Shown here one piece after another: positions 1-64,000 of a stretch of 64,000 bases of DNA. The notes beneath the pieces are model-generated. The model saw only the letters and a list, made by a program, of their open reading frames with translations, was not told where the DNA came from and ran no database searches. How positions within the stretch are numbered: position 1 is the stretch's first letter; every line of letters begins with the position of its first letter. Made by a program: the position numbers and the translations under genes. Source of the DNA: Podarcis melisellensis (Eukaryota); assembly GCA_964234715.1 (NCBI GenBank), contig OZ174276.1; one strand, written 5' to 3'.

Positions 1-3000
1 CCCTATTTGTGATAGCAGTGGGGAAGTCTCCTGTACACATGGAGGCTTCTGAACATTTTAAAAACCAACAAAACGAGGGTTCCAAAACATGAAGGAACCT
101 CCACAGATACAGGTCTCCCTGATGCGGACAGCCACTGAGGAACATTTAGAGGACGACGACGATGAGGAGGATGAACAGGCAGAACTAGTATGCTTGTGGA
201 CATTGTTCCCTCCTCATACATTGACTTAAGCCCTATTCACTATAGTGCTGTTTACAGTACTGAAAAGAGAAGGGTTGGGAGAATTCAGGCCAGATGGAGA
301 TGACAGATCAGGTGGGCCCTTCAGGATTTAGGGAAATTTATACTTGCACCAAGCTACACACAAAGGATGTTGAAAGAATAAATGAAGCTATGCTGCTGTT
401 GTTTCCAAGAAGGGTTTTCTGAAGAGTGAGAATTGTGACCTCTTAGAAAATAAGAAATGTTGCAAGCTACCTTTTAACTAATAGCAACACAAAAACTGAT
501 ACTTTGATTAAAAAAATCACAACAGTTTTGTCATGCCCTGTGATACACTGGAGGAACACTTGGTTGTATCTAAAATGTTGGTTCATCTCTGGAGATAAAG
601 TTCTGAAACCATTTTCCTTTGGCACCTGAAACTTCACACTGACTTCCATGGGCTCTGGAAGCAGTGACAAGTAGGCACCGATGTTAAAAGATCCTCAGTG
701 GCTCACAGTTTGTTTTCAGGCTCAATTCAAAATACTGGCCTTGGTCATTAAAGCCCTAAGCCTGATACCTGTATATTTCAAAGTTCCACCTTCTACAACG
801 GTAACTAAACAATTGGTTCAGATCTTGCCTAGAAGCCCTCTTCTGAGTGCCCCAGCAAGAGGCCAATGAAGAGATGGCCTTCTCTGTCGCAGCACTCAAA
901 TTGTGGAACTGCTGCCCTACACATGCTCATTTCACACCGTCCATGTTTTATTTTGTGTGGTCTGCTCTGTGTTCTTGAACCTTGACAGCCCTATTCTCTT
1001 TTTATACATCATCTTCTGTTATTATTTATTTATGCTTCTATCTTCATTGGATATCTTGTTGTACTATAATTCACCCCAAGTCTAATTTACAAAAGGTAGA
1101 AATATATTAAATAAGCAAGTAAGGAATATCCATCAGCCACAGTCTAAAAGGAGACAGTCTAGGCACAGAGAAAGGAACCATGTATGGAAATGGAGTTCCC
1201 TTCCCTCTTCTTTGGAAAGCTGATACCTATAAAGTATCATTGAGAAAACCTTTGTATAGATCAAACCTTTGCATGAAAATGTAATATTTGAAATGGCTCT
1301 ATGAGTGAATGGCTTCCACATTTCCTCAAATAAAACTTGAAATTATAATTTTGGCAGCAAATATTTAATATCCAAAAATTAATCATTTTTTTGCCAATAA
1401 TTTTTATTGATTTTCCAATTTTAACCCAATTACACAAATTAATTCCAAATTAATATAATTTTGTTTAAGAGGTTTCCCACAATCCATTCTTGATGCATCA
1501 TCTAATACTACTGCATTTCATATTCTTATTTACTTCTAGCACAATCCATATTACAAATTATCACATAGTCAACAGCTGCACTCTTAATGATTTCTATTCA
1601 TTTTATTATATTATTTAACTTTCAAAAAACTTCAAGTGAGGAACAACAGATTTTCTTTTCTTTTTCAATCTGCATGTGCCCAAAAATAATTCTTAACCCA
1701 CCTTTATTCACTGGTTTTCTTTGTAAGCACCTTCAGGCATTTTTGGCATGTTTTATTATTTGAAATGTTGAAAAAAAGATTTTGAAAACAGACATGTACA
1801 TGCCAATAAAGTTTTTTGTGTGTATGTGTTATATAAACTGTTTTTGAGCACCACTGTGAAAAGATAAGGCTGCTGTGATGGTTGCTTCCTGTTTTTATGC
1901 AGTTTACCTCTGTTTATTTGCAACTAGAAGTCAAGCAAAATTACCATAGTACCATTATTGTAACAAGCTGCAGGTAGGGAACAGGGAAATTAAGGGTTGT
2001 ATCCAACAAAGTACCCCCATTCAGAATAATTTCTGCTTGCACAACAGACCTCTCCCTTCCTCTTCTCTCCCTGTGCTCCTCCTTCCCAATCTGCTTGGGA
2101 GAGCTGAGGAAAATCCCAAAACATCCCATGCACAGGGAGATGAGAGGGAGGGGACATTCCACTACATGAGGGGAAGTCTTTGCATAAAGGGGAGGGGGAA
2201 CCCAGAAACATACCAAAACGTCTAGCCCAGGACCGTGTGAATCCAACAATTATTAACTCTTTCTCTTTTCACACATTTGAGAAAATACGACATGGAATTT
2301 GGATTTTTTTAAAAAAATAATACACGATTTCCTATGAAATATTTCAAGTTTTACATCTATACAATTTTACAAATAATTCCATGCCATATTTGCTGAAATG
2401 ATGCTTTTGCTGACATTATAAAAATGTAAGTATACTTATATTGATTCCGTATTCTCTGTCAGGTTTATACCCCCTTTTGGTTCTGTTATAGAGTATCACA
2501 CAGCTTTCAAGTACGTCGTAGTTTAGCCATCATTTTGGATTGTTCCTCTGAGGAACAGCTGGAAAACTCATGAATTTTTTAAAGCCTTCAAACCTTCTGC
2601 CTGACAGATGACAGCAAAGCCTATAGTGAATACAATCCATCTTGTAAATCAAGCTTCAGAAAGAGGAAAATGCCACTAAGTGACAGTAAAGCCCAAGGCA
2701 TTCAAGGGCTTTCCAGATGATTTTGGGTTGTATTTTTTTGCATAATAAAGAAGTGTACAGCTATGACAATTGGTTGCTCAGGATCCAGGCATCTATGGAT
2801 CTTCTTCCAATGTAAGAATATTGCATTTTTTACCACTGCACAACACCACGTTAAAAGGGAAAAAGTTATTTCCTTCAGCTGCTACACTCTTGTGTTAGAC
2901 TTTTAACGAGCTAGAGAATTCATGCTATGCAAAACCATGGGGGGGGTCTGTTTAGAAGAATGATCAGGGACACTTTCTAGAAAGAATTTGCAACACCAAT

Positions 3001-3980
3001 TCTTATAAGCTTGTGACACTTTTGATGTGTTTAATTCTTTTAGTAGTGCTGTGCATCTTATTAGACTGGTTTACTATTAAAATGCCAATTTATTGTGGCA
3101 TTTATTGAATGTTTATTCCTATTGTATTTTACTGTCAACCGCCCACTTTACAAAACAACAGCAGCAAATAAATATTTGCTGGGGGTAAGGGTGGGACACA
3201 AGCACATCAAAATTTGAAAATAGAAAAAAGTGAATACTAACAAAGTTGTCTATACTATATTAATGCCCCCACCATCTCATGAAACTTTTGCATTGCTTTG
3301 ATTATTTTTTTTAAAAAGCCATCACAGCCATGCACTATTTGTTTCTTTTGGGTGGATATAAAATCTTTTGTAAAGATCCACCAATGGATGTGGAGAAGTC
3401 AATTTTTGCTGATTTCCCTTCTCCTCTTCAGCCCCTAGAAAATATGCTCGGCGGGGATGGTGGTTCTAGAGCAGTTTGGAAAGTGTCATTGGGCAACTGT
3501 AAAGTCAGGAGGCAAAAACTGCCCCTTCTGTGAGCAAAGGCCTCCTCTAGATCAAATACTCTTCTATAAAAGCACTTCTTCAGTCTATGCAGAACTGACT
3601 GCATCCCTACATTTAGGTCTCTAAACATTGTGTGTTTATGTCCAGAGCACAGACACACAAATTTACTTTTTGCATGGCATATGGACTATCTTATCCCTTC
3701 CACAATGCTACACCTTCATCCATTATGTAAAGTTGGAAGTATCGTATTATGAACATTGGCTTGGGGCTAGTTCAAGCTTATTTAATAAGACTATAAGGTG
3801 TTTTTTTATTTTTTATTTGCTTAGCTTTTAAAAAAATCATCTGGAAAGGCTGTATAGTGAAAGCCAATATGGCCCATAAAATTCCTACTGGACTTGTGCA
3901 GCAGAAGAACCAAATGTAAAAAAAGGCTCTGTTTGGAAGAAAATGAATTGTCTAATGCTGTAACTGTAAGATGCTAATCA

Positions 3981-4256
<276 letters not shown>

Positions 4257-4815
4257 TCAAAAAATTCAAAATAGTGTGTGTGTATAGATAGAGATATAGA
4301 GATATAGAGATGATATAGAGATATAGAGATAGATATTAGGGGGAGCTGGAGTTCACTCCAGAAAAGCACTAGAAGAAATATTTTCCATACTAGCTTCTTT
4401 TTGGTTTTTGGGTGGTGATGCTTATTACAGTAATGAACAAAAAAACATTAAATGCTACGAATTCTCAAAGTCAACACCATGGAAATCTTTCCACTTGTGT
4501 ATCACACAGGTTATAAAGTGCACCTATTTCTTCAGTATGCTGGTTTTACTTAATTTTTTTTACATGTTGTCTTCTGGTTTGAATTCTCAGAAAAATCTTG
4601 CTTGAAGACCTTGTGCAATATACATTAGCTTGAATCGAGGGAACAGTAGAGAATGCATTCAACCTTCCTTTAGGTAATGTTTCTTCTTAAGAGCTATGGA
4701 AACTTGAAGAGGCTTAAGTTTAAATTTGCATTAGAATGGGATCCTTACCTGGAATGCAAGGTTCAGCAAACTCAATAGGCTTGCTAATGTAAACTAGTTT
4801 TAAAAGACCAGTAGC

Positions 4816-4866
<51 letters not shown>

Positions 4867-6858
4867 TTATTTATACCCCACCCATCTGGCTGGGTTTCCC
4901 CAGCCAGTCTGGGCAGTTTCCAACCGAATATTAAAAACAAAGCAACATTTGTTGTAGCTGATCACCTATTGGATTACTGTGCCAGGAGGTTAAAAAGATT
5001 TGTTTGCATTATCAGTTTTGTTGGAATGGCAACACAAAAACTCTTTCAACCTCTGATTTGTGTATAACTGTTGGGTGAATGAATCACAAGTTGAAAGAAA
5101 GTAAACAAACCATGACTAGACCAGTGTCTCATGAGCTGTTCCTATTCTGCCTTGGGACACAATCTAGAGTCATCATTCACAGACCCACATAAAAGCAAAG
5201 TGACTTGTCAATTTTTCTGTCAGGGACAAGAGGGTTTGAACTAGGAATTGTGGGGTCTAGGTTTAGGACCTAAGCTGAACTGTAGACTGTGCGTGTTCTC
5301 AGGCTTCAGAGCTTTTTTCAGGCACAAAAGGACTTTGCAACATCAAGTCGTGTGACTGGTGAAGCCTGATACAAATCCTAGAAGCCATGCCTTTTACTGT
5401 TGTATGGTCAGAGATGTAGAACCTATTTGCTACTCTTCAAGCCCAGACCTGGGGTTGGGTGCAGTTCCACTCAGCTCTGGACAGCATTGGCAAATGTCAA
5501 GACAAGTCAACAAGAGCATGTGACTGAAGGCAGTGGAATTCCTTGTCTGCATTGCCTGGAGTTTTTACCCCAATGTAGCCAGAGGCAATACTATGGTGTA
5601 AAGAAGTCCATGGTAACAGATATTATCAGGATTCAGCTCAGTAAACTATTTTAATTGTGGAATTTGAAATGCCCATTAAGAGAAGAAGCCATACTCCTGC
5701 AAAGTAGAATCCTGTTTCAACCTTACCCAAATTTTACCTAAGAAGACAATACTACATGTTGAGATAGGAGCGTAGTAAAAGATACAAATTGGTTCATTAG
5801 CTGGGTACTTCTCTATAACAATGGGCATAGAGGCTTTCCAGAGTTCAGGCAGGATCTTTCCCAGCCCTTTGAAACAAGAACCTAGAGACTGAACTTGGGG
5901 TCTTCTGCATGCAAAATATGTTTTCTCTCCAGCTTTGAACCCTCCCCATAGTCTGAGGAATTACCAGCAAGGTAAGAATATTTTGTAATTTTTAGATTAA
6001 ATATATTGCAAGAAAAGTAGCTAAGGTTGCAAAACTCTATGGTCCCTGAAAAGGTGACCTAAGCCATACGGTCTTCTGGACCTCCCTGAAAAGAGAGGTC
6101 TGCTCTCTCAGGGGAAGATCTGGATTTATAAGCCTCTCTGTGAGGCAATGGAGATGTCTGCAGCTAGTGTTCCTCCAACCAAATTAGAAAGGGGTGGAAA
6201 AACCTGTGCCCCACTCTTTCCACATGAACTGGCAGGGCATAGGTTCTTCTAATTGTATTACTCCCCACTTCCCACCTCATATAGGTTTGCTCCACTAAGT
6301 AAACAGTGCTAATATAAATTGCAATGATTTTAAGCTAATTAGGAGAAGAAATTGTTTTAGCTGGGTTGTGATGACTCAAATTCTGAATCTTAAATGTAAA
6401 TTTAATAGGCAGTAGTACACAACAATGCTGAACACCAGCACAAAACATCACACAATCTGGCTGAGCTGAAGCACTTGTATTTACCTTGATTTACTCACTT
6501 TAAAATTATCTCTAAATATTTCATCCAAACTGGTTCAAAAGAAAGCTTTTCAGTGCTTAAATATATGTAAACCTGACCAGCCTCCAAAATTAGAACAGGA
6601 AGCACATTCAAAGGGCAAGAGCCAAAGTAACATTAGTGCAAGAAAAGCTGCTACTTCACAGGTGAGCTTTGTTGTGCGATGGGTATCACAAGTGGAAGTA
6701 GCGTAACAGCACAAAAAGTAAATGATAGAGTTAAGCTGTGCAACAATTCCACCATTCTAAGTCACCCATTGGATTTGGCTGTTATGTTATGTTAGGAATG
6801 GAGCTTCTGTTATGGGTAGCTGGCACAACAGGATATATGTTGAGCAAAAAGTGCTTAC

Positions 6859-7011
6859 CTAAAGCCACTCTGGCAGCTGAAGCATCATAATTGATCCAGA
6901 ATGAAACCCAGGAGAGAATAGTGATCAGAATGGAAGGCATATAGGTCTGAAGTATGAAGTAGCCAATGTTTCTCTTGAGTTTGAAACTGAGTGATAGCCT
7001 TGGATAGGAAC
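6859..7011 (-). CDS. GABRB2: GABRB2 exon (153 bp; [51 protein letters not shown]; loop C, M1, start of M2)
   Basis: Translated by hand (absent from the ORF track). Acceptor TTCTAG|GT and donor TTAG|GTAAGC. Confidence 0.97.
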
Positions 7012-8649
7012 CTAGAACAGAATTTATGTTTAGAAGGTCAAGTTTCAGTTCTGTAGCCCTGCAAACACATTGTTAACATTTACAACCTGCAGACTTTTAT
7101 TGTAATTCAACACCCATAAGGCAAAAATAAAATTTATTATTAAACAAACAAAATGCCAGTTTCTTTAATCTGTGCCTAAACAAAGATGTCAAAGGTTCAC
7201 TGCGCCTTTGCTAGCAGGTGTGCATACACCGAAACCATTAAGCTTTGCAGTAGCTCAGCATCCAATATTGCATTTTGACCTTTGCATGTTCTACCTTGCT
7301 ATGGTCACTTTGAAATCACCTGAAGTGCTAGGCTCAGAAACTGGTTCATATACTCATAGCCACAAAATTCAGGTAAGCAGAGTTGTATTCATTCTGTACT
7401 AGCTGTCATATCAATCAAACATAACAAGTTGTCATGTTGGGTATTTATGGCATGATTCCGCTCCTTCATCATTATCTTCTTGGCAGGTGATGCCAGAACA
7501 AGTAAAAACTCAAAATAGCCCCTGTGTAACCAAATAAGCGAACAGTGGAAAAGACCGGGCTGGGAAAAGGGAAATGAAAGGGGATGAGAAGTAAAAACAC
7601 CAGAAACAGAGCAATATTTAAAACTGTTTAGGCTCTGAGGTTTGTTTAGGCCTCCCACACAAACCTCCTGTGGGAGGAGCAAAATTCTGATCCTTATACT
7701 TTCAAACCACTGATCTCTGCTCCCAAGAAAAATCAAACTGGGACAACTGTTCTGCACAAATCCATGAAATGCAAAAGTGGTATTTGCAATCAGACTTGAT
7801 TAGCAGTCCGGATAGTTACATCCTGTTCTCTTGAGTGTTGCTTGTTAGTTAAAAAAACCCAAAAAAACAGCCCCACTGAACTAGGATTGGAAGTCTGTGT
7901 AGCAGAAGCAGGAGTTGCACATCCTGTTTCACTATCTGAGGAATGTACTGCCCCCACTGAAGCCTTACTTATCGGGGTTGCACAACAGCTTCCGGCAAGA
8001 TCTCACGAGAGTTGAATGCGATCTTGCTGGAAGCTGTGACTGCTTCTCCTCGCTTCCATAGTGGTGGTGGCAGGGGCGCCACCCCATGGGATTCCACCAT
8101 CCAAGGCAGCTGCCTCAGTCCGCCTCATGGGCAGGCTGGCCCTGAAAAAGGGGAGGGGGTAGCATCAAATTATGATTCCATATGGTGTCATCAGGCATAA
8201 GAAAAGGGCATCCATATATTTTAATAATGAAAGTGTATGGGGAAAGTAGCTTGCTTTTTATCAGCTTTGAGAGTGGCTGCAGAAAATAGAAAATAGTTTA
8301 TTCGTTCAGGTCGATTAAGGTTGATACCCTTTTAAAACAACAACGACCCACACTGGCTGAATACAAAAGTATTTACTATATGTACACCACAGTCCTATAC
8401 ATGTTTCTTTATGTACTGTGTTCAATGGGACTAACTTCTAGGCAAGCATGCATAGGACAGCAGGTTTAGTGCACCTGACACGGCACAGTTATTTTAATAA
8501 GGAATAAATTGTATTGGTTTGCCTATTCAGTGCTCATTTGTTTATTCTTTATACGATCCATGCAGCTAGTCATTATGTACTATCCAAAACAACTGATGGG
8601 AAGCTTTTCAGCGAGCAGATAGATGCATTTCCTTTGTGGCACCCCTTCA

Positions 8650-8817
<168 letters not shown>

Positions 8818-10396
8818 TTAGGACATGGAGCACTTGCAGTATCACATCTGCTGCAAGAATAATCCAGTCATTTTACTTTGGTTTATTCTTATTCGAGATA
8901 AATATTTACAAAGTTCAAATACACTGAGCACTTCTGCTATGCATACTCTGTACATTTCAAGTGGCCTTGATTTAATCTGGGACAAGTGAAACAGAAGCCA
9001 CTTAGGAACAGGAATCAGAAACCGCTTGGTAAGAATAGAGAAAGGGACTTTTTTGTTATGGTACCTTGAGAGCAGCTAGAACCCATTCCACCTCTCACTT
9101 TTGTTGTTTTCACTTGATATATTGTTTTGTTGTTTTAAAAACTTAAGAAGCAGTAGGAAAATGGGTTAAAAATCCTGAGACAAATAAATAAGAGAAATAA
9201 CTACTAGCTTATAGCCTAAACTGATGAGCCTAGCTAGTAGCTGACAGATTCAGATTTTTGACAGAGGAATCCAGAAGTACCAGGTGAAAGACAGATTTAA
9301 CAAAAATAAAATCTGCATTTCTATTTTGCACTAATTTAATCCTCTTATACCCAGTTTGTACAACCATAGCAGCTGTTTAGAGCTTTGATTATTTATATAC
9401 ATACCTAATAATCATCTACCTTTTTTAAAAAAAACAACAACACCACTCTTAAAAGTTAAAACTCCTTTTTTCAAACAATCACATTTCTGTCAATGTGCTT
9501 AGAAAGAATGTCAGGGAGTAATCATGGAAAGCGAGGAAGATTTACGGCAGGGCTGATGGGCTGCATATGAGATATTTCTTCTCATTCCTCCGAGGCTGCA
9601 CTTGCTTCTTCAAGTCTGCCTTTCCAGTACTTACAGCATGTACTAAACAGACTTTTCTGAGTCAGAGCTCATGACTGCTGGGTGTGTGGTGACCAGGAAC
9701 ACTGCACCAGCTCAACGATCATGCTAAACTGCCTCTCACCATTACTGGACTGCATCGCCCTGCAGGCAAAGTGCCCGAATGGAAAAGGAATGTCACTTGT
9801 GCAGCTTGTTGATGACACCAGCAAAGAAACTGTGGGACTGATGCAGGAAATGACAAGCGGCAATTGAGAGAAAAATCAAAGACTCGGCAGAGGAGTATCA
9901 ACGTGATCCTCCAGTTTTACATATACAGATCTGACTCCGATTCCTCTTATCTGATTCATGAGTTCTGTAGCCTGCAGACCCAACAGGGGTCTATTTAGCT
10001 ATTTAGGGACACTATTTAGCTAAAAATGAAGAATTTAAATTAGTTATGCTCAAGTGCAGTTTAAGTTCCACCGCAATCCAATGAATATACTTTGGGAACT
10101 AATCAAAGGCATATTGATTTCTCAGAAATAGACTCTTCTGATTCATAGTAAGCAAGCAAATAAAACAGAGTAGAAACAGAGCCCCCCTTCTTTCCCCCAC
10201 TGCACTCCCAAAAATCTGCCCTGAAGGGTCCACCAACCCCACCCCCAAATGGGTTTGAAAGTGTGTGGGGAGATGCAGGGTAGAGGAGGGCAGGGGAAGG
10301 AAATGAAGGTGAATTTTTGTTGTGTGAGTGGAATCTCGCACACAGATAGCTTTGGATACAGTGCTAATAACTATTTACAGGCCCTTCTGAGCCACT

Positions 10397-10490
10397 TACA
10401 GCACAATCCTATCCATGTCTGCTCAGAGGTAAACCCCACTGAATCCAGTAAACTTAATCTCTGGTGAACGGGTAGAGAACTGCAACCTTA
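10397..10490. repeat. Old ~90-bp imperfect-palindrome repeat family (MITE-like); other copies near 8385-8465, 34870-35012 and 59170-59260
   Basis: Recurrent CAATCCTA...CTCAGA.GTAA.CCC.ACTGA...TAGGATTGCA pattern. Confidence 0.5.
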
Positions 10491-12845
10491 ATTGCTTTTA
10501 CTTCCCTCATTGCTATCACGGACTTAATTCTATACCGAAGCCTGAGAAATATTTCATACTTCAAAAATTTATGTTTTCATGCTCTTAAGCAGCTATTAGC
10601 ATCTCTGGAAACATTTTTCATTTTTCAAAAAAAGAAGAAGTTATTTTGGTAGCATGAAATATGGAGCTTAAATCAGGGGCAAACATGATGATGTCCTTGA
10701 ACTTTATTTCCACTATTGTTCCTTGTTGCCTGCAGCATTCACTCTTTGCTTTCGCTGGAAAAAGCGGACACCAGCATGTTGTTTCCTACTGAGTTAACCA
10801 TATGATTGCTTCTCAAAGGCAGCTGGAAGCACTGATTAGTGACATCATCCTTTCATTCTGTTTCCATCAAAGGTGAGCACAGACCACATGTATAATATTT
10901 CTTTATGTTTCCTGTTTAAAATCTCCAAACAATTTTTGTTTGCATCCTGCAATTTTTGACTATATCTCAAATATATATTTGTGTAACCTTGTTATCATGG
11001 TGCAATCTACATGGCACACTACAGTAGAATGACAATTACAAGAACATGACAGTGAAGACTGGAAGATGGGGCAAGTCTAAGCCTGAGGCGGAGGAGGTAG
11101 TGAGGGCAGAGGAAGAAAGGTGACCCGTTGAGGAGGCAGAGGTGATGTGTGAGGCAGAGCACAAGAAGAAGGAAGAAGGACTGGGGGGGTGGCGTCAACA
11201 TGCTGCTAAAAGGAAGATGAAAACAAGGTGCACTGAAATTCCAACTTCAAGAGTTCAAAGCATGATGTCAGTTGTTGAATTTGAACTGCAAGGCAGATCC
11301 TGATAAGGATCTGGCTGCAGAACCAAAACAGTTCCCACTTCTGGCCTAAAGTGGGGAGGAGGGCAGTGTGAGAGGTGCAAGTGGGAGCAGGGGGGTTTGC
11401 AAGGGGAGAAAGCATGGGCACAGGTCCTGCAAATTACAGAAGAACATACAGAAAAAAATGCATAAATACAAATATAATCCAAAATACATTTATACAGAAT
11501 CTAGCTTCACCGACATCGGTGAAAATGGTTTCAATCTGAGGAAATGTTTGAATGACGATTGAGTTGGAAATTCACTGTCCAACTTCTTTTATTAGGCCAT
11601 ACATAAACACATGCACACAACCATAGTAGTTTTATCAAGGCATCAGTTCTCTCTTATTGATAATGAACTGGATTTCCCCATTGCCACCCAACAGAGGTCT
11701 GAATAAGAACTGTTTTAATACACAGGCTGCAGAATTTTCATCTGAACAAAATTCAGTGAATGAATCATTCATTTCTTAAGGATTAACTGGGTCATTATAT
11801 TTAATCCTTCTCTAAACTGGTGGACATGTGTTCCGCTTGACTGTAACATTTTCACTGGATTTGTGTCACATTATGTTTACTTGCTTCTTAAAAGACTGAA
11901 AAACTAATGTGCTGTAGAAAACCAACTCTATTGCATTTTAAGATCCATTACCTGATCTTTCTGTACTTTCAGATACACAAATATATATACTGTTTTAATG
12001 TACTTGCTGAGAACAGTAAGGAAGCACCACCACCAGGGACAAGTGCATGTGTGATCCAATTGTATGAAGGAGATAAATACAACAGTTCTAGCCTAAAATT
12101 AGACACAGCCCAATAATTGGTGATGGTGTCATGATTAGACCTCTGATTCTTCCAATATCCTAATTTCTTGAAATATGTGGATCCCCAAATTTTAATATAG
12201 AAAGCATCTGCAAAGGGTATGTAACAAGTCTTATTTCTGAAACATTTACATCTCAGGGCAGCACCTACAATCACAAGAAATTGACACTAAATTTATTTAG
12301 GAATGTTTTGTCATAGGGACAGGCCCTCTGTGAGAGAAGGACACCCTCAAATGCTCTCTAGTGTTAATCTGGATTAGATATTGGTATGTTCTTACTAGGC
12401 TCTGCTCTTTCGCAATATCATTGTACCTATGAATATAAGTCCCTCATCTGGTAAATGTGGCCCGTACCGCATGGAAAATATTATCTCTGAGAAATAATAA
12501 AAAAGCATACACTTGTAAACCAAAAATATCAAAATTTGCAAAATTAATTCAATATACAGAATAACAGATTTTGATGTGAAAATTAAAAATTTAGATACAT
12601 ATTGTTTCTGTTCGAGTGCTTAAAAAATCATTAGTATGGAAAGGTGGGGTTGGAAACCCTTAATTTTTGTGATGTAGACCCTCTCCCCTGACAGCTACAG
12701 TTCTTAGCAAGGTGGAATGGGATCATGGCTTAGCTACAATTGGCGAGAGTCATGTGGTGGGATTTCTGGATTTCTTTAAGAGCATCCCTAACCATTTCTC
12801 CATAATCCACCCCCAACCCCCAATTTAATAAATAATGAATTAGAC

Positions 12846-12981
12846 CAGGCATAGGCAAACTCGGCCCTCCAGATATTTTGGGACTACAGCTCCCACCGTC
12901 CCTGATCACTGGTCCTGTTAGCTAGGGATGATGGGAGTTGTAGTCCCAACACATCTGGAGGGCCGAGTTTGCCTGTGCCTG
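12846..12981. mobile_element. Non-autonomous hAT-type MITE (136 bp, almost fully palindromic)
   Basis: CAGGCATAGGCAAACTCGGCCCTCCAG...CTGGAGGGCCGAGTTTGCCTGTGCCTG termini. 8-bp TSD AATTAGAC/GATTAGAC (12838-12845, 12982-12989). Confidence 0.88.
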
Positions 12982-12994
12982 GATTAGACAAATT

Positions 12995-13230
12995 AATGGA
13001 GGCTATCAGTGGCTACTAGTCTTCATAGCCATATGCTGCTTCCAGGATCAGATGCATCCAGCCTCTCAACACAGTTGCTGGGGGTGGGGAATAACAGCAA
13101 GAGACTACTATTCCCACATGCCCTTGCTGTGAGCTGCCCATAAGCATCTGGTTAGCCACTGTGAGAAAGGGGTTGGGCTAGATTCGCCTTCAATCTGATC
13201 CAGCAGAGCTCTTCATGTATTCTTATGATT
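12995..13230 (+). mobile_element. Old CR1 3' UTR fragment
   Basis: Ends in a CTGATCCAGCAGAGCTCTTCATGTATTCTTA-type tail typical of reptile CR1; recognition only. Confidence 0.5.
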
Positions 13231-14180
13231 TGACAAAATACACATACTTCTGTACTTCCTGGGATTATCTGGTGTTTTGGAACAGAAAGATTTGATATTT
13301 TTATATTACTCATTTTTCTGAAAGGCTTACCTCTGACACCTGAACATTCCCACAAATATACCACAAAAGCTAAATGTCATCACTCAAGTGAAAAATTCAC
13401 ACAAAATCTAAAATGCAGACACCAGTTGTTTGTGGAATGTTACAGAATAGATTGTAGACATACTGAAACCTGCAGTCTGCCATTGCATCTCTCTTTCACT
13501 AAAAAGTGAAGAGAATGCAATTTATTGCAAATTCTATGTATCGTTTATAAAAGTGCCCCAAATTTTCTTGTTGGCTTCAGTGGTAATTGGTTATTAAAAC
13601 TGTAGGTTGGGCTGACCAAGCTATTCTTCCTGGGCTTATAATTTGTTCACCCTGTTTCACACCTGGACATAATAATTCATTCTTCTGTGCAGTACTGACT
13701 ACTATCCCAGGTTACCTATGCTATTTCACAAATCCAAAGAAAACAAGCATAATCTCCATGACCCAGATCAAGCTACTACAACAAGAGAATTTTAGCAATG
13801 TCTGCAGTACCTGCAGCACTTCTCAAAACACCATTTTAAATTCCCTTTTCATTGTTCTGATAACACCATTACTTGCTGTAGCAGAGCAACGAAGCTATGT
13901 AGTCCCTGAGCCAAATCTCTACCCAAGGATGTTTTCCATCCCTGCTCTATATCAGATGCTATGGCATACTATGTGAATGCAGAAATGGTTCATCAAAGGT
14001 GCTTATTTTTCCATACAAAATATCATCAAGTGCTGTTGCACTCAGTTAAACTTGGACACACTACTTATACTCTCTGCAGGCCATTTAACAATTTTGGCTT
14101 TTGCTCTGAAGGAAATTGAAATCCAAAGTAAGAGGTCAAATCAAAACAACAAACAAACAACAAACCCAATTTGGCAAAAA

Positions 14181-14211
<31 letters not shown>

Positions 14212-17200
14212 GGTGAGGGACAGAGAAGTGGCATTATTTATAAAAGATGATGGTTATGAACAATCTCAGCAGTGCCATTTTGGCACTGAAAAGTCAACAA
14301 AAATGTATGTGCCGGGATGTTCCAGAAACCCCAAAATTGTCATTCTAGCTTTCAGTACAAAATTAAAAGATTAATGAAACATAACCGGTGAAATGAGGCA
14401 CAACAATACCTTCAAGCTTTTCGCACAAGCACACTAATATGTAACATCTAACCCCTATCCCCACTTGCTTGGCAGGCTAACGTGGTAGTGAATTAGAACC
14501 ATGTATAGAAGAAGTGAATAACATCTGGCAAGTCCAATAATGCTGGCGGCGAAATTGCATTAGTGCTCTGCTTTGCTTAATTATTCCACAGTTATATCAC
14601 AAATATAGGTTGCAAGGAATAAAGCATAATTCCCAAACATAATGCCCACAATGTAAAGTTACCAATTTCCTTTGTTGAAAGGGAAATGTACAACGTGCCT
14701 ACGGGGAAATTTCCACTCTGTTCACCAAACACTGTATTCTCGCAAGTTGGGTTTTGGCACATGTGCCATAACATGAGTGTGTTTCATTAATCTGCACCAG
14801 CTTTGGCTGGTATGCCAATTGTTTCCCTTTCCTGGAGAGAGGTCTGCCTCAGCCACAGTAATCCATGCTCTGGTCATGTCCTGGCCTGGGTACTGTAATC
14901 TACGGTATTGTGCTCTCTGTTGGGGCTGCATTTGAACTTTCCTTCAGCTAATTCAAAATACAGCTGCCAGAGTCCCGACAGCTCGACCATGTAATACCAC
15001 TTGGGCATGGAAGTTGGCTCGTGTAACACCATCATTACACCAAGTGCACTGTTTGTCAATGCATTCCTAATAATTAAAGCTTTTAACAAATTCGGCTTGA
15101 TATATCTGAAGGACTGTCTAAAGCGTCAATATCAAATTGACCATAGGTTAAGATCAACAACAGAGCTCTCCTAGTCTGCCCACCAGTTAGTTCAGGGAGG
15201 TCCTTTTCTGTGGTGACCTCACAGCTCTTGAACTTCATAACAACTTATTTCTGGAAGGCTACCACACAACAGTGTTTTCAAAAGCCTTGGAAATCTACCT
15301 GTTTCAGGTAGTTTTCACATGACAGATATCTCTGAAGGCTTTTAATGAGCTTTCAATTGTACTATGAAATTATGTTGTATTAGGGTTGTCATATGAGGGG
15401 TACTCAGAAAAATGGCCTATTCATGTTTAAAAATAAAAATAAATTTCCATCTGAGTTACGAGTAATTTTCAGGAGATGTAAACAAAGTAATTCATTCTGA
15501 CATTTCATTTTGGCCTTTCTGGACAGAGTAACGTGTTGCATGGTATCTCTAAGCAGTAACATGAAAGGGCACAGGGATTTCTTACTCATGTTCACAAAAT
15601 GGTTTTCAATAGTATACATGGATTTCTTCCTTTAGCAGTTCATCTAAGTCTCAGCATGACAAGAGACAATAGGGCAACAACTCTAGATCCTGTATGGTGC
15701 CAGCCTATAAAGACCTGCATTTTGCCAGCAGATTCTTCCAAGAGGTTAACCTACTCTTCCAAGTTCTCTCAGTGGTAGCCTCTTAATTATGTCAATATGC
15801 ATATGAGTGTTACATAATCTTGCCTCCTGGGCTAGAAAAGCAGGATATCTGCATGCAAATATTCATTAAAAAGAAGCCAGCAATAATATCGTAATATCTT
15901 TACATACATAAAAGGAATTTGGCCTCAAAGCAAAAGATGACACACTACATTTGTATGCAAAGAACACCACACAGGCTCATTTATGCCTGGGTATGTGAGT
16001 CTTGTACCGACAGCAGAATGTATTAATAATAAAACAATGAAATAAACTAGCACAGGAGGGCTTCAGATTTAGGGGATGATTGGAGAATACTAAGCCATGA
16101 TCTAAAGAAACCCGGGACTGTTGGAAACTTGATCATATGCTGCTGGAGCTCAGAGGAAGAATATGTGACTGCGTGCCTAGTCAAGTAAAAAAGTTTAGCA
16201 CAGCATAGTCTGGGGGTGATCCATATTCTAAAGAGTAATCCATAGTGTGGCACAGGTACCTTACAGGGTTTTTGGAACATGATTTTTCTTCCTGTCATAT
16301 CTCAGGCTTTTCTGTGCATAACACAGCAGAGCGAGGAAACTCATGTCTGCATAGGGTTTCTCTTTGCTGGATCAGGATGAGGGACTAAAATGAACTAGCC
16401 AAGAATGGATAAGAAGCCTCCACTCAGGGGAGAGCTCAGAGTTGTGAAACTGCATCACAGCAGTAGGGAAACTCAGGCAAATATGCCCCTCCAGGCCTCT
16501 CCATCTAGGGTACTTTCCCTAGGCCATGCTCCCCTCCTCAGGCCACACCCCCTCTTCTGAGGCTCCCCATATCCCTCACTACCTGTGTTCTGCATCCTCC
16601 CTGAGTGCTTATGTCTGTGAACTGACAATACCTATTTCTTGCCTGGGTGGAGAGGTCTCTGTGTGGAGAAATCTCCGGCTTCCACATGGTTGCAGTACAA
16701 CCTAGTCACATCTGTTGCCTAACCCGCTTTTGCCTCTGCCCTCTTCCTTCAGTGGAAGGTTGCTTATAAGAAAATGCAGCTTCTAGGCTAATAAAGGTTT
16801 CCAACTCTGCTATATAATTTAAAGAGACTTCATTAAATTTTGTCACCTAAGGTCACAAAAAGAAAGAAAGAAAAAGGACACAGCCTTAATTTATTTGAGC
16901 AGAAGTTTATCTTCCGGTAATCGTTTAAAACCACATTCAGCACAGTTCCAAGTTTTCACCGATTTATCTGTACACTGGAAAAATGCCTGCCAGATTGTGG
17001 GAATGTACTGTATAAGAAAAGAAGCCCCCCAAATACAATTGGCAACTGCAACCACCCTTCCCGCTCTCAAATGAATTTCACCAGCTTTCCTTTTTGTAGC
17101 TCCCTCTTTTCTTCTCTGTTAGATGCTGTGTTTGTTTGCTTGCTTCCTCCATACAGAACTTGGGGCTTCTTTGCCCTCTGCTGCCTACTCCACTTTCCCC

Positions 17201-17519
17201 CTTTCTAGCTATTTGACCCTTCTCTCTTAGGTCTTCTCCCACCACCCTTGTTGGCCCCACCTTCCCCACAACTCTCCCCCCCCCCCCAGGACGCTAGTTT
17301 TGCCTAATATATCTCCTCTGAGGCAATTTGGAGGTAGTCATCCTCAGATGCTCTGATCTAGATGCAGTATGAGCTGAGATGACTTGGCCACTGTTGGGAT
17401 AAGTTCCAGTTCTCCTGGCACAAGGATGTTGACTCAAATGCGTTTGTCCTGCCACATATACTTCCTGACCGCTGCTGATCCCAGTTTATAAGAGTTAGCT
17501 GGAGGGGAGTGGCTGAATT

Positions 17520-18212
17520 TGCCCAGGGGTTGGTGAGACAGTGAAGGCACTGACCCAGAGCCTGGAGGTGCTAATGGCCTGGATGAGGGCCAATAAATGA
17601 ATTGTGACAAGATGATACTCTACTGGTGGGTTGCTTTGATGTCAAGATAATGGGTAGATGCCCTGTTTTGGATTGGGGTCAACTCACTTGAAGAAGTACC
17701 CACAGCACCTGCTCCTTCAAGGGAGTTTAACTCCTTGAAGATTCCATGGAGGCTGCAGCTAGTGCAGCATGCTACTTATTCTCCATGATCTGCACATGGT
17801 GCAGGGACCAAATACTTGATGAAGTGCCTCTTCTGGTATGTCCCAGCCTGACCATGGAGATCAGTAGAGGGTACCACCAAAGAAAGGCTAAGGGATGGCA
17901 ACTTAGCTGAGGACCTTCTCTCTGTGGAATTCCCAGCCTCTGGAGGCCTGTCTGTCATCACCTATACTCCAATTCTGTTGGATACTGAAGACATGCCTCT
18001 TTACCCAGGCCTTTGAATCTTATTGAGGTTGCTCTTTAGGGTCAGTGAATTTAACAATCTATGGGAATGTTTTATCTTGTTTGCTGTTTAAAGGCTTGTG
18101 ATTATCTATTATGCTTTTGTATTGTTGTCTACCTGTGTATTTTATAATCTTACTCTGAGCTGCTCAGCAATTTTTAAAAATTAAGATTGATCTATAAATG
18201 GATTTAATAAAT
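17520..18212 (+). mobile_element. Old decayed L2 fragment
   Basis: TGGATGAGGGCCAATAAA (WMRANK, L2 RT C-terminal motif), a downstream TGGAATTCCC remnant and an AATAAATAAA tail. Boundaries approximate. Confidence 0.55.
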
Positions 18213-18474
18213 AAATGAACTAAATGAACTAAATGAACTAAATAAGGCTGTCATTTACTTTCCTTCTCAGACATTATTTTGAGCTTAACAGTGCTCACTT
18301 TCTAAAATATATTCTCAGAAGAAATGTTTGAACAGCAGTTTTGAACCAGCAAGAGAGGCTTTGGGGCATAATTTGTGCTGTGAAAATGCCACCTGTCTGT
18401 GTGTTGAAGGCATTTTTCTTCCAGCTCACTGCATACCTAGAGCATTTGGACACCCTAGTCAGAACTCTCACTCA

Positions 18475-18782
18475 CACAGAGGATGCCTGTTTTCAATCTG
18501 CTTGTGAAAATTATCAGAGATCGCAAAGAAAGGAATATACGATAACAACAAGAAGAGAAAGAAAATAATAAAGGACTATCTGGATTGAACTGGATAGAAC
18601 TGTCTAATTAAAGCAGTAATATAAGTGATGTTTGGACTCGTTCAGAGTTTTGGACTCATGCGGAGCTTGATGTATGGCTACCCCCAACAAAATTTAAAAT
18701 TTGGCTGTATAATTTGGAACTAATGTGATTTGGATAATGTGATGTGATTGGCCTGTTAATAAAAAATATTTTTTTTAAAAAA
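18475..18782 (+). mobile_element. Short poly(A)-tailed retroposed insert, probably an L1 3' fragment
   Basis: AATAAA plus A/T tail; flanked by an 18-bp direct repeat AGTCAGAAC(T/C)CTCACTCA (18457-18474, 18783-18800). Confidence 0.7.
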
Positions 18783-19225
18783 AGTCAGAACCCTCACTCA
18801 GCAAATTAAATTATCCAGTCCCAATAATTCCTGAGCTCTTGGATACTATAATAATAAAGTTCTTTTGCTTGTCATAAGGAACACGTGAGCTTCTGTAAAA
18901 ATAAATAAATCATTTAATTGTTTGCACTGCTGTTTTTATATTATACCACTTAAAGGTTATTGCTAATATTACTTTCCAAGTGTGGAATCTAAGGTTTACT
19001 TTTGAAATTCCAGTTCCAGAAGTATTTAGATATTTCACGCTGGAAGACAGACTAAGAAAGGGAAGCTAGTGGGTCAGCTTCTGGATTTGTTTTGCTCAGC
19101 ATGTACAAAATGAGTGGCAGGCCAGATCAAGGTGCAATGAGGTTCTTAAAATGTGTTTATTTATTTAACTGCAGACCTGGCAGCTGGATGCTTACATAGT
19201 AATGTGAAGCAGGGGACCCAGATAT

Positions 19226-19229
<4 letters not shown>

Positions 19230-19284
<55 letters not shown>
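19230..19284. repeat. (TA)n microsatellite
   Basis: Read directly from the sequence. Confidence 0.95.
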
Positions 19285-19287
<3 letters not shown>

Positions 19288-21311
19288 CACATAATAGAAC
19301 TCTGTTTTAGATTTACACCTAAATACTTGAGGGTGCCTGTCAAAAACTTGTCATATTTATCCAGCTACGGATCAATATACCTTACTGTGATTGCTATGAA
19401 ATAGGATTGTTATTAATGCCTTGGATTCATAAACCAACTGAAACTTTGTCTTTTAACCTTTCATGATAAGCACATTTGCATTTTTGTCTATCAATTCTGG
19501 AGATATATTACACCATCTCTATGCCATTCTTCATCTCCCGTAATTTCAGAAGAGGAAATTCTTCCCAGAAAGAGGAAAAAGCTTATTGCTAGCATGACAA
19601 ATAGCCTTTTTGGCAACTTCTAATTTAGTACAAGCCTGCCTCCCACCCTATACAAACAGGATGCATGTGTGCATGCACGCACACATGTTTGGATCATTGG
19701 GCTTAGGAGGAGCACATGCTGCACTTTGTCAGAACAAACCAAGCTCCCACCACAGGACTGGAGGTTGAATGTATTATGATCCCATCAGCTAGGCCTTAGG
19801 GAATACTCCATGCACATGGTGAGGTATCTAGACACCCAGCAAAGTATCTATAGACCCAGCTAAGATCTTTTACATCCCCTGCCACTGCACTCAGCACTGC
19901 CTCCTTTAGTTTCTTCTTATCCTTCTTGGCCTCTCTCTGCAGTGCTAAGATCTTCCTATTTAGAGGTCAGACTTTAATTCCTGTTGGTGAAAACTACAGA
20001 GTTCTCCCCCAGTCCATATCCTGAACACCATAAAGCACACTTTTCATGCATTTATGTATCTGCTGTAAGTTTCAGTGTCTCCAATTTTAAATGCCAGGAG
20101 TGGTATCAAATTTCTTCATTTAAGTTCACACCGGAGTACCCTGGTGATGTAATTTCTGATCTTTGCTGGCTCCAATAAACATTTTTGTGAACCTATTTCC
20201 CCTCTATTCTAATATTTGACCTTCTATTGCAACGTAGACATTCAGTGCCATATTTTACACTATTTTCTCACCTGCTCATCCCCCATTTCTGGTCTGCCAT
20301 CCTCCAGTGCCCAAAGCAATAACCCAAGACTATCTAACAGCTCTGCAGGGTTCCATTCAGAGAACTGCCAGTCCTTGGCAGAGCAGAGCACATAAGAAAA
20401 ATTCTCTTTCTGTTTTCACAAATGTGCATTGAAGAAATATGCTATTGCTCAAGGTCTCATCAGCATTTACTTTCATCTTTCCTCACATTTGTACCAAAAA
20501 AAAAAATCTTTTTATTATCTTAACAAATTAACAAGACATGGCAGTTCTGCTGCAATCATGTTATATAAACATCTCCCATGAAGATATATCATTAGATTAT
20601 ATTTTAAGCTCCCATATGTCATAGAATTCATGCTGAAGCAACCTTACAAAGCAATCTTTATGACAGATTTCTATGGATTAACCAGGTTCCCCTCCCCTCT
20701 CCCAACAATTTTCTCTGACATTTTGTTAAAACTTTAATACTCTAAGCATTGACAGTTGACATCCTTTCTGACACTACTTTTACCAAACATCAGCATATGC
20801 TACAAAATAGTAAATGATGCCTTGCAGATTTAGGCCTCTTAGCTTGAAATACACAGAAATGTGTTGGTAACCAATGGCACCACCAATTATATTATTAACT
20901 CTATTATGCACTATTCAGTTTTCTGGCTTCTTTCAGAAATCACTTAGATCTTCTAGATTTCTTTGCATTGTGTTGTTCTTGCCGCCCGCTGCATAAACTT
21001 TACAATGTGCCGTAAACATTACAGCCTTTATTAATAGGCAGCATGTATTTAAATAGCCTTTTATACTCCAGCTGCTGGTGATGTACATGAAACACGGCAT
21101 TCGATGTAACTGGAGCTTATGGTGGGAAGGTGAGGGAGTGTAGAAGGGATCTTAATGGCCATTTGCAGGCCTAACACCTTTTAGTTTTTTTACAGACTAG
21201 AGCTGCCAACATACACAGATAGGGGCAAATCATAAGCATCACCATTATGGGCCAGTGCAACTGGTAATTAACAGTTGCATCACACAAGCATCTCTGGATT
21301 GGTTCCCTATA

Positions 21312-21512
21312 NNNNNNNNNNNNNNNNNNNNNNNNNNNNNNNNNNNNNNNNNNNNNNNNNNNNNNNNNNNNNNNNNNNNNNNNNNNNNNNNNNNNNNNNN
21401 NNNNNNNNNNNNNNNNNNNNNNNNNNNNNNNNNNNNNNNNNNNNNNNNNNNNNNNNNNNNNNNNNNNNNNNNNNNNNNNNNNNNNNNNNNNNNNNNNNNN
21501 NNNNNNNNNNNN
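21312..21512. other. Assembly gap (about 200 N)
   Basis: Run of N adjacent to a Sauria SINE. Confidence 0.99.
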
Positions 21513-21847
21513 CGCTGTGGTCTAAACCACAGAGCCTAGGGCTTTCCGATCAGAATGTCGGCAGTTCAAATCCACGCGATGGGGTGAGCTCCCATTGCTC
21601 GGTCCCAGCTCCTGCCCACCTAGCTGTTCGAAAGCACATCAAAGTGCAAGTAGATAAATAGGTACCACTCTGGCGGGAAGGTAAACAGCGTTTCCATGTG
21701 CTACTCTGGCTTGCCGGAAGCAGCTTAGTCATGCTGGCCACATAACCCGAAAGCTGTACGCCGGCTCCCTCGGCCAGTAAAGCGAAATGAGCGCTACAAC
21801 CCCAGAGTCATCCGCGACTGGACCTAATGGTCAGGGGTCCCTTTACC
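21513..21847 (+). mobile_element. Sauria SINE (5' end lost in the assembly gap)
   Basis: Sauria SINE body (AAAGTGCAAGTAGATAAATAGGTACC) with a CCTTTACC tail; similar to the copies at 37070 and 40490. Confidence 0.88.
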
Positions 21848-24122
21848 ATAATATTTGAAGAAGAAAAAGGCTTCTCGATGCTTTGAGATGGGAAAGGCTT
21901 TGTTTCGAATGAAACTAGTTCACATTTCTATGGGAGATTGAGGTGCAGAGGGATTTTGTTTAGAGGAAGGAGGGAGATTAGAAAAGTGGGGAAAGGCTTC
22001 ATTGAATCTACTTTAGAGTTAATTGAATACTAGTTACTGAAACTATCAGCAGATGGAGCTGCTGCTTTACCTAACCTATTTTAAAGAACACACCAAGGAG
22101 CAATTTCCACCCATTATAAATAGCAGTTTCAAAGGAGTGATTTTTGTCAGGAACCCAACAAAAGAAGAAAGGGTTATATTCCTCTTCCTCACCTGCTGCA
22201 ATAACCCAAATGCTCAACATTTTAGAATGGACATTTTAAAAGACATGCATATAAAGGCAAATATGATTTTAACATCAGATTTAGTTTGGCTCAAACACTG
22301 TGTTTAATAATGAGCGTTCTATGTTTTCACATGCTAAAACAGCCAAAAATATCAATTTTGCTCCATGATTCTGCTTTTTCAAACATTTTCCTGCTGAGGA
22401 CTATTAGTCCTAGGCTTCTTGCATGAGAAAGCTGCAGGAAAATCCAATGAAGGGCTATCAAACCCTGCACCAAAAATACAAGGGGGTAAGCATTATTAGA
22501 ATCAGTCTTTTTTTTTAAATGGAGGTATAGTTTGTATGGTATGTGGCAGGGGTGGGGAATCTCCAAGCCATAGGCCTGGCAAAATTCCTAATTTGGCTCC
22601 CTCAAACCATGGCCACCTGCCTCAAATCTAATGTCGTATGTGCCATGAGATGTGAACCAGGCTGGGATATGACTGTTTCAGTTGCATAGATGATCCCTGC
22701 GGAAAGCCAGGTTGAACTCACCGCCTATAATCTAATAGGGCAATGAATCCAACCCTGTTGTGCAACTGGCTTCCCTATGGGGAACTGGGCCATGCAGCTG
22801 ATTCTTAAAGAAAGCAGCTCTTCTGCTGCAGTTCCCAAGCACCCAACAATCAGCTGCCCCGCCCCCCATTGAACCCTACTGGAGTATCGTACATATGTCA
22901 ATAAAGGTTTGAGAGTCTGACATCTCAGCATAGCAAGGGAGGCTGTAACCAGGTGATCTTGCTTATTCAGTCTGCTGTGCAGGTGTTAAGCACTGACTCA
23001 GAGCTCCAAGGCTCCTGCTCTGCCTTCTTATGATTCTTTATCTTTAAATCAGACTTTGACTGCACAGTGTTTCAGAAAACTCATTCCAAAAGAGGACAGC
23101 TCCCAAGTCCTTCACATTGGTGACTGTCATCTGTAAAGCAGTACACATGGCTACCATACTAGGGTAAGATTATGGGATAGCGTGATCAGAAGAAGAGACT
23201 GAGGAATCTGGTTCTTGGGTTCTCAGTTGTTCTCTTTGCAAATCTGGAGGTCCAGTTAGTCAAGAAGAAGTGTGCTAAGACTCCTGAGTTCAATTTTATA
23301 TATGGGGTGTATGGTATATCCAGATTTAAGTGAGAGAGTGGGGAGACAGATAATGCAAAGCATTATCACTACTTTCACAAATCCATACCTTTTTTTAAAA
23401 AATAAAAAATATTAAATTATGTTCCTGTGGAACAAACTGTGCCGGATTTTCAGCCCCAGCTGGAATCTCCCTAGTGAGCTTTACTATACCTTCTGGCTAA
23501 AAAAGGCTTCATAAAAATCAGCCAAATCCCTGAAGGAAAATAAAAGGATTTAAACATAAGCAGCTGCCCTATGTTGCTTGACTAACAAAATTTAAAAAAA
23601 TGTGTTCTTAAGAATCCATGAACTGAAAGCCTAAGGCTAGCCAATGGTCCATTTCAAGAATGGTCAAGTGGACTCTGAAATAAAATAATAAAGCATTCAG
23701 CCAGCCCACACCTTCTGGCCATTTAACAGCCCAAGATAAAATTCAGCTCAACCAAAGGAGGAGTAGTATAGCTAATTCTATTCCATGGAGCAAATATGTC
23801 ACCGAAATGTTGAATATAAAAGTGAAGACAGATATTTTCTAAAATGTGGGGAAAATGGATTCAACATGCATTTTCTGTATTCTGAGGAATTCTGAGGAAC
23901 ACATCCAAAGTGATACTTAACTTCCTGGTCTTCCCTGCCTGCTTGCTGCCTCAAATTCTGTATGATGTCTAAGATAGACAACAGTTTCCTGCTTACTAAT
24001 TAAATGTCTCCTGTTCAACGCTTCCACTAAGGAAATATGACACTAAGGTATAGTGCTTGCAAAATGATCTCACACTGGAGGACAAGGGAAGAGCCAATAT
24101 TGACTTTAGCACAGAGCATACT

Positions 24123-24345
24123 TGTCATCTAGTGGTTAGAGCGACAGGCTAGAACCTTAGAAACCACAGGGTTCAAATTCCCACTTGGCCATTAATTTTA
24201 CTGATTGATCTTGGGCCAGTAACTGCCTCTCAGCCTAACCTACATCAAAGAGTCATGGGGAAATAAATGAGGAACAGAGAACGGTATACACCACCCTGAT
24301 CTCCTTGCAGAAAAAGGTGGGATATAAATGCAATACATTAAATAA
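24123..24345 (+). mobile_element. Old tRNA-derived SINE (MIR/Squam3-like)
   Basis: A box TAGTGGTTAGAG, B box GGTTCAAATTCC, core CTCTCAGCCTAACCTAC, L2-like tail. A related remnant lies near 45800-45920. Confidence 0.6.
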
Positions 24346-26843
24346 CAAACAAAAACATTATAACATGGGATCATTTGGATGATGTCCATGAGCCTGACAG
24401 GCTTAAAGAGAACCAGAGAGAAGGTAAATTTTGCATGCCTTTTTTGAGCCACAGCAGGACCAACCATGTTTATGAAGTAGGAAGACTTTAAAAAAACCTT
24501 TGCCAGACAAGGGTGTGTGACTTATTACAAGCAGAGATAAAATATCTTTTATCAAGCTCTCTAATGGAGAGTGGATTTGTTGACTGGGAGTTTACTGTTT
24601 CCACCTCATATGTCAACATTACCAGCTACTGGGTTTCATAGAAAACAAACCTAAGTATTTGCTTGAATGCATGATTGTCAACATTCATAATGTAACTTAT
24701 GGAGAACATATTGCTTGCCACATTGTATTTATAAATCCAGCAATCTGTGTTGATGAGGTTCAGGAAAGAGAGTTCTTCGGAGGAGCTGCATCAGTGGTAA
24801 CAAATGAGGCATTACATTACCTTCTATCACACTATCAGCATCAACAGCTGAGATTTAAGGGGCTTCTGCAGAGGGTTGGAAACGCTTTTTCAATTATGAA
24901 ATGGATGCAGGCCACTTCTGAAGGAGGCTGCAGATTACCTCTGACAGCACTAGTAGTATAATCCACTTTAAAGCTATACAGACTAGCCATGGAAGTAAAG
25001 TCCACCAAACTCAATCGATCTAATTTCAAGTAGACATGCATTGGATTGCACTGTAAGGTGCTATGTTAAATACATGTATGCATTTAACGTAACCTTTTTG
25101 CTTTAAAAAAACAGCCATTCAGGGAGGGGAAACGAGCATGGTGGGGGAATTAAACTCCCTACAAGCTACAATGTTGATGGATCCCTGGCCCCTCTGCTAT
25201 TTTCTCTTGAAGGGAAGCTGCAATTGGATTGCAGAAACTGTAAAGTTAAGTAATTATGTTAGAAACTGACTTTTAAAAATATATATATATGCATATTTGT
25301 AACCACAACCGTGGGAGTTTGTCCTTTGTCTTCCTTGTAAGAGTTTTGATTTTGACATTCATTCAATACCTTCTAACTTCTGGGCATCGTAGCTATGCCA
25401 TGTTCAACTTGTACACACCATTCTTGCAAATAAAACTTAAAAAATGTGAAATTGGCAAGACTTCCCCCTTCAGTTCTGCAGCAGTCTTGGTAGACTTTCA
25501 AAGCAAAATGAGCAAAACATTTTTTTAAATAAATAAAAAAAGAAAGCTATTGTTTTTGAAATGGTGGCATGATCTTCCTTGCTATAGAATCATAGAACTG
25601 GAAGAAAGAATATTACTGAGAGCACTAATCAGCTCCTCAAGATTACAGGGATTTGAGTTCTGTCTTCCTCCTCCTATGAATAGGATGAGCATTACCAGCT
25701 GAGGATGGACTGTCTGAGTGTGAGGCAATTCTCAAAAAATTAAAATACTATTTTGTTTTTTATTCTTGTCATGTTTCAGGATAAATATTCATTTTGAGAT
25801 AGCCCAGCCTTTCATCCTCCAAAGGACTGGAAGAAGCAGAGCTGTTAATTCACTACAGCAAAAAAGTTGACAGTCTTTGCCATAGCAATTTGGAAAGACA
25901 GTATGTGCCAAGTTTATATTCCCATGATACTGCACCATATGCATTTTGTAAGTTCTGAAAGCTTGTAAAGTTTCCTACTGAAGTAGTCGTGTTACAACTT
26001 GCATGCCCATATGCTCTAGCAAACTTGCAATGGCATTTTCTCACATCAGTTACCATAGTTTAGGCTGATAGGAAATGACAACTGCATCCCCTAGCATTGC
26101 TAAAAGTTAGATGAAGCCTTGGCTGAATTCTCTTAAATGAACTGCTGTTGTTGTCAGACATAAACTAACTCATCACTCCGGATTTCATAGATCTAAGGCA
26201 TGGAAAATGAGAATATTTCTAATGGCAGAATGCAGCTACATTTTCATGATTCATACAGACTTTGAACATGCTGTGTTTGCAATACAAACAAAATACTGAT
26301 TGAAAAGGACAAAAGTAACTTTGGATGGCACAATGTGTTCATTCTGTGCAAATGTCATTCCAATCTAATAAATATAAGATTCCATGTGGTTTAGTGTTTC
26401 ATTATATTATTTCATAATCTTCCATCCAATGAAACATTGCCTTCCTTTACACTATCGGGGTCTCTTAACGATCCAGCACTTTGAGTTGGCTCATGCAGTG
26501 CAAATCTCCCCCATGTTTGTCACTGGAGAACATGAGGCCACAACTGGGAGGTGCTCATAGGTTAGTGCTCCCACCCAGGGGCCAACTAAGCAGTTGCAAT
26601 GACCTGTGTGATTATGTCATCTTACAAATTGCAGTAGATGCACGGACAACGTCATGTAGGTGCACTGATTAATAGAGAATACCACCTTTGTAAGAGCCTA
26701 ATTGTGAAACCCTGCAGACTCCCTAAGTAGCTTCTCTGAGCCTTCCCTGAACTAACATTCTGCTACCTTCATTGATTTTGACACTCCCATTCCAAGGACC
26801 AACCGAAGTGGTGCAGCACATGACACTCCCTCTCTAAATTAAG

Positions 26844-26847
<4 letters not shown>

Positions 26848-26884
<37 letters not shown>

Positions 26885-27075
26885 GTAATAATTTTTATTT
26901 ATAACCCACCCATATTATTTTTTTTTTAAAAAACCATAAGACATAAAAAAAATGTCCCAATACAGGGCTGCCTTCAGATGTCTTCTAAAAGTCAGATAGT
27001 TGTTTATTTCCTTGACATCTGATGGGAAGGTTTTCCACAGGGCAGGCGCCACTACCAAGGAGGTCCTCTGCCCAA
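26848..27075 (-). mobile_element. L2 LINE 3' end
   Basis: VVAPALWKTFPSDVKEINNYLTFRRHLKAALY followed by a (TTA)n tail. Related tail-only fragments at about 4817-4930 (-) and 46395-46500 (+). Confidence 0.75.
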
Positions 27076-28363
27076 GGCTTATTTTTCCATCTGAGCCTGA
27101 TAATCCCACTTGTGCCTCTTTGGTTGCTGACAGTAAAAGTGCAATCATTAAAGATCTGTAGCTTCTAGTGTGGTGTGCCAGCCATGACCTTGCCACTGCC
27201 CTGCCCCACTCCATCTAGCACCATCCAGGAAAGCTGCAGAGATGCCGGTGTTGGGAAAAGCAGCTCTGCACCACCATACAAGACACTACTGTTATGAACT
27301 AACTAATTAGCTGCCCATTCAATACATCTAGAATCAGCTGCCCTCCCACTCTGTTTGACGGAATGGCCAGTGCTGCCCACCCTCCTTCCCAGCTCCTCCA
27401 CCTAGTCACGGTTCTCAAATGTTGAACGAAAATCCTTTTGATAGGGACCATAAGGACTAAACTAAGCATGACTGGCAAGATCTATGATTAAGATCTCCCA
27501 GCAATGTAATCAAAATTCAAAAAATAGTAGCTGTAGCATGCCACCAGTAGCCCTGTGGCACTGGAAATATTGTTCACCTGATAAAAATTATGCCCCTTAG
27601 CTGCTAGTATCTCTACAGAGCATATAGTATTTTGGGGGGTGGGGGACAATTTTATTCACAAAAACATCACCAGTGGGGTGGGGGAAGGGCTAAGACCCCT
27701 CTTCACCAACATTACAGTCCTAAGGCCATTCTCACCACAGCTGCTTTGTTCACTGATTTAACCATCTCCTAACCACAAGTTTTGTCTCCCATGTCATTGC
27801 AAAAACAAGATTATTTTTTAAAAAAATGACTACTAATAGTATAATAACGCTTACAGTAGGTTAATCCAAACAATCTGTGATCAGATATTAGAGCCACAAT
27901 GAGAGATGGTGAGAAAAGGATTATTTTTCTGCTTTTAAAATATATTTTTCTCCTGTTGCCCAAAGTAAGAAATTAGCCCATTTATGCAATTCTACTGGAT
28001 GACAAAGTTACAGAAGTGGGAATTTGGACTGCAGCAATTTTAAGCTGAGCTGGCAGCACTTTCAACAAAAGAAAATACTATGATTAGCAGATTTCATTAT
28101 TCCATACAAAAATAGCTGTTCAGTTCTAGCAGGTTTAAATTCTTGTTGCAGCTGTTATAACAACCGGACATCTTCAAAGCCTGAAATTCATCATTTCCCC
28201 ATGCCAGGAGGTAGGGGTTATTTATACAGTCATTTACAAAGCTAAGTTATTGGTTCAGAAGCAATGTGTAATGAATGAGGCAACTCGGTTTTCCTAAAAG
28301 ATTTTGCAGAAATACCTAGGGTACTCAGCCTCCCTGCTTCTCTAGAGGCAAAAGGTATAATAG

Positions 28364-28771
28364 TGTGATGGGACGATGAGCTGCTTGTGCGTAAAATGCA
28401 AGTCCCTCAGAGTTTGATCAGGTTTTCAAACCTCTGCCTGTGACGGAGCCCCTCCAGCATGGCTGCGTCAATCACTAGTAGTATCCGAAAGTGGCTGCTT
28501 TCGGAAACGTTTCCAACATAAAAGCTCCTTAACGGAAACACGTCGTCTGGCCTCTCGGCGTGACAGTTTCCGTCGAGGTGTGGGTGTCCCTATAGGAGGT
28601 CCTGAGACCTCCCCACTGGTTTCGCTTGAAGCGTCTCTGAGCCATCCCTCCGACTCACTTTCCCTTGGAGTTCTTGCTCGCCCTCTACTGGTTCCCTCTT
28701 CCGCTGCTACTGCTCTCTCAACCTCAGGGAGCCTTTGCACCTGCGGCGCTTTAGATGTCAGTTCCCTGACA
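28364..28771 (-). repeat. 3' LTR of copy 1 (408 bp)
   Basis: Direct repeat of 33454-33861 with no differences found by eye; element-sense TGTCAGG...CATCACA. Confidence 0.97.
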
Positions 28772-31700
28772 TCCACCTCCCCTCCAGGGCCCCCTTCACC
28801 CCCTCCCGTCTCCTCTCCTACTGGCGGTGAGGAGGTAAAACCCCTGAAAGAACCTCCCTCATCTTCCGACGTCGCGAACACTTCCTTCCACTTGTTGCTG
28901 TTCCTACTCTCTAGGTACTCTTCGTCATCAGAGTCCACTCCATCTTCCAACTCCGACTCCGCGAACCCTTCCATTTCCTCTTCCTCATCGGTGGTGCCGA
29001 AATACTCCCTCCTAAACCTTGCTATAGGCTGAGGTTTCCTCGGGAACCTTTGGTGGAACGTTTCTGTTAAAACCTCGTCATTGACTTCCTCTGCACTTAC
29101 CCAGGTGTTTTCTGACTCCGGTTCCCCTTCCCACGCCACCAAATACTCCACCTGATTACCCTTCCACCTGGAATCGAGGATTTCCGCTACATGGTTGCGG
29201 CGTTCCCTCTCTTCCAAGGCTGGTCCCCTGACGTGCTCCCCTTCACGTCCCCCCCTGTATGGTGACAGTAACGACCTGTGGAACACTGGGTGCAATTTCA
29301 TGTGGTTGGGTAATCGGAGTTTGAAAGCTACCGGGTTGACCTGCTGAATCACCTCAAAGGGTCCCAATCTTCTGGGCCTCAGTTTCTTACAACCCCCTTT
29401 GAACGGCAACCCTTGGGTTGACAACCACACTTGATCCCCCACCCTTATGGTTTCACCTTCCCTTCTGTTCTTGTCTGCCTGCTTCTTATATTGTGCCTTG
29501 GCCCTTTCTAAGTTGAGCTGGAGCTGCTGATGGATGGCTTCCATCTCTTCTACAAAATGTTCAGCCGCTGGAACACTCCATCTCTCCCCTCCTTCCCCTG
29601 GAAATGCCCTGGGGTGACACCCGTAATTAGCCAAAAAGGGACTCATCCCTGTGGACACATTCTCCGCATTATTGTAGGCAAATTCTGCCAACGCCAACTT
29701 TTCGACCCAATCGTTCTCTCTGTCATTGACATAACACCTAAGATATTGTTGAAGAATGCCATTTGCCCTTTCCGCCTGCCCGTTGGTTTCAGGGTGCCGG
29801 GCAGTTGAAAAATTAACTTCCACGTGTAGCAAGCTCATGAGCTTCCTCCAGAACCTGGAAGTAAATTGTTTGCCTCGATCTGAGATCACCCTCGAGGGAG
29901 CCCCGTGCAACCTAAAGATATGTTCCACAAACAACTTCGCCGTTTCTTCCGCTGTGACTGCATGTGAGCATGCTACAAAATGGCACATCTTAGTTAACAG
30001 GTCTACTACTACCATGATGGCTGTTTTCCCCTTGGACCTTGGCAGATCCGTCATAAAATCTATTGATATCGCTTCCCAAGGCCGTTCTGGTGTGGGTAAA
30101 GGTTCTAATAACCCTGCCGGCGCCCTTCTTTCCCCTTTGGCTCGCTGACATTGGTCACACCCTCTTACATACTCCCTTACATCTTCCCTCACCTTAGGCC
30201 ACCAAAATTCCCTGGTAACCAACCACATGGTTTTGTGTTGCCCAAAATGTCCCGCCGTGGGGCTATCATGCAACTGCTTGAGTACTCTCCCCCTCAATTC
30301 ACCTTCGGGTATATACAGTGCCCCTTTGTAATACAATGCCCCATTTCTTTCCTCAAAACCTCCGGGGCTCTCGCCCTTCCCCCTGAGACCTCTGAGCTTA
30401 TCCTGGGCATATTCATCATTTTCCGTTTCCTCCACCAGTTCCCGTTGCCCCACCAGCGCCGCCCCACACACCCAGCGGTCCTCCGGGATGACATGTCTCT
30501 CTTCGATCACCTCCTCCCCTTCCCAATATTCTGGTTTGCGTGAGAGCGCATCCGCCCTGACGTTTTCTGGGCCTGGCACATAACAAATCTCAAAGTTAAA
30601 TTTGGAGAATTCCTGTGCCCATCTCACTTGTCGTTGGTTGAGCACTCGAGCTGTTCTCCAATACTCTAAATTTTTGTGGTCGGTGCACACTTGCACCTTG
30701 TGTTGTGCCCCAATTAATAAATGTCTCCACCTCCGGAATGCTTCGTGAATGGCAAGTAGTTCCCTGTCATACACCGTGTAATTCCTCTCGGACTTATTCA
30801 GTTTCCGCGAGAAGAATGCACACGGTCTCCACTCCGACGCACTCCTCCCCGGTTGAAGAAGGACCGCCCCTATAGCCCGGTCGGATGCATCTGTTTCCAC
30901 TCTCATGGGTTTTTGTAAATCCACATGCAGAAGTTGTTCTTCCGAGGCGAAAGCCCTTTTCAGTTCTTCAAAGGCTCGATCCGCCTCCACCGTCCAAACA
31001 AATTTCTTCTTGCTGCTGAGGCAGTCGGTGATGGGCGCCGTCAAGTGGGCAAAGTTCTTGATGAACTTCCGATAAAAGTTCCCAAACCCCAAGAATCTTT
31101 GCACGTCCTTCTTGGTCTTCGGTGTCTTCCATTCCAGTACCGCTTGAACCTTGCCTGGATCCATGGCCAATCCCTTGTCTGACAAGCGGTACCCCAGGAA
31201 TTCCACCTCCTTGGTATGAAACTGGCACTTCTCCAGTTTCACCCACAGCTGGTTGGCTTGCAGCCTGCCCAACACTTCTCGAACGTCCCTCACATGCTGT
31301 TCCTCATCTTCCGAATACACCAACACGTCGTCTAAAAAGGCCACACAGTTCTTGTAGAGCAAAGGTCCCAGAACGTGGTTTATAAAAGCTTGAAAACAGG
31401 CGGAGCCCCCTTGTAGACCGAAGGGCATAACGAGGTATTCAAAGGCTCCCAAAGGGGTAAACATGGTGGTCTTCCATTCATCTCCCTTCCTTATGCGTAT
31501 CAGATTGTACGCCCCCCGCAGGTCCAGTTTTGTAAAAATCTTTCCCTTCCTTACTCTGGTCAAAATGTCGTCAATTCGGGGCATAGGGAAAGCCAGGGGC
31601 TCCGACACTGCATTGAGGGCCCTGAAGTCACACACCAGTCTCGGTTTGTCTGTGTTCTTTTTGTCCACAAAAAACACTGGGCTGCCCCCCACCGCTCGGG

Positions 31701-32559
31701 ACTCTCTGATGAAACCTCGCTTCAAGTTTTTGTCAATGAACTCCCTCAGCTCCTGCATCTCCCTGTCTGACATGGCGTACAGCTTGCCTACTGGGAGTTG
31801 GGCCCCTGGGAGTAGGTTGATTTGACAGTCAAAGGGTCTATGCGGTGGCAGTTTGTCTGCTTCCCTTTCGCTGAATACGTTGCTCAGATCTGCGTATTGC
31901 GGGGGCACCTTCCCTTTGCCCATCACTTCCATCCCCGCTAGGGTGACTCTGTCTCCTCCCGAGACCTTCCCCTCCTTGCAGTGTTCTAGGCAATGCGCTG
32001 ACCCAAAGGAGACCACCCTCTGATGCCAGCCCACTAGCGGATCGTGTAGCGCCAGCCAGCTCATCCCCAAAATGATGGGCGCTCCTCCCAGGATGGCCAC
32101 ATTAAACGCTATCTGTTCGGTGTGCCTTGCCACTCTCATTATCATCGGGACAGTCTGTTGGCTAACTTCTCCCCCCAACAGCTCTCTGCCGTCAATCGTA
32201 GTCACCTGCAAGGGGTTACTTAAAGGGATGGTCTGTATCTGGTGCTCAGCTGCAAACTCCTTACTCATGAAATTACAGGAGCTGCCTGAATCCAAAAGCG
32301 CCTTGACCTTTAGTGGGTGTCCGTTTGGCAGTTCTAGTAACACCTCTATCACTAAAGCAGGTCTGGGAGGTTCTGGCATGGGCACTTTCATTGCTCTTCG
32401 GCCTGGCTGCTGTGCCCCGACGGTGGCAGCCAGGCGTTGGCTTTTACTTGCTCCTTGCTTTCCTCTTCCTTTCCCCCAACAGCTCCTGCCATCCCTTGCC
32501 ATTCCTTTCTTTGTGGGCAGACTCTGGCAAAGTGCCCTGGCTGTTGGCAGAGATAACAT
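28468..32559 (-). CDS. pol: Pol of copy 1 (protease, RT, RNase H, integrase, chromodomain, long C-terminal tail); -1 frame relative to gag, probably made by frameshift near 32445
   Basis: LLDSGS protease; RT motifs KLDLRGAY, MPFGL, FLDD; RNase H ETDASD, ELLAI, TDHKNL, ADALSR; integrase HHCC, IDF..SDRG..GQAER, GPF module; YLVAWEG..ENTW chromodomain. No stops in 1363 codons. Confidence 0.97.
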   Translation of the reverse strand: MLSLPTARALCQSLPTKKGMARDGRSCWGKGRGKQGASKSQRLAATVGAQQPGRRAMKVPMPEPPRPALVIEVLLELPNGHPLKVKALLDSGSSCNFMSKEFAAEHQIQTIPLSNPLQVTTIDGRELLGGEVSQQTVPMIMRVARHTEQIAFNVAILGGAPIILGMSWLALHDPLVGWHQRVVSFGSAHCLEHCKEGKVSGGDRVTLAGMEVMGKGKVPPQYADLSNVFSEREADKLPPHRPFDCQINLLPGAQLPVGKLYAMSDREMQELREFIDKNLKRGFIRESRAVGGSPVFFVDKKNTDKPRLVCDFRALNAVSEPLAFPMPRIDDILTRVRKGKIFTKLDLRGAYNLIRIRKGDEWKTTMFTPLGAFEYLVMPFGLQGGSACFQAFINHVLGPLLYKNCVAFLDDVLVYSEDEEQHVRDVREVLGRLQANQLWVKLEKCQFHTKEVEFLGYRLSDKGLAMDPGKVQAVLEWKTPKTKKDVQRFLGFGNFYRKFIKNFAHLTAPITDCLSSKKKFVWTVEADRAFEELKRAFASEEQLLHVDLQKPMRVETDASDRAIGAVLLQPGRSASEWRPCAFFSRKLNKSERNYTVYDRELLAIHEAFRRWRHLLIGAQHKVQVCTDHKNLEYWRTARVLNQRQVRWAQEFSKFNFEICYVPGPENVRADALSRKPEYWEGEEVIEERHVIPEDRWVCGAALVGQRELVEETENDEYAQDKLRGLRGKGESPGGFEERNGALYYKGALYIPEGELRGRVLKQLHDSPTAGHFGQHKTMWLVTREFWWPKVREDVREYVRGCDQCQRAKGERRAPAGLLEPLPTPERPWEAISIDFMTDLPRSKGKTAIMVVVDLLTKMCHFVACSHAVTAEETAKLFVEHIFRLHGAPSRVISDRGKQFTSRFWRKLMSLLHVEVNFSTARHPETNGQAERANGILQQYLRCYVNDRENDWVEKLALAEFAYNNAENVSTGMSPFLANYGCHPRAFPGEGGERWSVPAAEHFVEEMEAIHQQLQLNLERAKAQYKKQADKNRREGETIRVGDQVWLSTQGLPFKGGCKKLRPRRLGPFEVIQQVNPVAFKLRLPNHMKLHPVFHRSLLSPYRGGREGEHVRGPALEERERRNHVAEILDSRWKGNQVEYLVAWEGEPESENTWVSAEEVNDEVLTETFHQRFPRKPQPIARFRREYFGTTDEEEEMEGFAESELEDGVDSDDEEYLESRNSNKWKEVFATSEDEGGSFRGFTSSPPVGEETGGGEGGPGGEVDVRELTSKAPQVQRLPEVERAVAAEEGTSRGRARTPRESESEGWLRDASSETSGEVSGPPIGTPTPRRKLSRREARRRVSVKELLCWKRFRKQPLSDTTSD
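28772..28785 (-). other. Polypurine tract of copy 1 (GGAGGGGAGGTGGA)
   Basis: Purine run directly abutting the 3' LTR; same at 47579-47592 in copy 2. Confidence 0.85.
32380..32448 (-). other. Predicted -1 frameshift signal: A GTA AAA, 6-nt spacer, H-type pseudoknot
   Basis: Stem 1 GCCTGGCTGC/GCAGCCAGGC (10 bp) and stem 2 GGGCAC/GTGCCC (6 bp) in the gag/pol overlap. Both stems are identical in copy 2 (51187-51255). Confidence 0.7.
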
Positions 32560-33407
32560 CTCTTGGCGCTCTTTCCCTCCTTCTTCCGCCCTTCACTGGG
32601 ATTTGAAACTGCGCGCGCCCGCGCTGTTCCAACTTCCATCGGCTCTGCCGGCGGGAAAGATGGCTCTGGAATGTCTGGAATGCGGAACTCCCTCCAACGG
32701 TCTCCTTTCCTTTCCCGCCTTTCCAAAGCCCTCGCCTCCTGGCGCGCTCCTATGGCCAGCGCAGATTTGGTTAATTGGTCCATAGACTCCGCCCTGGGCC
32801 CCCGGGAAAGCTCATCTTTGACGGTTGAAGAAAGCCCCTCTTCGAAAAGCATTTGGATGGGCTCCGCCGATAGGTCCCACCCCAATTTATGAATCAGCAT
32901 AGTAAATTCAGTCCAGTACTCACGGACAGATCTGCTTCCTTGCTGGCAAGCCATTAACTGCCTTCGCACCACCCCCTGCTCAATATCGCTGGAAAACATC
33001 AGGTCCATGGCACGAAAAAACTTCCTCGTGTCCTTTAAGATCTCATTATTCGCTGCCATCAGGGGTCTAACCCAATCTTTCGCCCCGGATTCGAGATGGC
33101 CAATCACATACGCCACTCGCGATTCCTCGTCGGGGAAGTCATCAAACTGCAAGTTTAGAGCGTATTGCATCTCTGTTCTAAAGGCATGATAGTTCCTGGG
33201 ATCCCCCCCGAATTTCTGCACCAATCCTGGTACCTTTCTGGCGAGCGGGGTGGTTTTCTCCTTTCCCTTTTCTGCATCCTGAGCCCTCCTCTCCTCAAGC
33301 CTCGCCGTTTGCAGCGCCAACTGGATCTCCAACGCTCTGTACCTTTCTTCCAGGCTTGGACCCCCTCCAGCTGCTCCTGCACCCCCGGTTCCGGCTGGGT
33401 TGCTCAT
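32388..33407 (-). CDS. gag: Gag of copy 1 (339 aa from ATG, MSNPAG...; PEG10/RTL-like capsid, CCHC zinc knuckle)
   Basis: Coiled-coil-like N-terminus, FGGDP motif, MHR-like QQGSRSVREYWTEF, EPMEVG, CYLCQQPGHFARVC. The ORF-track start at 33491 is a TTG inside the LTR; the first ATG (A at -3) is at 33407. Confidence 0.93.
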   Translation of the reverse strand: MSNPAGTGGAGAAGGGPSLEERYRALEIQLALQTARLEERRAQDAEKGKEKTTPLARKVPGLVQKFGGDPRNYHAFRTEMQYALNLQFDDFPDEESRVAYVIGHLESGAKDWVRPLMAANNEILKDTRKFFRAMDLMFSSDIEQGVVRRQLMACQQGSRSVREYWTEFTMLIHKLGWDLSAEPIQMLFEEGLSSTVKDELSRGPRAESMDQLTKSALAIGARQEARALERRERKGDRWREFRIPDIPEPSFPPAEPMEVGTARARAVSNPSEGRKKEGKSAKRCYLCQQPGHFARVCPQRKEWQGMAGAVGGKEEESKEQVKANAWLPPSGHSSQAEEQ

Positions 33408-33440
33408 GATGCTTCTCTCTGCACAAGCTGGCTTTCGGTG

Positions 33441-33450
33441 ACTTTCGGAT
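33441..33450 (-). other. Non-tRNA primer-binding site (ATCCGAAAGT), complementary to LTR 33573-33582; predicted self-priming
   Basis: Lies 3 nt past the 5' LTR and lacks the TGG of tRNA PBSs. Exact 10-nt complement in the LTR (11 nt in copy 2: 52248-52258 vs 52379-52389). Confidence 0.8.
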
Positions 33451-33453
33451 TGC

Positions 33454-33861
33454 TGTGATGGGACGATGAGCTGCTTGTGCGTAAAATGCAAGTCCCTCAG
33501 AGTTTGATCAGGTTTTCAAACCTCTGCCTGTGACGGAGCCCCTCCAGCATGGCTGCGTCAATCACTAGTAGTATCCGAAAGTGGCTGCTTTCGGAAACGT
33601 TTCCAACATAAAAGCTCCTTAACGGAAACACGTCGTCTGGCCTCTCGGCGTGACAGTTTCCGTCGAGGTGTGGGTGTCCCTATAGGAGGTCCTGAGACCT
33701 CCCCACTGGTTTCGCTTGAAGCGTCTCTGAGCCATCCCTCCGACTCACTTTCCCTTGGAGTTCTTGCTCGCCCTCTACTGGTTCCCTCTTCCGCTGCTAC
33801 TGCTCTCTCAACCTCAGGGAGCCTTTGCACCTGCGGCGCTTTAGATGTCAGTTCCCTGACA
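33454..33861 (-). repeat. 5' LTR of copy 1 (408 bp)
   Basis: Direct repeat of 28364-28771, upstream of gag. Confidence 0.97.
33578..33613 (-). promoter_or_regulatory. Predicted LTR core promoter: TATA-like TTTTAT at -31 and Inr CCA(+1)CTTT, TSS about 33582 (52389 in copy 2)
   Basis: CCACTTT fits Inr YYANWYY, and the A/T box lies 31 nt upstream. The predicted +1 coincides with the first base of the PBS-complementary segment. Inference only. Confidence 0.6.
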
Positions 33862-35204
33862 AATAGGAATGAACAATACCTGTTCTAACCTAACATGAAC
33901 TTGCATGTTTTCTAGTATGGTTCAAGACGGGAACATCTTATATGCCGTTTACTGGTCTGGATCATAAAGAATCATATATTTAGTTAAACAAAATGTCTTA
34001 GACATGTTGAATGCAATGATAGTGCAGTATTGCTTGGTGAATATGAGACAATGGAATATGAGACAAAGACCCACAAAAAATTATCAATCAGTGCAACTAA
34101 GGACATAAAGATTGACTAGTATTAGTTCTGAAATGCAGCAGAAACTCCAGGCAGTACTTTCTTTTTGCAAAAGAACTGGAGAATGCCTCTACCATCATGC
34201 ATTCACTCTGGGATAATCCATTTGCCACTAGTGATGCCAATAAATCAAAGTCCCAGTATATTTATTTTGAAACTTTTAAGTATGGATTTACTAACCCTGC
34301 TCCTAAACTGGACACAAAGGACAGCCAATGCGTTACTTAGATAATCTCAGAATTCCAACAAACACAGCTTATACTCATGAAGATTGATGCAGTTCTCCAA
34401 TATATAAAGTTTGCTGTTTGATATTTTATCCAAGGCACACTAATTACACTTCCTCACTTTTTCTTAAAAGCAGATGTCATTTGCTAGATATTTAGAGAAG
34501 ATAATGAACAGCAATGAACATACACAATGTCAAGAACTGCTGTCAGGAACATTAGTAAATTTTTGATCTTATGGATACGTTCAGAGTAGACCCTAGTACC
34601 TTCGGTGAAGAGTTATTTGACAAATGAAACAAAGGCTACAATTAACTCTCTCCACGGTTTCACACAGTGAAAAATGAACAGAACTCCACATGCTTCTGTT
34701 CTTCAAAATGCAAACATGGGTATTGTTTTGTAAAATGTCTTACAGAGCAGCAAGATAACACATTACGTATCTATATATGTCTACAAGCAATAACAGAAAT
34801 TTGGCATTCATGAGTGTTGCACAGCAGATCTAAAGTATCACATTTTAACCAGAAATCAATAGGACAGAAATCAATACCCCTACTTTCCTGGAGCAAGCCC
34901 CACTAATCCCATTGACACTTTCTTCTGAGTAGGCATGTATAGGATTACACTCAAAAGTAAGACCCAGTGAGCCTACTGAAACTTATTCCTAGGTAAGTGT
35001 TATAAGATTGCAATTTTGTTTTAAATCAAACAAAACAAAAACATTTCAAAAGACAAGGAAGGATAAAACTGAACAGCAGTAACAAAACTTTTTCCACTGA
35101 AGAATGGCTTTTTATGCTTCATACTGTACTTTTATTTAGATGTTTCTAATTACTCTGTAAGCCACCTTGAATCCTGGTTTAGGAAAAGGCAGGGATATTA
35201 TAGA

Positions 35205-35412
35205 ATGATGGAATCATAGAGTTGGAAGGGACCCAAGGGTCATCTAGTCCAACCCCCTGCAAAGCAGGAATCACATCTCCTCTCATTCTCCTGTTTTCCA
35301 AGCTAAACATACCCAGCTTCCATCTTGGTTGCTCTCCTCTGCACACGTTCCAGCTTGTCAACATCCTTCTTAAATTGTGGTGCCCAGAATTGGACACAGT
35401 ATTCCAGATGTG
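35205..35412 (-). mobile_element. CR1 LINE 3' fragment with internal deletions
   Basis: Remnants of [15 protein letters not shown] and KLGMFSLE followed by a CCTTCCAACTCTATGATTC tail. Confidence 0.75.
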
Positions 35413-36976
35413 GATTGACAGTATTATTACTATTATTATTATTATTATTAGTAGTAGTAGTAGTACTTTAGTACATATATGTAAACACAACATATTTGCA
35501 GACAATGTTATGCAAGTCAGATATGTATAAACCTAATTGAAATAACTCTTTGCAATGAAGAAGAATCACAATATGCACGTTTTGTACTTTGTGATCTGAA
35601 TTCCAGTACAAACTGCGCTTTGAAAAGCTACTTTCTGAACATGTTAAAATGCTCACATTGTATATAGTCTTTTCATGCCACTGGAGCAAGTTAGAATGCA
35701 CATCAGAGAAACCACCATTTTTTGAAGACATGCCCCTCCTTCCCTTACAGGCTCCCTCAGTGTGGAAATGCCAAACATCCTTAGCAGAACCACGGCCATT
35801 CTCCTATATGCATTCTGAGGTGGTGCAGTCTTATGACAGAATTGCGACAACCACCACACGTTTGAAACACCTCTTATTTAAGCTTGTTCAATACCTTGGA
35901 AAGGATAGCCAAGGGTCTGTTTTTACTGAACAAGGATATCTATTTCTAGCAGAACAGGAAGTATTCTTCAACACAAGGAAAGCATTTGAAAAACATTTTT
36001 CTGCAGTCCCCTTGAGTGTGCAGAAAGCTGTAAAAAGAAGGGATCTGTCAAGAAAACCTTTAAACGAAATGAGATTGCATGTAATCTTATGTGTGCTATA
36101 AGAAAATGGGGGGGGGGGGACCTTAGCCGTTGATTCAAAATCTCTTTCATGTTCAACTGCTAGAGGAAAAGGTACTTCCCAGGGCAACTGCCATTCAGAG
36201 AATTTATCCATGCACATTTGCTCTCTATGTGCCACAAATTAATTTTATTATTCTCAAATTTATTTTTTTCAATGAAAGCTATTTGTTTTATTTGAAAATG
36301 TATCTAGTCAAAACTATTTAGTGCGCTGTTTATTATCATCATTTCTGTGGCTATTATAAACTGTGAAACAAATTAGCCTTTTAGTGTGCATATGTGGCCG
36401 TGCATTTGCTTCTTCCTTCACAATTGTGAGCAATCAAACCAGGAAGTGTCCAATCAATCATGGTTCCCATTTTGTCTAATCTGGGAAATTATGCTTGCCA
36501 GCTTCAGAAAAAGTCAGTATATTAAACACAAGTTTGAAATTAGTTTTGTTAATAAAAGGTATGTGGCATGTGAACATACAGATTCTACTTTTAGCTGTCA
36601 TGACAATCACCCATTGAAAGGCTAGCCCTTCATGGATTTGCCTAATTTTGTTTAAAATGCCAGGACTAAATTCAGTGCACAGTACATGTATTATATAAAT
36701 ATGTTCTTTTAATCGTTCTGAACATACAATCAGTTCCATTGTATAATGAAGGTCTAGCATTATGACAAAAATAGTTTCTCTTTATTCACTACCTATATGG
36801 TTGCTAATCTGGTACGTTTCTGTCATGCTTCCTCCTCCCCTAGTTATCTTGTTCCTATTCTAGCCACCCAACCAACCAACCAACCAACCAAACAAACAAA
36901 CAAACAAACACTAGTTTAGCCTTTTCTCATAGTGAGATACTCTATCTGGATGATCAGGGGGTCTCTAGTTGGCCAT

Positions 36977-37015
<39 letters not shown>

Positions 37016-37069
37016 TTACTTTATTGACAATCTTATACAACAAATAATGTATACATCTTCTTTTACTAG

Positions 37070-37422
37070 GTAAAGGTCAAGGGACCCCTGACCATTAGGT
37101 CCAGTCGTGACCGACTCTGGGGTTGCGGCGCTCATTGCGCTTTATTGGCCGAGGCAGCCGGCGTACAGCTTCCAGGTCATGTGACCAGCATGACTAAGCC
37201 GCTTCTGGTGAACCAGAGCAGCGCATGGAAACGCTGTTTACCTTCCCGCCGGAGCGGTACCTATTTATCTACTTGCACTTTGATGTGCTTTCGAACTGCT
37301 AGGTTGGCAGGAGCAGGGACCGAGCAACGGGAGCTCACCTCGTTGTGGGGATTCGAACCGCCGACCTTCTGATTGGCAGGCCCTAGGCTCTGTGGTTTAA
37401 CCCACAGCGCCACCCACGTCCC
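37070..37422 (-). mobile_element. Sauria SINE, full length
   Basis: tRNA-like head GGGACGTGGGTGGCGC with B box GGTTCGAATCC; ACCTTT-type tail; 11-bp TSD TCTTTTACTAG (37059-37069, 37423-37433). Confidence 0.92.
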
Positions 37423-40400
37423 TCTTTTACTAGACATGAGTATAAATATTATAAATGAAGCAACAACCACATACAAGTAATACTCCATTTGTTAACAAAC
37501 AAAAAACGTTCTTATTCCTTTTAGTGAATTTTCCATTATGGTTCCAATCTCTCTTCTTTTATGGGGGGTGGGGGGTGGATAGACCTTATCTGCTGACTTT
37601 AGGCTTTTTTTTATCTAGGTCACTTTTCAGCTATTGCTTGAATTTATTCTGTCCTCATACCTCTCTGTGCTGTGCTCCATCACATCTAGCTTTAAGTTTT
37701 CATATTTAGCTGCTTTCTCCAGCCCAGTTTGTTCCTTTCTTTAACGTTTCAGCTGCTGTTTTGACTTCCTTACTCAAATCCTGGCAACTGACCTGTTGTT
37801 CCCCTTGGATTGTGATTTCGGATTACTTTTCTGGTAAATAATTATTGGCTCCATCATGATTTGCCGTCCTTTAGAGCAGGGACAAAGAAACTGTAGCCCT
37901 CTCAGAGCAAACCATACTGGGCCTGAGAGTCAGGGTGTGACTAAAATACATGATGACTATTTACATTTGTTGTGGGAGCAGATGTGCACCCCTGAAAAAT
38001 ACCCTACTGTACCAGGCGAGGAGACAACAGAACTCAAGACCATGCTGAATAACTAAGGAATGACTAATACCAAGATAAACTAAACCTAAACCCCTGAAAA
38101 TAACCTAGCGTAACTGATTTTAAAGATTGTGTTGAGACCATTTTTAGTGTGCTGTGCACCCTAAAGTAAAGCACATAATCTATGGCAGAAAGCAAAAAAT
38201 GGCCTAATCCCATGTTTCCAGAAGGTAAAAGTGCTTTAAAATGTTAGTAGTTGAATTTTGTTGTTGTTGTTATGCTGGTTTTTCTGTTGCTAAAAATACA
38301 TTGTTATAACTTCCGAGAATGATCTGCCATTTTTAAAACAAACAAACAGCAACACACCCTTACACCTTATCTAGGATACTTTGTGAGCAGAGTAACTTTG
38401 TGAGCAATAGAAGCTGACAGGAGCCAATGAAGCTGACAGGCTTATAACTGTGTGTAAGCTGCATAGTACCTGTTACAACTGTCTTATTCTTTCATGGCCA
38501 CCTATGGTTTGATAATACATTTCTTTTTTAAAGTGACAGAAAAAGAGGGAGAGAATAAAAATTCTACCCCTAGTCCAGTTTCAGCAAACGCACAATACAG
38601 GTTGAGTAGTCTGTGAAATTGTGGGGCTGTGTCATGGAAGTTAATCCTACAAGGGTTAATGAAATGGATGACAAGTCTGAAATGTAGAACTGCCACAGTC
38701 CAGAGCTGCTGGCCAAGGCATGTGCCTGTGTGACACCATATCTTAGAATGAACTAACAAGGTCACTAACAAGTGAAGGCTACTAGCTTGCGTCAGGGTAG
38801 TTTGGAAATTATGGAGAAAGAAAACCACGCCGTGTGAACACGCCCCTTGCAAAAAGAACTGCGGCACAATTTCCTCAATACACTTTAAAAAATGCACCCT
38901 GCTGTCTCCATGGCAAGTCTTTACCACAGAGAGATTAAAGGATGCTGAAAATAAACAAATAATATCTGACCAATTTTCCTTGTGATATGCAGTTCCTACG
39001 TTTAAATGGTGGGAAGCCTTTTTTTTAAAAGGAAAACGTCACTTATCACAGCAGGTATTTCTTGACTGCAAACAGTCATATTGCACAAAAGTAGTATGTG
39101 TGCGGGGTGTGTGTGTGTGTAAAAGAATCCTAGGAAATAGAGTACAAGCAAAAATAAGCAAACCATTTAAAACTTTGTGGTAATTCTGAACAATGCAGTA
39201 GCCATAACTCACCCAAAGGGGAATTAAAGTTGAGTATCGCAATTCTGAAATGTCAAAATATTCCAGAAAAATCCTATTGGCCTTACAAGAAAACAGAAAG
39301 ACACACACCAAAGTGGGTAAGGGGCTTCTGCAAAGATGTGTGTCCCTCATGAAGAAATAACATGGTGGTTGTAAAGAATATAGAGGATTAATGGTGCTTT
39401 AATTAAGTACTATAATGGGGATGAGACAAAGATGACTCTGAGACAGAACTCTTCATTACATAGATCACAGCATTGTGACAAACAGGAAGAAGAAATAAAC
39501 TGTTATCCTCAAAATCATCATCACATCATTGAAATCAACGGTATGAGTGGGACATGATTAGCTGAACGTTTCCAAAATCATCTTAAATAATTTTCTGGTT
39601 GTATCTGCAAGCTACACACCATAGCTTTTACATATGGATGGTGTCATCTGAAAACCAGTATCCAGCAATTCCTGGGTTTCTTTATTTATACATTTAATGA
39701 GAGAAACCGGTGTTCTGTGAACTGCAGGAAAACATCTGTTTGCCTCTGGCACAGAGGCTCATTTGTTAACACCCAGCTAATATTGGAACACAGGGGGGGG
39801 GGAGTTGGTGGAAAGGGAAAAGTTTGAATTGACGGATAACGTAGAAATAGATTTTGTCCACTTAATAAAATAAAAAAGGAGGGAAAGACCAATACATTGC
39901 ACTACAATTCTATTTTTCTGGGAGAACATGTCCCAAGGCTCTGCAGTCAGGACTGAGTTATATAATATTGAAAAGAAAAGTGGTGAAGGACATAGGCAAG
40001 AGTGCAGAGAAGACTGGGAGCCTGAAGGCATGGGAACCAGGGATATTAAAACAACAACAACATTCATGTAAACAGGTTTTCCCTCTTCCACTGTCCTCAA
40101 CCCACTTACACCCCTTCCAGAAAAATTGTTCCTGGGATAGTACAGGGAGTGAAATTAAGATGGAGGAAGCAGTTGGTATAAACTGGGTCCTCCTTATGTG
40201 AAAGGAGGATGAAAACGAAACCAATCCATTTGGCAGGAATTGGTGCAAGGCTGCTGTGGAGGAAAGGAGGAAACAATGGATAAGGGCACCCAGGGACTAG
40301 GAAGATTTGTAAGAAGCCCCCAAAAATGCTCAGCAGCAGAAGATGGTGGGGAGGGTAGTGGAGCAGCCCTGCAGGTTGGGGATGGGCAAGGTAGTGGCAA

Positions 40401-40489
40401 GGTTGAGGGAGCTCTGGGTTGGTGACAGCACCATCCAGCTGCATCCCAGGAAGTGTTATGTCACTGGGAGGCTGATTTGTTGTTCCCTA

Positions 40490-40837
40490 ACGCGGGTGGT
40501 GCTGTGGTCTAAACCACAGAGCCTAGGACTTGCCGATGGGAAGGCCGGCAGTTTGAAACCCCACAATGGGGTGAGCTCCCGTTGCTCAGTTCCTGCTCCT
40601 GCCAACCTAGCAGTTCAAAAGCATGTCAAAGTGCAAATAGATAAATAGGTACCGCTCTGGCGGGAAGGTAAACGGCATTTCTGTGCGCTGCTCTAGTTTG
40701 CCAGATGCGGCTTAGTCATGCTGGCCACATGACCCGGAAGCTGTACGCCGGCTCCCTCGGCCACTAAAGCGAGATGAGCACCACAACCCCAGAGTTGTTC
40801 GCGACTGGACCTAACAGTCAGGGGTCCCTTTACCTTT
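40490..40837 (+). mobile_element. Sauria SINE
   Basis: Same body and CCTTTACCTTT tail as the other two copies. Confidence 0.88.
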
Positions 40838-42417
40838 TAATGTCAGGATACATTAATCAACAAGAGGCAGGCTAAAGATCCTGGCTTGTTATGAAGCAGT
40901 AAGCCATGCTCTGGGTTTGGATGTAATAGAAACATGCTACTCATGCAGAATAAATGATGATAAGCCAGCAAACCTGGCTTACCATTATGTGCAAATTTCA
41001 TTTCTGCTGTATATCTAAGCCAGCAATCTGAAGGATCTAAAAGCAAGGACAAATGTGCATAAGCACTCTTGCTTTTCCTTAATTTAAACATTTTCCAATG
41101 CTGTGAATTCTGATCCCACCTTCAGATTACCTTGTTCTAGTATGCCAATAATGTTATAAGCAACTGGCACTAATTTTTATTTAAATAAATGGCTTGTTCT
41201 ACACCTACCCAGCCAATCCATTCATCCATATACCTGCCCACACACTTCTTCCCAGGTGTGACCCTGGAATAAACTACAGGAATAATAGACATCTATACTT
41301 TCTCTCTAACTAATTGTAGAATTTACTTAATTTCTTTCTTCTGTGTTGTAGTGCCATTTTTGTACCTTCAAGTGCCGTTTCAGTTGTTTTTCATATATCC
41401 TAAATGTGCTTTGCAGAAAGCAATTTTAGGGCTGCCTTATGACCTAATTCACCTACACGGAAAATATTGCACTCCCTTTACACACATATACTTTGCACCA
41501 AACTAAATGAAATGTAAGGCATTCCATCCTGCTGATACTATATAAAAAAGCACAAAGCTGGCAATATGTCTTATAAATTGTGCTAGTACTTTCTCAGACA
41601 GATATAAGTGGAAGGAAAATTTGCCTTCCCATAGTATTTCATGTTGCTGTTACTAATTCTGGGTCATTATTGCTGAACTGGAAACAACCGCAGAATATTG
41701 AGAAATCCAGGTCACAGGGAGGAATTCAACATCATGCTATTTTGATCGTTCTATCAGCTCCTGCGTTTTTGCTTACCAGATGGAACAAGCACCCTCTTCT
41801 CCTCCCTGCACACTGGTCTGGGGGAATCTTCTGATCCTCCAAAGTGGATTAGAGGAGGAGACACACAGGGAGAGGAGAGAGGAGGGAAGTCCCATTGCAT
41901 TAATGGGAGCCCTTGGGTTGGCTTCTGGTAGTTCACCAGGTTATATGAATCTGGGCCACAGTTTCCACTAATATAATTCAATGGTTTCGTTTTTCTCTGT
42001 TTGCTAACAATGCACCATTGCTAGTTATATATCACACACACATAATTAATCATACATGTATACTCAATAAGCAAAGGCAGCAATTATTAATTATCCTTAA
42101 ATATTACAAGTAAAATACTGAAAAATGCATTGGGTAGGTTAAACATCAATGTTTAGTTTCATGGCAGGATTCAGCATCATTTGACCAATTAAAAATAATA
42201 ATAATGGAGGGACTCATCAATTCAGTGCCACACGGAACCATGATACCACAGCTCATTAACAAACCACAAAGGAGTGCTTAGAATGCAGAAGGAAGGGTTG
42301 AAATTCAAGCAATAGTGGATGGGCATAAACAGTCAGCTTTGTATTAAGGCCTAAACAGCACCCACCCACCCACCTACCTTTAAGGTCACCCAGCACTAGG
42401 GATGCTTGAATCTGTCA

Positions 42418-42509
42418 ATTTCAGAATCTCTCAGTTTCTCATTTTTCCAATCAATGGGTGATTGATATCACCTATTGATTGGAAAAATGAGAAACTGAGA
42501 GATTCTGAA

Positions 42510-42511
<2 letters not shown>
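42418..42511. repeat. Long palindrome: 45-bp arms, 1 mismatch, 4-nt loop, followed by (CA)n
   Basis: ATTTCAGAATCTCTCAG...GGTGAT-TGAT-ATCACC...CTGAGAGATTCTGAAAT. Confidence 0.92.
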
Positions 42512-42552
<41 letters not shown>

Positions 42553-43330
42553 AGCATTATATGCTACTTTCTCCTAATATACACATTTCTGTATTGTGCG
42601 CAATTTTGCCTTATACAAACATTTGTGTTTGTGATTTTCATTAAAATATGTGTTTTTATGCCATTTTGTATGTGAAATGTCAATTTTGAAGGGTGGCCGT
42701 ATTTCACTTTGCTTATTGTTTCAAAAAGTGCAGATCATGTAAGATTACATTTAAATGCAAACTGAAATAGAATCCATCCCAGTTCCTCTCCAGCACCTTA
42801 TCCTCCTGCATGAGTGCTTCAACAAGCATACCTAATCAACTGAATATGTCAACTAACTTGCTGCACACAATGCTTACTTATAAATTTATCATTCATGTTT
42901 TATGTTCTTGTGCAGAAAATGCAGAATTTGCAATATAAACACTATGAATCAGTACAAAGAGGCAGGAAATAATAATTGAAGTAAATACACATGATAAAGC
43001 AATCACGTTTGCACTGGGAAGCCTAATTACAGTGGTACATACACCATCTACTTCAGTGACCAATCTAAACCCTTCATTTAAAAAAACCTGAAACAAATAG
43101 CAATCCTGTTCAGCAGCAGAAAAGGATAAGGAATTGATAGTAATCCTCATGCTCCTCGCATGAACTCCAAAAGACATTTGAGTGAGACTTTTAAAGCTGA
43201 AAATTGTCCATCAAACACACAAAATAAGTTCCTCTAATCCTTGTGCCCCAAATTACTAATCCATCTGGAGAGCTAAATTTGTTTTGTGTGTTTACAAGGA
43301 GCTAAATGTCATCCGACACACAGACAACTA

Positions 43331-43528
<198 letters not shown>

Positions 43529-46459
43529 CTAGTTTTGTGGATTTTGTTCAATCTGCTTGAAATACAGGCAGATTCTCAAGGTCCAAGAAAAGTCAAGAAA
43601 ACAAGCCATATTTGCAAGCAAACAATCAATATTTCTCCCTGGTTTTAGAACAAGCTGAATGCCATTTATATTGCTTTATGAGGCATTAGTCTTTTTTAGT
43701 CAGGATTTCACTTCCAGTGGTCATAAGCCAATGGTGGGTGGCCCACAGGCAAAAAGTGGGAGGAGCACTTACCTTACCTTTGCACAATAGCTATGAAAAA
43801 GAAATAGGTTTCTACATAGACGCAAACACACCCTTCTATCCTCAGTCCAGGTAAACAAAAGGCATCATCACAGTTAAATGACACATTCTAGCCTGGCAAA
43901 AGCACTTGGGGAGGGAATGCAGTATGGTAAGTGAGAGGTATGGTCTGGGAAGGAAGTTTGGATGAAAAATAGTCCCTGCTAAGTGCAGGTAATTATAGAA
44001 CATCACCACAACGGGCCACCATCCCAAAAAATGGTCACACAACTTGTGGTTGTGTGAATCACTCTTTAGGCTTATGAATCTCAGATGAATTAAAAACCCA
44101 ACAAGCAAGTTTTCTGGAACCAGTTCCTCTCACATACTGGGACAAAGAACGACGTACATTGAGACAGAGCTTTTTGTACAGCACCATCTCAGAAGAGCAT
44201 GATGTCTCATGTATCCTGCAGTCTGCTGGAAAGATGCAGAACTGTCCGTGACTAATATTTCTTGCTAGTTCTGCCAGGGAAAGGGAAAGGAGTAGTGAGA
44301 GGAGTAACTCTTCTGTGAAACCCATCATGAAGTTGTGTAGCCCTTTGGTGCTGAAACACCACAGCCAACCAAATCTATAGAGAAATTACCCTTTTCTGCC
44401 CTTTTATCTCTCACAGAAGCCATGGGTCTACTACCTTTCCCACCCCCCTTTCCCTTTCCTTAAAGACTACAGCTTGGTCTGAGGTTTTGAATTTTAATAG
44501 AAAATTCTAATAATTGTATTTTTCTTCACAAACACAGCTTTCCTTACTCATACCTAATAGGGTGTTGGCTTCCCCACTTCCACACAAAAGAGTATATAAA
44601 CTTATGGCAAACATTCTGAGAAAATTTTCTGAGAAAACTTGTCCACAAAATATGTAGAGTAAGGTAAGTATTTAAAGTTCCTAGTTTCCTACCCACCGCA
44701 CCCAGCAGAAAACAGATATGCAATCAGAGGACAGATTTGAGTTCCTCATTAGCAATCTTCAGTATAAAATAATTTTCTGCACCTGATTTCATACTTTTAT
44801 TAAAACCCTTATCAGAAGTCTCCCATGTGCAATGACTAAGCTCTGGTGACTCTCGTGTCTGAAATGGTTACAAAAGCTGTGCACTTGTAGCTCTGCCCAA
44901 TGTTCACTTCTGCTTCTTGGAAGCATGCCTGCTTTGTGACAGTTGGAAAGGCTGGCAGCAGACCCAGTTATAATATATGGAAATCTGAGGACAAAACTGC
45001 CTTGTGATTAATTTCTCTCCTGCACGGAGAGATCAGCTTTGAAGAAAAATGGTTATGGCTTTTAGCAACAGTATTTTCTTCTTTTCTTTTAATTTGCTGC
45101 CTGTTGTGAAATTCAGGATAATTCTGTTTCCAGGTCCCTTGTGGAAAAAATAAAATAAATTCAAAGCTTCCCTTCTACTTGGGCATTAAGATGAAATGGG
45201 GCATTTTAAGAAACCTTGAATTATAGTGACATAATCCCCGCTCCCCAACATGTGAACTTTTCAACAGATTTGGGACTTGAAAGTACTTGGTCTAGCTTGT
45301 GGGGTGGAAAAAAATACTGCCACAATCTGCTATTCTTCTGCTTTGCTTTGTTTTGCTTCTGGACTTTTTCAATCCAGGTGAATGAAAGAGCTTGTGCCCA
45401 TGGATGAAATAAAGCAAAAAAGGGATGTTGATATGATGTTTCACACCATATCTCTAGGTTCATGGTTGGAGAAGGGAATTACAGTGTGCAAGCTCAGATG
45501 TTCACAGCAATGATCAGAATCTTATTGACCATGAGAATCATGTGATACCAGAAATCCAATATACTGTCCTTGCCTGCTCTATGAACACCCAAGTGGAGCA
45601 GGGTCTATGAGGCACAGTGAGGCGACCACCTCAGGCAGCAGAGTCTACTTGGGGCAACAGACCCCAACGTCAATCTTTCTTTCCCTTTGCCTTGTTCCTG
45701 ATGTAGATCTTCCCTGATCCCTTCTTCCCTGGCAGGGAGGAGGGACGCCATTTTGGAGTCTGCCTCAGGTGCCAAAATGTCTTGGGCCAGCACTGATGTG
45801 GTGTAATACAGCATCATTGCACTCTACATATAGAATCAAACTGGGGATACCCAAGTTCAAATCTCTACTCAGCCATGATGTTCACTGTTGAGCTAGTCTG
45901 TTTATCTCAGCTTAAACTATAGAATAGGGCATTGCTTGTAGCTGCCTGTGTCCACCTCTTAAGAACTGTAGGAACTGTAGTTCACCCCTCACACTGCTAC
46001 GATTCCCGGCACCCTCAACAAACTACGTTTACAGGATTCTTAAGGGGAAGCCGTGTGCTCTAAATATATGGTGTGTATGCAAACTTCTTCTTCACCTTGT
46101 GCCTTGTTTCATCAGCCTTCTGCATTTTTAATGCTCACATCCACTTTTACTATCTCTTTCTGCTAGATTGTATTGGCCTACATACAACTATTATCGACTT
46201 TAATCTCAAAGAAATAAATGTTAGATGGGATCGTTTTATTCATCCATCAAATTAGATTACTGCTATTTTAAGCACCCTGCCAGCAAATGGTGCTCCTCAG
46301 TACAATTTGTTCATAGAATTTATTAAATAAGTGACTTTATTTTTTTAAATAAAAAACTAGGCAGGGCTGTATCAGAAAGTTTTTAATGTCTTATATATGC
46401 TGTAAGTCACCCAGAGTGGCCGGGGAAACCCAGCCAGATGGGGTATAAATAATAAGCAC

Positions 46460-46501
<42 letters not shown>

Positions 46502-47170
46502 TTCCAAACTTTCATGGCCCTCTTTTTTGTGTGTCTTACAAATAAAATAAAAATGAAATTGAAACCTAAAGACATTTTGGCTAATGCAAAAATTGTATGC
46601 CCTCTGCAGTCTGTCCTGCTACATAAATACAGCACAAACCAGCATCTAAGTGGTCACTTCATCATCAGGTTCAAGCTTAAACTCTTTAACCTCACAATAA
46701 GCACTCAGGTGACTGGCATATTTCACTGTGACTCCAGTCATTGAAACAAAAGGTCTTCTAAGCTAGACAGCTGCAGAATCACAATTTGTAGTCTATGTAG
46801 GAGGATTGCTGTGATTCTATGATTCTATAACTCACAGAAGCCACAGTACAAACAGAGCATTTGGCCATAACACAGAGGAAAGCTGAGAAACAGACACATA
46901 ATTGAGTTAAGAATACAGTCTATCACTTGAGTGATTTTAATAACAAATACAGCTATAGTTATGGGGTCATTAGATGTGTCTGGTGTAGGAGTTGATGGCC
47001 CTATGTCAAAACCAGAAAAATGTAGCTAGACTAGGAGACAGCTCATATGTTTAAAGAAATGGCTGAATAAATCTGAGTGATGTGCATGCTTCTTCTTTTC
47101 CTACACAAAGAGCTATGTGAGATTAGGACTAACTGTTTGGGCCAGCACATTAGTTACCTACCTACCTACC

Positions 47171-47578
47171 TGTGATGGGACGATGAGCTGCTTGTGCGTA
47201 AAATGCAAGTCCCTCAGAGTTTGATCAGGTTTTCAAACCTCTGCCTGTGACGGAGCCCCTCCAGCATGGCTGCGTCAATCACTAGTAGAATCCGAAAGTG
47301 GCTGCTTTCGGAATCGTTTCCAACATAAAAGCTCTTTAACGGAAACACGTCGTCTGGCCTCTCGGCGTGACAGTTTCCGGCGAGGTGTGGGTGTCCCTAT
47401 AGGAGGTCCTGAGACCTCCCCACTGTTTTCGCTGGAAGCGTCTCTGAGCCATCCCTCCGACTCACTTTCCCTTGGAGTTCTTGCTCGCCCTCTACTGGTT
47501 CCCTCTTCCACTGCTACTCCTCTCTCAACCTCAGTGAGCCTTTGCGCCCCCGGCGCTTTAGATGGCAGTTCCCTGACA
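47171..47578 (-). repeat. 3' LTR of copy 2
   Basis: 406/408 identical to 52261-52668 (differences at 47510/52600 and 47517/52607). Confidence 0.97.
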
Positions 47579-50500
47579 TCCACCTCCCCTCCAGGGCCCC
47601 CTTCACCCCCTCCCGTCTCCTCCCCTACTGGCGGTGAGGAGGTAAAACCCCTGAAAGAACCTCCTTCGTCTTCCGACGTCGCGAACACTTCCCTCCACTT
47701 GTTGCTGTTCCTACTCTCTCGGTAATCTTCGTCATCGGAGTCCACTCCCTCTTCCAACTCCGACTCCGCGAACCCTTCCATTTCCTCTTCCTCATCGGTG
47801 GTGCCGAAATACTCCCTCCTAAACCTTGCTATCGGCTGAGGTTTCCTCGGGAACCTTTGGTGGAACGTTTCTGTTAAAACCTCGTCATTGACTTCCTCTG
47901 CATTCACCCAGGTGTTTTCTGACTCCGGTTCCCCTTCCCACGCCACCAAATACTCCACCTGATTTCCCTTCCACCTGGAATCGAGGATTTCCGCTACATG
48001 GTTGCGGCGTTCCCTCTCTTCCAAGGCTGGTCCCCTGACGTACTCCCCTTCACGTCCCCCCCTGTATGGTGACAGTAACGACCTGTGGAACACTGGGTGC
48101 AATTTCATGTGGTTGGGTAATCGGAGTTTGAAAGCTACCGGGTTGACCTGCTGAATGACCTCAAAGGGTCCCAATCTTCTGGGCCTCAATTTCTTACAAC
48201 CCCCTTTGAACAGCAACCCTTGGGTTGACAACCACACTTGATCCCCCACCCTTATGGTTTCACCTTCCCTTCTGTTCTTGTCTGCCTGCTTCTTATATTG
48301 TGCCTTAGCCCTTTCTAAGTTGAGCTGGAGCTGATGATGGATCGCTTCCATCTCTTCTACAAAATGTTCAGCCGCTGGGACGCTCCATCTCTCCCCTCCT
48401 TCCCCTGGAAATGCCCTGGGGTGACACCCGTAATTAGCCAAAAAGGGACTCATCCCTGTGGACACATTCTCCGCATTATTGTAGGCAAATTCTGCCAACG
48501 CCAACTTTTCGACCCAATCGTTCTCTCTGTCATTGACATAACACCTCAGATATTGTTGAAGAATGCCATTTGCTCTTTCCGCCTGCCCGTTGGTCTCAGG
48601 GTGCCGGGCAGTTGAAAAATTGACTTCCACGTGCAGCAAGCTCATGAGCTTCCTCCAGAACCTGGAAGTAAATTGTTTGCCGCGATCTGAGATCACCCTC
48701 AAGGGAGCCCCGTGCAACCTAAAGATGTGTTCTACAAACAACTTCGCTGTTTCTTCCGCTGTGACTGCATGTGAGCATGCTACAAAGTGGCACATCTTAG
48801 TTAACAGGTCTACTACTACCATGATGGCTGTTTTCCCCTTGGACTTTGGCAGATCCGTCATAAAATCTATTGATATCGCTTCCCAAGGCCGTTCTGGTGT
48901 GGGTAATGGTTCTAATAACCCTGCCGGCGCCCTTCTTTCCCCTTTGGCTCGCTGACATTGGTCACACCCTCTTACATACTCCCTTACATCTTCCCTCACC
49001 TTAGGCCACCAAAATTCCCTGGTAACCAACCACATGGTCTTGTGTTGTCCAAAATGTCCCGCCGTGGGGCTATCATGCAACTGCTTGAGTACTCTCCCCC
49101 TCAATTCACCTTCGGGTATATACAGTGCCCCTTTGTAATACAATGCCCCATTTCTTTCCTCAAAACCTCCGGGGCTCTCGCCCTCCCCCCTGAGACCTCT
49201 GAGCTTATCCTGGGCATATTCATCATTTTCCGTTTCCTCTACCAGTTCTCGTTGCCCCACCAGCGCCGCCCCACACACCCAGCGGTCCTCAGGGATGACA
49301 TGTCTCTCTTCGATCACCCCCTCCCCTTCCCAATACTCTGGTTTGCGTGAGAGCGCGTCCGCCCTGACGTTTTCTGGGCCTGGCACATAACAAATTTCAA
49401 AGTTGAATTTGGAGAATTCCTGTGCCCATCTCACTTGTCGTTGGTTGAGCACTCGAGCTGTTCTCCAATACTCTAAATTCTTGTGGTCGGTGCACACTTG
49501 CACCTTGTGTTGTGCCCCAATTAATAAATGTCTCCACCTCCGGAATGCTTCGTGAATGGCAAGTAGTTCCCTGTCATACACCGTGTAATTCCTCTCGGAT
49601 TTATTCAGCTTCCGCGAGAAGAAGGCACACGGTCTCCACTCCGACGCACTCCTCCCCGGTTGAAGAAGGACCGCCCCTACCGCCCGGTCGGATGCATCGG
49701 TTTCCACTCTCATGGGTTTTCGTAAATCCACATGCAGAAGTTGTTCTTCCGAGGCGAAAGCCCTTTTCAGTTCTTCAAAGGCTCGATCCGCCTCTACCGT
49801 CCAAACAAATTTCTTCTTGCTGCTGAGGCAGTCGGTGATGGGCGCCGTCAAGTGGGCAAAGTTCTTGATGAACTTCCGATAAAAGTTCCCAAACCCCAAG
49901 AATCTTTGCACGTCCTTCTTGGTCTTCGGTGTCTTCCATTCCAGTACCGCTTGGACCTTGCCTGGATCCATGGCCAATCCCTTGTCTGACAAGCGGTACC
50001 CCAGGAATTCCACCTCCTTGGTATGAAACTGGCACTTCTCCAGTTTCACCCACAGCTGGTTGGCTTGCAGCCTGCCCAACACTTCTCGAACGTCCCTCAC
50101 ATGCTGTTCCTCATCTTCCGAATACACCAACACGTCGTCTAAAAAGGCCACACAATTCTTGTAGAGCAAAGGTCCCAGAACGTGGTTTATAAAAGCTTGA
50201 AAACACGCGGAGCCCCCTTGTAGACCGAAGGGCATAACGAGGTATTCAAAGGCTCCCAAAGGGGTAAACATGGTGGTCTTCCATTCATCTCCCTTCCTTA
50301 TGCGTATCAGATTGTACGCCCCCCGCAGGTCCAGCTTTGTAAAAATCTTTCCCTTCCTTACTCTGGTCAAAATGTCATCAATTCGGGGCATAGGGAAAGC
50401 CAGGGGCTCCGACACTGCATTGAGGGCCCTAAAGTCACACACCAGTCTCGGTTTGTCCGTGTTCTTTTTGTCCACAAAAAACACTGGGCTGCCCCCCACC

Positions 50501-51366
50501 GCTCGGGACTCTCTGATGAAACCTCGCTTCAGGTTTTTGTCAATGAACTCCCTCAGCTCCTGCATCTCCCTGTCTGACATGGCGTACAGCTTGCCCACTG
50601 GGAGTTGGGCCCCAGGGAGTAGGTTGATTTGACAGTCAAAGGGTCTATGCGGTGGCAGTTTGTCTGCTTCCCTTTCGCTGAATACGTTGCTCAGATCTGC
50701 GTATTGCGGGGGCACCTTCCCTTTGTCCATTACTTCCATCCCGGCTAGGGTGACTCTGTCTCCTCCCGAAACCTTCCCCTCCTTGCAGTGTTCTAGGCAA
50801 TGCGCTGACCCAAAGGAGACCACCCTCTGATGCCAGCCCACTAGCGGATCGTGTAGCGCCAGCCAGCTCATCCCCAAAATGATGGGCGCTCCTCCCAGGA
50901 TGGCCACATTAAACGCTATCTGTTCGGTGTGCCTTGCCACCCTCATTATCATCGGGACAGTCTGTTGGCTAACTTCTCCCCCCAACAGCTCTCTGCCGTC
51001 AATCGTAGTCACCTGCAAGGGGTTACTTAAAGGGATGGTCTGTATCTGGTGCTCAGCTGCAAACTCCTTACTCATGAAATTACAGGAGCTGCCTGAATCC
51101 AAAAGCGCCTTGATCTTTAGTGGGTGTCCGTTTGGCAGTTCTAGTAACACCTCTATCACTAAAGCGGGTCTGGGAGGTTCCGGCATGGGCACTTTCACTG
51201 CTCTTTGGCCTGGCTGCTGTGCCCCGACGGTGGCAGCCAGGCGTTGGCTTTTACTTGCTCCTTGCCTTCCTCTTCCTTTCCCCCAACAGCTCCTGCCATC
51301 CCTTGCCATTCCTTTCTTTGTGGGCAGACTCTGGCAAAGTGCCCTGGCTGTTGGCAGAGATAACAT
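47275..51366 (-). CDS. pol: Pol of copy 2 (PR-RT-RH-IN-chromodomain-tail)
   Basis: 1363 open codons with all catalytic motifs intact. Confidence 0.97.
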   Translation of the reverse strand: MLSLPTARALCQSLPTKKGMARDGRSCWGKGRGRQGASKSQRLAATVGAQQPGQRAVKVPMPEPPRPALVIEVLLELPNGHPLKIKALLDSGSSCNFMSKEFAAEHQIQTIPLSNPLQVTTIDGRELLGGEVSQQTVPMIMRVARHTEQIAFNVAILGGAPIILGMSWLALHDPLVGWHQRVVSFGSAHCLEHCKEGKVSGGDRVTLAGMEVMDKGKVPPQYADLSNVFSEREADKLPPHRPFDCQINLLPGAQLPVGKLYAMSDREMQELREFIDKNLKRGFIRESRAVGGSPVFFVDKKNTDKPRLVCDFRALNAVSEPLAFPMPRIDDILTRVRKGKIFTKLDLRGAYNLIRIRKGDEWKTTMFTPLGAFEYLVMPFGLQGGSACFQAFINHVLGPLLYKNCVAFLDDVLVYSEDEEQHVRDVREVLGRLQANQLWVKLEKCQFHTKEVEFLGYRLSDKGLAMDPGKVQAVLEWKTPKTKKDVQRFLGFGNFYRKFIKNFAHLTAPITDCLSSKKKFVWTVEADRAFEELKRAFASEEQLLHVDLRKPMRVETDASDRAVGAVLLQPGRSASEWRPCAFFSRKLNKSERNYTVYDRELLAIHEAFRRWRHLLIGAQHKVQVCTDHKNLEYWRTARVLNQRQVRWAQEFSKFNFEICYVPGPENVRADALSRKPEYWEGEGVIEERHVIPEDRWVCGAALVGQRELVEETENDEYAQDKLRGLRGEGESPGGFEERNGALYYKGALYIPEGELRGRVLKQLHDSPTAGHFGQHKTMWLVTREFWWPKVREDVREYVRGCDQCQRAKGERRAPAGLLEPLPTPERPWEAISIDFMTDLPKSKGKTAIMVVVDLLTKMCHFVACSHAVTAEETAKLFVEHIFRLHGAPLRVISDRGKQFTSRFWRKLMSLLHVEVNFSTARHPETNGQAERANGILQQYLRCYVNDRENDWVEKLALAEFAYNNAENVSTGMSPFLANYGCHPRAFPGEGGERWSVPAAEHFVEEMEAIHHQLQLNLERAKAQYKKQADKNRREGETIRVGDQVWLSTQGLLFKGGCKKLRPRRLGPFEVIQQVNPVAFKLRLPNHMKLHPVFHRSLLSPYRGGREGEYVRGPALEERERRNHVAEILDSRWKGNQVEYLVAWEGEPESENTWVNAEEVNDEVLTETFHQRFPRKPQPIARFRREYFGTTDEEEEMEGFAESELEEGVDSDDEDYRESRNSNKWREVFATSEDEGGSFRGFTSSPPVGEETGGGEGGPGGEVDVRELPSKAPGAQRLTEVERGVAVEEGTSRGRARTPRESESEGWLRDASSENSGEVSGPPIGTPTPRRKLSRREARRRVSVKELLCWKRFRKQPLSDSTSD

Positions 51367-52214
51367 CTCTTGGCGCTCCTTCCCTCCTTCTTCCGCCCTT
51401 CACTGGGATTTGAAACTGCGCGCGCCCGCGCTGTTCCAACTTCCATCGGCTCTGCCGGCGGGAAAGGTGGCTCTGGAATGTCTGGAATGCGGAACTCCCT
51501 CCAACGGTCTCCTTTCCCTTCCCGCTTTTCCAAAGCCCTCGCCTCCTGGCGCGCTCCTATGCACAGCGCAGATTTGGTTAACTGATCCATAGACTCCGCC
51601 CTGGGCCCCCGGGAAAGCTCATCTTTGACGGTTGAAGAAAGCCCCTCTTCGAAAAGCATTTGGATGGGCTCCGCCGATAGGTCCCACCCCAATTTATGAA
51701 TCAGCATAGTAAACTCAGTCCAGTACTCACGGACAGATCTGCTTCCTTGCTGGCAAGCCATTAACTGCCTTCGCACCACCCCCTGCTCAATATCGCTGGA
51801 AAACATCAGGTCCATGGCACGAAAAAACTTCCTCGTGTCCTTTAGGATCTCATTATTCGCTGCCATCAGGGGTCTAACCCAATCCTTCGCCCCGGATTCG
51901 AGATGGCCAATCACAAAAGCCACTCGCGATTCCTCGTCGGGGAAGTCATCAAACTGCAAGTTTAGAGCGTATTGCATCTCTGTTCTAAAGGCATGATAGT
52001 TCCTGGGATCCCCCCCGAATTTCTGCACCAATCCTGGCACCTTTCTGGCGAGCGGGGTGGTTTTCTCCTTTCCCTTTTCTGCATCCTGAGCCCTCCTCTC
52101 CTCAAGCCTCGCCGTTTGCAGCGCCAACTGGATCTCCAACGCCCTGTACCTTTCTTCCAGGCTTGGACCCCCTCCAGCTGCTCCTGCTCCTCCGGTTCCG
52201 GCTGGGTTGCTCAT
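51195..52214 (-). CDS. gag: Gag of copy 2 (339 aa)
   Basis: Near-identical to copy 1 Gag; ATG at 52214; CCHC knuckle intact. Confidence 0.93.
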   Translation of the reverse strand: MSNPAGTGGAGAAGGGPSLEERYRALEIQLALQTARLEERRAQDAEKGKEKTTPLARKVPGLVQKFGGDPRNYHAFRTEMQYALNLQFDDFPDEESRVAFVIGHLESGAKDWVRPLMAANNEILKDTRKFFRAMDLMFSSDIEQGVVRRQLMACQQGSRSVREYWTEFTMLIHKLGWDLSAEPIQMLFEEGLSSTVKDELSRGPRAESMDQLTKSALCIGARQEARALEKREGKGDRWREFRIPDIPEPPFPPAEPMEVGTARARAVSNPSEGRKKEGRSAKRCYLCQQPGHFARVCPQRKEWQGMAGAVGGKEEEGKEQVKANAWLPPSGHSSQAKEQ

Positions 52215-52260
52215 GATGCTTCTCCCTGCACAAGCTGGCTTTCGGTGACTTTCGGATTGC

Positions 52261-52668
52261 TGTGATGGGACGATGAGCTGCTTGTGCGTAAAATGCAAGT
52301 CCCTCAGAGTTTGATCAGGTTTTCAAACCTCTGCCTGTGACGGAGCCCCTCCAGCATGGCTGCGTCAATCACTAGTAGAATCCGAAAGTGGCTGCTTTCG
52401 GAATCGTTTCCAACATAAAAGCTCTTTAACGGAAACACGTCGTCTGGCCTCTCGGCGTGACAGTTTCCGGCGAGGTGTGGGTGTCCCTATAGGAGGTCCT
52501 GAGACCTCCCCACTGTTTTCGCTGGAAGCGTCTCTGAGCCATCCCTCCGACTCACTTTCCCTTGGAGTTCTTGCTCGCCCTCTACTGGTTCCCTCTTCCG
52601 CTGCTAATCCTCTCTCAACCTCAGTGAGCCTTTGCGCCCCCGGCGCTTTAGATGGCAGTTCCCTGACA
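52261..52668 (-). repeat. 5' LTR of copy 2
   Basis: Direct repeat of 47171-47578. Confidence 0.97.
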
Positions 52669-52784
52669 CTACCCATGTATCAAATTTATATCCTGCCCTC
52701 CTTCCCAAAGGAGCCAGGGCAACAAACATATCTGTAATAAAAGCACAATGTGTGTGTGTGTGTGTGTGTGTGCGCACACACTCA

Positions 52785-52819
<35 letters not shown>

Positions 52820-54542
52820 TTTAAAACTGTTTAGAAATCTAAAAAAAATGAAACACAATAAAACATGTCTGAATAGGCCTGCCAAAAGATCTTTTCAGAA
52901 ACCTAAAATAATGTGATGCCTTCAGGAAGTTCCAAAATACAGGTGTTGCCACGCTATAGGGAAGCACAGAATGGACACTGAACAACATTTGTAGAAGTGC
53001 AAGTTCTGCAGATTAAAGTGATCAAGTAGACAAAAATTCTACAGAACCCCCCCCCCCCCGTACAAAATGCATTTTATTGGTTCGAGATCTTATTAAACAG
53101 CTGCCACTACATCTCTCTTTAATATTTTTTTAAGTCTGTTTTGATAAGGATAGCACCTTGATGTGGAAATCACTTAGTATACATTACCCTCCTTAAAGCA
53201 TCACTACCATTAATTTAATAACATTCTAATCTTACTTTAATTTCCCCCCACTGCTCAATTCAGTACTGGAGTCCATAAAAAAAACTTCTAATACTTTCAC
53301 TTGAATTGGAAAGTGCCTCCTCTGTCCACTATCCATTCCATAGTTCTTTCTATCTTCCTTACCGCTAGGACACTGCACATTGTCCCAGCAATCTTGTAGA
53401 TGACAGATTTAGATTGTATTGAAAATCAGATGAACAGATGAAGCTTAGAGGAAATTAAATGAGGTTAAACAGGCAAGAAGTGAACAGATGAGACAGATGA
53501 AATCTCTCACTCCGTTAGCAAATAAATATACAAAAATTGCAAACAGAACATTTAACATAACTAATGCAATTTTGTGGGGTGGAAACCCTTATTTTTTAAG
53601 GCAGAGAAAGAAAGATGGTCGAAAAAAATAATGGCATCTTAAGCGTGGGGACATTCCTAACATTTCAATTTCCTGCATATTTTGTGGCTGTACGTGTAAT
53701 CTTTCTATCACATTTGTTCATAGTAAAAATAATTGCTGAGAAAAGTGTTGGGGAGTAGGGATTTGAACACTATTTATGAAAAAATATATATTTATTTAAA
53801 AAATTACAATGACTTATACATGTTGGCAGGAATGTGCAGTTCATTCTGGGACAGACCATCTTAAGAAGAGGCCATAAAATGGGCCACGTTAGGAATAATA
53901 CAAAGCCAATTGGATTTCTTTATTTTAAATAGATTGTAGAGAACAGGATGACAGAGGTGGAAAACTGCAGCAGCATCCTGAATACAGTTTCAAATTCAAA
54001 ACAATGTAGCTAATCCAGGGACACCTCCATCAAATCAAGAAGAGGGGTATACTATGTGATAAATAATGCCTGAAGGGTTGAGAATGGCAACAGAGATTCT
54101 AGGCTGCCAAATCTGAGTCTTGGAGAGCTGGAAAACTTGCAATTCTGCTTGGACAGAAAGGGACATGAACCCAGACTGGGAAAACAGATAGTGCCTACCT
54201 CAGCTCTTACCCAAATAAATTCTAACCCACAGTGCTATTTTTTCTAGAAAAAGAGGTGCTGGACCTCACAATGAATGCCTCCTTTGTTCTCTTATAATGG
54301 CAATGGTGTCCACCTGAGAGGTGCCAGAACTGAGTTCCAGTGAGTTCTGGTGAAAAAATGTCCTGCTTACCCAAATACTTGCCTCTTAACCAAAGAAATC
54401 CTAATGCCTCACTAAAATTAGCAACATACAACTTGAATGGCTGTAGGAAAGCACTGTCCTCTGTGCCCTTTAGAGATTGCTCCAAAATGCTGCCACTGGA
54501 AAAGGTGGAATTGCATGGTTCTTAAGTGATCTTTGTACATGC

Positions 54543-54640
54543 ATTGATGTTTGGTGTACTGTGGTTTTTAAGAAAGCACTCCTATGAAATAGTTTTGTAA
54601 ACTGTGCTTTCTTAAAAACCACAGTACACCAAACATCAAT
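54543..54640. repeat. Perfect 37-bp inverted repeat with a 24-bp spacer
   Basis: 54543-54579 is the exact reverse complement of 54604-54640. Confidence 0.93.
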
Positions 54641-54701
54641 AAATGCAAGTTTAAAGTAGCAAGCTGAAGTTCCTATTTTTCGTTTTCTTACTTATGCATT
54701 G

Positions 54702-55747
54702 GCCTACCCAAAGATGTGCAATGTCCGCCATGGTAGGCTGGAAACTTGTATGTTGAGCATAGAGAGCCAAATAGATAAAAGAATCCTCTGCTACTGGTTC
54801 AGAGTTCAACAGATGGACAACACTAGGTTACCAAAAAAATGCCTGATTGAGCTCGCAAATGGATTACCCCTTAAAATCTGGGTTTATCATGCAGCCCAAC
54901 TGATGGGCAAATATGACCTCTCAGGGATCTGGGCTGAAAGAACTTTCCCTACATTCTCAGAAAAATATTTTTAAATGGACCATAAGGGCAATGGCTACTA
55001 AAAACGACTTAAACTTCATGTACCTATCTACATTCTCCCCATTGTATTTTAAACTTAGAGAGGCCCATGAACATTCGTTTTACTTCAATGAATTGACTTT
55101 TGTACAACTCCGGAAAACTTTTACAGAGTTACAATTAAATACAATAAACTCTGCCTATAGAGATGGGAGACATAGAGGCATACCAGTAAATGAACGTGTT
55201 TGTATTAGGGGATGCCCTGAATTAGAGGACCTTACGCATTATATCTTACGTTGCCCCTTATATAATGAAGCAAGAGAATGGTTTTTTACACCTATAATGA
55301 CAAGGTCCCCTGGCCAGAATCCTTCTGACATGATTCTTTATCTCCTCGCAGACATTGATAAGCATGTGACCTGGCATGTAGCACTTTTTGCAACTGCCGC
55401 CAGGGAAATTAGAAAAAATTATATACCCAAGACAGCTATCAACTGTAAAGGAGATGATTTTTTTTTTACCCCATCTACACCATGCTGCATCTTTCTCACT
55501 AAACTTTGTACATAATTGTCTCTTGTATTATTTAATACTACTATTTTAGCTTATAAATTTTATTGTCTAATGTTTCAATTTATATATTAAGGAGTTTCTA
55601 CAGTTTTGTGCAGATTAAATCATGTTTTGACAATGTCAATGTTTTAAGTTTTTGTATCAAACTAGTATACATTTTATTGAATGACATTGTATACATTGCA
55701 GCAGCCTTTGGCTATAAGCAATAAACTTGACTGACTGACTGACTGAC
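54702..55747 (+). mobile_element. 5'-truncated non-LTR retrotransposon (RTE-X-like ORF2 C-terminus with Cys/His finger), decayed
   Basis: Broken ORFs with GRHRGIPVNERVC..C...EDLTHYILRCPLYNEAR; AATAAA then a (TGAC)n tail; 13-bp TSD TACTTATGCATTG (54689-54701, 55748-55760). Clade assignment is tentative. Confidence 0.8.
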
Positions 55748-58147
55748 TACTTATGCATTGATAAAACTAACTCCAAGCTCCAAATACAGAAATGGCTGCT
55801 TGGAATATACATGGGGATAGTATATTGAGACACTGGGGAGATAATGATGCAATGAAAGAATCCAAGAAGAAGATCATTTTTAAAGGATAGAGCTTATCAA
55901 AAGAAGCCTACAGCGCTGACTAAATCCTCTATTTTCTGAATTGACTTTGTGAGAGAATGTTCTGTGGCACTGGCTACATGACGTAAGGACTTTCTAAGCT
56001 GTGCTAATGTGGTTCCCAACCTGGAGTGAATGGAAGCTTTAGCTCTTGTTTTTAAAAAATGGTTATGTGTATGCAGTTAATCTCATTCCCACTTTATTAT
56101 TATTTTATTTAAAAAATAAGTAAGGGTACAAAAGCCTCAACACAGAAGTATTCCTATTTTTCCATACACATCATTAAGTGTAATTTTGTAGTTCAATTAT
56201 TTATATTTTAATGCTATCCCATTTTGAAATTGCAGAACAATCTGCTTCCAAGAAATCCACACACCATATAACTGAATAGGAACATTTATAGCTTTTCAGC
56301 TGAGTGCACAGCTCATTGAAATTCTAACAATAAAACCCAAAAGGAAACCAAACGCTCCACTCTTTTGAAACCTGGCCAGTTCCCCCACCTTGCTACTTAA
56401 CTAAAGAAATATGAATGCCTCTCTAAAATTAGAAACATATATACAATTATTTCCCTCTTAACCGAGAGGTTTCATCGTACCCCACTCTATCCACAGTATG
56501 CACCCCCCTCTTTTAGCAACCTTAACTTTCCATCCAACCATCCCTTCTACCCTCTTAACTATTTGACTAGCTAATCCTACCAGGTGGCCATGTTTATAGA
56601 ATTCCATTCCTCATCCAACTTTTTCAATCAAGCTCGAATTTTCCAAAAGATTCCATCCCCCCATCCCCTAAGAAAAAGGCCATGTGCAAAATTTTCTCTG
56701 AGCCATCCCATTATTTTTTGTGGCAGCCACCATTTCCTTCTACATTGCCTCAGAATAACACTACATTCTGTCCAACGTTTTCAAGCCCCAAACCGGGACC
56801 ATGTGTCTTCTGGGACATACTCCCGGGTGAGTCATGTGACCCATACCCCTTGCTCTCACCCCCAAAAGTGGGGGGAGGGAGATCTTGCATGGCTTTGATA
56901 AAAGTGCTTATTTGGTGCAAGAGCACAGCATGAGAGATGACAGCACCCAAAATGGCCACTGTGTGTGGGGGAAATAGGACCTTTTTTTCCTGGGGCGCTT
57001 GGGAGGTATGTCACTTTGGGCAGGATGATATTCATCCCTAGAAGCCCTGCACAAAGGCTCCTGCTTGCAGACTGGAGTTTCCCTCCTCCCTGCTTCAAAG
57101 TTGGCTGGGGGGGGGGGGTTCAGGAAAACTCCCAGACAAACAGCAGGCAGGCAGGGGAAGGGGATCATTTTGTTGGGCTAGCCAAAATGCTTGCCCTGAC
57201 AGAACAATTGCTTGAGTGCAATCTTAAGTTCATCCCTAGGTCTGGGAAACTGCGGAGAATACAAAACAGAGGCCAGCCGTCAACACCACAGCTACTGCAG
57301 AAGCAGCAAAAGAAAAGAAAAAATTGGGGAAGAATAATAAAGCTGTGCTACTGCCACTGCTCATGATGATTCCCAACTGTGAAAAACTGTTGGAGAATTT
57401 CTCTTCCCTATGGAAAAATTCAGTCACATTGTCCTCCAGTCCCTCAGTCGCAAATAAAGTGCAGAATGCCGAGAAGCCTTCTGCTCACAGTTTTACTGTC
57501 AACAAACCCCAAAGTGAGACATCACAGCAAAATGAAAGAAATAAAATAAACCCAAAGACAGGAGCATGAGAGCTGCCAAGTCATGATACAGAGGACAGTG
57601 ACAGGTATAGTCCCTGCATCCACCTGGGGGGCGGAGCCCACAGAAAATGCTGTTTATTTAAGTCTTGGAGCCACAAGTCTTCTGCCACTAAGCACATATA
57701 GTACTAAACCCTCAAGATCATGACAGAATCCAGAATACAAACAAAAGTCACTTACATGCTGAGCAGATAATTCAAGTAAGCAAGCCACACTCAGGCTTTT
57801 AAGGGTCAATAAAGCTGCAGCCCCTGACCTACATCATATTTATTGTTGTAGGGCTACTGCTGTTTTTATGGATTTGTGTTTTACGTTAGAAGTTAATATT
57901 TATCATTGTCTTAAGTTTTGAATGTAAGCTTATATTTTTTAAAAAAAGAATTACAAAGGAGTAGAATTTTAAAAAGAAACATTCAAGGAATTAAGAATCT
58001 AGAAAACACTGACCTATTTTAGAGATACAAAACAGCAATGCAATGCAATTACCCTTCCCAATCCTGTCTCTTATGTGCGCAGGCAGGGTTCATATAGCTA
58101 CTACAACATTATTGAATTTATATACCACCCTACACCCATACAACCAC

Positions 58148-58150
<3 letters not shown>

Positions 58151-58220
<70 letters not shown>

Positions 58221-58232
58221 ACACACACACAC
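58151..58232. repeat. (CT)n then (CA)n microsatellite
   Basis: Read directly from the sequence. Confidence 0.95.
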
Positions 58233-58589
58233 CCCTAGCTTAAAAATACTATTTTCAATAGTGCTTGTGAGCGTACACTGACTCTAAGCCCTCCAGCAGG
58301 CAACACCTTCACTGCCCTTCCACCTGCTGATGCTTTTGCACAAGCTGCCCACTAAGGCTCTTCATCGCCTGCCCTTCCCTACCAGCACTTTTCCCTACCA
58401 GCTGCCTTTCTTTAGCCACCCTAATGCATGGAGATAATATACTTAAGCGTTTCACAAAGCTGTCCACAAAATACCTTGCCAAAGACTCCTAAGTAAGCTT
58501 AGCAGTCATGGAATAAAAGGAGAGGTTATCTTGTGGAGCAGGAACTAGTTAAACAGCAGGAAGCTGAGAGAAGGAATAAAAGGCAAATT

Positions 58590-58915
58590 CTGTGCTAGGG
58601 ATCATTAGGAAAGGAATTGAAAGCAAAACTGCCAATGTCACAATGCTATTATACAAATCTGTGGTGCAACCACATTTGGACTAGTGTGTATGGTTTTGGT
58701 CGCCCCACCTCAGAAAGGATATTGCTGAGTTGGAAAAGGTTCAGAAAATGATCGAGGGGAAGGAGAAACTGCCCTTTGAAGAAAGGCTACATAACTTGGG
58801 GCTTTTTAATTCAGAGAAGAGGCAAGTCAAAGGCAACAGGATAGAAGTGTACAAAATTTTGCATGGCATGGTGAAAGTGAAGAGAAGCATTTCTACCTCT
58901 CTCATAGCACAGGAA
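58590..58915 (+). mobile_element. CR1 LINE ORF2 fragment, decayed
   Basis: LYKSVV.PHL..CV.FW.PHLRKDIAELEKVQK...EERLHNLGLF..EKR...IEVYKI. Confidence 0.8.
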
Positions 58916-61239
58916 CACAACGTGCTTGGTGTTTTTGGTTTTTTTTTTTTCATTTTCTCTTCCTTTGGTCTCAAGTAGGAGGGAGAACAAGTACTCAAAC
59001 CCAAGGGGTAGTGTACTTAACCCCCCTCATCCAGGGGTCCGTTGGGGTAACCAGATCAAAAGCCTCCCTCAATCTACTCCAGTGCACCCTCTTTTCTTCC
59101 CCCTGCTGTGCAGAAATGCTAAATCAGATTTTCCATAGCTCATAGGAGAAGAATGAGTGTTCATACATTTGCAGTGTAATCCCACACGTCTACTCAGAAG
59201 TTAGACTGACTGAGTTCAATGGGGCTGAGACTAAACACAGTATATACAGGATTGCAACCTTATTCTTTCAAGGTATAGGAAGGCCACAACCGGAGTGCTA
59301 TAAGGTTATGCCTATTACAAACCCTGAGAACATAAATTGTTTTGCAAACAACAGTTTCTAATGGCTAGTGCCACAATCAGGCAATTCTAGCATCTATTCT
59401 GTTTTAATGTGTGTTTTTTTAAAAAGTGGATGTAGTTCTTTTCCTTCTGGTTTGATTTTTTGACATCTCCCTCTGGCCCTGTAGCATATTTCCCATCTGT
59501 TCATACAGATGGCACATTCCAGCAAAGTCAAAGAAACTGGTGTCCCAACATTCCAATATATTATGCTATACTTGTATGGGCATGTTGCAAAATACTGGGG
59601 AAAGGAAGCCATTTCAACTTTCTCAGGAAAATTAAAGAAAAAATACAAATACAGAAAATTGATACTGTAGCTATATGGCTAATTACCCATCCGACCCGTT
59701 TGCTCCCAGTGGCCTTTTGTAACTAACATTAGAACAACAAGACTATCTTGCAAAGGGGCTTCAATTGGTTAGCCTCAAAGCAAAGCCTTTTGTGACTTTC
59801 ATCCATATTGGGAGTCTTTGGACTGCCTCTAAGCTTCAGTTAGACTCCCTGCCAAGGAGAAATCTGCAATAAGACTTCTCCAGGTTTTGTCTCTTTGTAG
59901 ACAGAGCTGGTATAGTTGGGCAGATGATTAAAAACTCAAGCTGATCTTCCCATTCCACGCTTGGCATAATCATAAATATATAATGTGGTCTTTGAGCTTT
60001 TCAAATAGAAGGACATTGGTAGCAGAAGCTTACACAAGGACTTCTGCTAGCACAAATGGTTCCCCTCCTCACCCCCCATTGCAATTGACTTGTGGGTGTT
60101 GTGAGAAGCCCCATAACAGCACAAGGGACAGCAGAGGAGGGGGGTAGAGGTGGGATTGTTGTACCCAGCAAGCTGAAAAGCTTCTGCTTTGCAGAATAAT
60201 TGCTATAGCAATTTCCTCCCAGTTTAATTCCTCCCGGTATAAATACTAAGAGCAGAATTTTAAGCTTGCTTTCTTCGCTGTCAGACCTGCTGCGTTTAAT
60301 GGGACTTGGAATGCTTCAAGACAGGTGTTTCTTGTGGGATGGGTGCTCCTCACGCATGACTTTTTTCTTTTTCTTTTTTTGCGGTATCCATACAACATTG
60401 TTGGTACAAGAATGCCAGCCCATATTCCACCCCCACACTTACACTTTATAAGAAATAAATTAAGTAAGTTTAAAAAGAGAGGAAGTCCTGTGGCCAACAA
60501 GACATTTGCATTATTAAGCCCCCATATGGAAGTACCCTAATTCTCAAGCAACTGTGTTTGCAATTGGAGCCTAAGTGTTATGATTTTCTCCCAAATATGG
60601 AATCCTACCAGGATGCAATCTGGTTTTGAAGTTAAGTTTCAGGAGACACTAATTGTCCAATAAAGTAGCAATCAGTTCTCTAATGTTCTTGCATAAAGTT
60701 AGTCATCCCTCCTCCTTGATCACACATATTTGCCTCCTGCTGCCTTTGAAAAGGTGGGTTAGAAAATAGATTCCTGGTTTTCTTCTTCTTCAAACTCTAT
60801 AAGACAAACCATATAATGCCCACAGAAGCTTAGTTTCCAAAAAACTTCATGGGTGTCAAATGTTGAATCATCATTAATAACATGCCATAACACCATGGAA
60901 GAAAGAGTAAGCTTGCTCTTCTGAAACAGTTCACATCACACAGAAGTGGGCATCTTTCTTTCTTTTCTCCAAGGGGACAAGTTTTTGTATTTAGGCAGTA
61001 AAGTTTGAGAGTTTTAAATTAGCGCATTTTATGACAGAACTAAGCATTCTGCAGCAAACAACAGTCTGGGAATCCAGGCTGTTGTTTCTCTGCAGTAAAG
61101 GATTTTTAGGGAACAAGCAGCATCTGGGTGGAAATGCTGAGCTGTTTCCCATCTTTTGTATGACCCCTCAATGCCACATTGTTCCCAGTCAGAGTTCTGA
61201 AATAGAAAATAGCAGGTGAGGGGAGGGTTACCTTTCCTG

Positions 61240-61596
61240 CCCTCACCAGGGCCTTTTCAACTCTGGCCTGGTGGAACGCTCTGCCTCATGAGACCAGGGC
61301 CCTGCAGGATCTGATTTCTTTCCGCAGGGCCTGTAAGACAGAGTTGTTCCGCCTGGCCTTTGGCTTGGAGCCAATTTGATTCCTTCCCTCTCTTTCTTTT
61401 TTCTTTTCCTTCTCCTGCGATGAGACTACATTTTAATATTTTAATGTTTCAATATTTTAATGTTGTATTTTAATTTTGTTTTTAAGTTGTAATCATTCAA
61501 CTTGTTTTTATTATTGCTTGTAAGCCGCTCTGAGCCCAGCCTTGGCTGGGGAGGGCGGGGTATAAATAAAAATTATTATTATTATTATTATTATTA
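61240..61596 (+). mobile_element. L2 LINE 3' end
   Basis: Encodes the L2-type C-terminus WNALPHETRALQDLISFRRACKTELF, followed by a GTAAGCCGC...GGGTATAAAT(TTA)n tail. Boundaries approximate. Confidence 0.8.
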
Positions 61597-63077
61597 AGCA
61601 TTCTACTTCTTGCCACGTCTTCTCTACAAATCTCTATGCCCCACTCCTAACTTGCAATAGAAAAGCAAAAACTGAGATCTTAGGGCTGATCCTGACTTCT
61701 GTTGTTTAGTGGGTCCATTCTTGTTCAATTTTAATTTCCCTACCTGGAACCATCTCCAGAAAACCTGTGTTTCTTTGTCCACTCTTGGGTAGCACTTAGC
61801 CTGATTTTTCTGCGTGTATCTGTCTTGCTCCACCACCATCTGTGTTTGCCAGGACTCAGAGGGACTGTTCCTAAGAGGGGTGGTTAAGGGTGTTCTAGGC
61901 TGTCAGGACTCCGTTTAGCTCCTCCTCCCATGTTGTTAAGAGGAGTTCTTAAGGGCACTGTGGACTTCTGAGTCATTGGTACTTCCTTTTCCCTTTCCTT
62001 TCTCTGAAGACACTGGGTCCTTTTATTTTTTAGAGGACCAGTTTTGTGATTATGCAGAGATGTGATAAAATGAGGACAGAGGTATGAGCTGATTTATTTA
62101 TTTTTTGACAGGGTCATTTGGAAAATTGGGGGGGGGGGAATCCAGGCAATAATAACTGGAAGAATGCAGTTCAACCTTTTGGAACTCTAATAAAAACTGG
62201 CAGGGGGAGGGGTGCATGGAGAGAAAGGGACAAGAGGAGACTGCCTCACCTCTAGATACAGGAGAAGCAAAGTATAGATGGGCCCTTAGACTTTAAAAAC
62301 AACACTTGACAGCTCTGAAATATTCTACCACAGCTGTAATTATGATGCCCTTCCAACTTCATCATCTTTACACTGATGGAAGCTCAGTTGCTACAAATAT
62401 ACTTAATTTTGATGTGCATATAAGCTGTTTGGAAAACTCACTTGCAACACGACAAGGTCAACAATCAAAAGATGATCAGGTGGTGTCTCATGTACAATGT
62501 AGGTGTTAAAATGAATTCTTACCTTTTAAATGTTTACAATATACTAGTGCAGGAAAACTAGTATTTCAGAAATATGCTGCAGCAGTGCAGCTAAAGTCAA
62601 GAAGGTAAGCAGAGCATTTTTTCAAAGGTTAAGCACATATCTTTCATACACACATGTAATCAAGCACATACAGAAAAATGTTTTCTGGGAAAAAAACTCT
62701 GCTGTATTGTCTGTGCTTAAAGTAGCTGACTTTTTCACAAAGGCATACACTAACAGTATATAATCCACTTTTCACAGTTGAGTGTTTCCTTATTAAAAGC
62801 TACATGGCTAAGTCTGATTGAATTCAGTGAAACTAACTTTGAGGAAACATGCACAACACTGGACTGTTCTATCACATATCAACTCTACCAAAGTTGCATT
62901 CCAGAAACCTCCCCTCTCTTCTTTCTTTGTTGCATGTGTTTGTATGAAACTCAGTATCTCTTAAAGTACTTAAGATGGGTGGGCAAGTCCAAAATCACCT
63001 GGAACTGAAACTATGGAATGCTGGAAAATAAAGGAAAAAATAAATCTTAGCTTTAGATATTAAATTATGGCATTTTA

Positions 63078-63458
<381 letters not shown>

Positions 63459-64000
63459 CTACATCTGCCTCCTAAATCATAAAATAAGAGGTGCACAAAT
63501 GTTTTGAGTTATAGGACTCACCAGTGAGTAGCATGATAAAGTCTTCTCTTAATTATTCTACCTTCTCACATTACAGCCAAAAATCTTGAAATCATAATAG
63601 TCAAGTGACCATCCAATAAGTATCCTTTGCTCATTAAAAGAGACTTTATTTAGTATGATCTGCATTACTTGATTAAAATGTGAAAATGTTAGCTTTGGAA
63701 ATGTACTTTCAGTTCTCTTTTTCCAGATGTCAGTGATAAAATTCCTTTATTTATGTAAGCAACTGAAATAACAGTGATAAAATGAGGCATTGTTTCATGA
63801 AAGCATCTATCCAGCAATAAGACAAAGTACTGTGCCCAAGAAAGACTATTTAATAGTTTTGAATAAATTATAAAATAACAGGTTTGTGATGCACCATGTA
63901 TTTAGTAACACAACTACTTAAGATTCAGTTGGTCAGACAAAAACCAAAACCTAGGCAAACTGTCACGTTCATCTAGGTCTCATATAGACAGTATAGAACA

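Follow-up and report, generated by a model that had tools for sequence, protein, structure and literature searches.

Two short units in the disordered integrase tail of a Ty3/Gypsy retrotransposon from the lizard Podarcis melisellensis appear to be conserved short linear motifs that likely bind the IBD of LEDGF/p75 or HDGFL2 and tether the intasome. On the evidence of the sequences, we give this reading a probability of about 0.55.

A young and active chromovirus family in GABRB2

The window, that is, the whole stretch of DNA that we analyzed, comprises 64,000 nt of Podarcis melisellensis (GCA_964234715.1, contig OZ174276.1). It holds two copies of the same element, located in two consecutive GABRB2 introns in sense orientation. 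The elements and the exons of the gene are arranged as follows.

28364..33861, minus strand: copy 1, a full-length chromodomain Ty3/Gypsy element with LTRs and a 5-bp target duplication
28364-28771 and 33454-33861, minus strand: LTRs of copy 1, 408 bp, an identical pair
28468..32592, minus strand: Pol frame of copy 1, 1374 aa from stop to stop, with a disordered tail entering the 3' LTR
32388..33515, minus strand: Gag frame of copy 1 with capsid and zinc knuckle, in another frame and overlapping pol
33441..33450, minus strand: primer-site position of copy 1, complementary to its own LTR (nt 280-289)
47171..52668, minus strand: copy 2, an independent full-length insertion with 408-bp LTRs that have 2 mismatches
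63096..63314, minus strand: coding exon of GABRB2, identified by its translation and located upstream of copy 2
43424..43504, minus strand: GABRB2 coding exon separating the copies (Neur_chan_LBD)
8656-8790, 6860-6946 and 3999-4241 (span 3999..8790), minus strand: three GABRB2 coding exons downstream of copy 1

Because their 5-bp target duplications differ and their LTRs are near-identical, copies 1 and 2 are young, independent insertions. Duplications of 5 bp were found for both window copies and, in clean form, for 46 of the 48 genome copies that were sampled. Pfam places the Pol domains in the order protease, RT, RNase H, integrase, SH3 and chromodomain, and the coding strand inside the element has no long frame beyond Gag and Pol. 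The element thus has the two marks of a chromovirus: the PR-RT-RH-IN order with a C-terminal chromodomain, and TG..CA LTRs with a target-site duplication. When the genome was searched with the 147-aa chromodomain-plus-tail segment, the best 150 matches were all 100% identical, and a search at the DNA level returned 1,177 candidate copies of the window family. The family is very active.

The original prediction regarded two independent insertions in one gene body as a sign of targeting. Their independence and their position within GABRB2 introns hold, given the differing duplications and the flanking exons. We rejected the pair as strong evidence for targeting, since another copy of the family would lie within 64 kb by chance in 5-8% of cases. 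GABRB2 is a neuronal gene, and its introns are very long here.

Two units follow a degenerate chromodomain

The part of Pol that concerns us here lies at the 3' end of the frame and contains three features.

29047..29190, minus strand: chromodomain without the first and third HP1 aromatic-cage residues
28963..29025, minus strand: unit 1, a predicted helix ending at F1198, an 8-residue acidic linker and MEGF
28837..28890, minus strand: unit 2, W-x3-F, a 9-residue acidic linker with S/T residues and FRGF

Both units come directly after the Pfam chromodomain (Pol 1135-1182), in an E/D/G-rich tail just upstream of the polypurine tract. Within unit 1, the minus-strand translation of 28963-29001 reads FGTTDEEEEMEGF (Pol residues 1198-1210), and within unit 2 that of 28837-28878 reads FATSEDEGGSFRGF (residues 1239-1252). 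The two units share one layout, carried by both copies of the element: a hydrophobic-x3-F, an acidic linker and xGF. Five of the 8 linker residues of unit 1 are acids, as are three of the 9 in unit 2, and each unit has two apparent CK2-type S/T-x-x-D/E sites, a kind of site that is common in acidic stretches. In copy 2 the units lie at 47770-47808 and 47644-47685, with protein sequences identical to those of copy 1. Four replacements between copy 1 and copy 2 fall between the units; one of them, K1236R, touches the helix part of unit 2. Compared with HP1, the chromodomain keeps the cage tryptophan and has lost the first and third aromatics. Translation therefore confirmed what had been predicted for the coordinates of the motifs, their identity in copy 2 and the intervening replacements, and the descriptions of the linkers as fitting the CK2 pattern and of the chromodomain as degenerate were likewise accurate. 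According to the accessible part of one study, a chromodomain without the first and third cage aromatics is the group II pattern (PMC3605345).

The comparison of the two copies gives 0 replacements in 27 motif codons vs 4 in 28 spacer codons (one-sided p about 0.06). It is weak alone, and we rejected it as strong evidence for constraint. AlphaFold2 modelled the segment as a folded chromodomain, a helix ending at the F of unit 1 and then a low-confidence chain; pLDDT was mostly <50 past residue 65 of the modelled segment, as is typical of disorder. For unit 2, no helix was predicted in the free chain.

The units are conserved across related families

We searched for the layout with a pattern calibrated so that it finds all 4 solved human IBMs (the LEDGF/HDGFL2 binding motifs); it replaced an earlier, stricter pattern that missed 2 of the 4. 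When the 189-aa tail was shuffled 200,000 times, no shuffle had two pattern sites; with its first 75 aa alone, 1 of 200,000 did. There were no matches in 77,994 background residues from the other retrieved proteins. The unit layout is unlikely to be a product of chance. We note that cross-family conservation is the stronger evidence, because the pattern was written after the motif had been seen.

Related families were obtained from a search of 50%-identity cluster representatives and two homologue searches, and the DNA of several of them through genome searches; a DNA pattern search aimed at one subfamily gave no matches. We examined 155 proteins, 151 of them with a chromodomain match. The pattern matches 8 of the 151 chromodomain tails, many of the others being short or derived from chimeric gene models. 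All eight belong to this one lineage.

The lacertid families that we compared are related down to 61% identity in the integrase half. In a 9-row alignment with one real copy per family, the W, F, F, G and F of unit 2 are invariant in 9 of 9 rows. Together with one G of unit 1, these are the only invariant residues past the opening K-P-x-P. The surroundings change: the x of FxGF can be E, V, M, R, K, Q, L or W, the linkers vary, the length of the spacer differs (P0003), and the anchor codons switch between synonyms. Invariant anchors combined with varying neighbours, spacer and synonymous codons argue for selection on a protein motif and not for a nucleic-acid constraint. We regard such a motif as well supported by the alignment.

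A tree of the region from the C-half of the integrase to the chromodomain groups 12 of 31 rows into one clade (100/99). Of these 12, 8 fit the pattern; F-(8)-FQGF with a non-acidic linker is kept in 3, and the predicted tail of the remaining row has no motif. The motif is absent from all 19 rows outside the clade. A count of 3 changes on this tree was set aside, since its motif label omitted P0275 and P0278. The remaining chromodomain elements, which by sequence and by the few source names are of fish, frog and fungal types, have short basic tails that lack the motif. The named motif bearers are all from Podarcis, and the nearest named relatives of the window element are all Podarcis proteins. 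The F-(8)-FQGF sequences form a sister family (L016-L027, P0014, P0155, P0278) with an S/T/P-rich, non-acidic linker, which is a candidate for a phosphorylation-dependent version of the motif.

Match to the IBM of LEDGF/HDGFL2 partners

Judged by its residues, the closest match of the units is the IBM of LEDGF/HDGFL2 partners. In the portion of a review available to us, the TND-interacting motif is described as a helix, an acidic linker of 8-16 residues and an optional FxGF, with CK2 phosphorylation raising the affinity (PMC9987994). The same portion presents FxGF as particular to LEDGF and HRP2 partners and present in all known ones, and other TND ligands as needing no FxGF (PMC9987994). The published IBM consensus, taken from an article likewise available in part, is D/E-x-E-x-F-x-G-F (PMC8022399).

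We compared the units with solved IBD fusions of POGZ, JPO2 (two motifs) and MLL1. These IBMs share with the units a hydrophobic residue at -4, the F, an acidic linker of 8-14 residues and FxGF. In unit 2, positions -4 and -1 relative to F carry the same hydrophobic residues as in these IBMs, and the linker of 9 residues is followed by FxGF. One sister family has RWRAMF where MLL1 has RFRAVF. Both linkers lie within the range of 8-16 residues and are acidic, and the FRGF of unit 2 is an FxGF. As for the helix, one is predicted to end on the F of unit 1; unit 2 has the invariant W-x3-F with no free helix predicted.

The original prediction equated the helix-F/acidic/FxGF layout with the IBM. 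This is strongly supported by the match to the solved IBMs, by the conserved anchors and by the synonymous variation of codons, but each unit of the window family departs from the consensus. In unit 1, M replaces the first F (MEGF or LEGF) where sister families have FxGF, and the residue at -4 is R in the window family and W, F or L in sister families. In unit 2, G is found at -2, where all 4 human IBMs have E. Because of the M for F and the G for E, neither window unit fits D/E-x-E-x-F-x-G-F. Seven sister-family units match it exactly (P0004, P0012, P0276, P0277 twice, L012 and L028), as do 4 of the 4 human IBMs tabulated. The P0014-type family has retained F..FQGF and lost the acidic linker.

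The host genome has PSIP1 and HDGFL2 IBD exons. The lizard PSIP1 IBD is identical to the human one at 88 of 98 residues, and 4 of the 5 IBD pocket residues named in the accessible text of PMC8022399 are unchanged in it. At one locus (L001:2437-2844), an LTR 76% identical to that of the window family lies just downstream of two HDGFL2 IBD exons and is probably intronic.

We propose that the mature integrase retains the tail and that the two units would bind the IBD of LEDGF/p75 or HDGFL2. The bound host reader could then take over from the weakened chromodomain in tethering the integration complex to chromatin. Two-site binding may offset the imperfection of the two units, and CK2 phosphorylation of the linkers would add charge. 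The outcome would probably be a higher integration efficiency or a spread over open chromatin, not sharp steering to genes. A more far-reaching version, which we put forward tentatively and at less than even odds, is that the lacertid chromovirus lineage traded a methyl-lysine-reading chromodomain for tandem IBM mimics that tether the intasome to H3K36-methylated chromatin. This would be an independent arrival at HIV's cofactor, in a family with >1,000 candidate copies.

In the sample, young copies lie near exons as often as random sites

In order to compare insertions with random positions, we assembled 48 young copies with intact Pol (six per contig on contigs C1-C8, from the best 150 matches, leaving out the window copy) and 48 random sites, and fetched 9.5 kb on each side of every site. 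Exons were called with approximate splice weights, and at the chosen threshold the exon finder recovered 5 of 10 known exons. All 838 candidate exons were scanned with Pfam, and those with transposon-type domains were dropped.

A Pfam-confirmed host exon, which serves as a proxy for annotation, lay within 9.5 kb of 12 of 48 insertions and of 12 of 48 random sites (risk ratio 1.0, 95% interval 0.5-2.0). Counting two doubtful exon hits gives 14 vs 12 (p 0.82). Distances to the exons were alike, with medians of 3.9 kb for insertions and 3.5 kb for random sites, and 6 of 12 elements were on the strand of their near exon. Insertion and random sites did not differ in regional GC, CpG or repeat content. 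The 144 identical copies on C1-C8 were unclustered at scales from 50 kb to 1 Mb (p 0.23-0.69, with contig sizes approximated). The proposed steering of insertions into gene bodies by the motif finds no support in these counts, in the lack of clustering or in the second copy within the window, which has a 5-8% expectation by chance.

For HIV vectors, the accessible part of PMC5082951 reports 75% of integration in genes with LEDGF and 51% without it. The interval of 0.5-2.0 includes this 1.5-fold contrast, so our test could miss it. Equal counts with such an interval disfavour strong gene steering and leave room for modest steering.

Some smaller patterns were seen around the insertions. GC within 1 kb was 0.405 at insertions compared with 0.427 for the random set (p 0.007, among five tests of composition). 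The 48 sampled sites (L040-L219) symmetrically prefer A/T two to three bases beyond the duplication, at -3/-2 and +6/+7, and again some 10 bp out. Older sister families are concentrated on contig C19, possibly the W chromosome, and near contig ends, and copies of the young family are evenly distributed over C1-C8. We rejected the C19 and chromosome-end positions as evidence for targeting, because they are probably where old copies survive.

Alternative explanations

The main rival to LEDGF/HDGFL2 binding, which we judge somewhat unlikely, is that the motifs are real and selected and serve another partner: another TFIIS-N-terminal domain, histone H2A-H2B or the element's own Gag or Pol. H2A-H2B binding would involve an acidic-aromatic motif of the chaperone type. 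Conservation indicates function and not the partner, each window-family unit misses the LEDGF consensus at one position, and the A/T target pattern fits integration into bent or nucleosomal DNA. However, the conserved set is the full IBM layout, with the G and both F of FxGF and the hydrophobic-x3-F upstream, and FxGF is dispensable for other TND ligands according to the accessible portion of PMC9987994. One may also ask whether the resemblance is incidental, arising from a tail that is purine-rich, acidic and of low complexity or from an RNA or DNA constraint near the polypurine tract, given that the tail is E/D/G-rich and adjoins this tract and that the pattern is post hoc. Such an origin is hard to reconcile with anchor codons that vary synonymously between families, a duplicated layout that survives spacer indels and the rarity of two sites among shuffles (no more than 1 in 200,000); we consider it largely refuted and very improbable.

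A narrower form of the IBM-mimicry reading, and a subset of it, is that mimicry directs insertions of the window family to the bodies of transcribed genes marked by H3K36me3, in the way LEDGF guides HIV. All of the motif evidence applies to it, both copies in the window lie in introns, genic copies could be purged by selection, and the 95% interval is compatible with the 1.5-fold HIV contrast (PMC5082951, as far as accessible). We nevertheless think it unlikely in view of the null point estimate and similar exon distances, the unshifted regional GC and CpG and the unclustered 144 copies; moreover, GABRB2, as a long-intron neuronal gene, is of the sort that random insertion also reaches.

Relation to known systems

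Returning to IBM mimicry as a means of tethering, the motifs of JPO2/CDCA7L, POGZ, MLL1, IWS1 and fly JIL-1 resemble the units in their hydrophobic-x3-F, in an acidic linker of 8-9 residues with S/T-x-x-D/E and in FxGF, and those of JPO2 are in tandem, as in the window element. The bearers of LEDGF/HRP2-type motifs are host regulators, whereas the bearer in the window is an autonomous retrotransposon, a predicted binder with each unit one consensus position off. POGZ is transposase-derived but a domesticated host gene, unlike the window element.

HIV integrase contacts LEDGF through its folded core and not through a linear motif. Lentiviral integrase shares with the units the predicted host domain and an overlapping binding site (PMC8022399, accessible part). 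HIV places 75% of its integrations in genes in the available text of PMC5082951, whereas no gene bias was seen in our sample of the window family. In Ty5-Sir4, Ty1-AC40 and MLV-BET, a short integrase C-terminal motif likewise recruits a host chromatin factor, according to the part of PMC7459421 that was available. Ty5, Ty1 and MLV have another motif and partner and sharp site preferences, whereas the window family looks dispersed. The targeting motif of MLV sits at the C-terminus of its integrase. Chromoviruses of the Tf1/sushi group share with the window element the domain order, TG..CA LTRs, the 5-bp duplication and probably self-priming; a group II-like chromodomain is also common to both (PMC3605345, accessible part).

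Integrase-tail motifs for host factors (Ty5, Ty1, MLV) and the lentiviral use of LEDGF are thus already known from the accessible sources. In the review on TNDs, the accessible section on viral mimicry is confined to lentiviral integrases, and the string 'transpos' does not occur in it (PMC9987994). None of the papers found in our full-text searches, as judged by their listings and abstract openings, describes an IBM for a retrotransposon; the literature searched includes few subscription journals and no supplements. IBM mimicry by an LTR retrotransposon is apparently undescribed. To our knowledge, little is known about how vertebrate LTR retrotransposons choose their insertion sites.

If our reading is true, it would be a second, independent route to LEDGF, by way of the host's own linear motif in an autonomous retrotransposon. 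The natural variants, with one or two units, an exact or relaxed consensus and an acidic or S/T-rich linker, would be a ready series for relating tethering to insertion patterns. If binding is true and insertions are nevertheless dispersed, this would show that an element can be tethered to an H3K36 reader without being targeted to genes in the germline.

Other features of the element

Positions 33441-33450 pair with 33573-33582, giving 10 nt of complementarity between the primer site and the element's own LTR. Self-priming is the mechanism of Tf1/sushi-type elements, and the window element likely uses it instead of tRNA priming. There are no tRNA genes within the window. Two small sets of putative RNA reads, aligned to 33900-47100, covered repeats only and give no evidence of expression either way. 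An antisense open frame of 204 codons (28418-29032, plus strand) overlaps the tail. Codon bias probably accounts for it, because its counterpart in copy 2 is shorter (166 codons). Finally, another short conserved motif, LLCWKR, follows a basic stretch at the Pol C-terminus inside the LTR (about 28500-28520 of the window); it is kept in P0001, P0003 and P0004 and even in the distant P0005.
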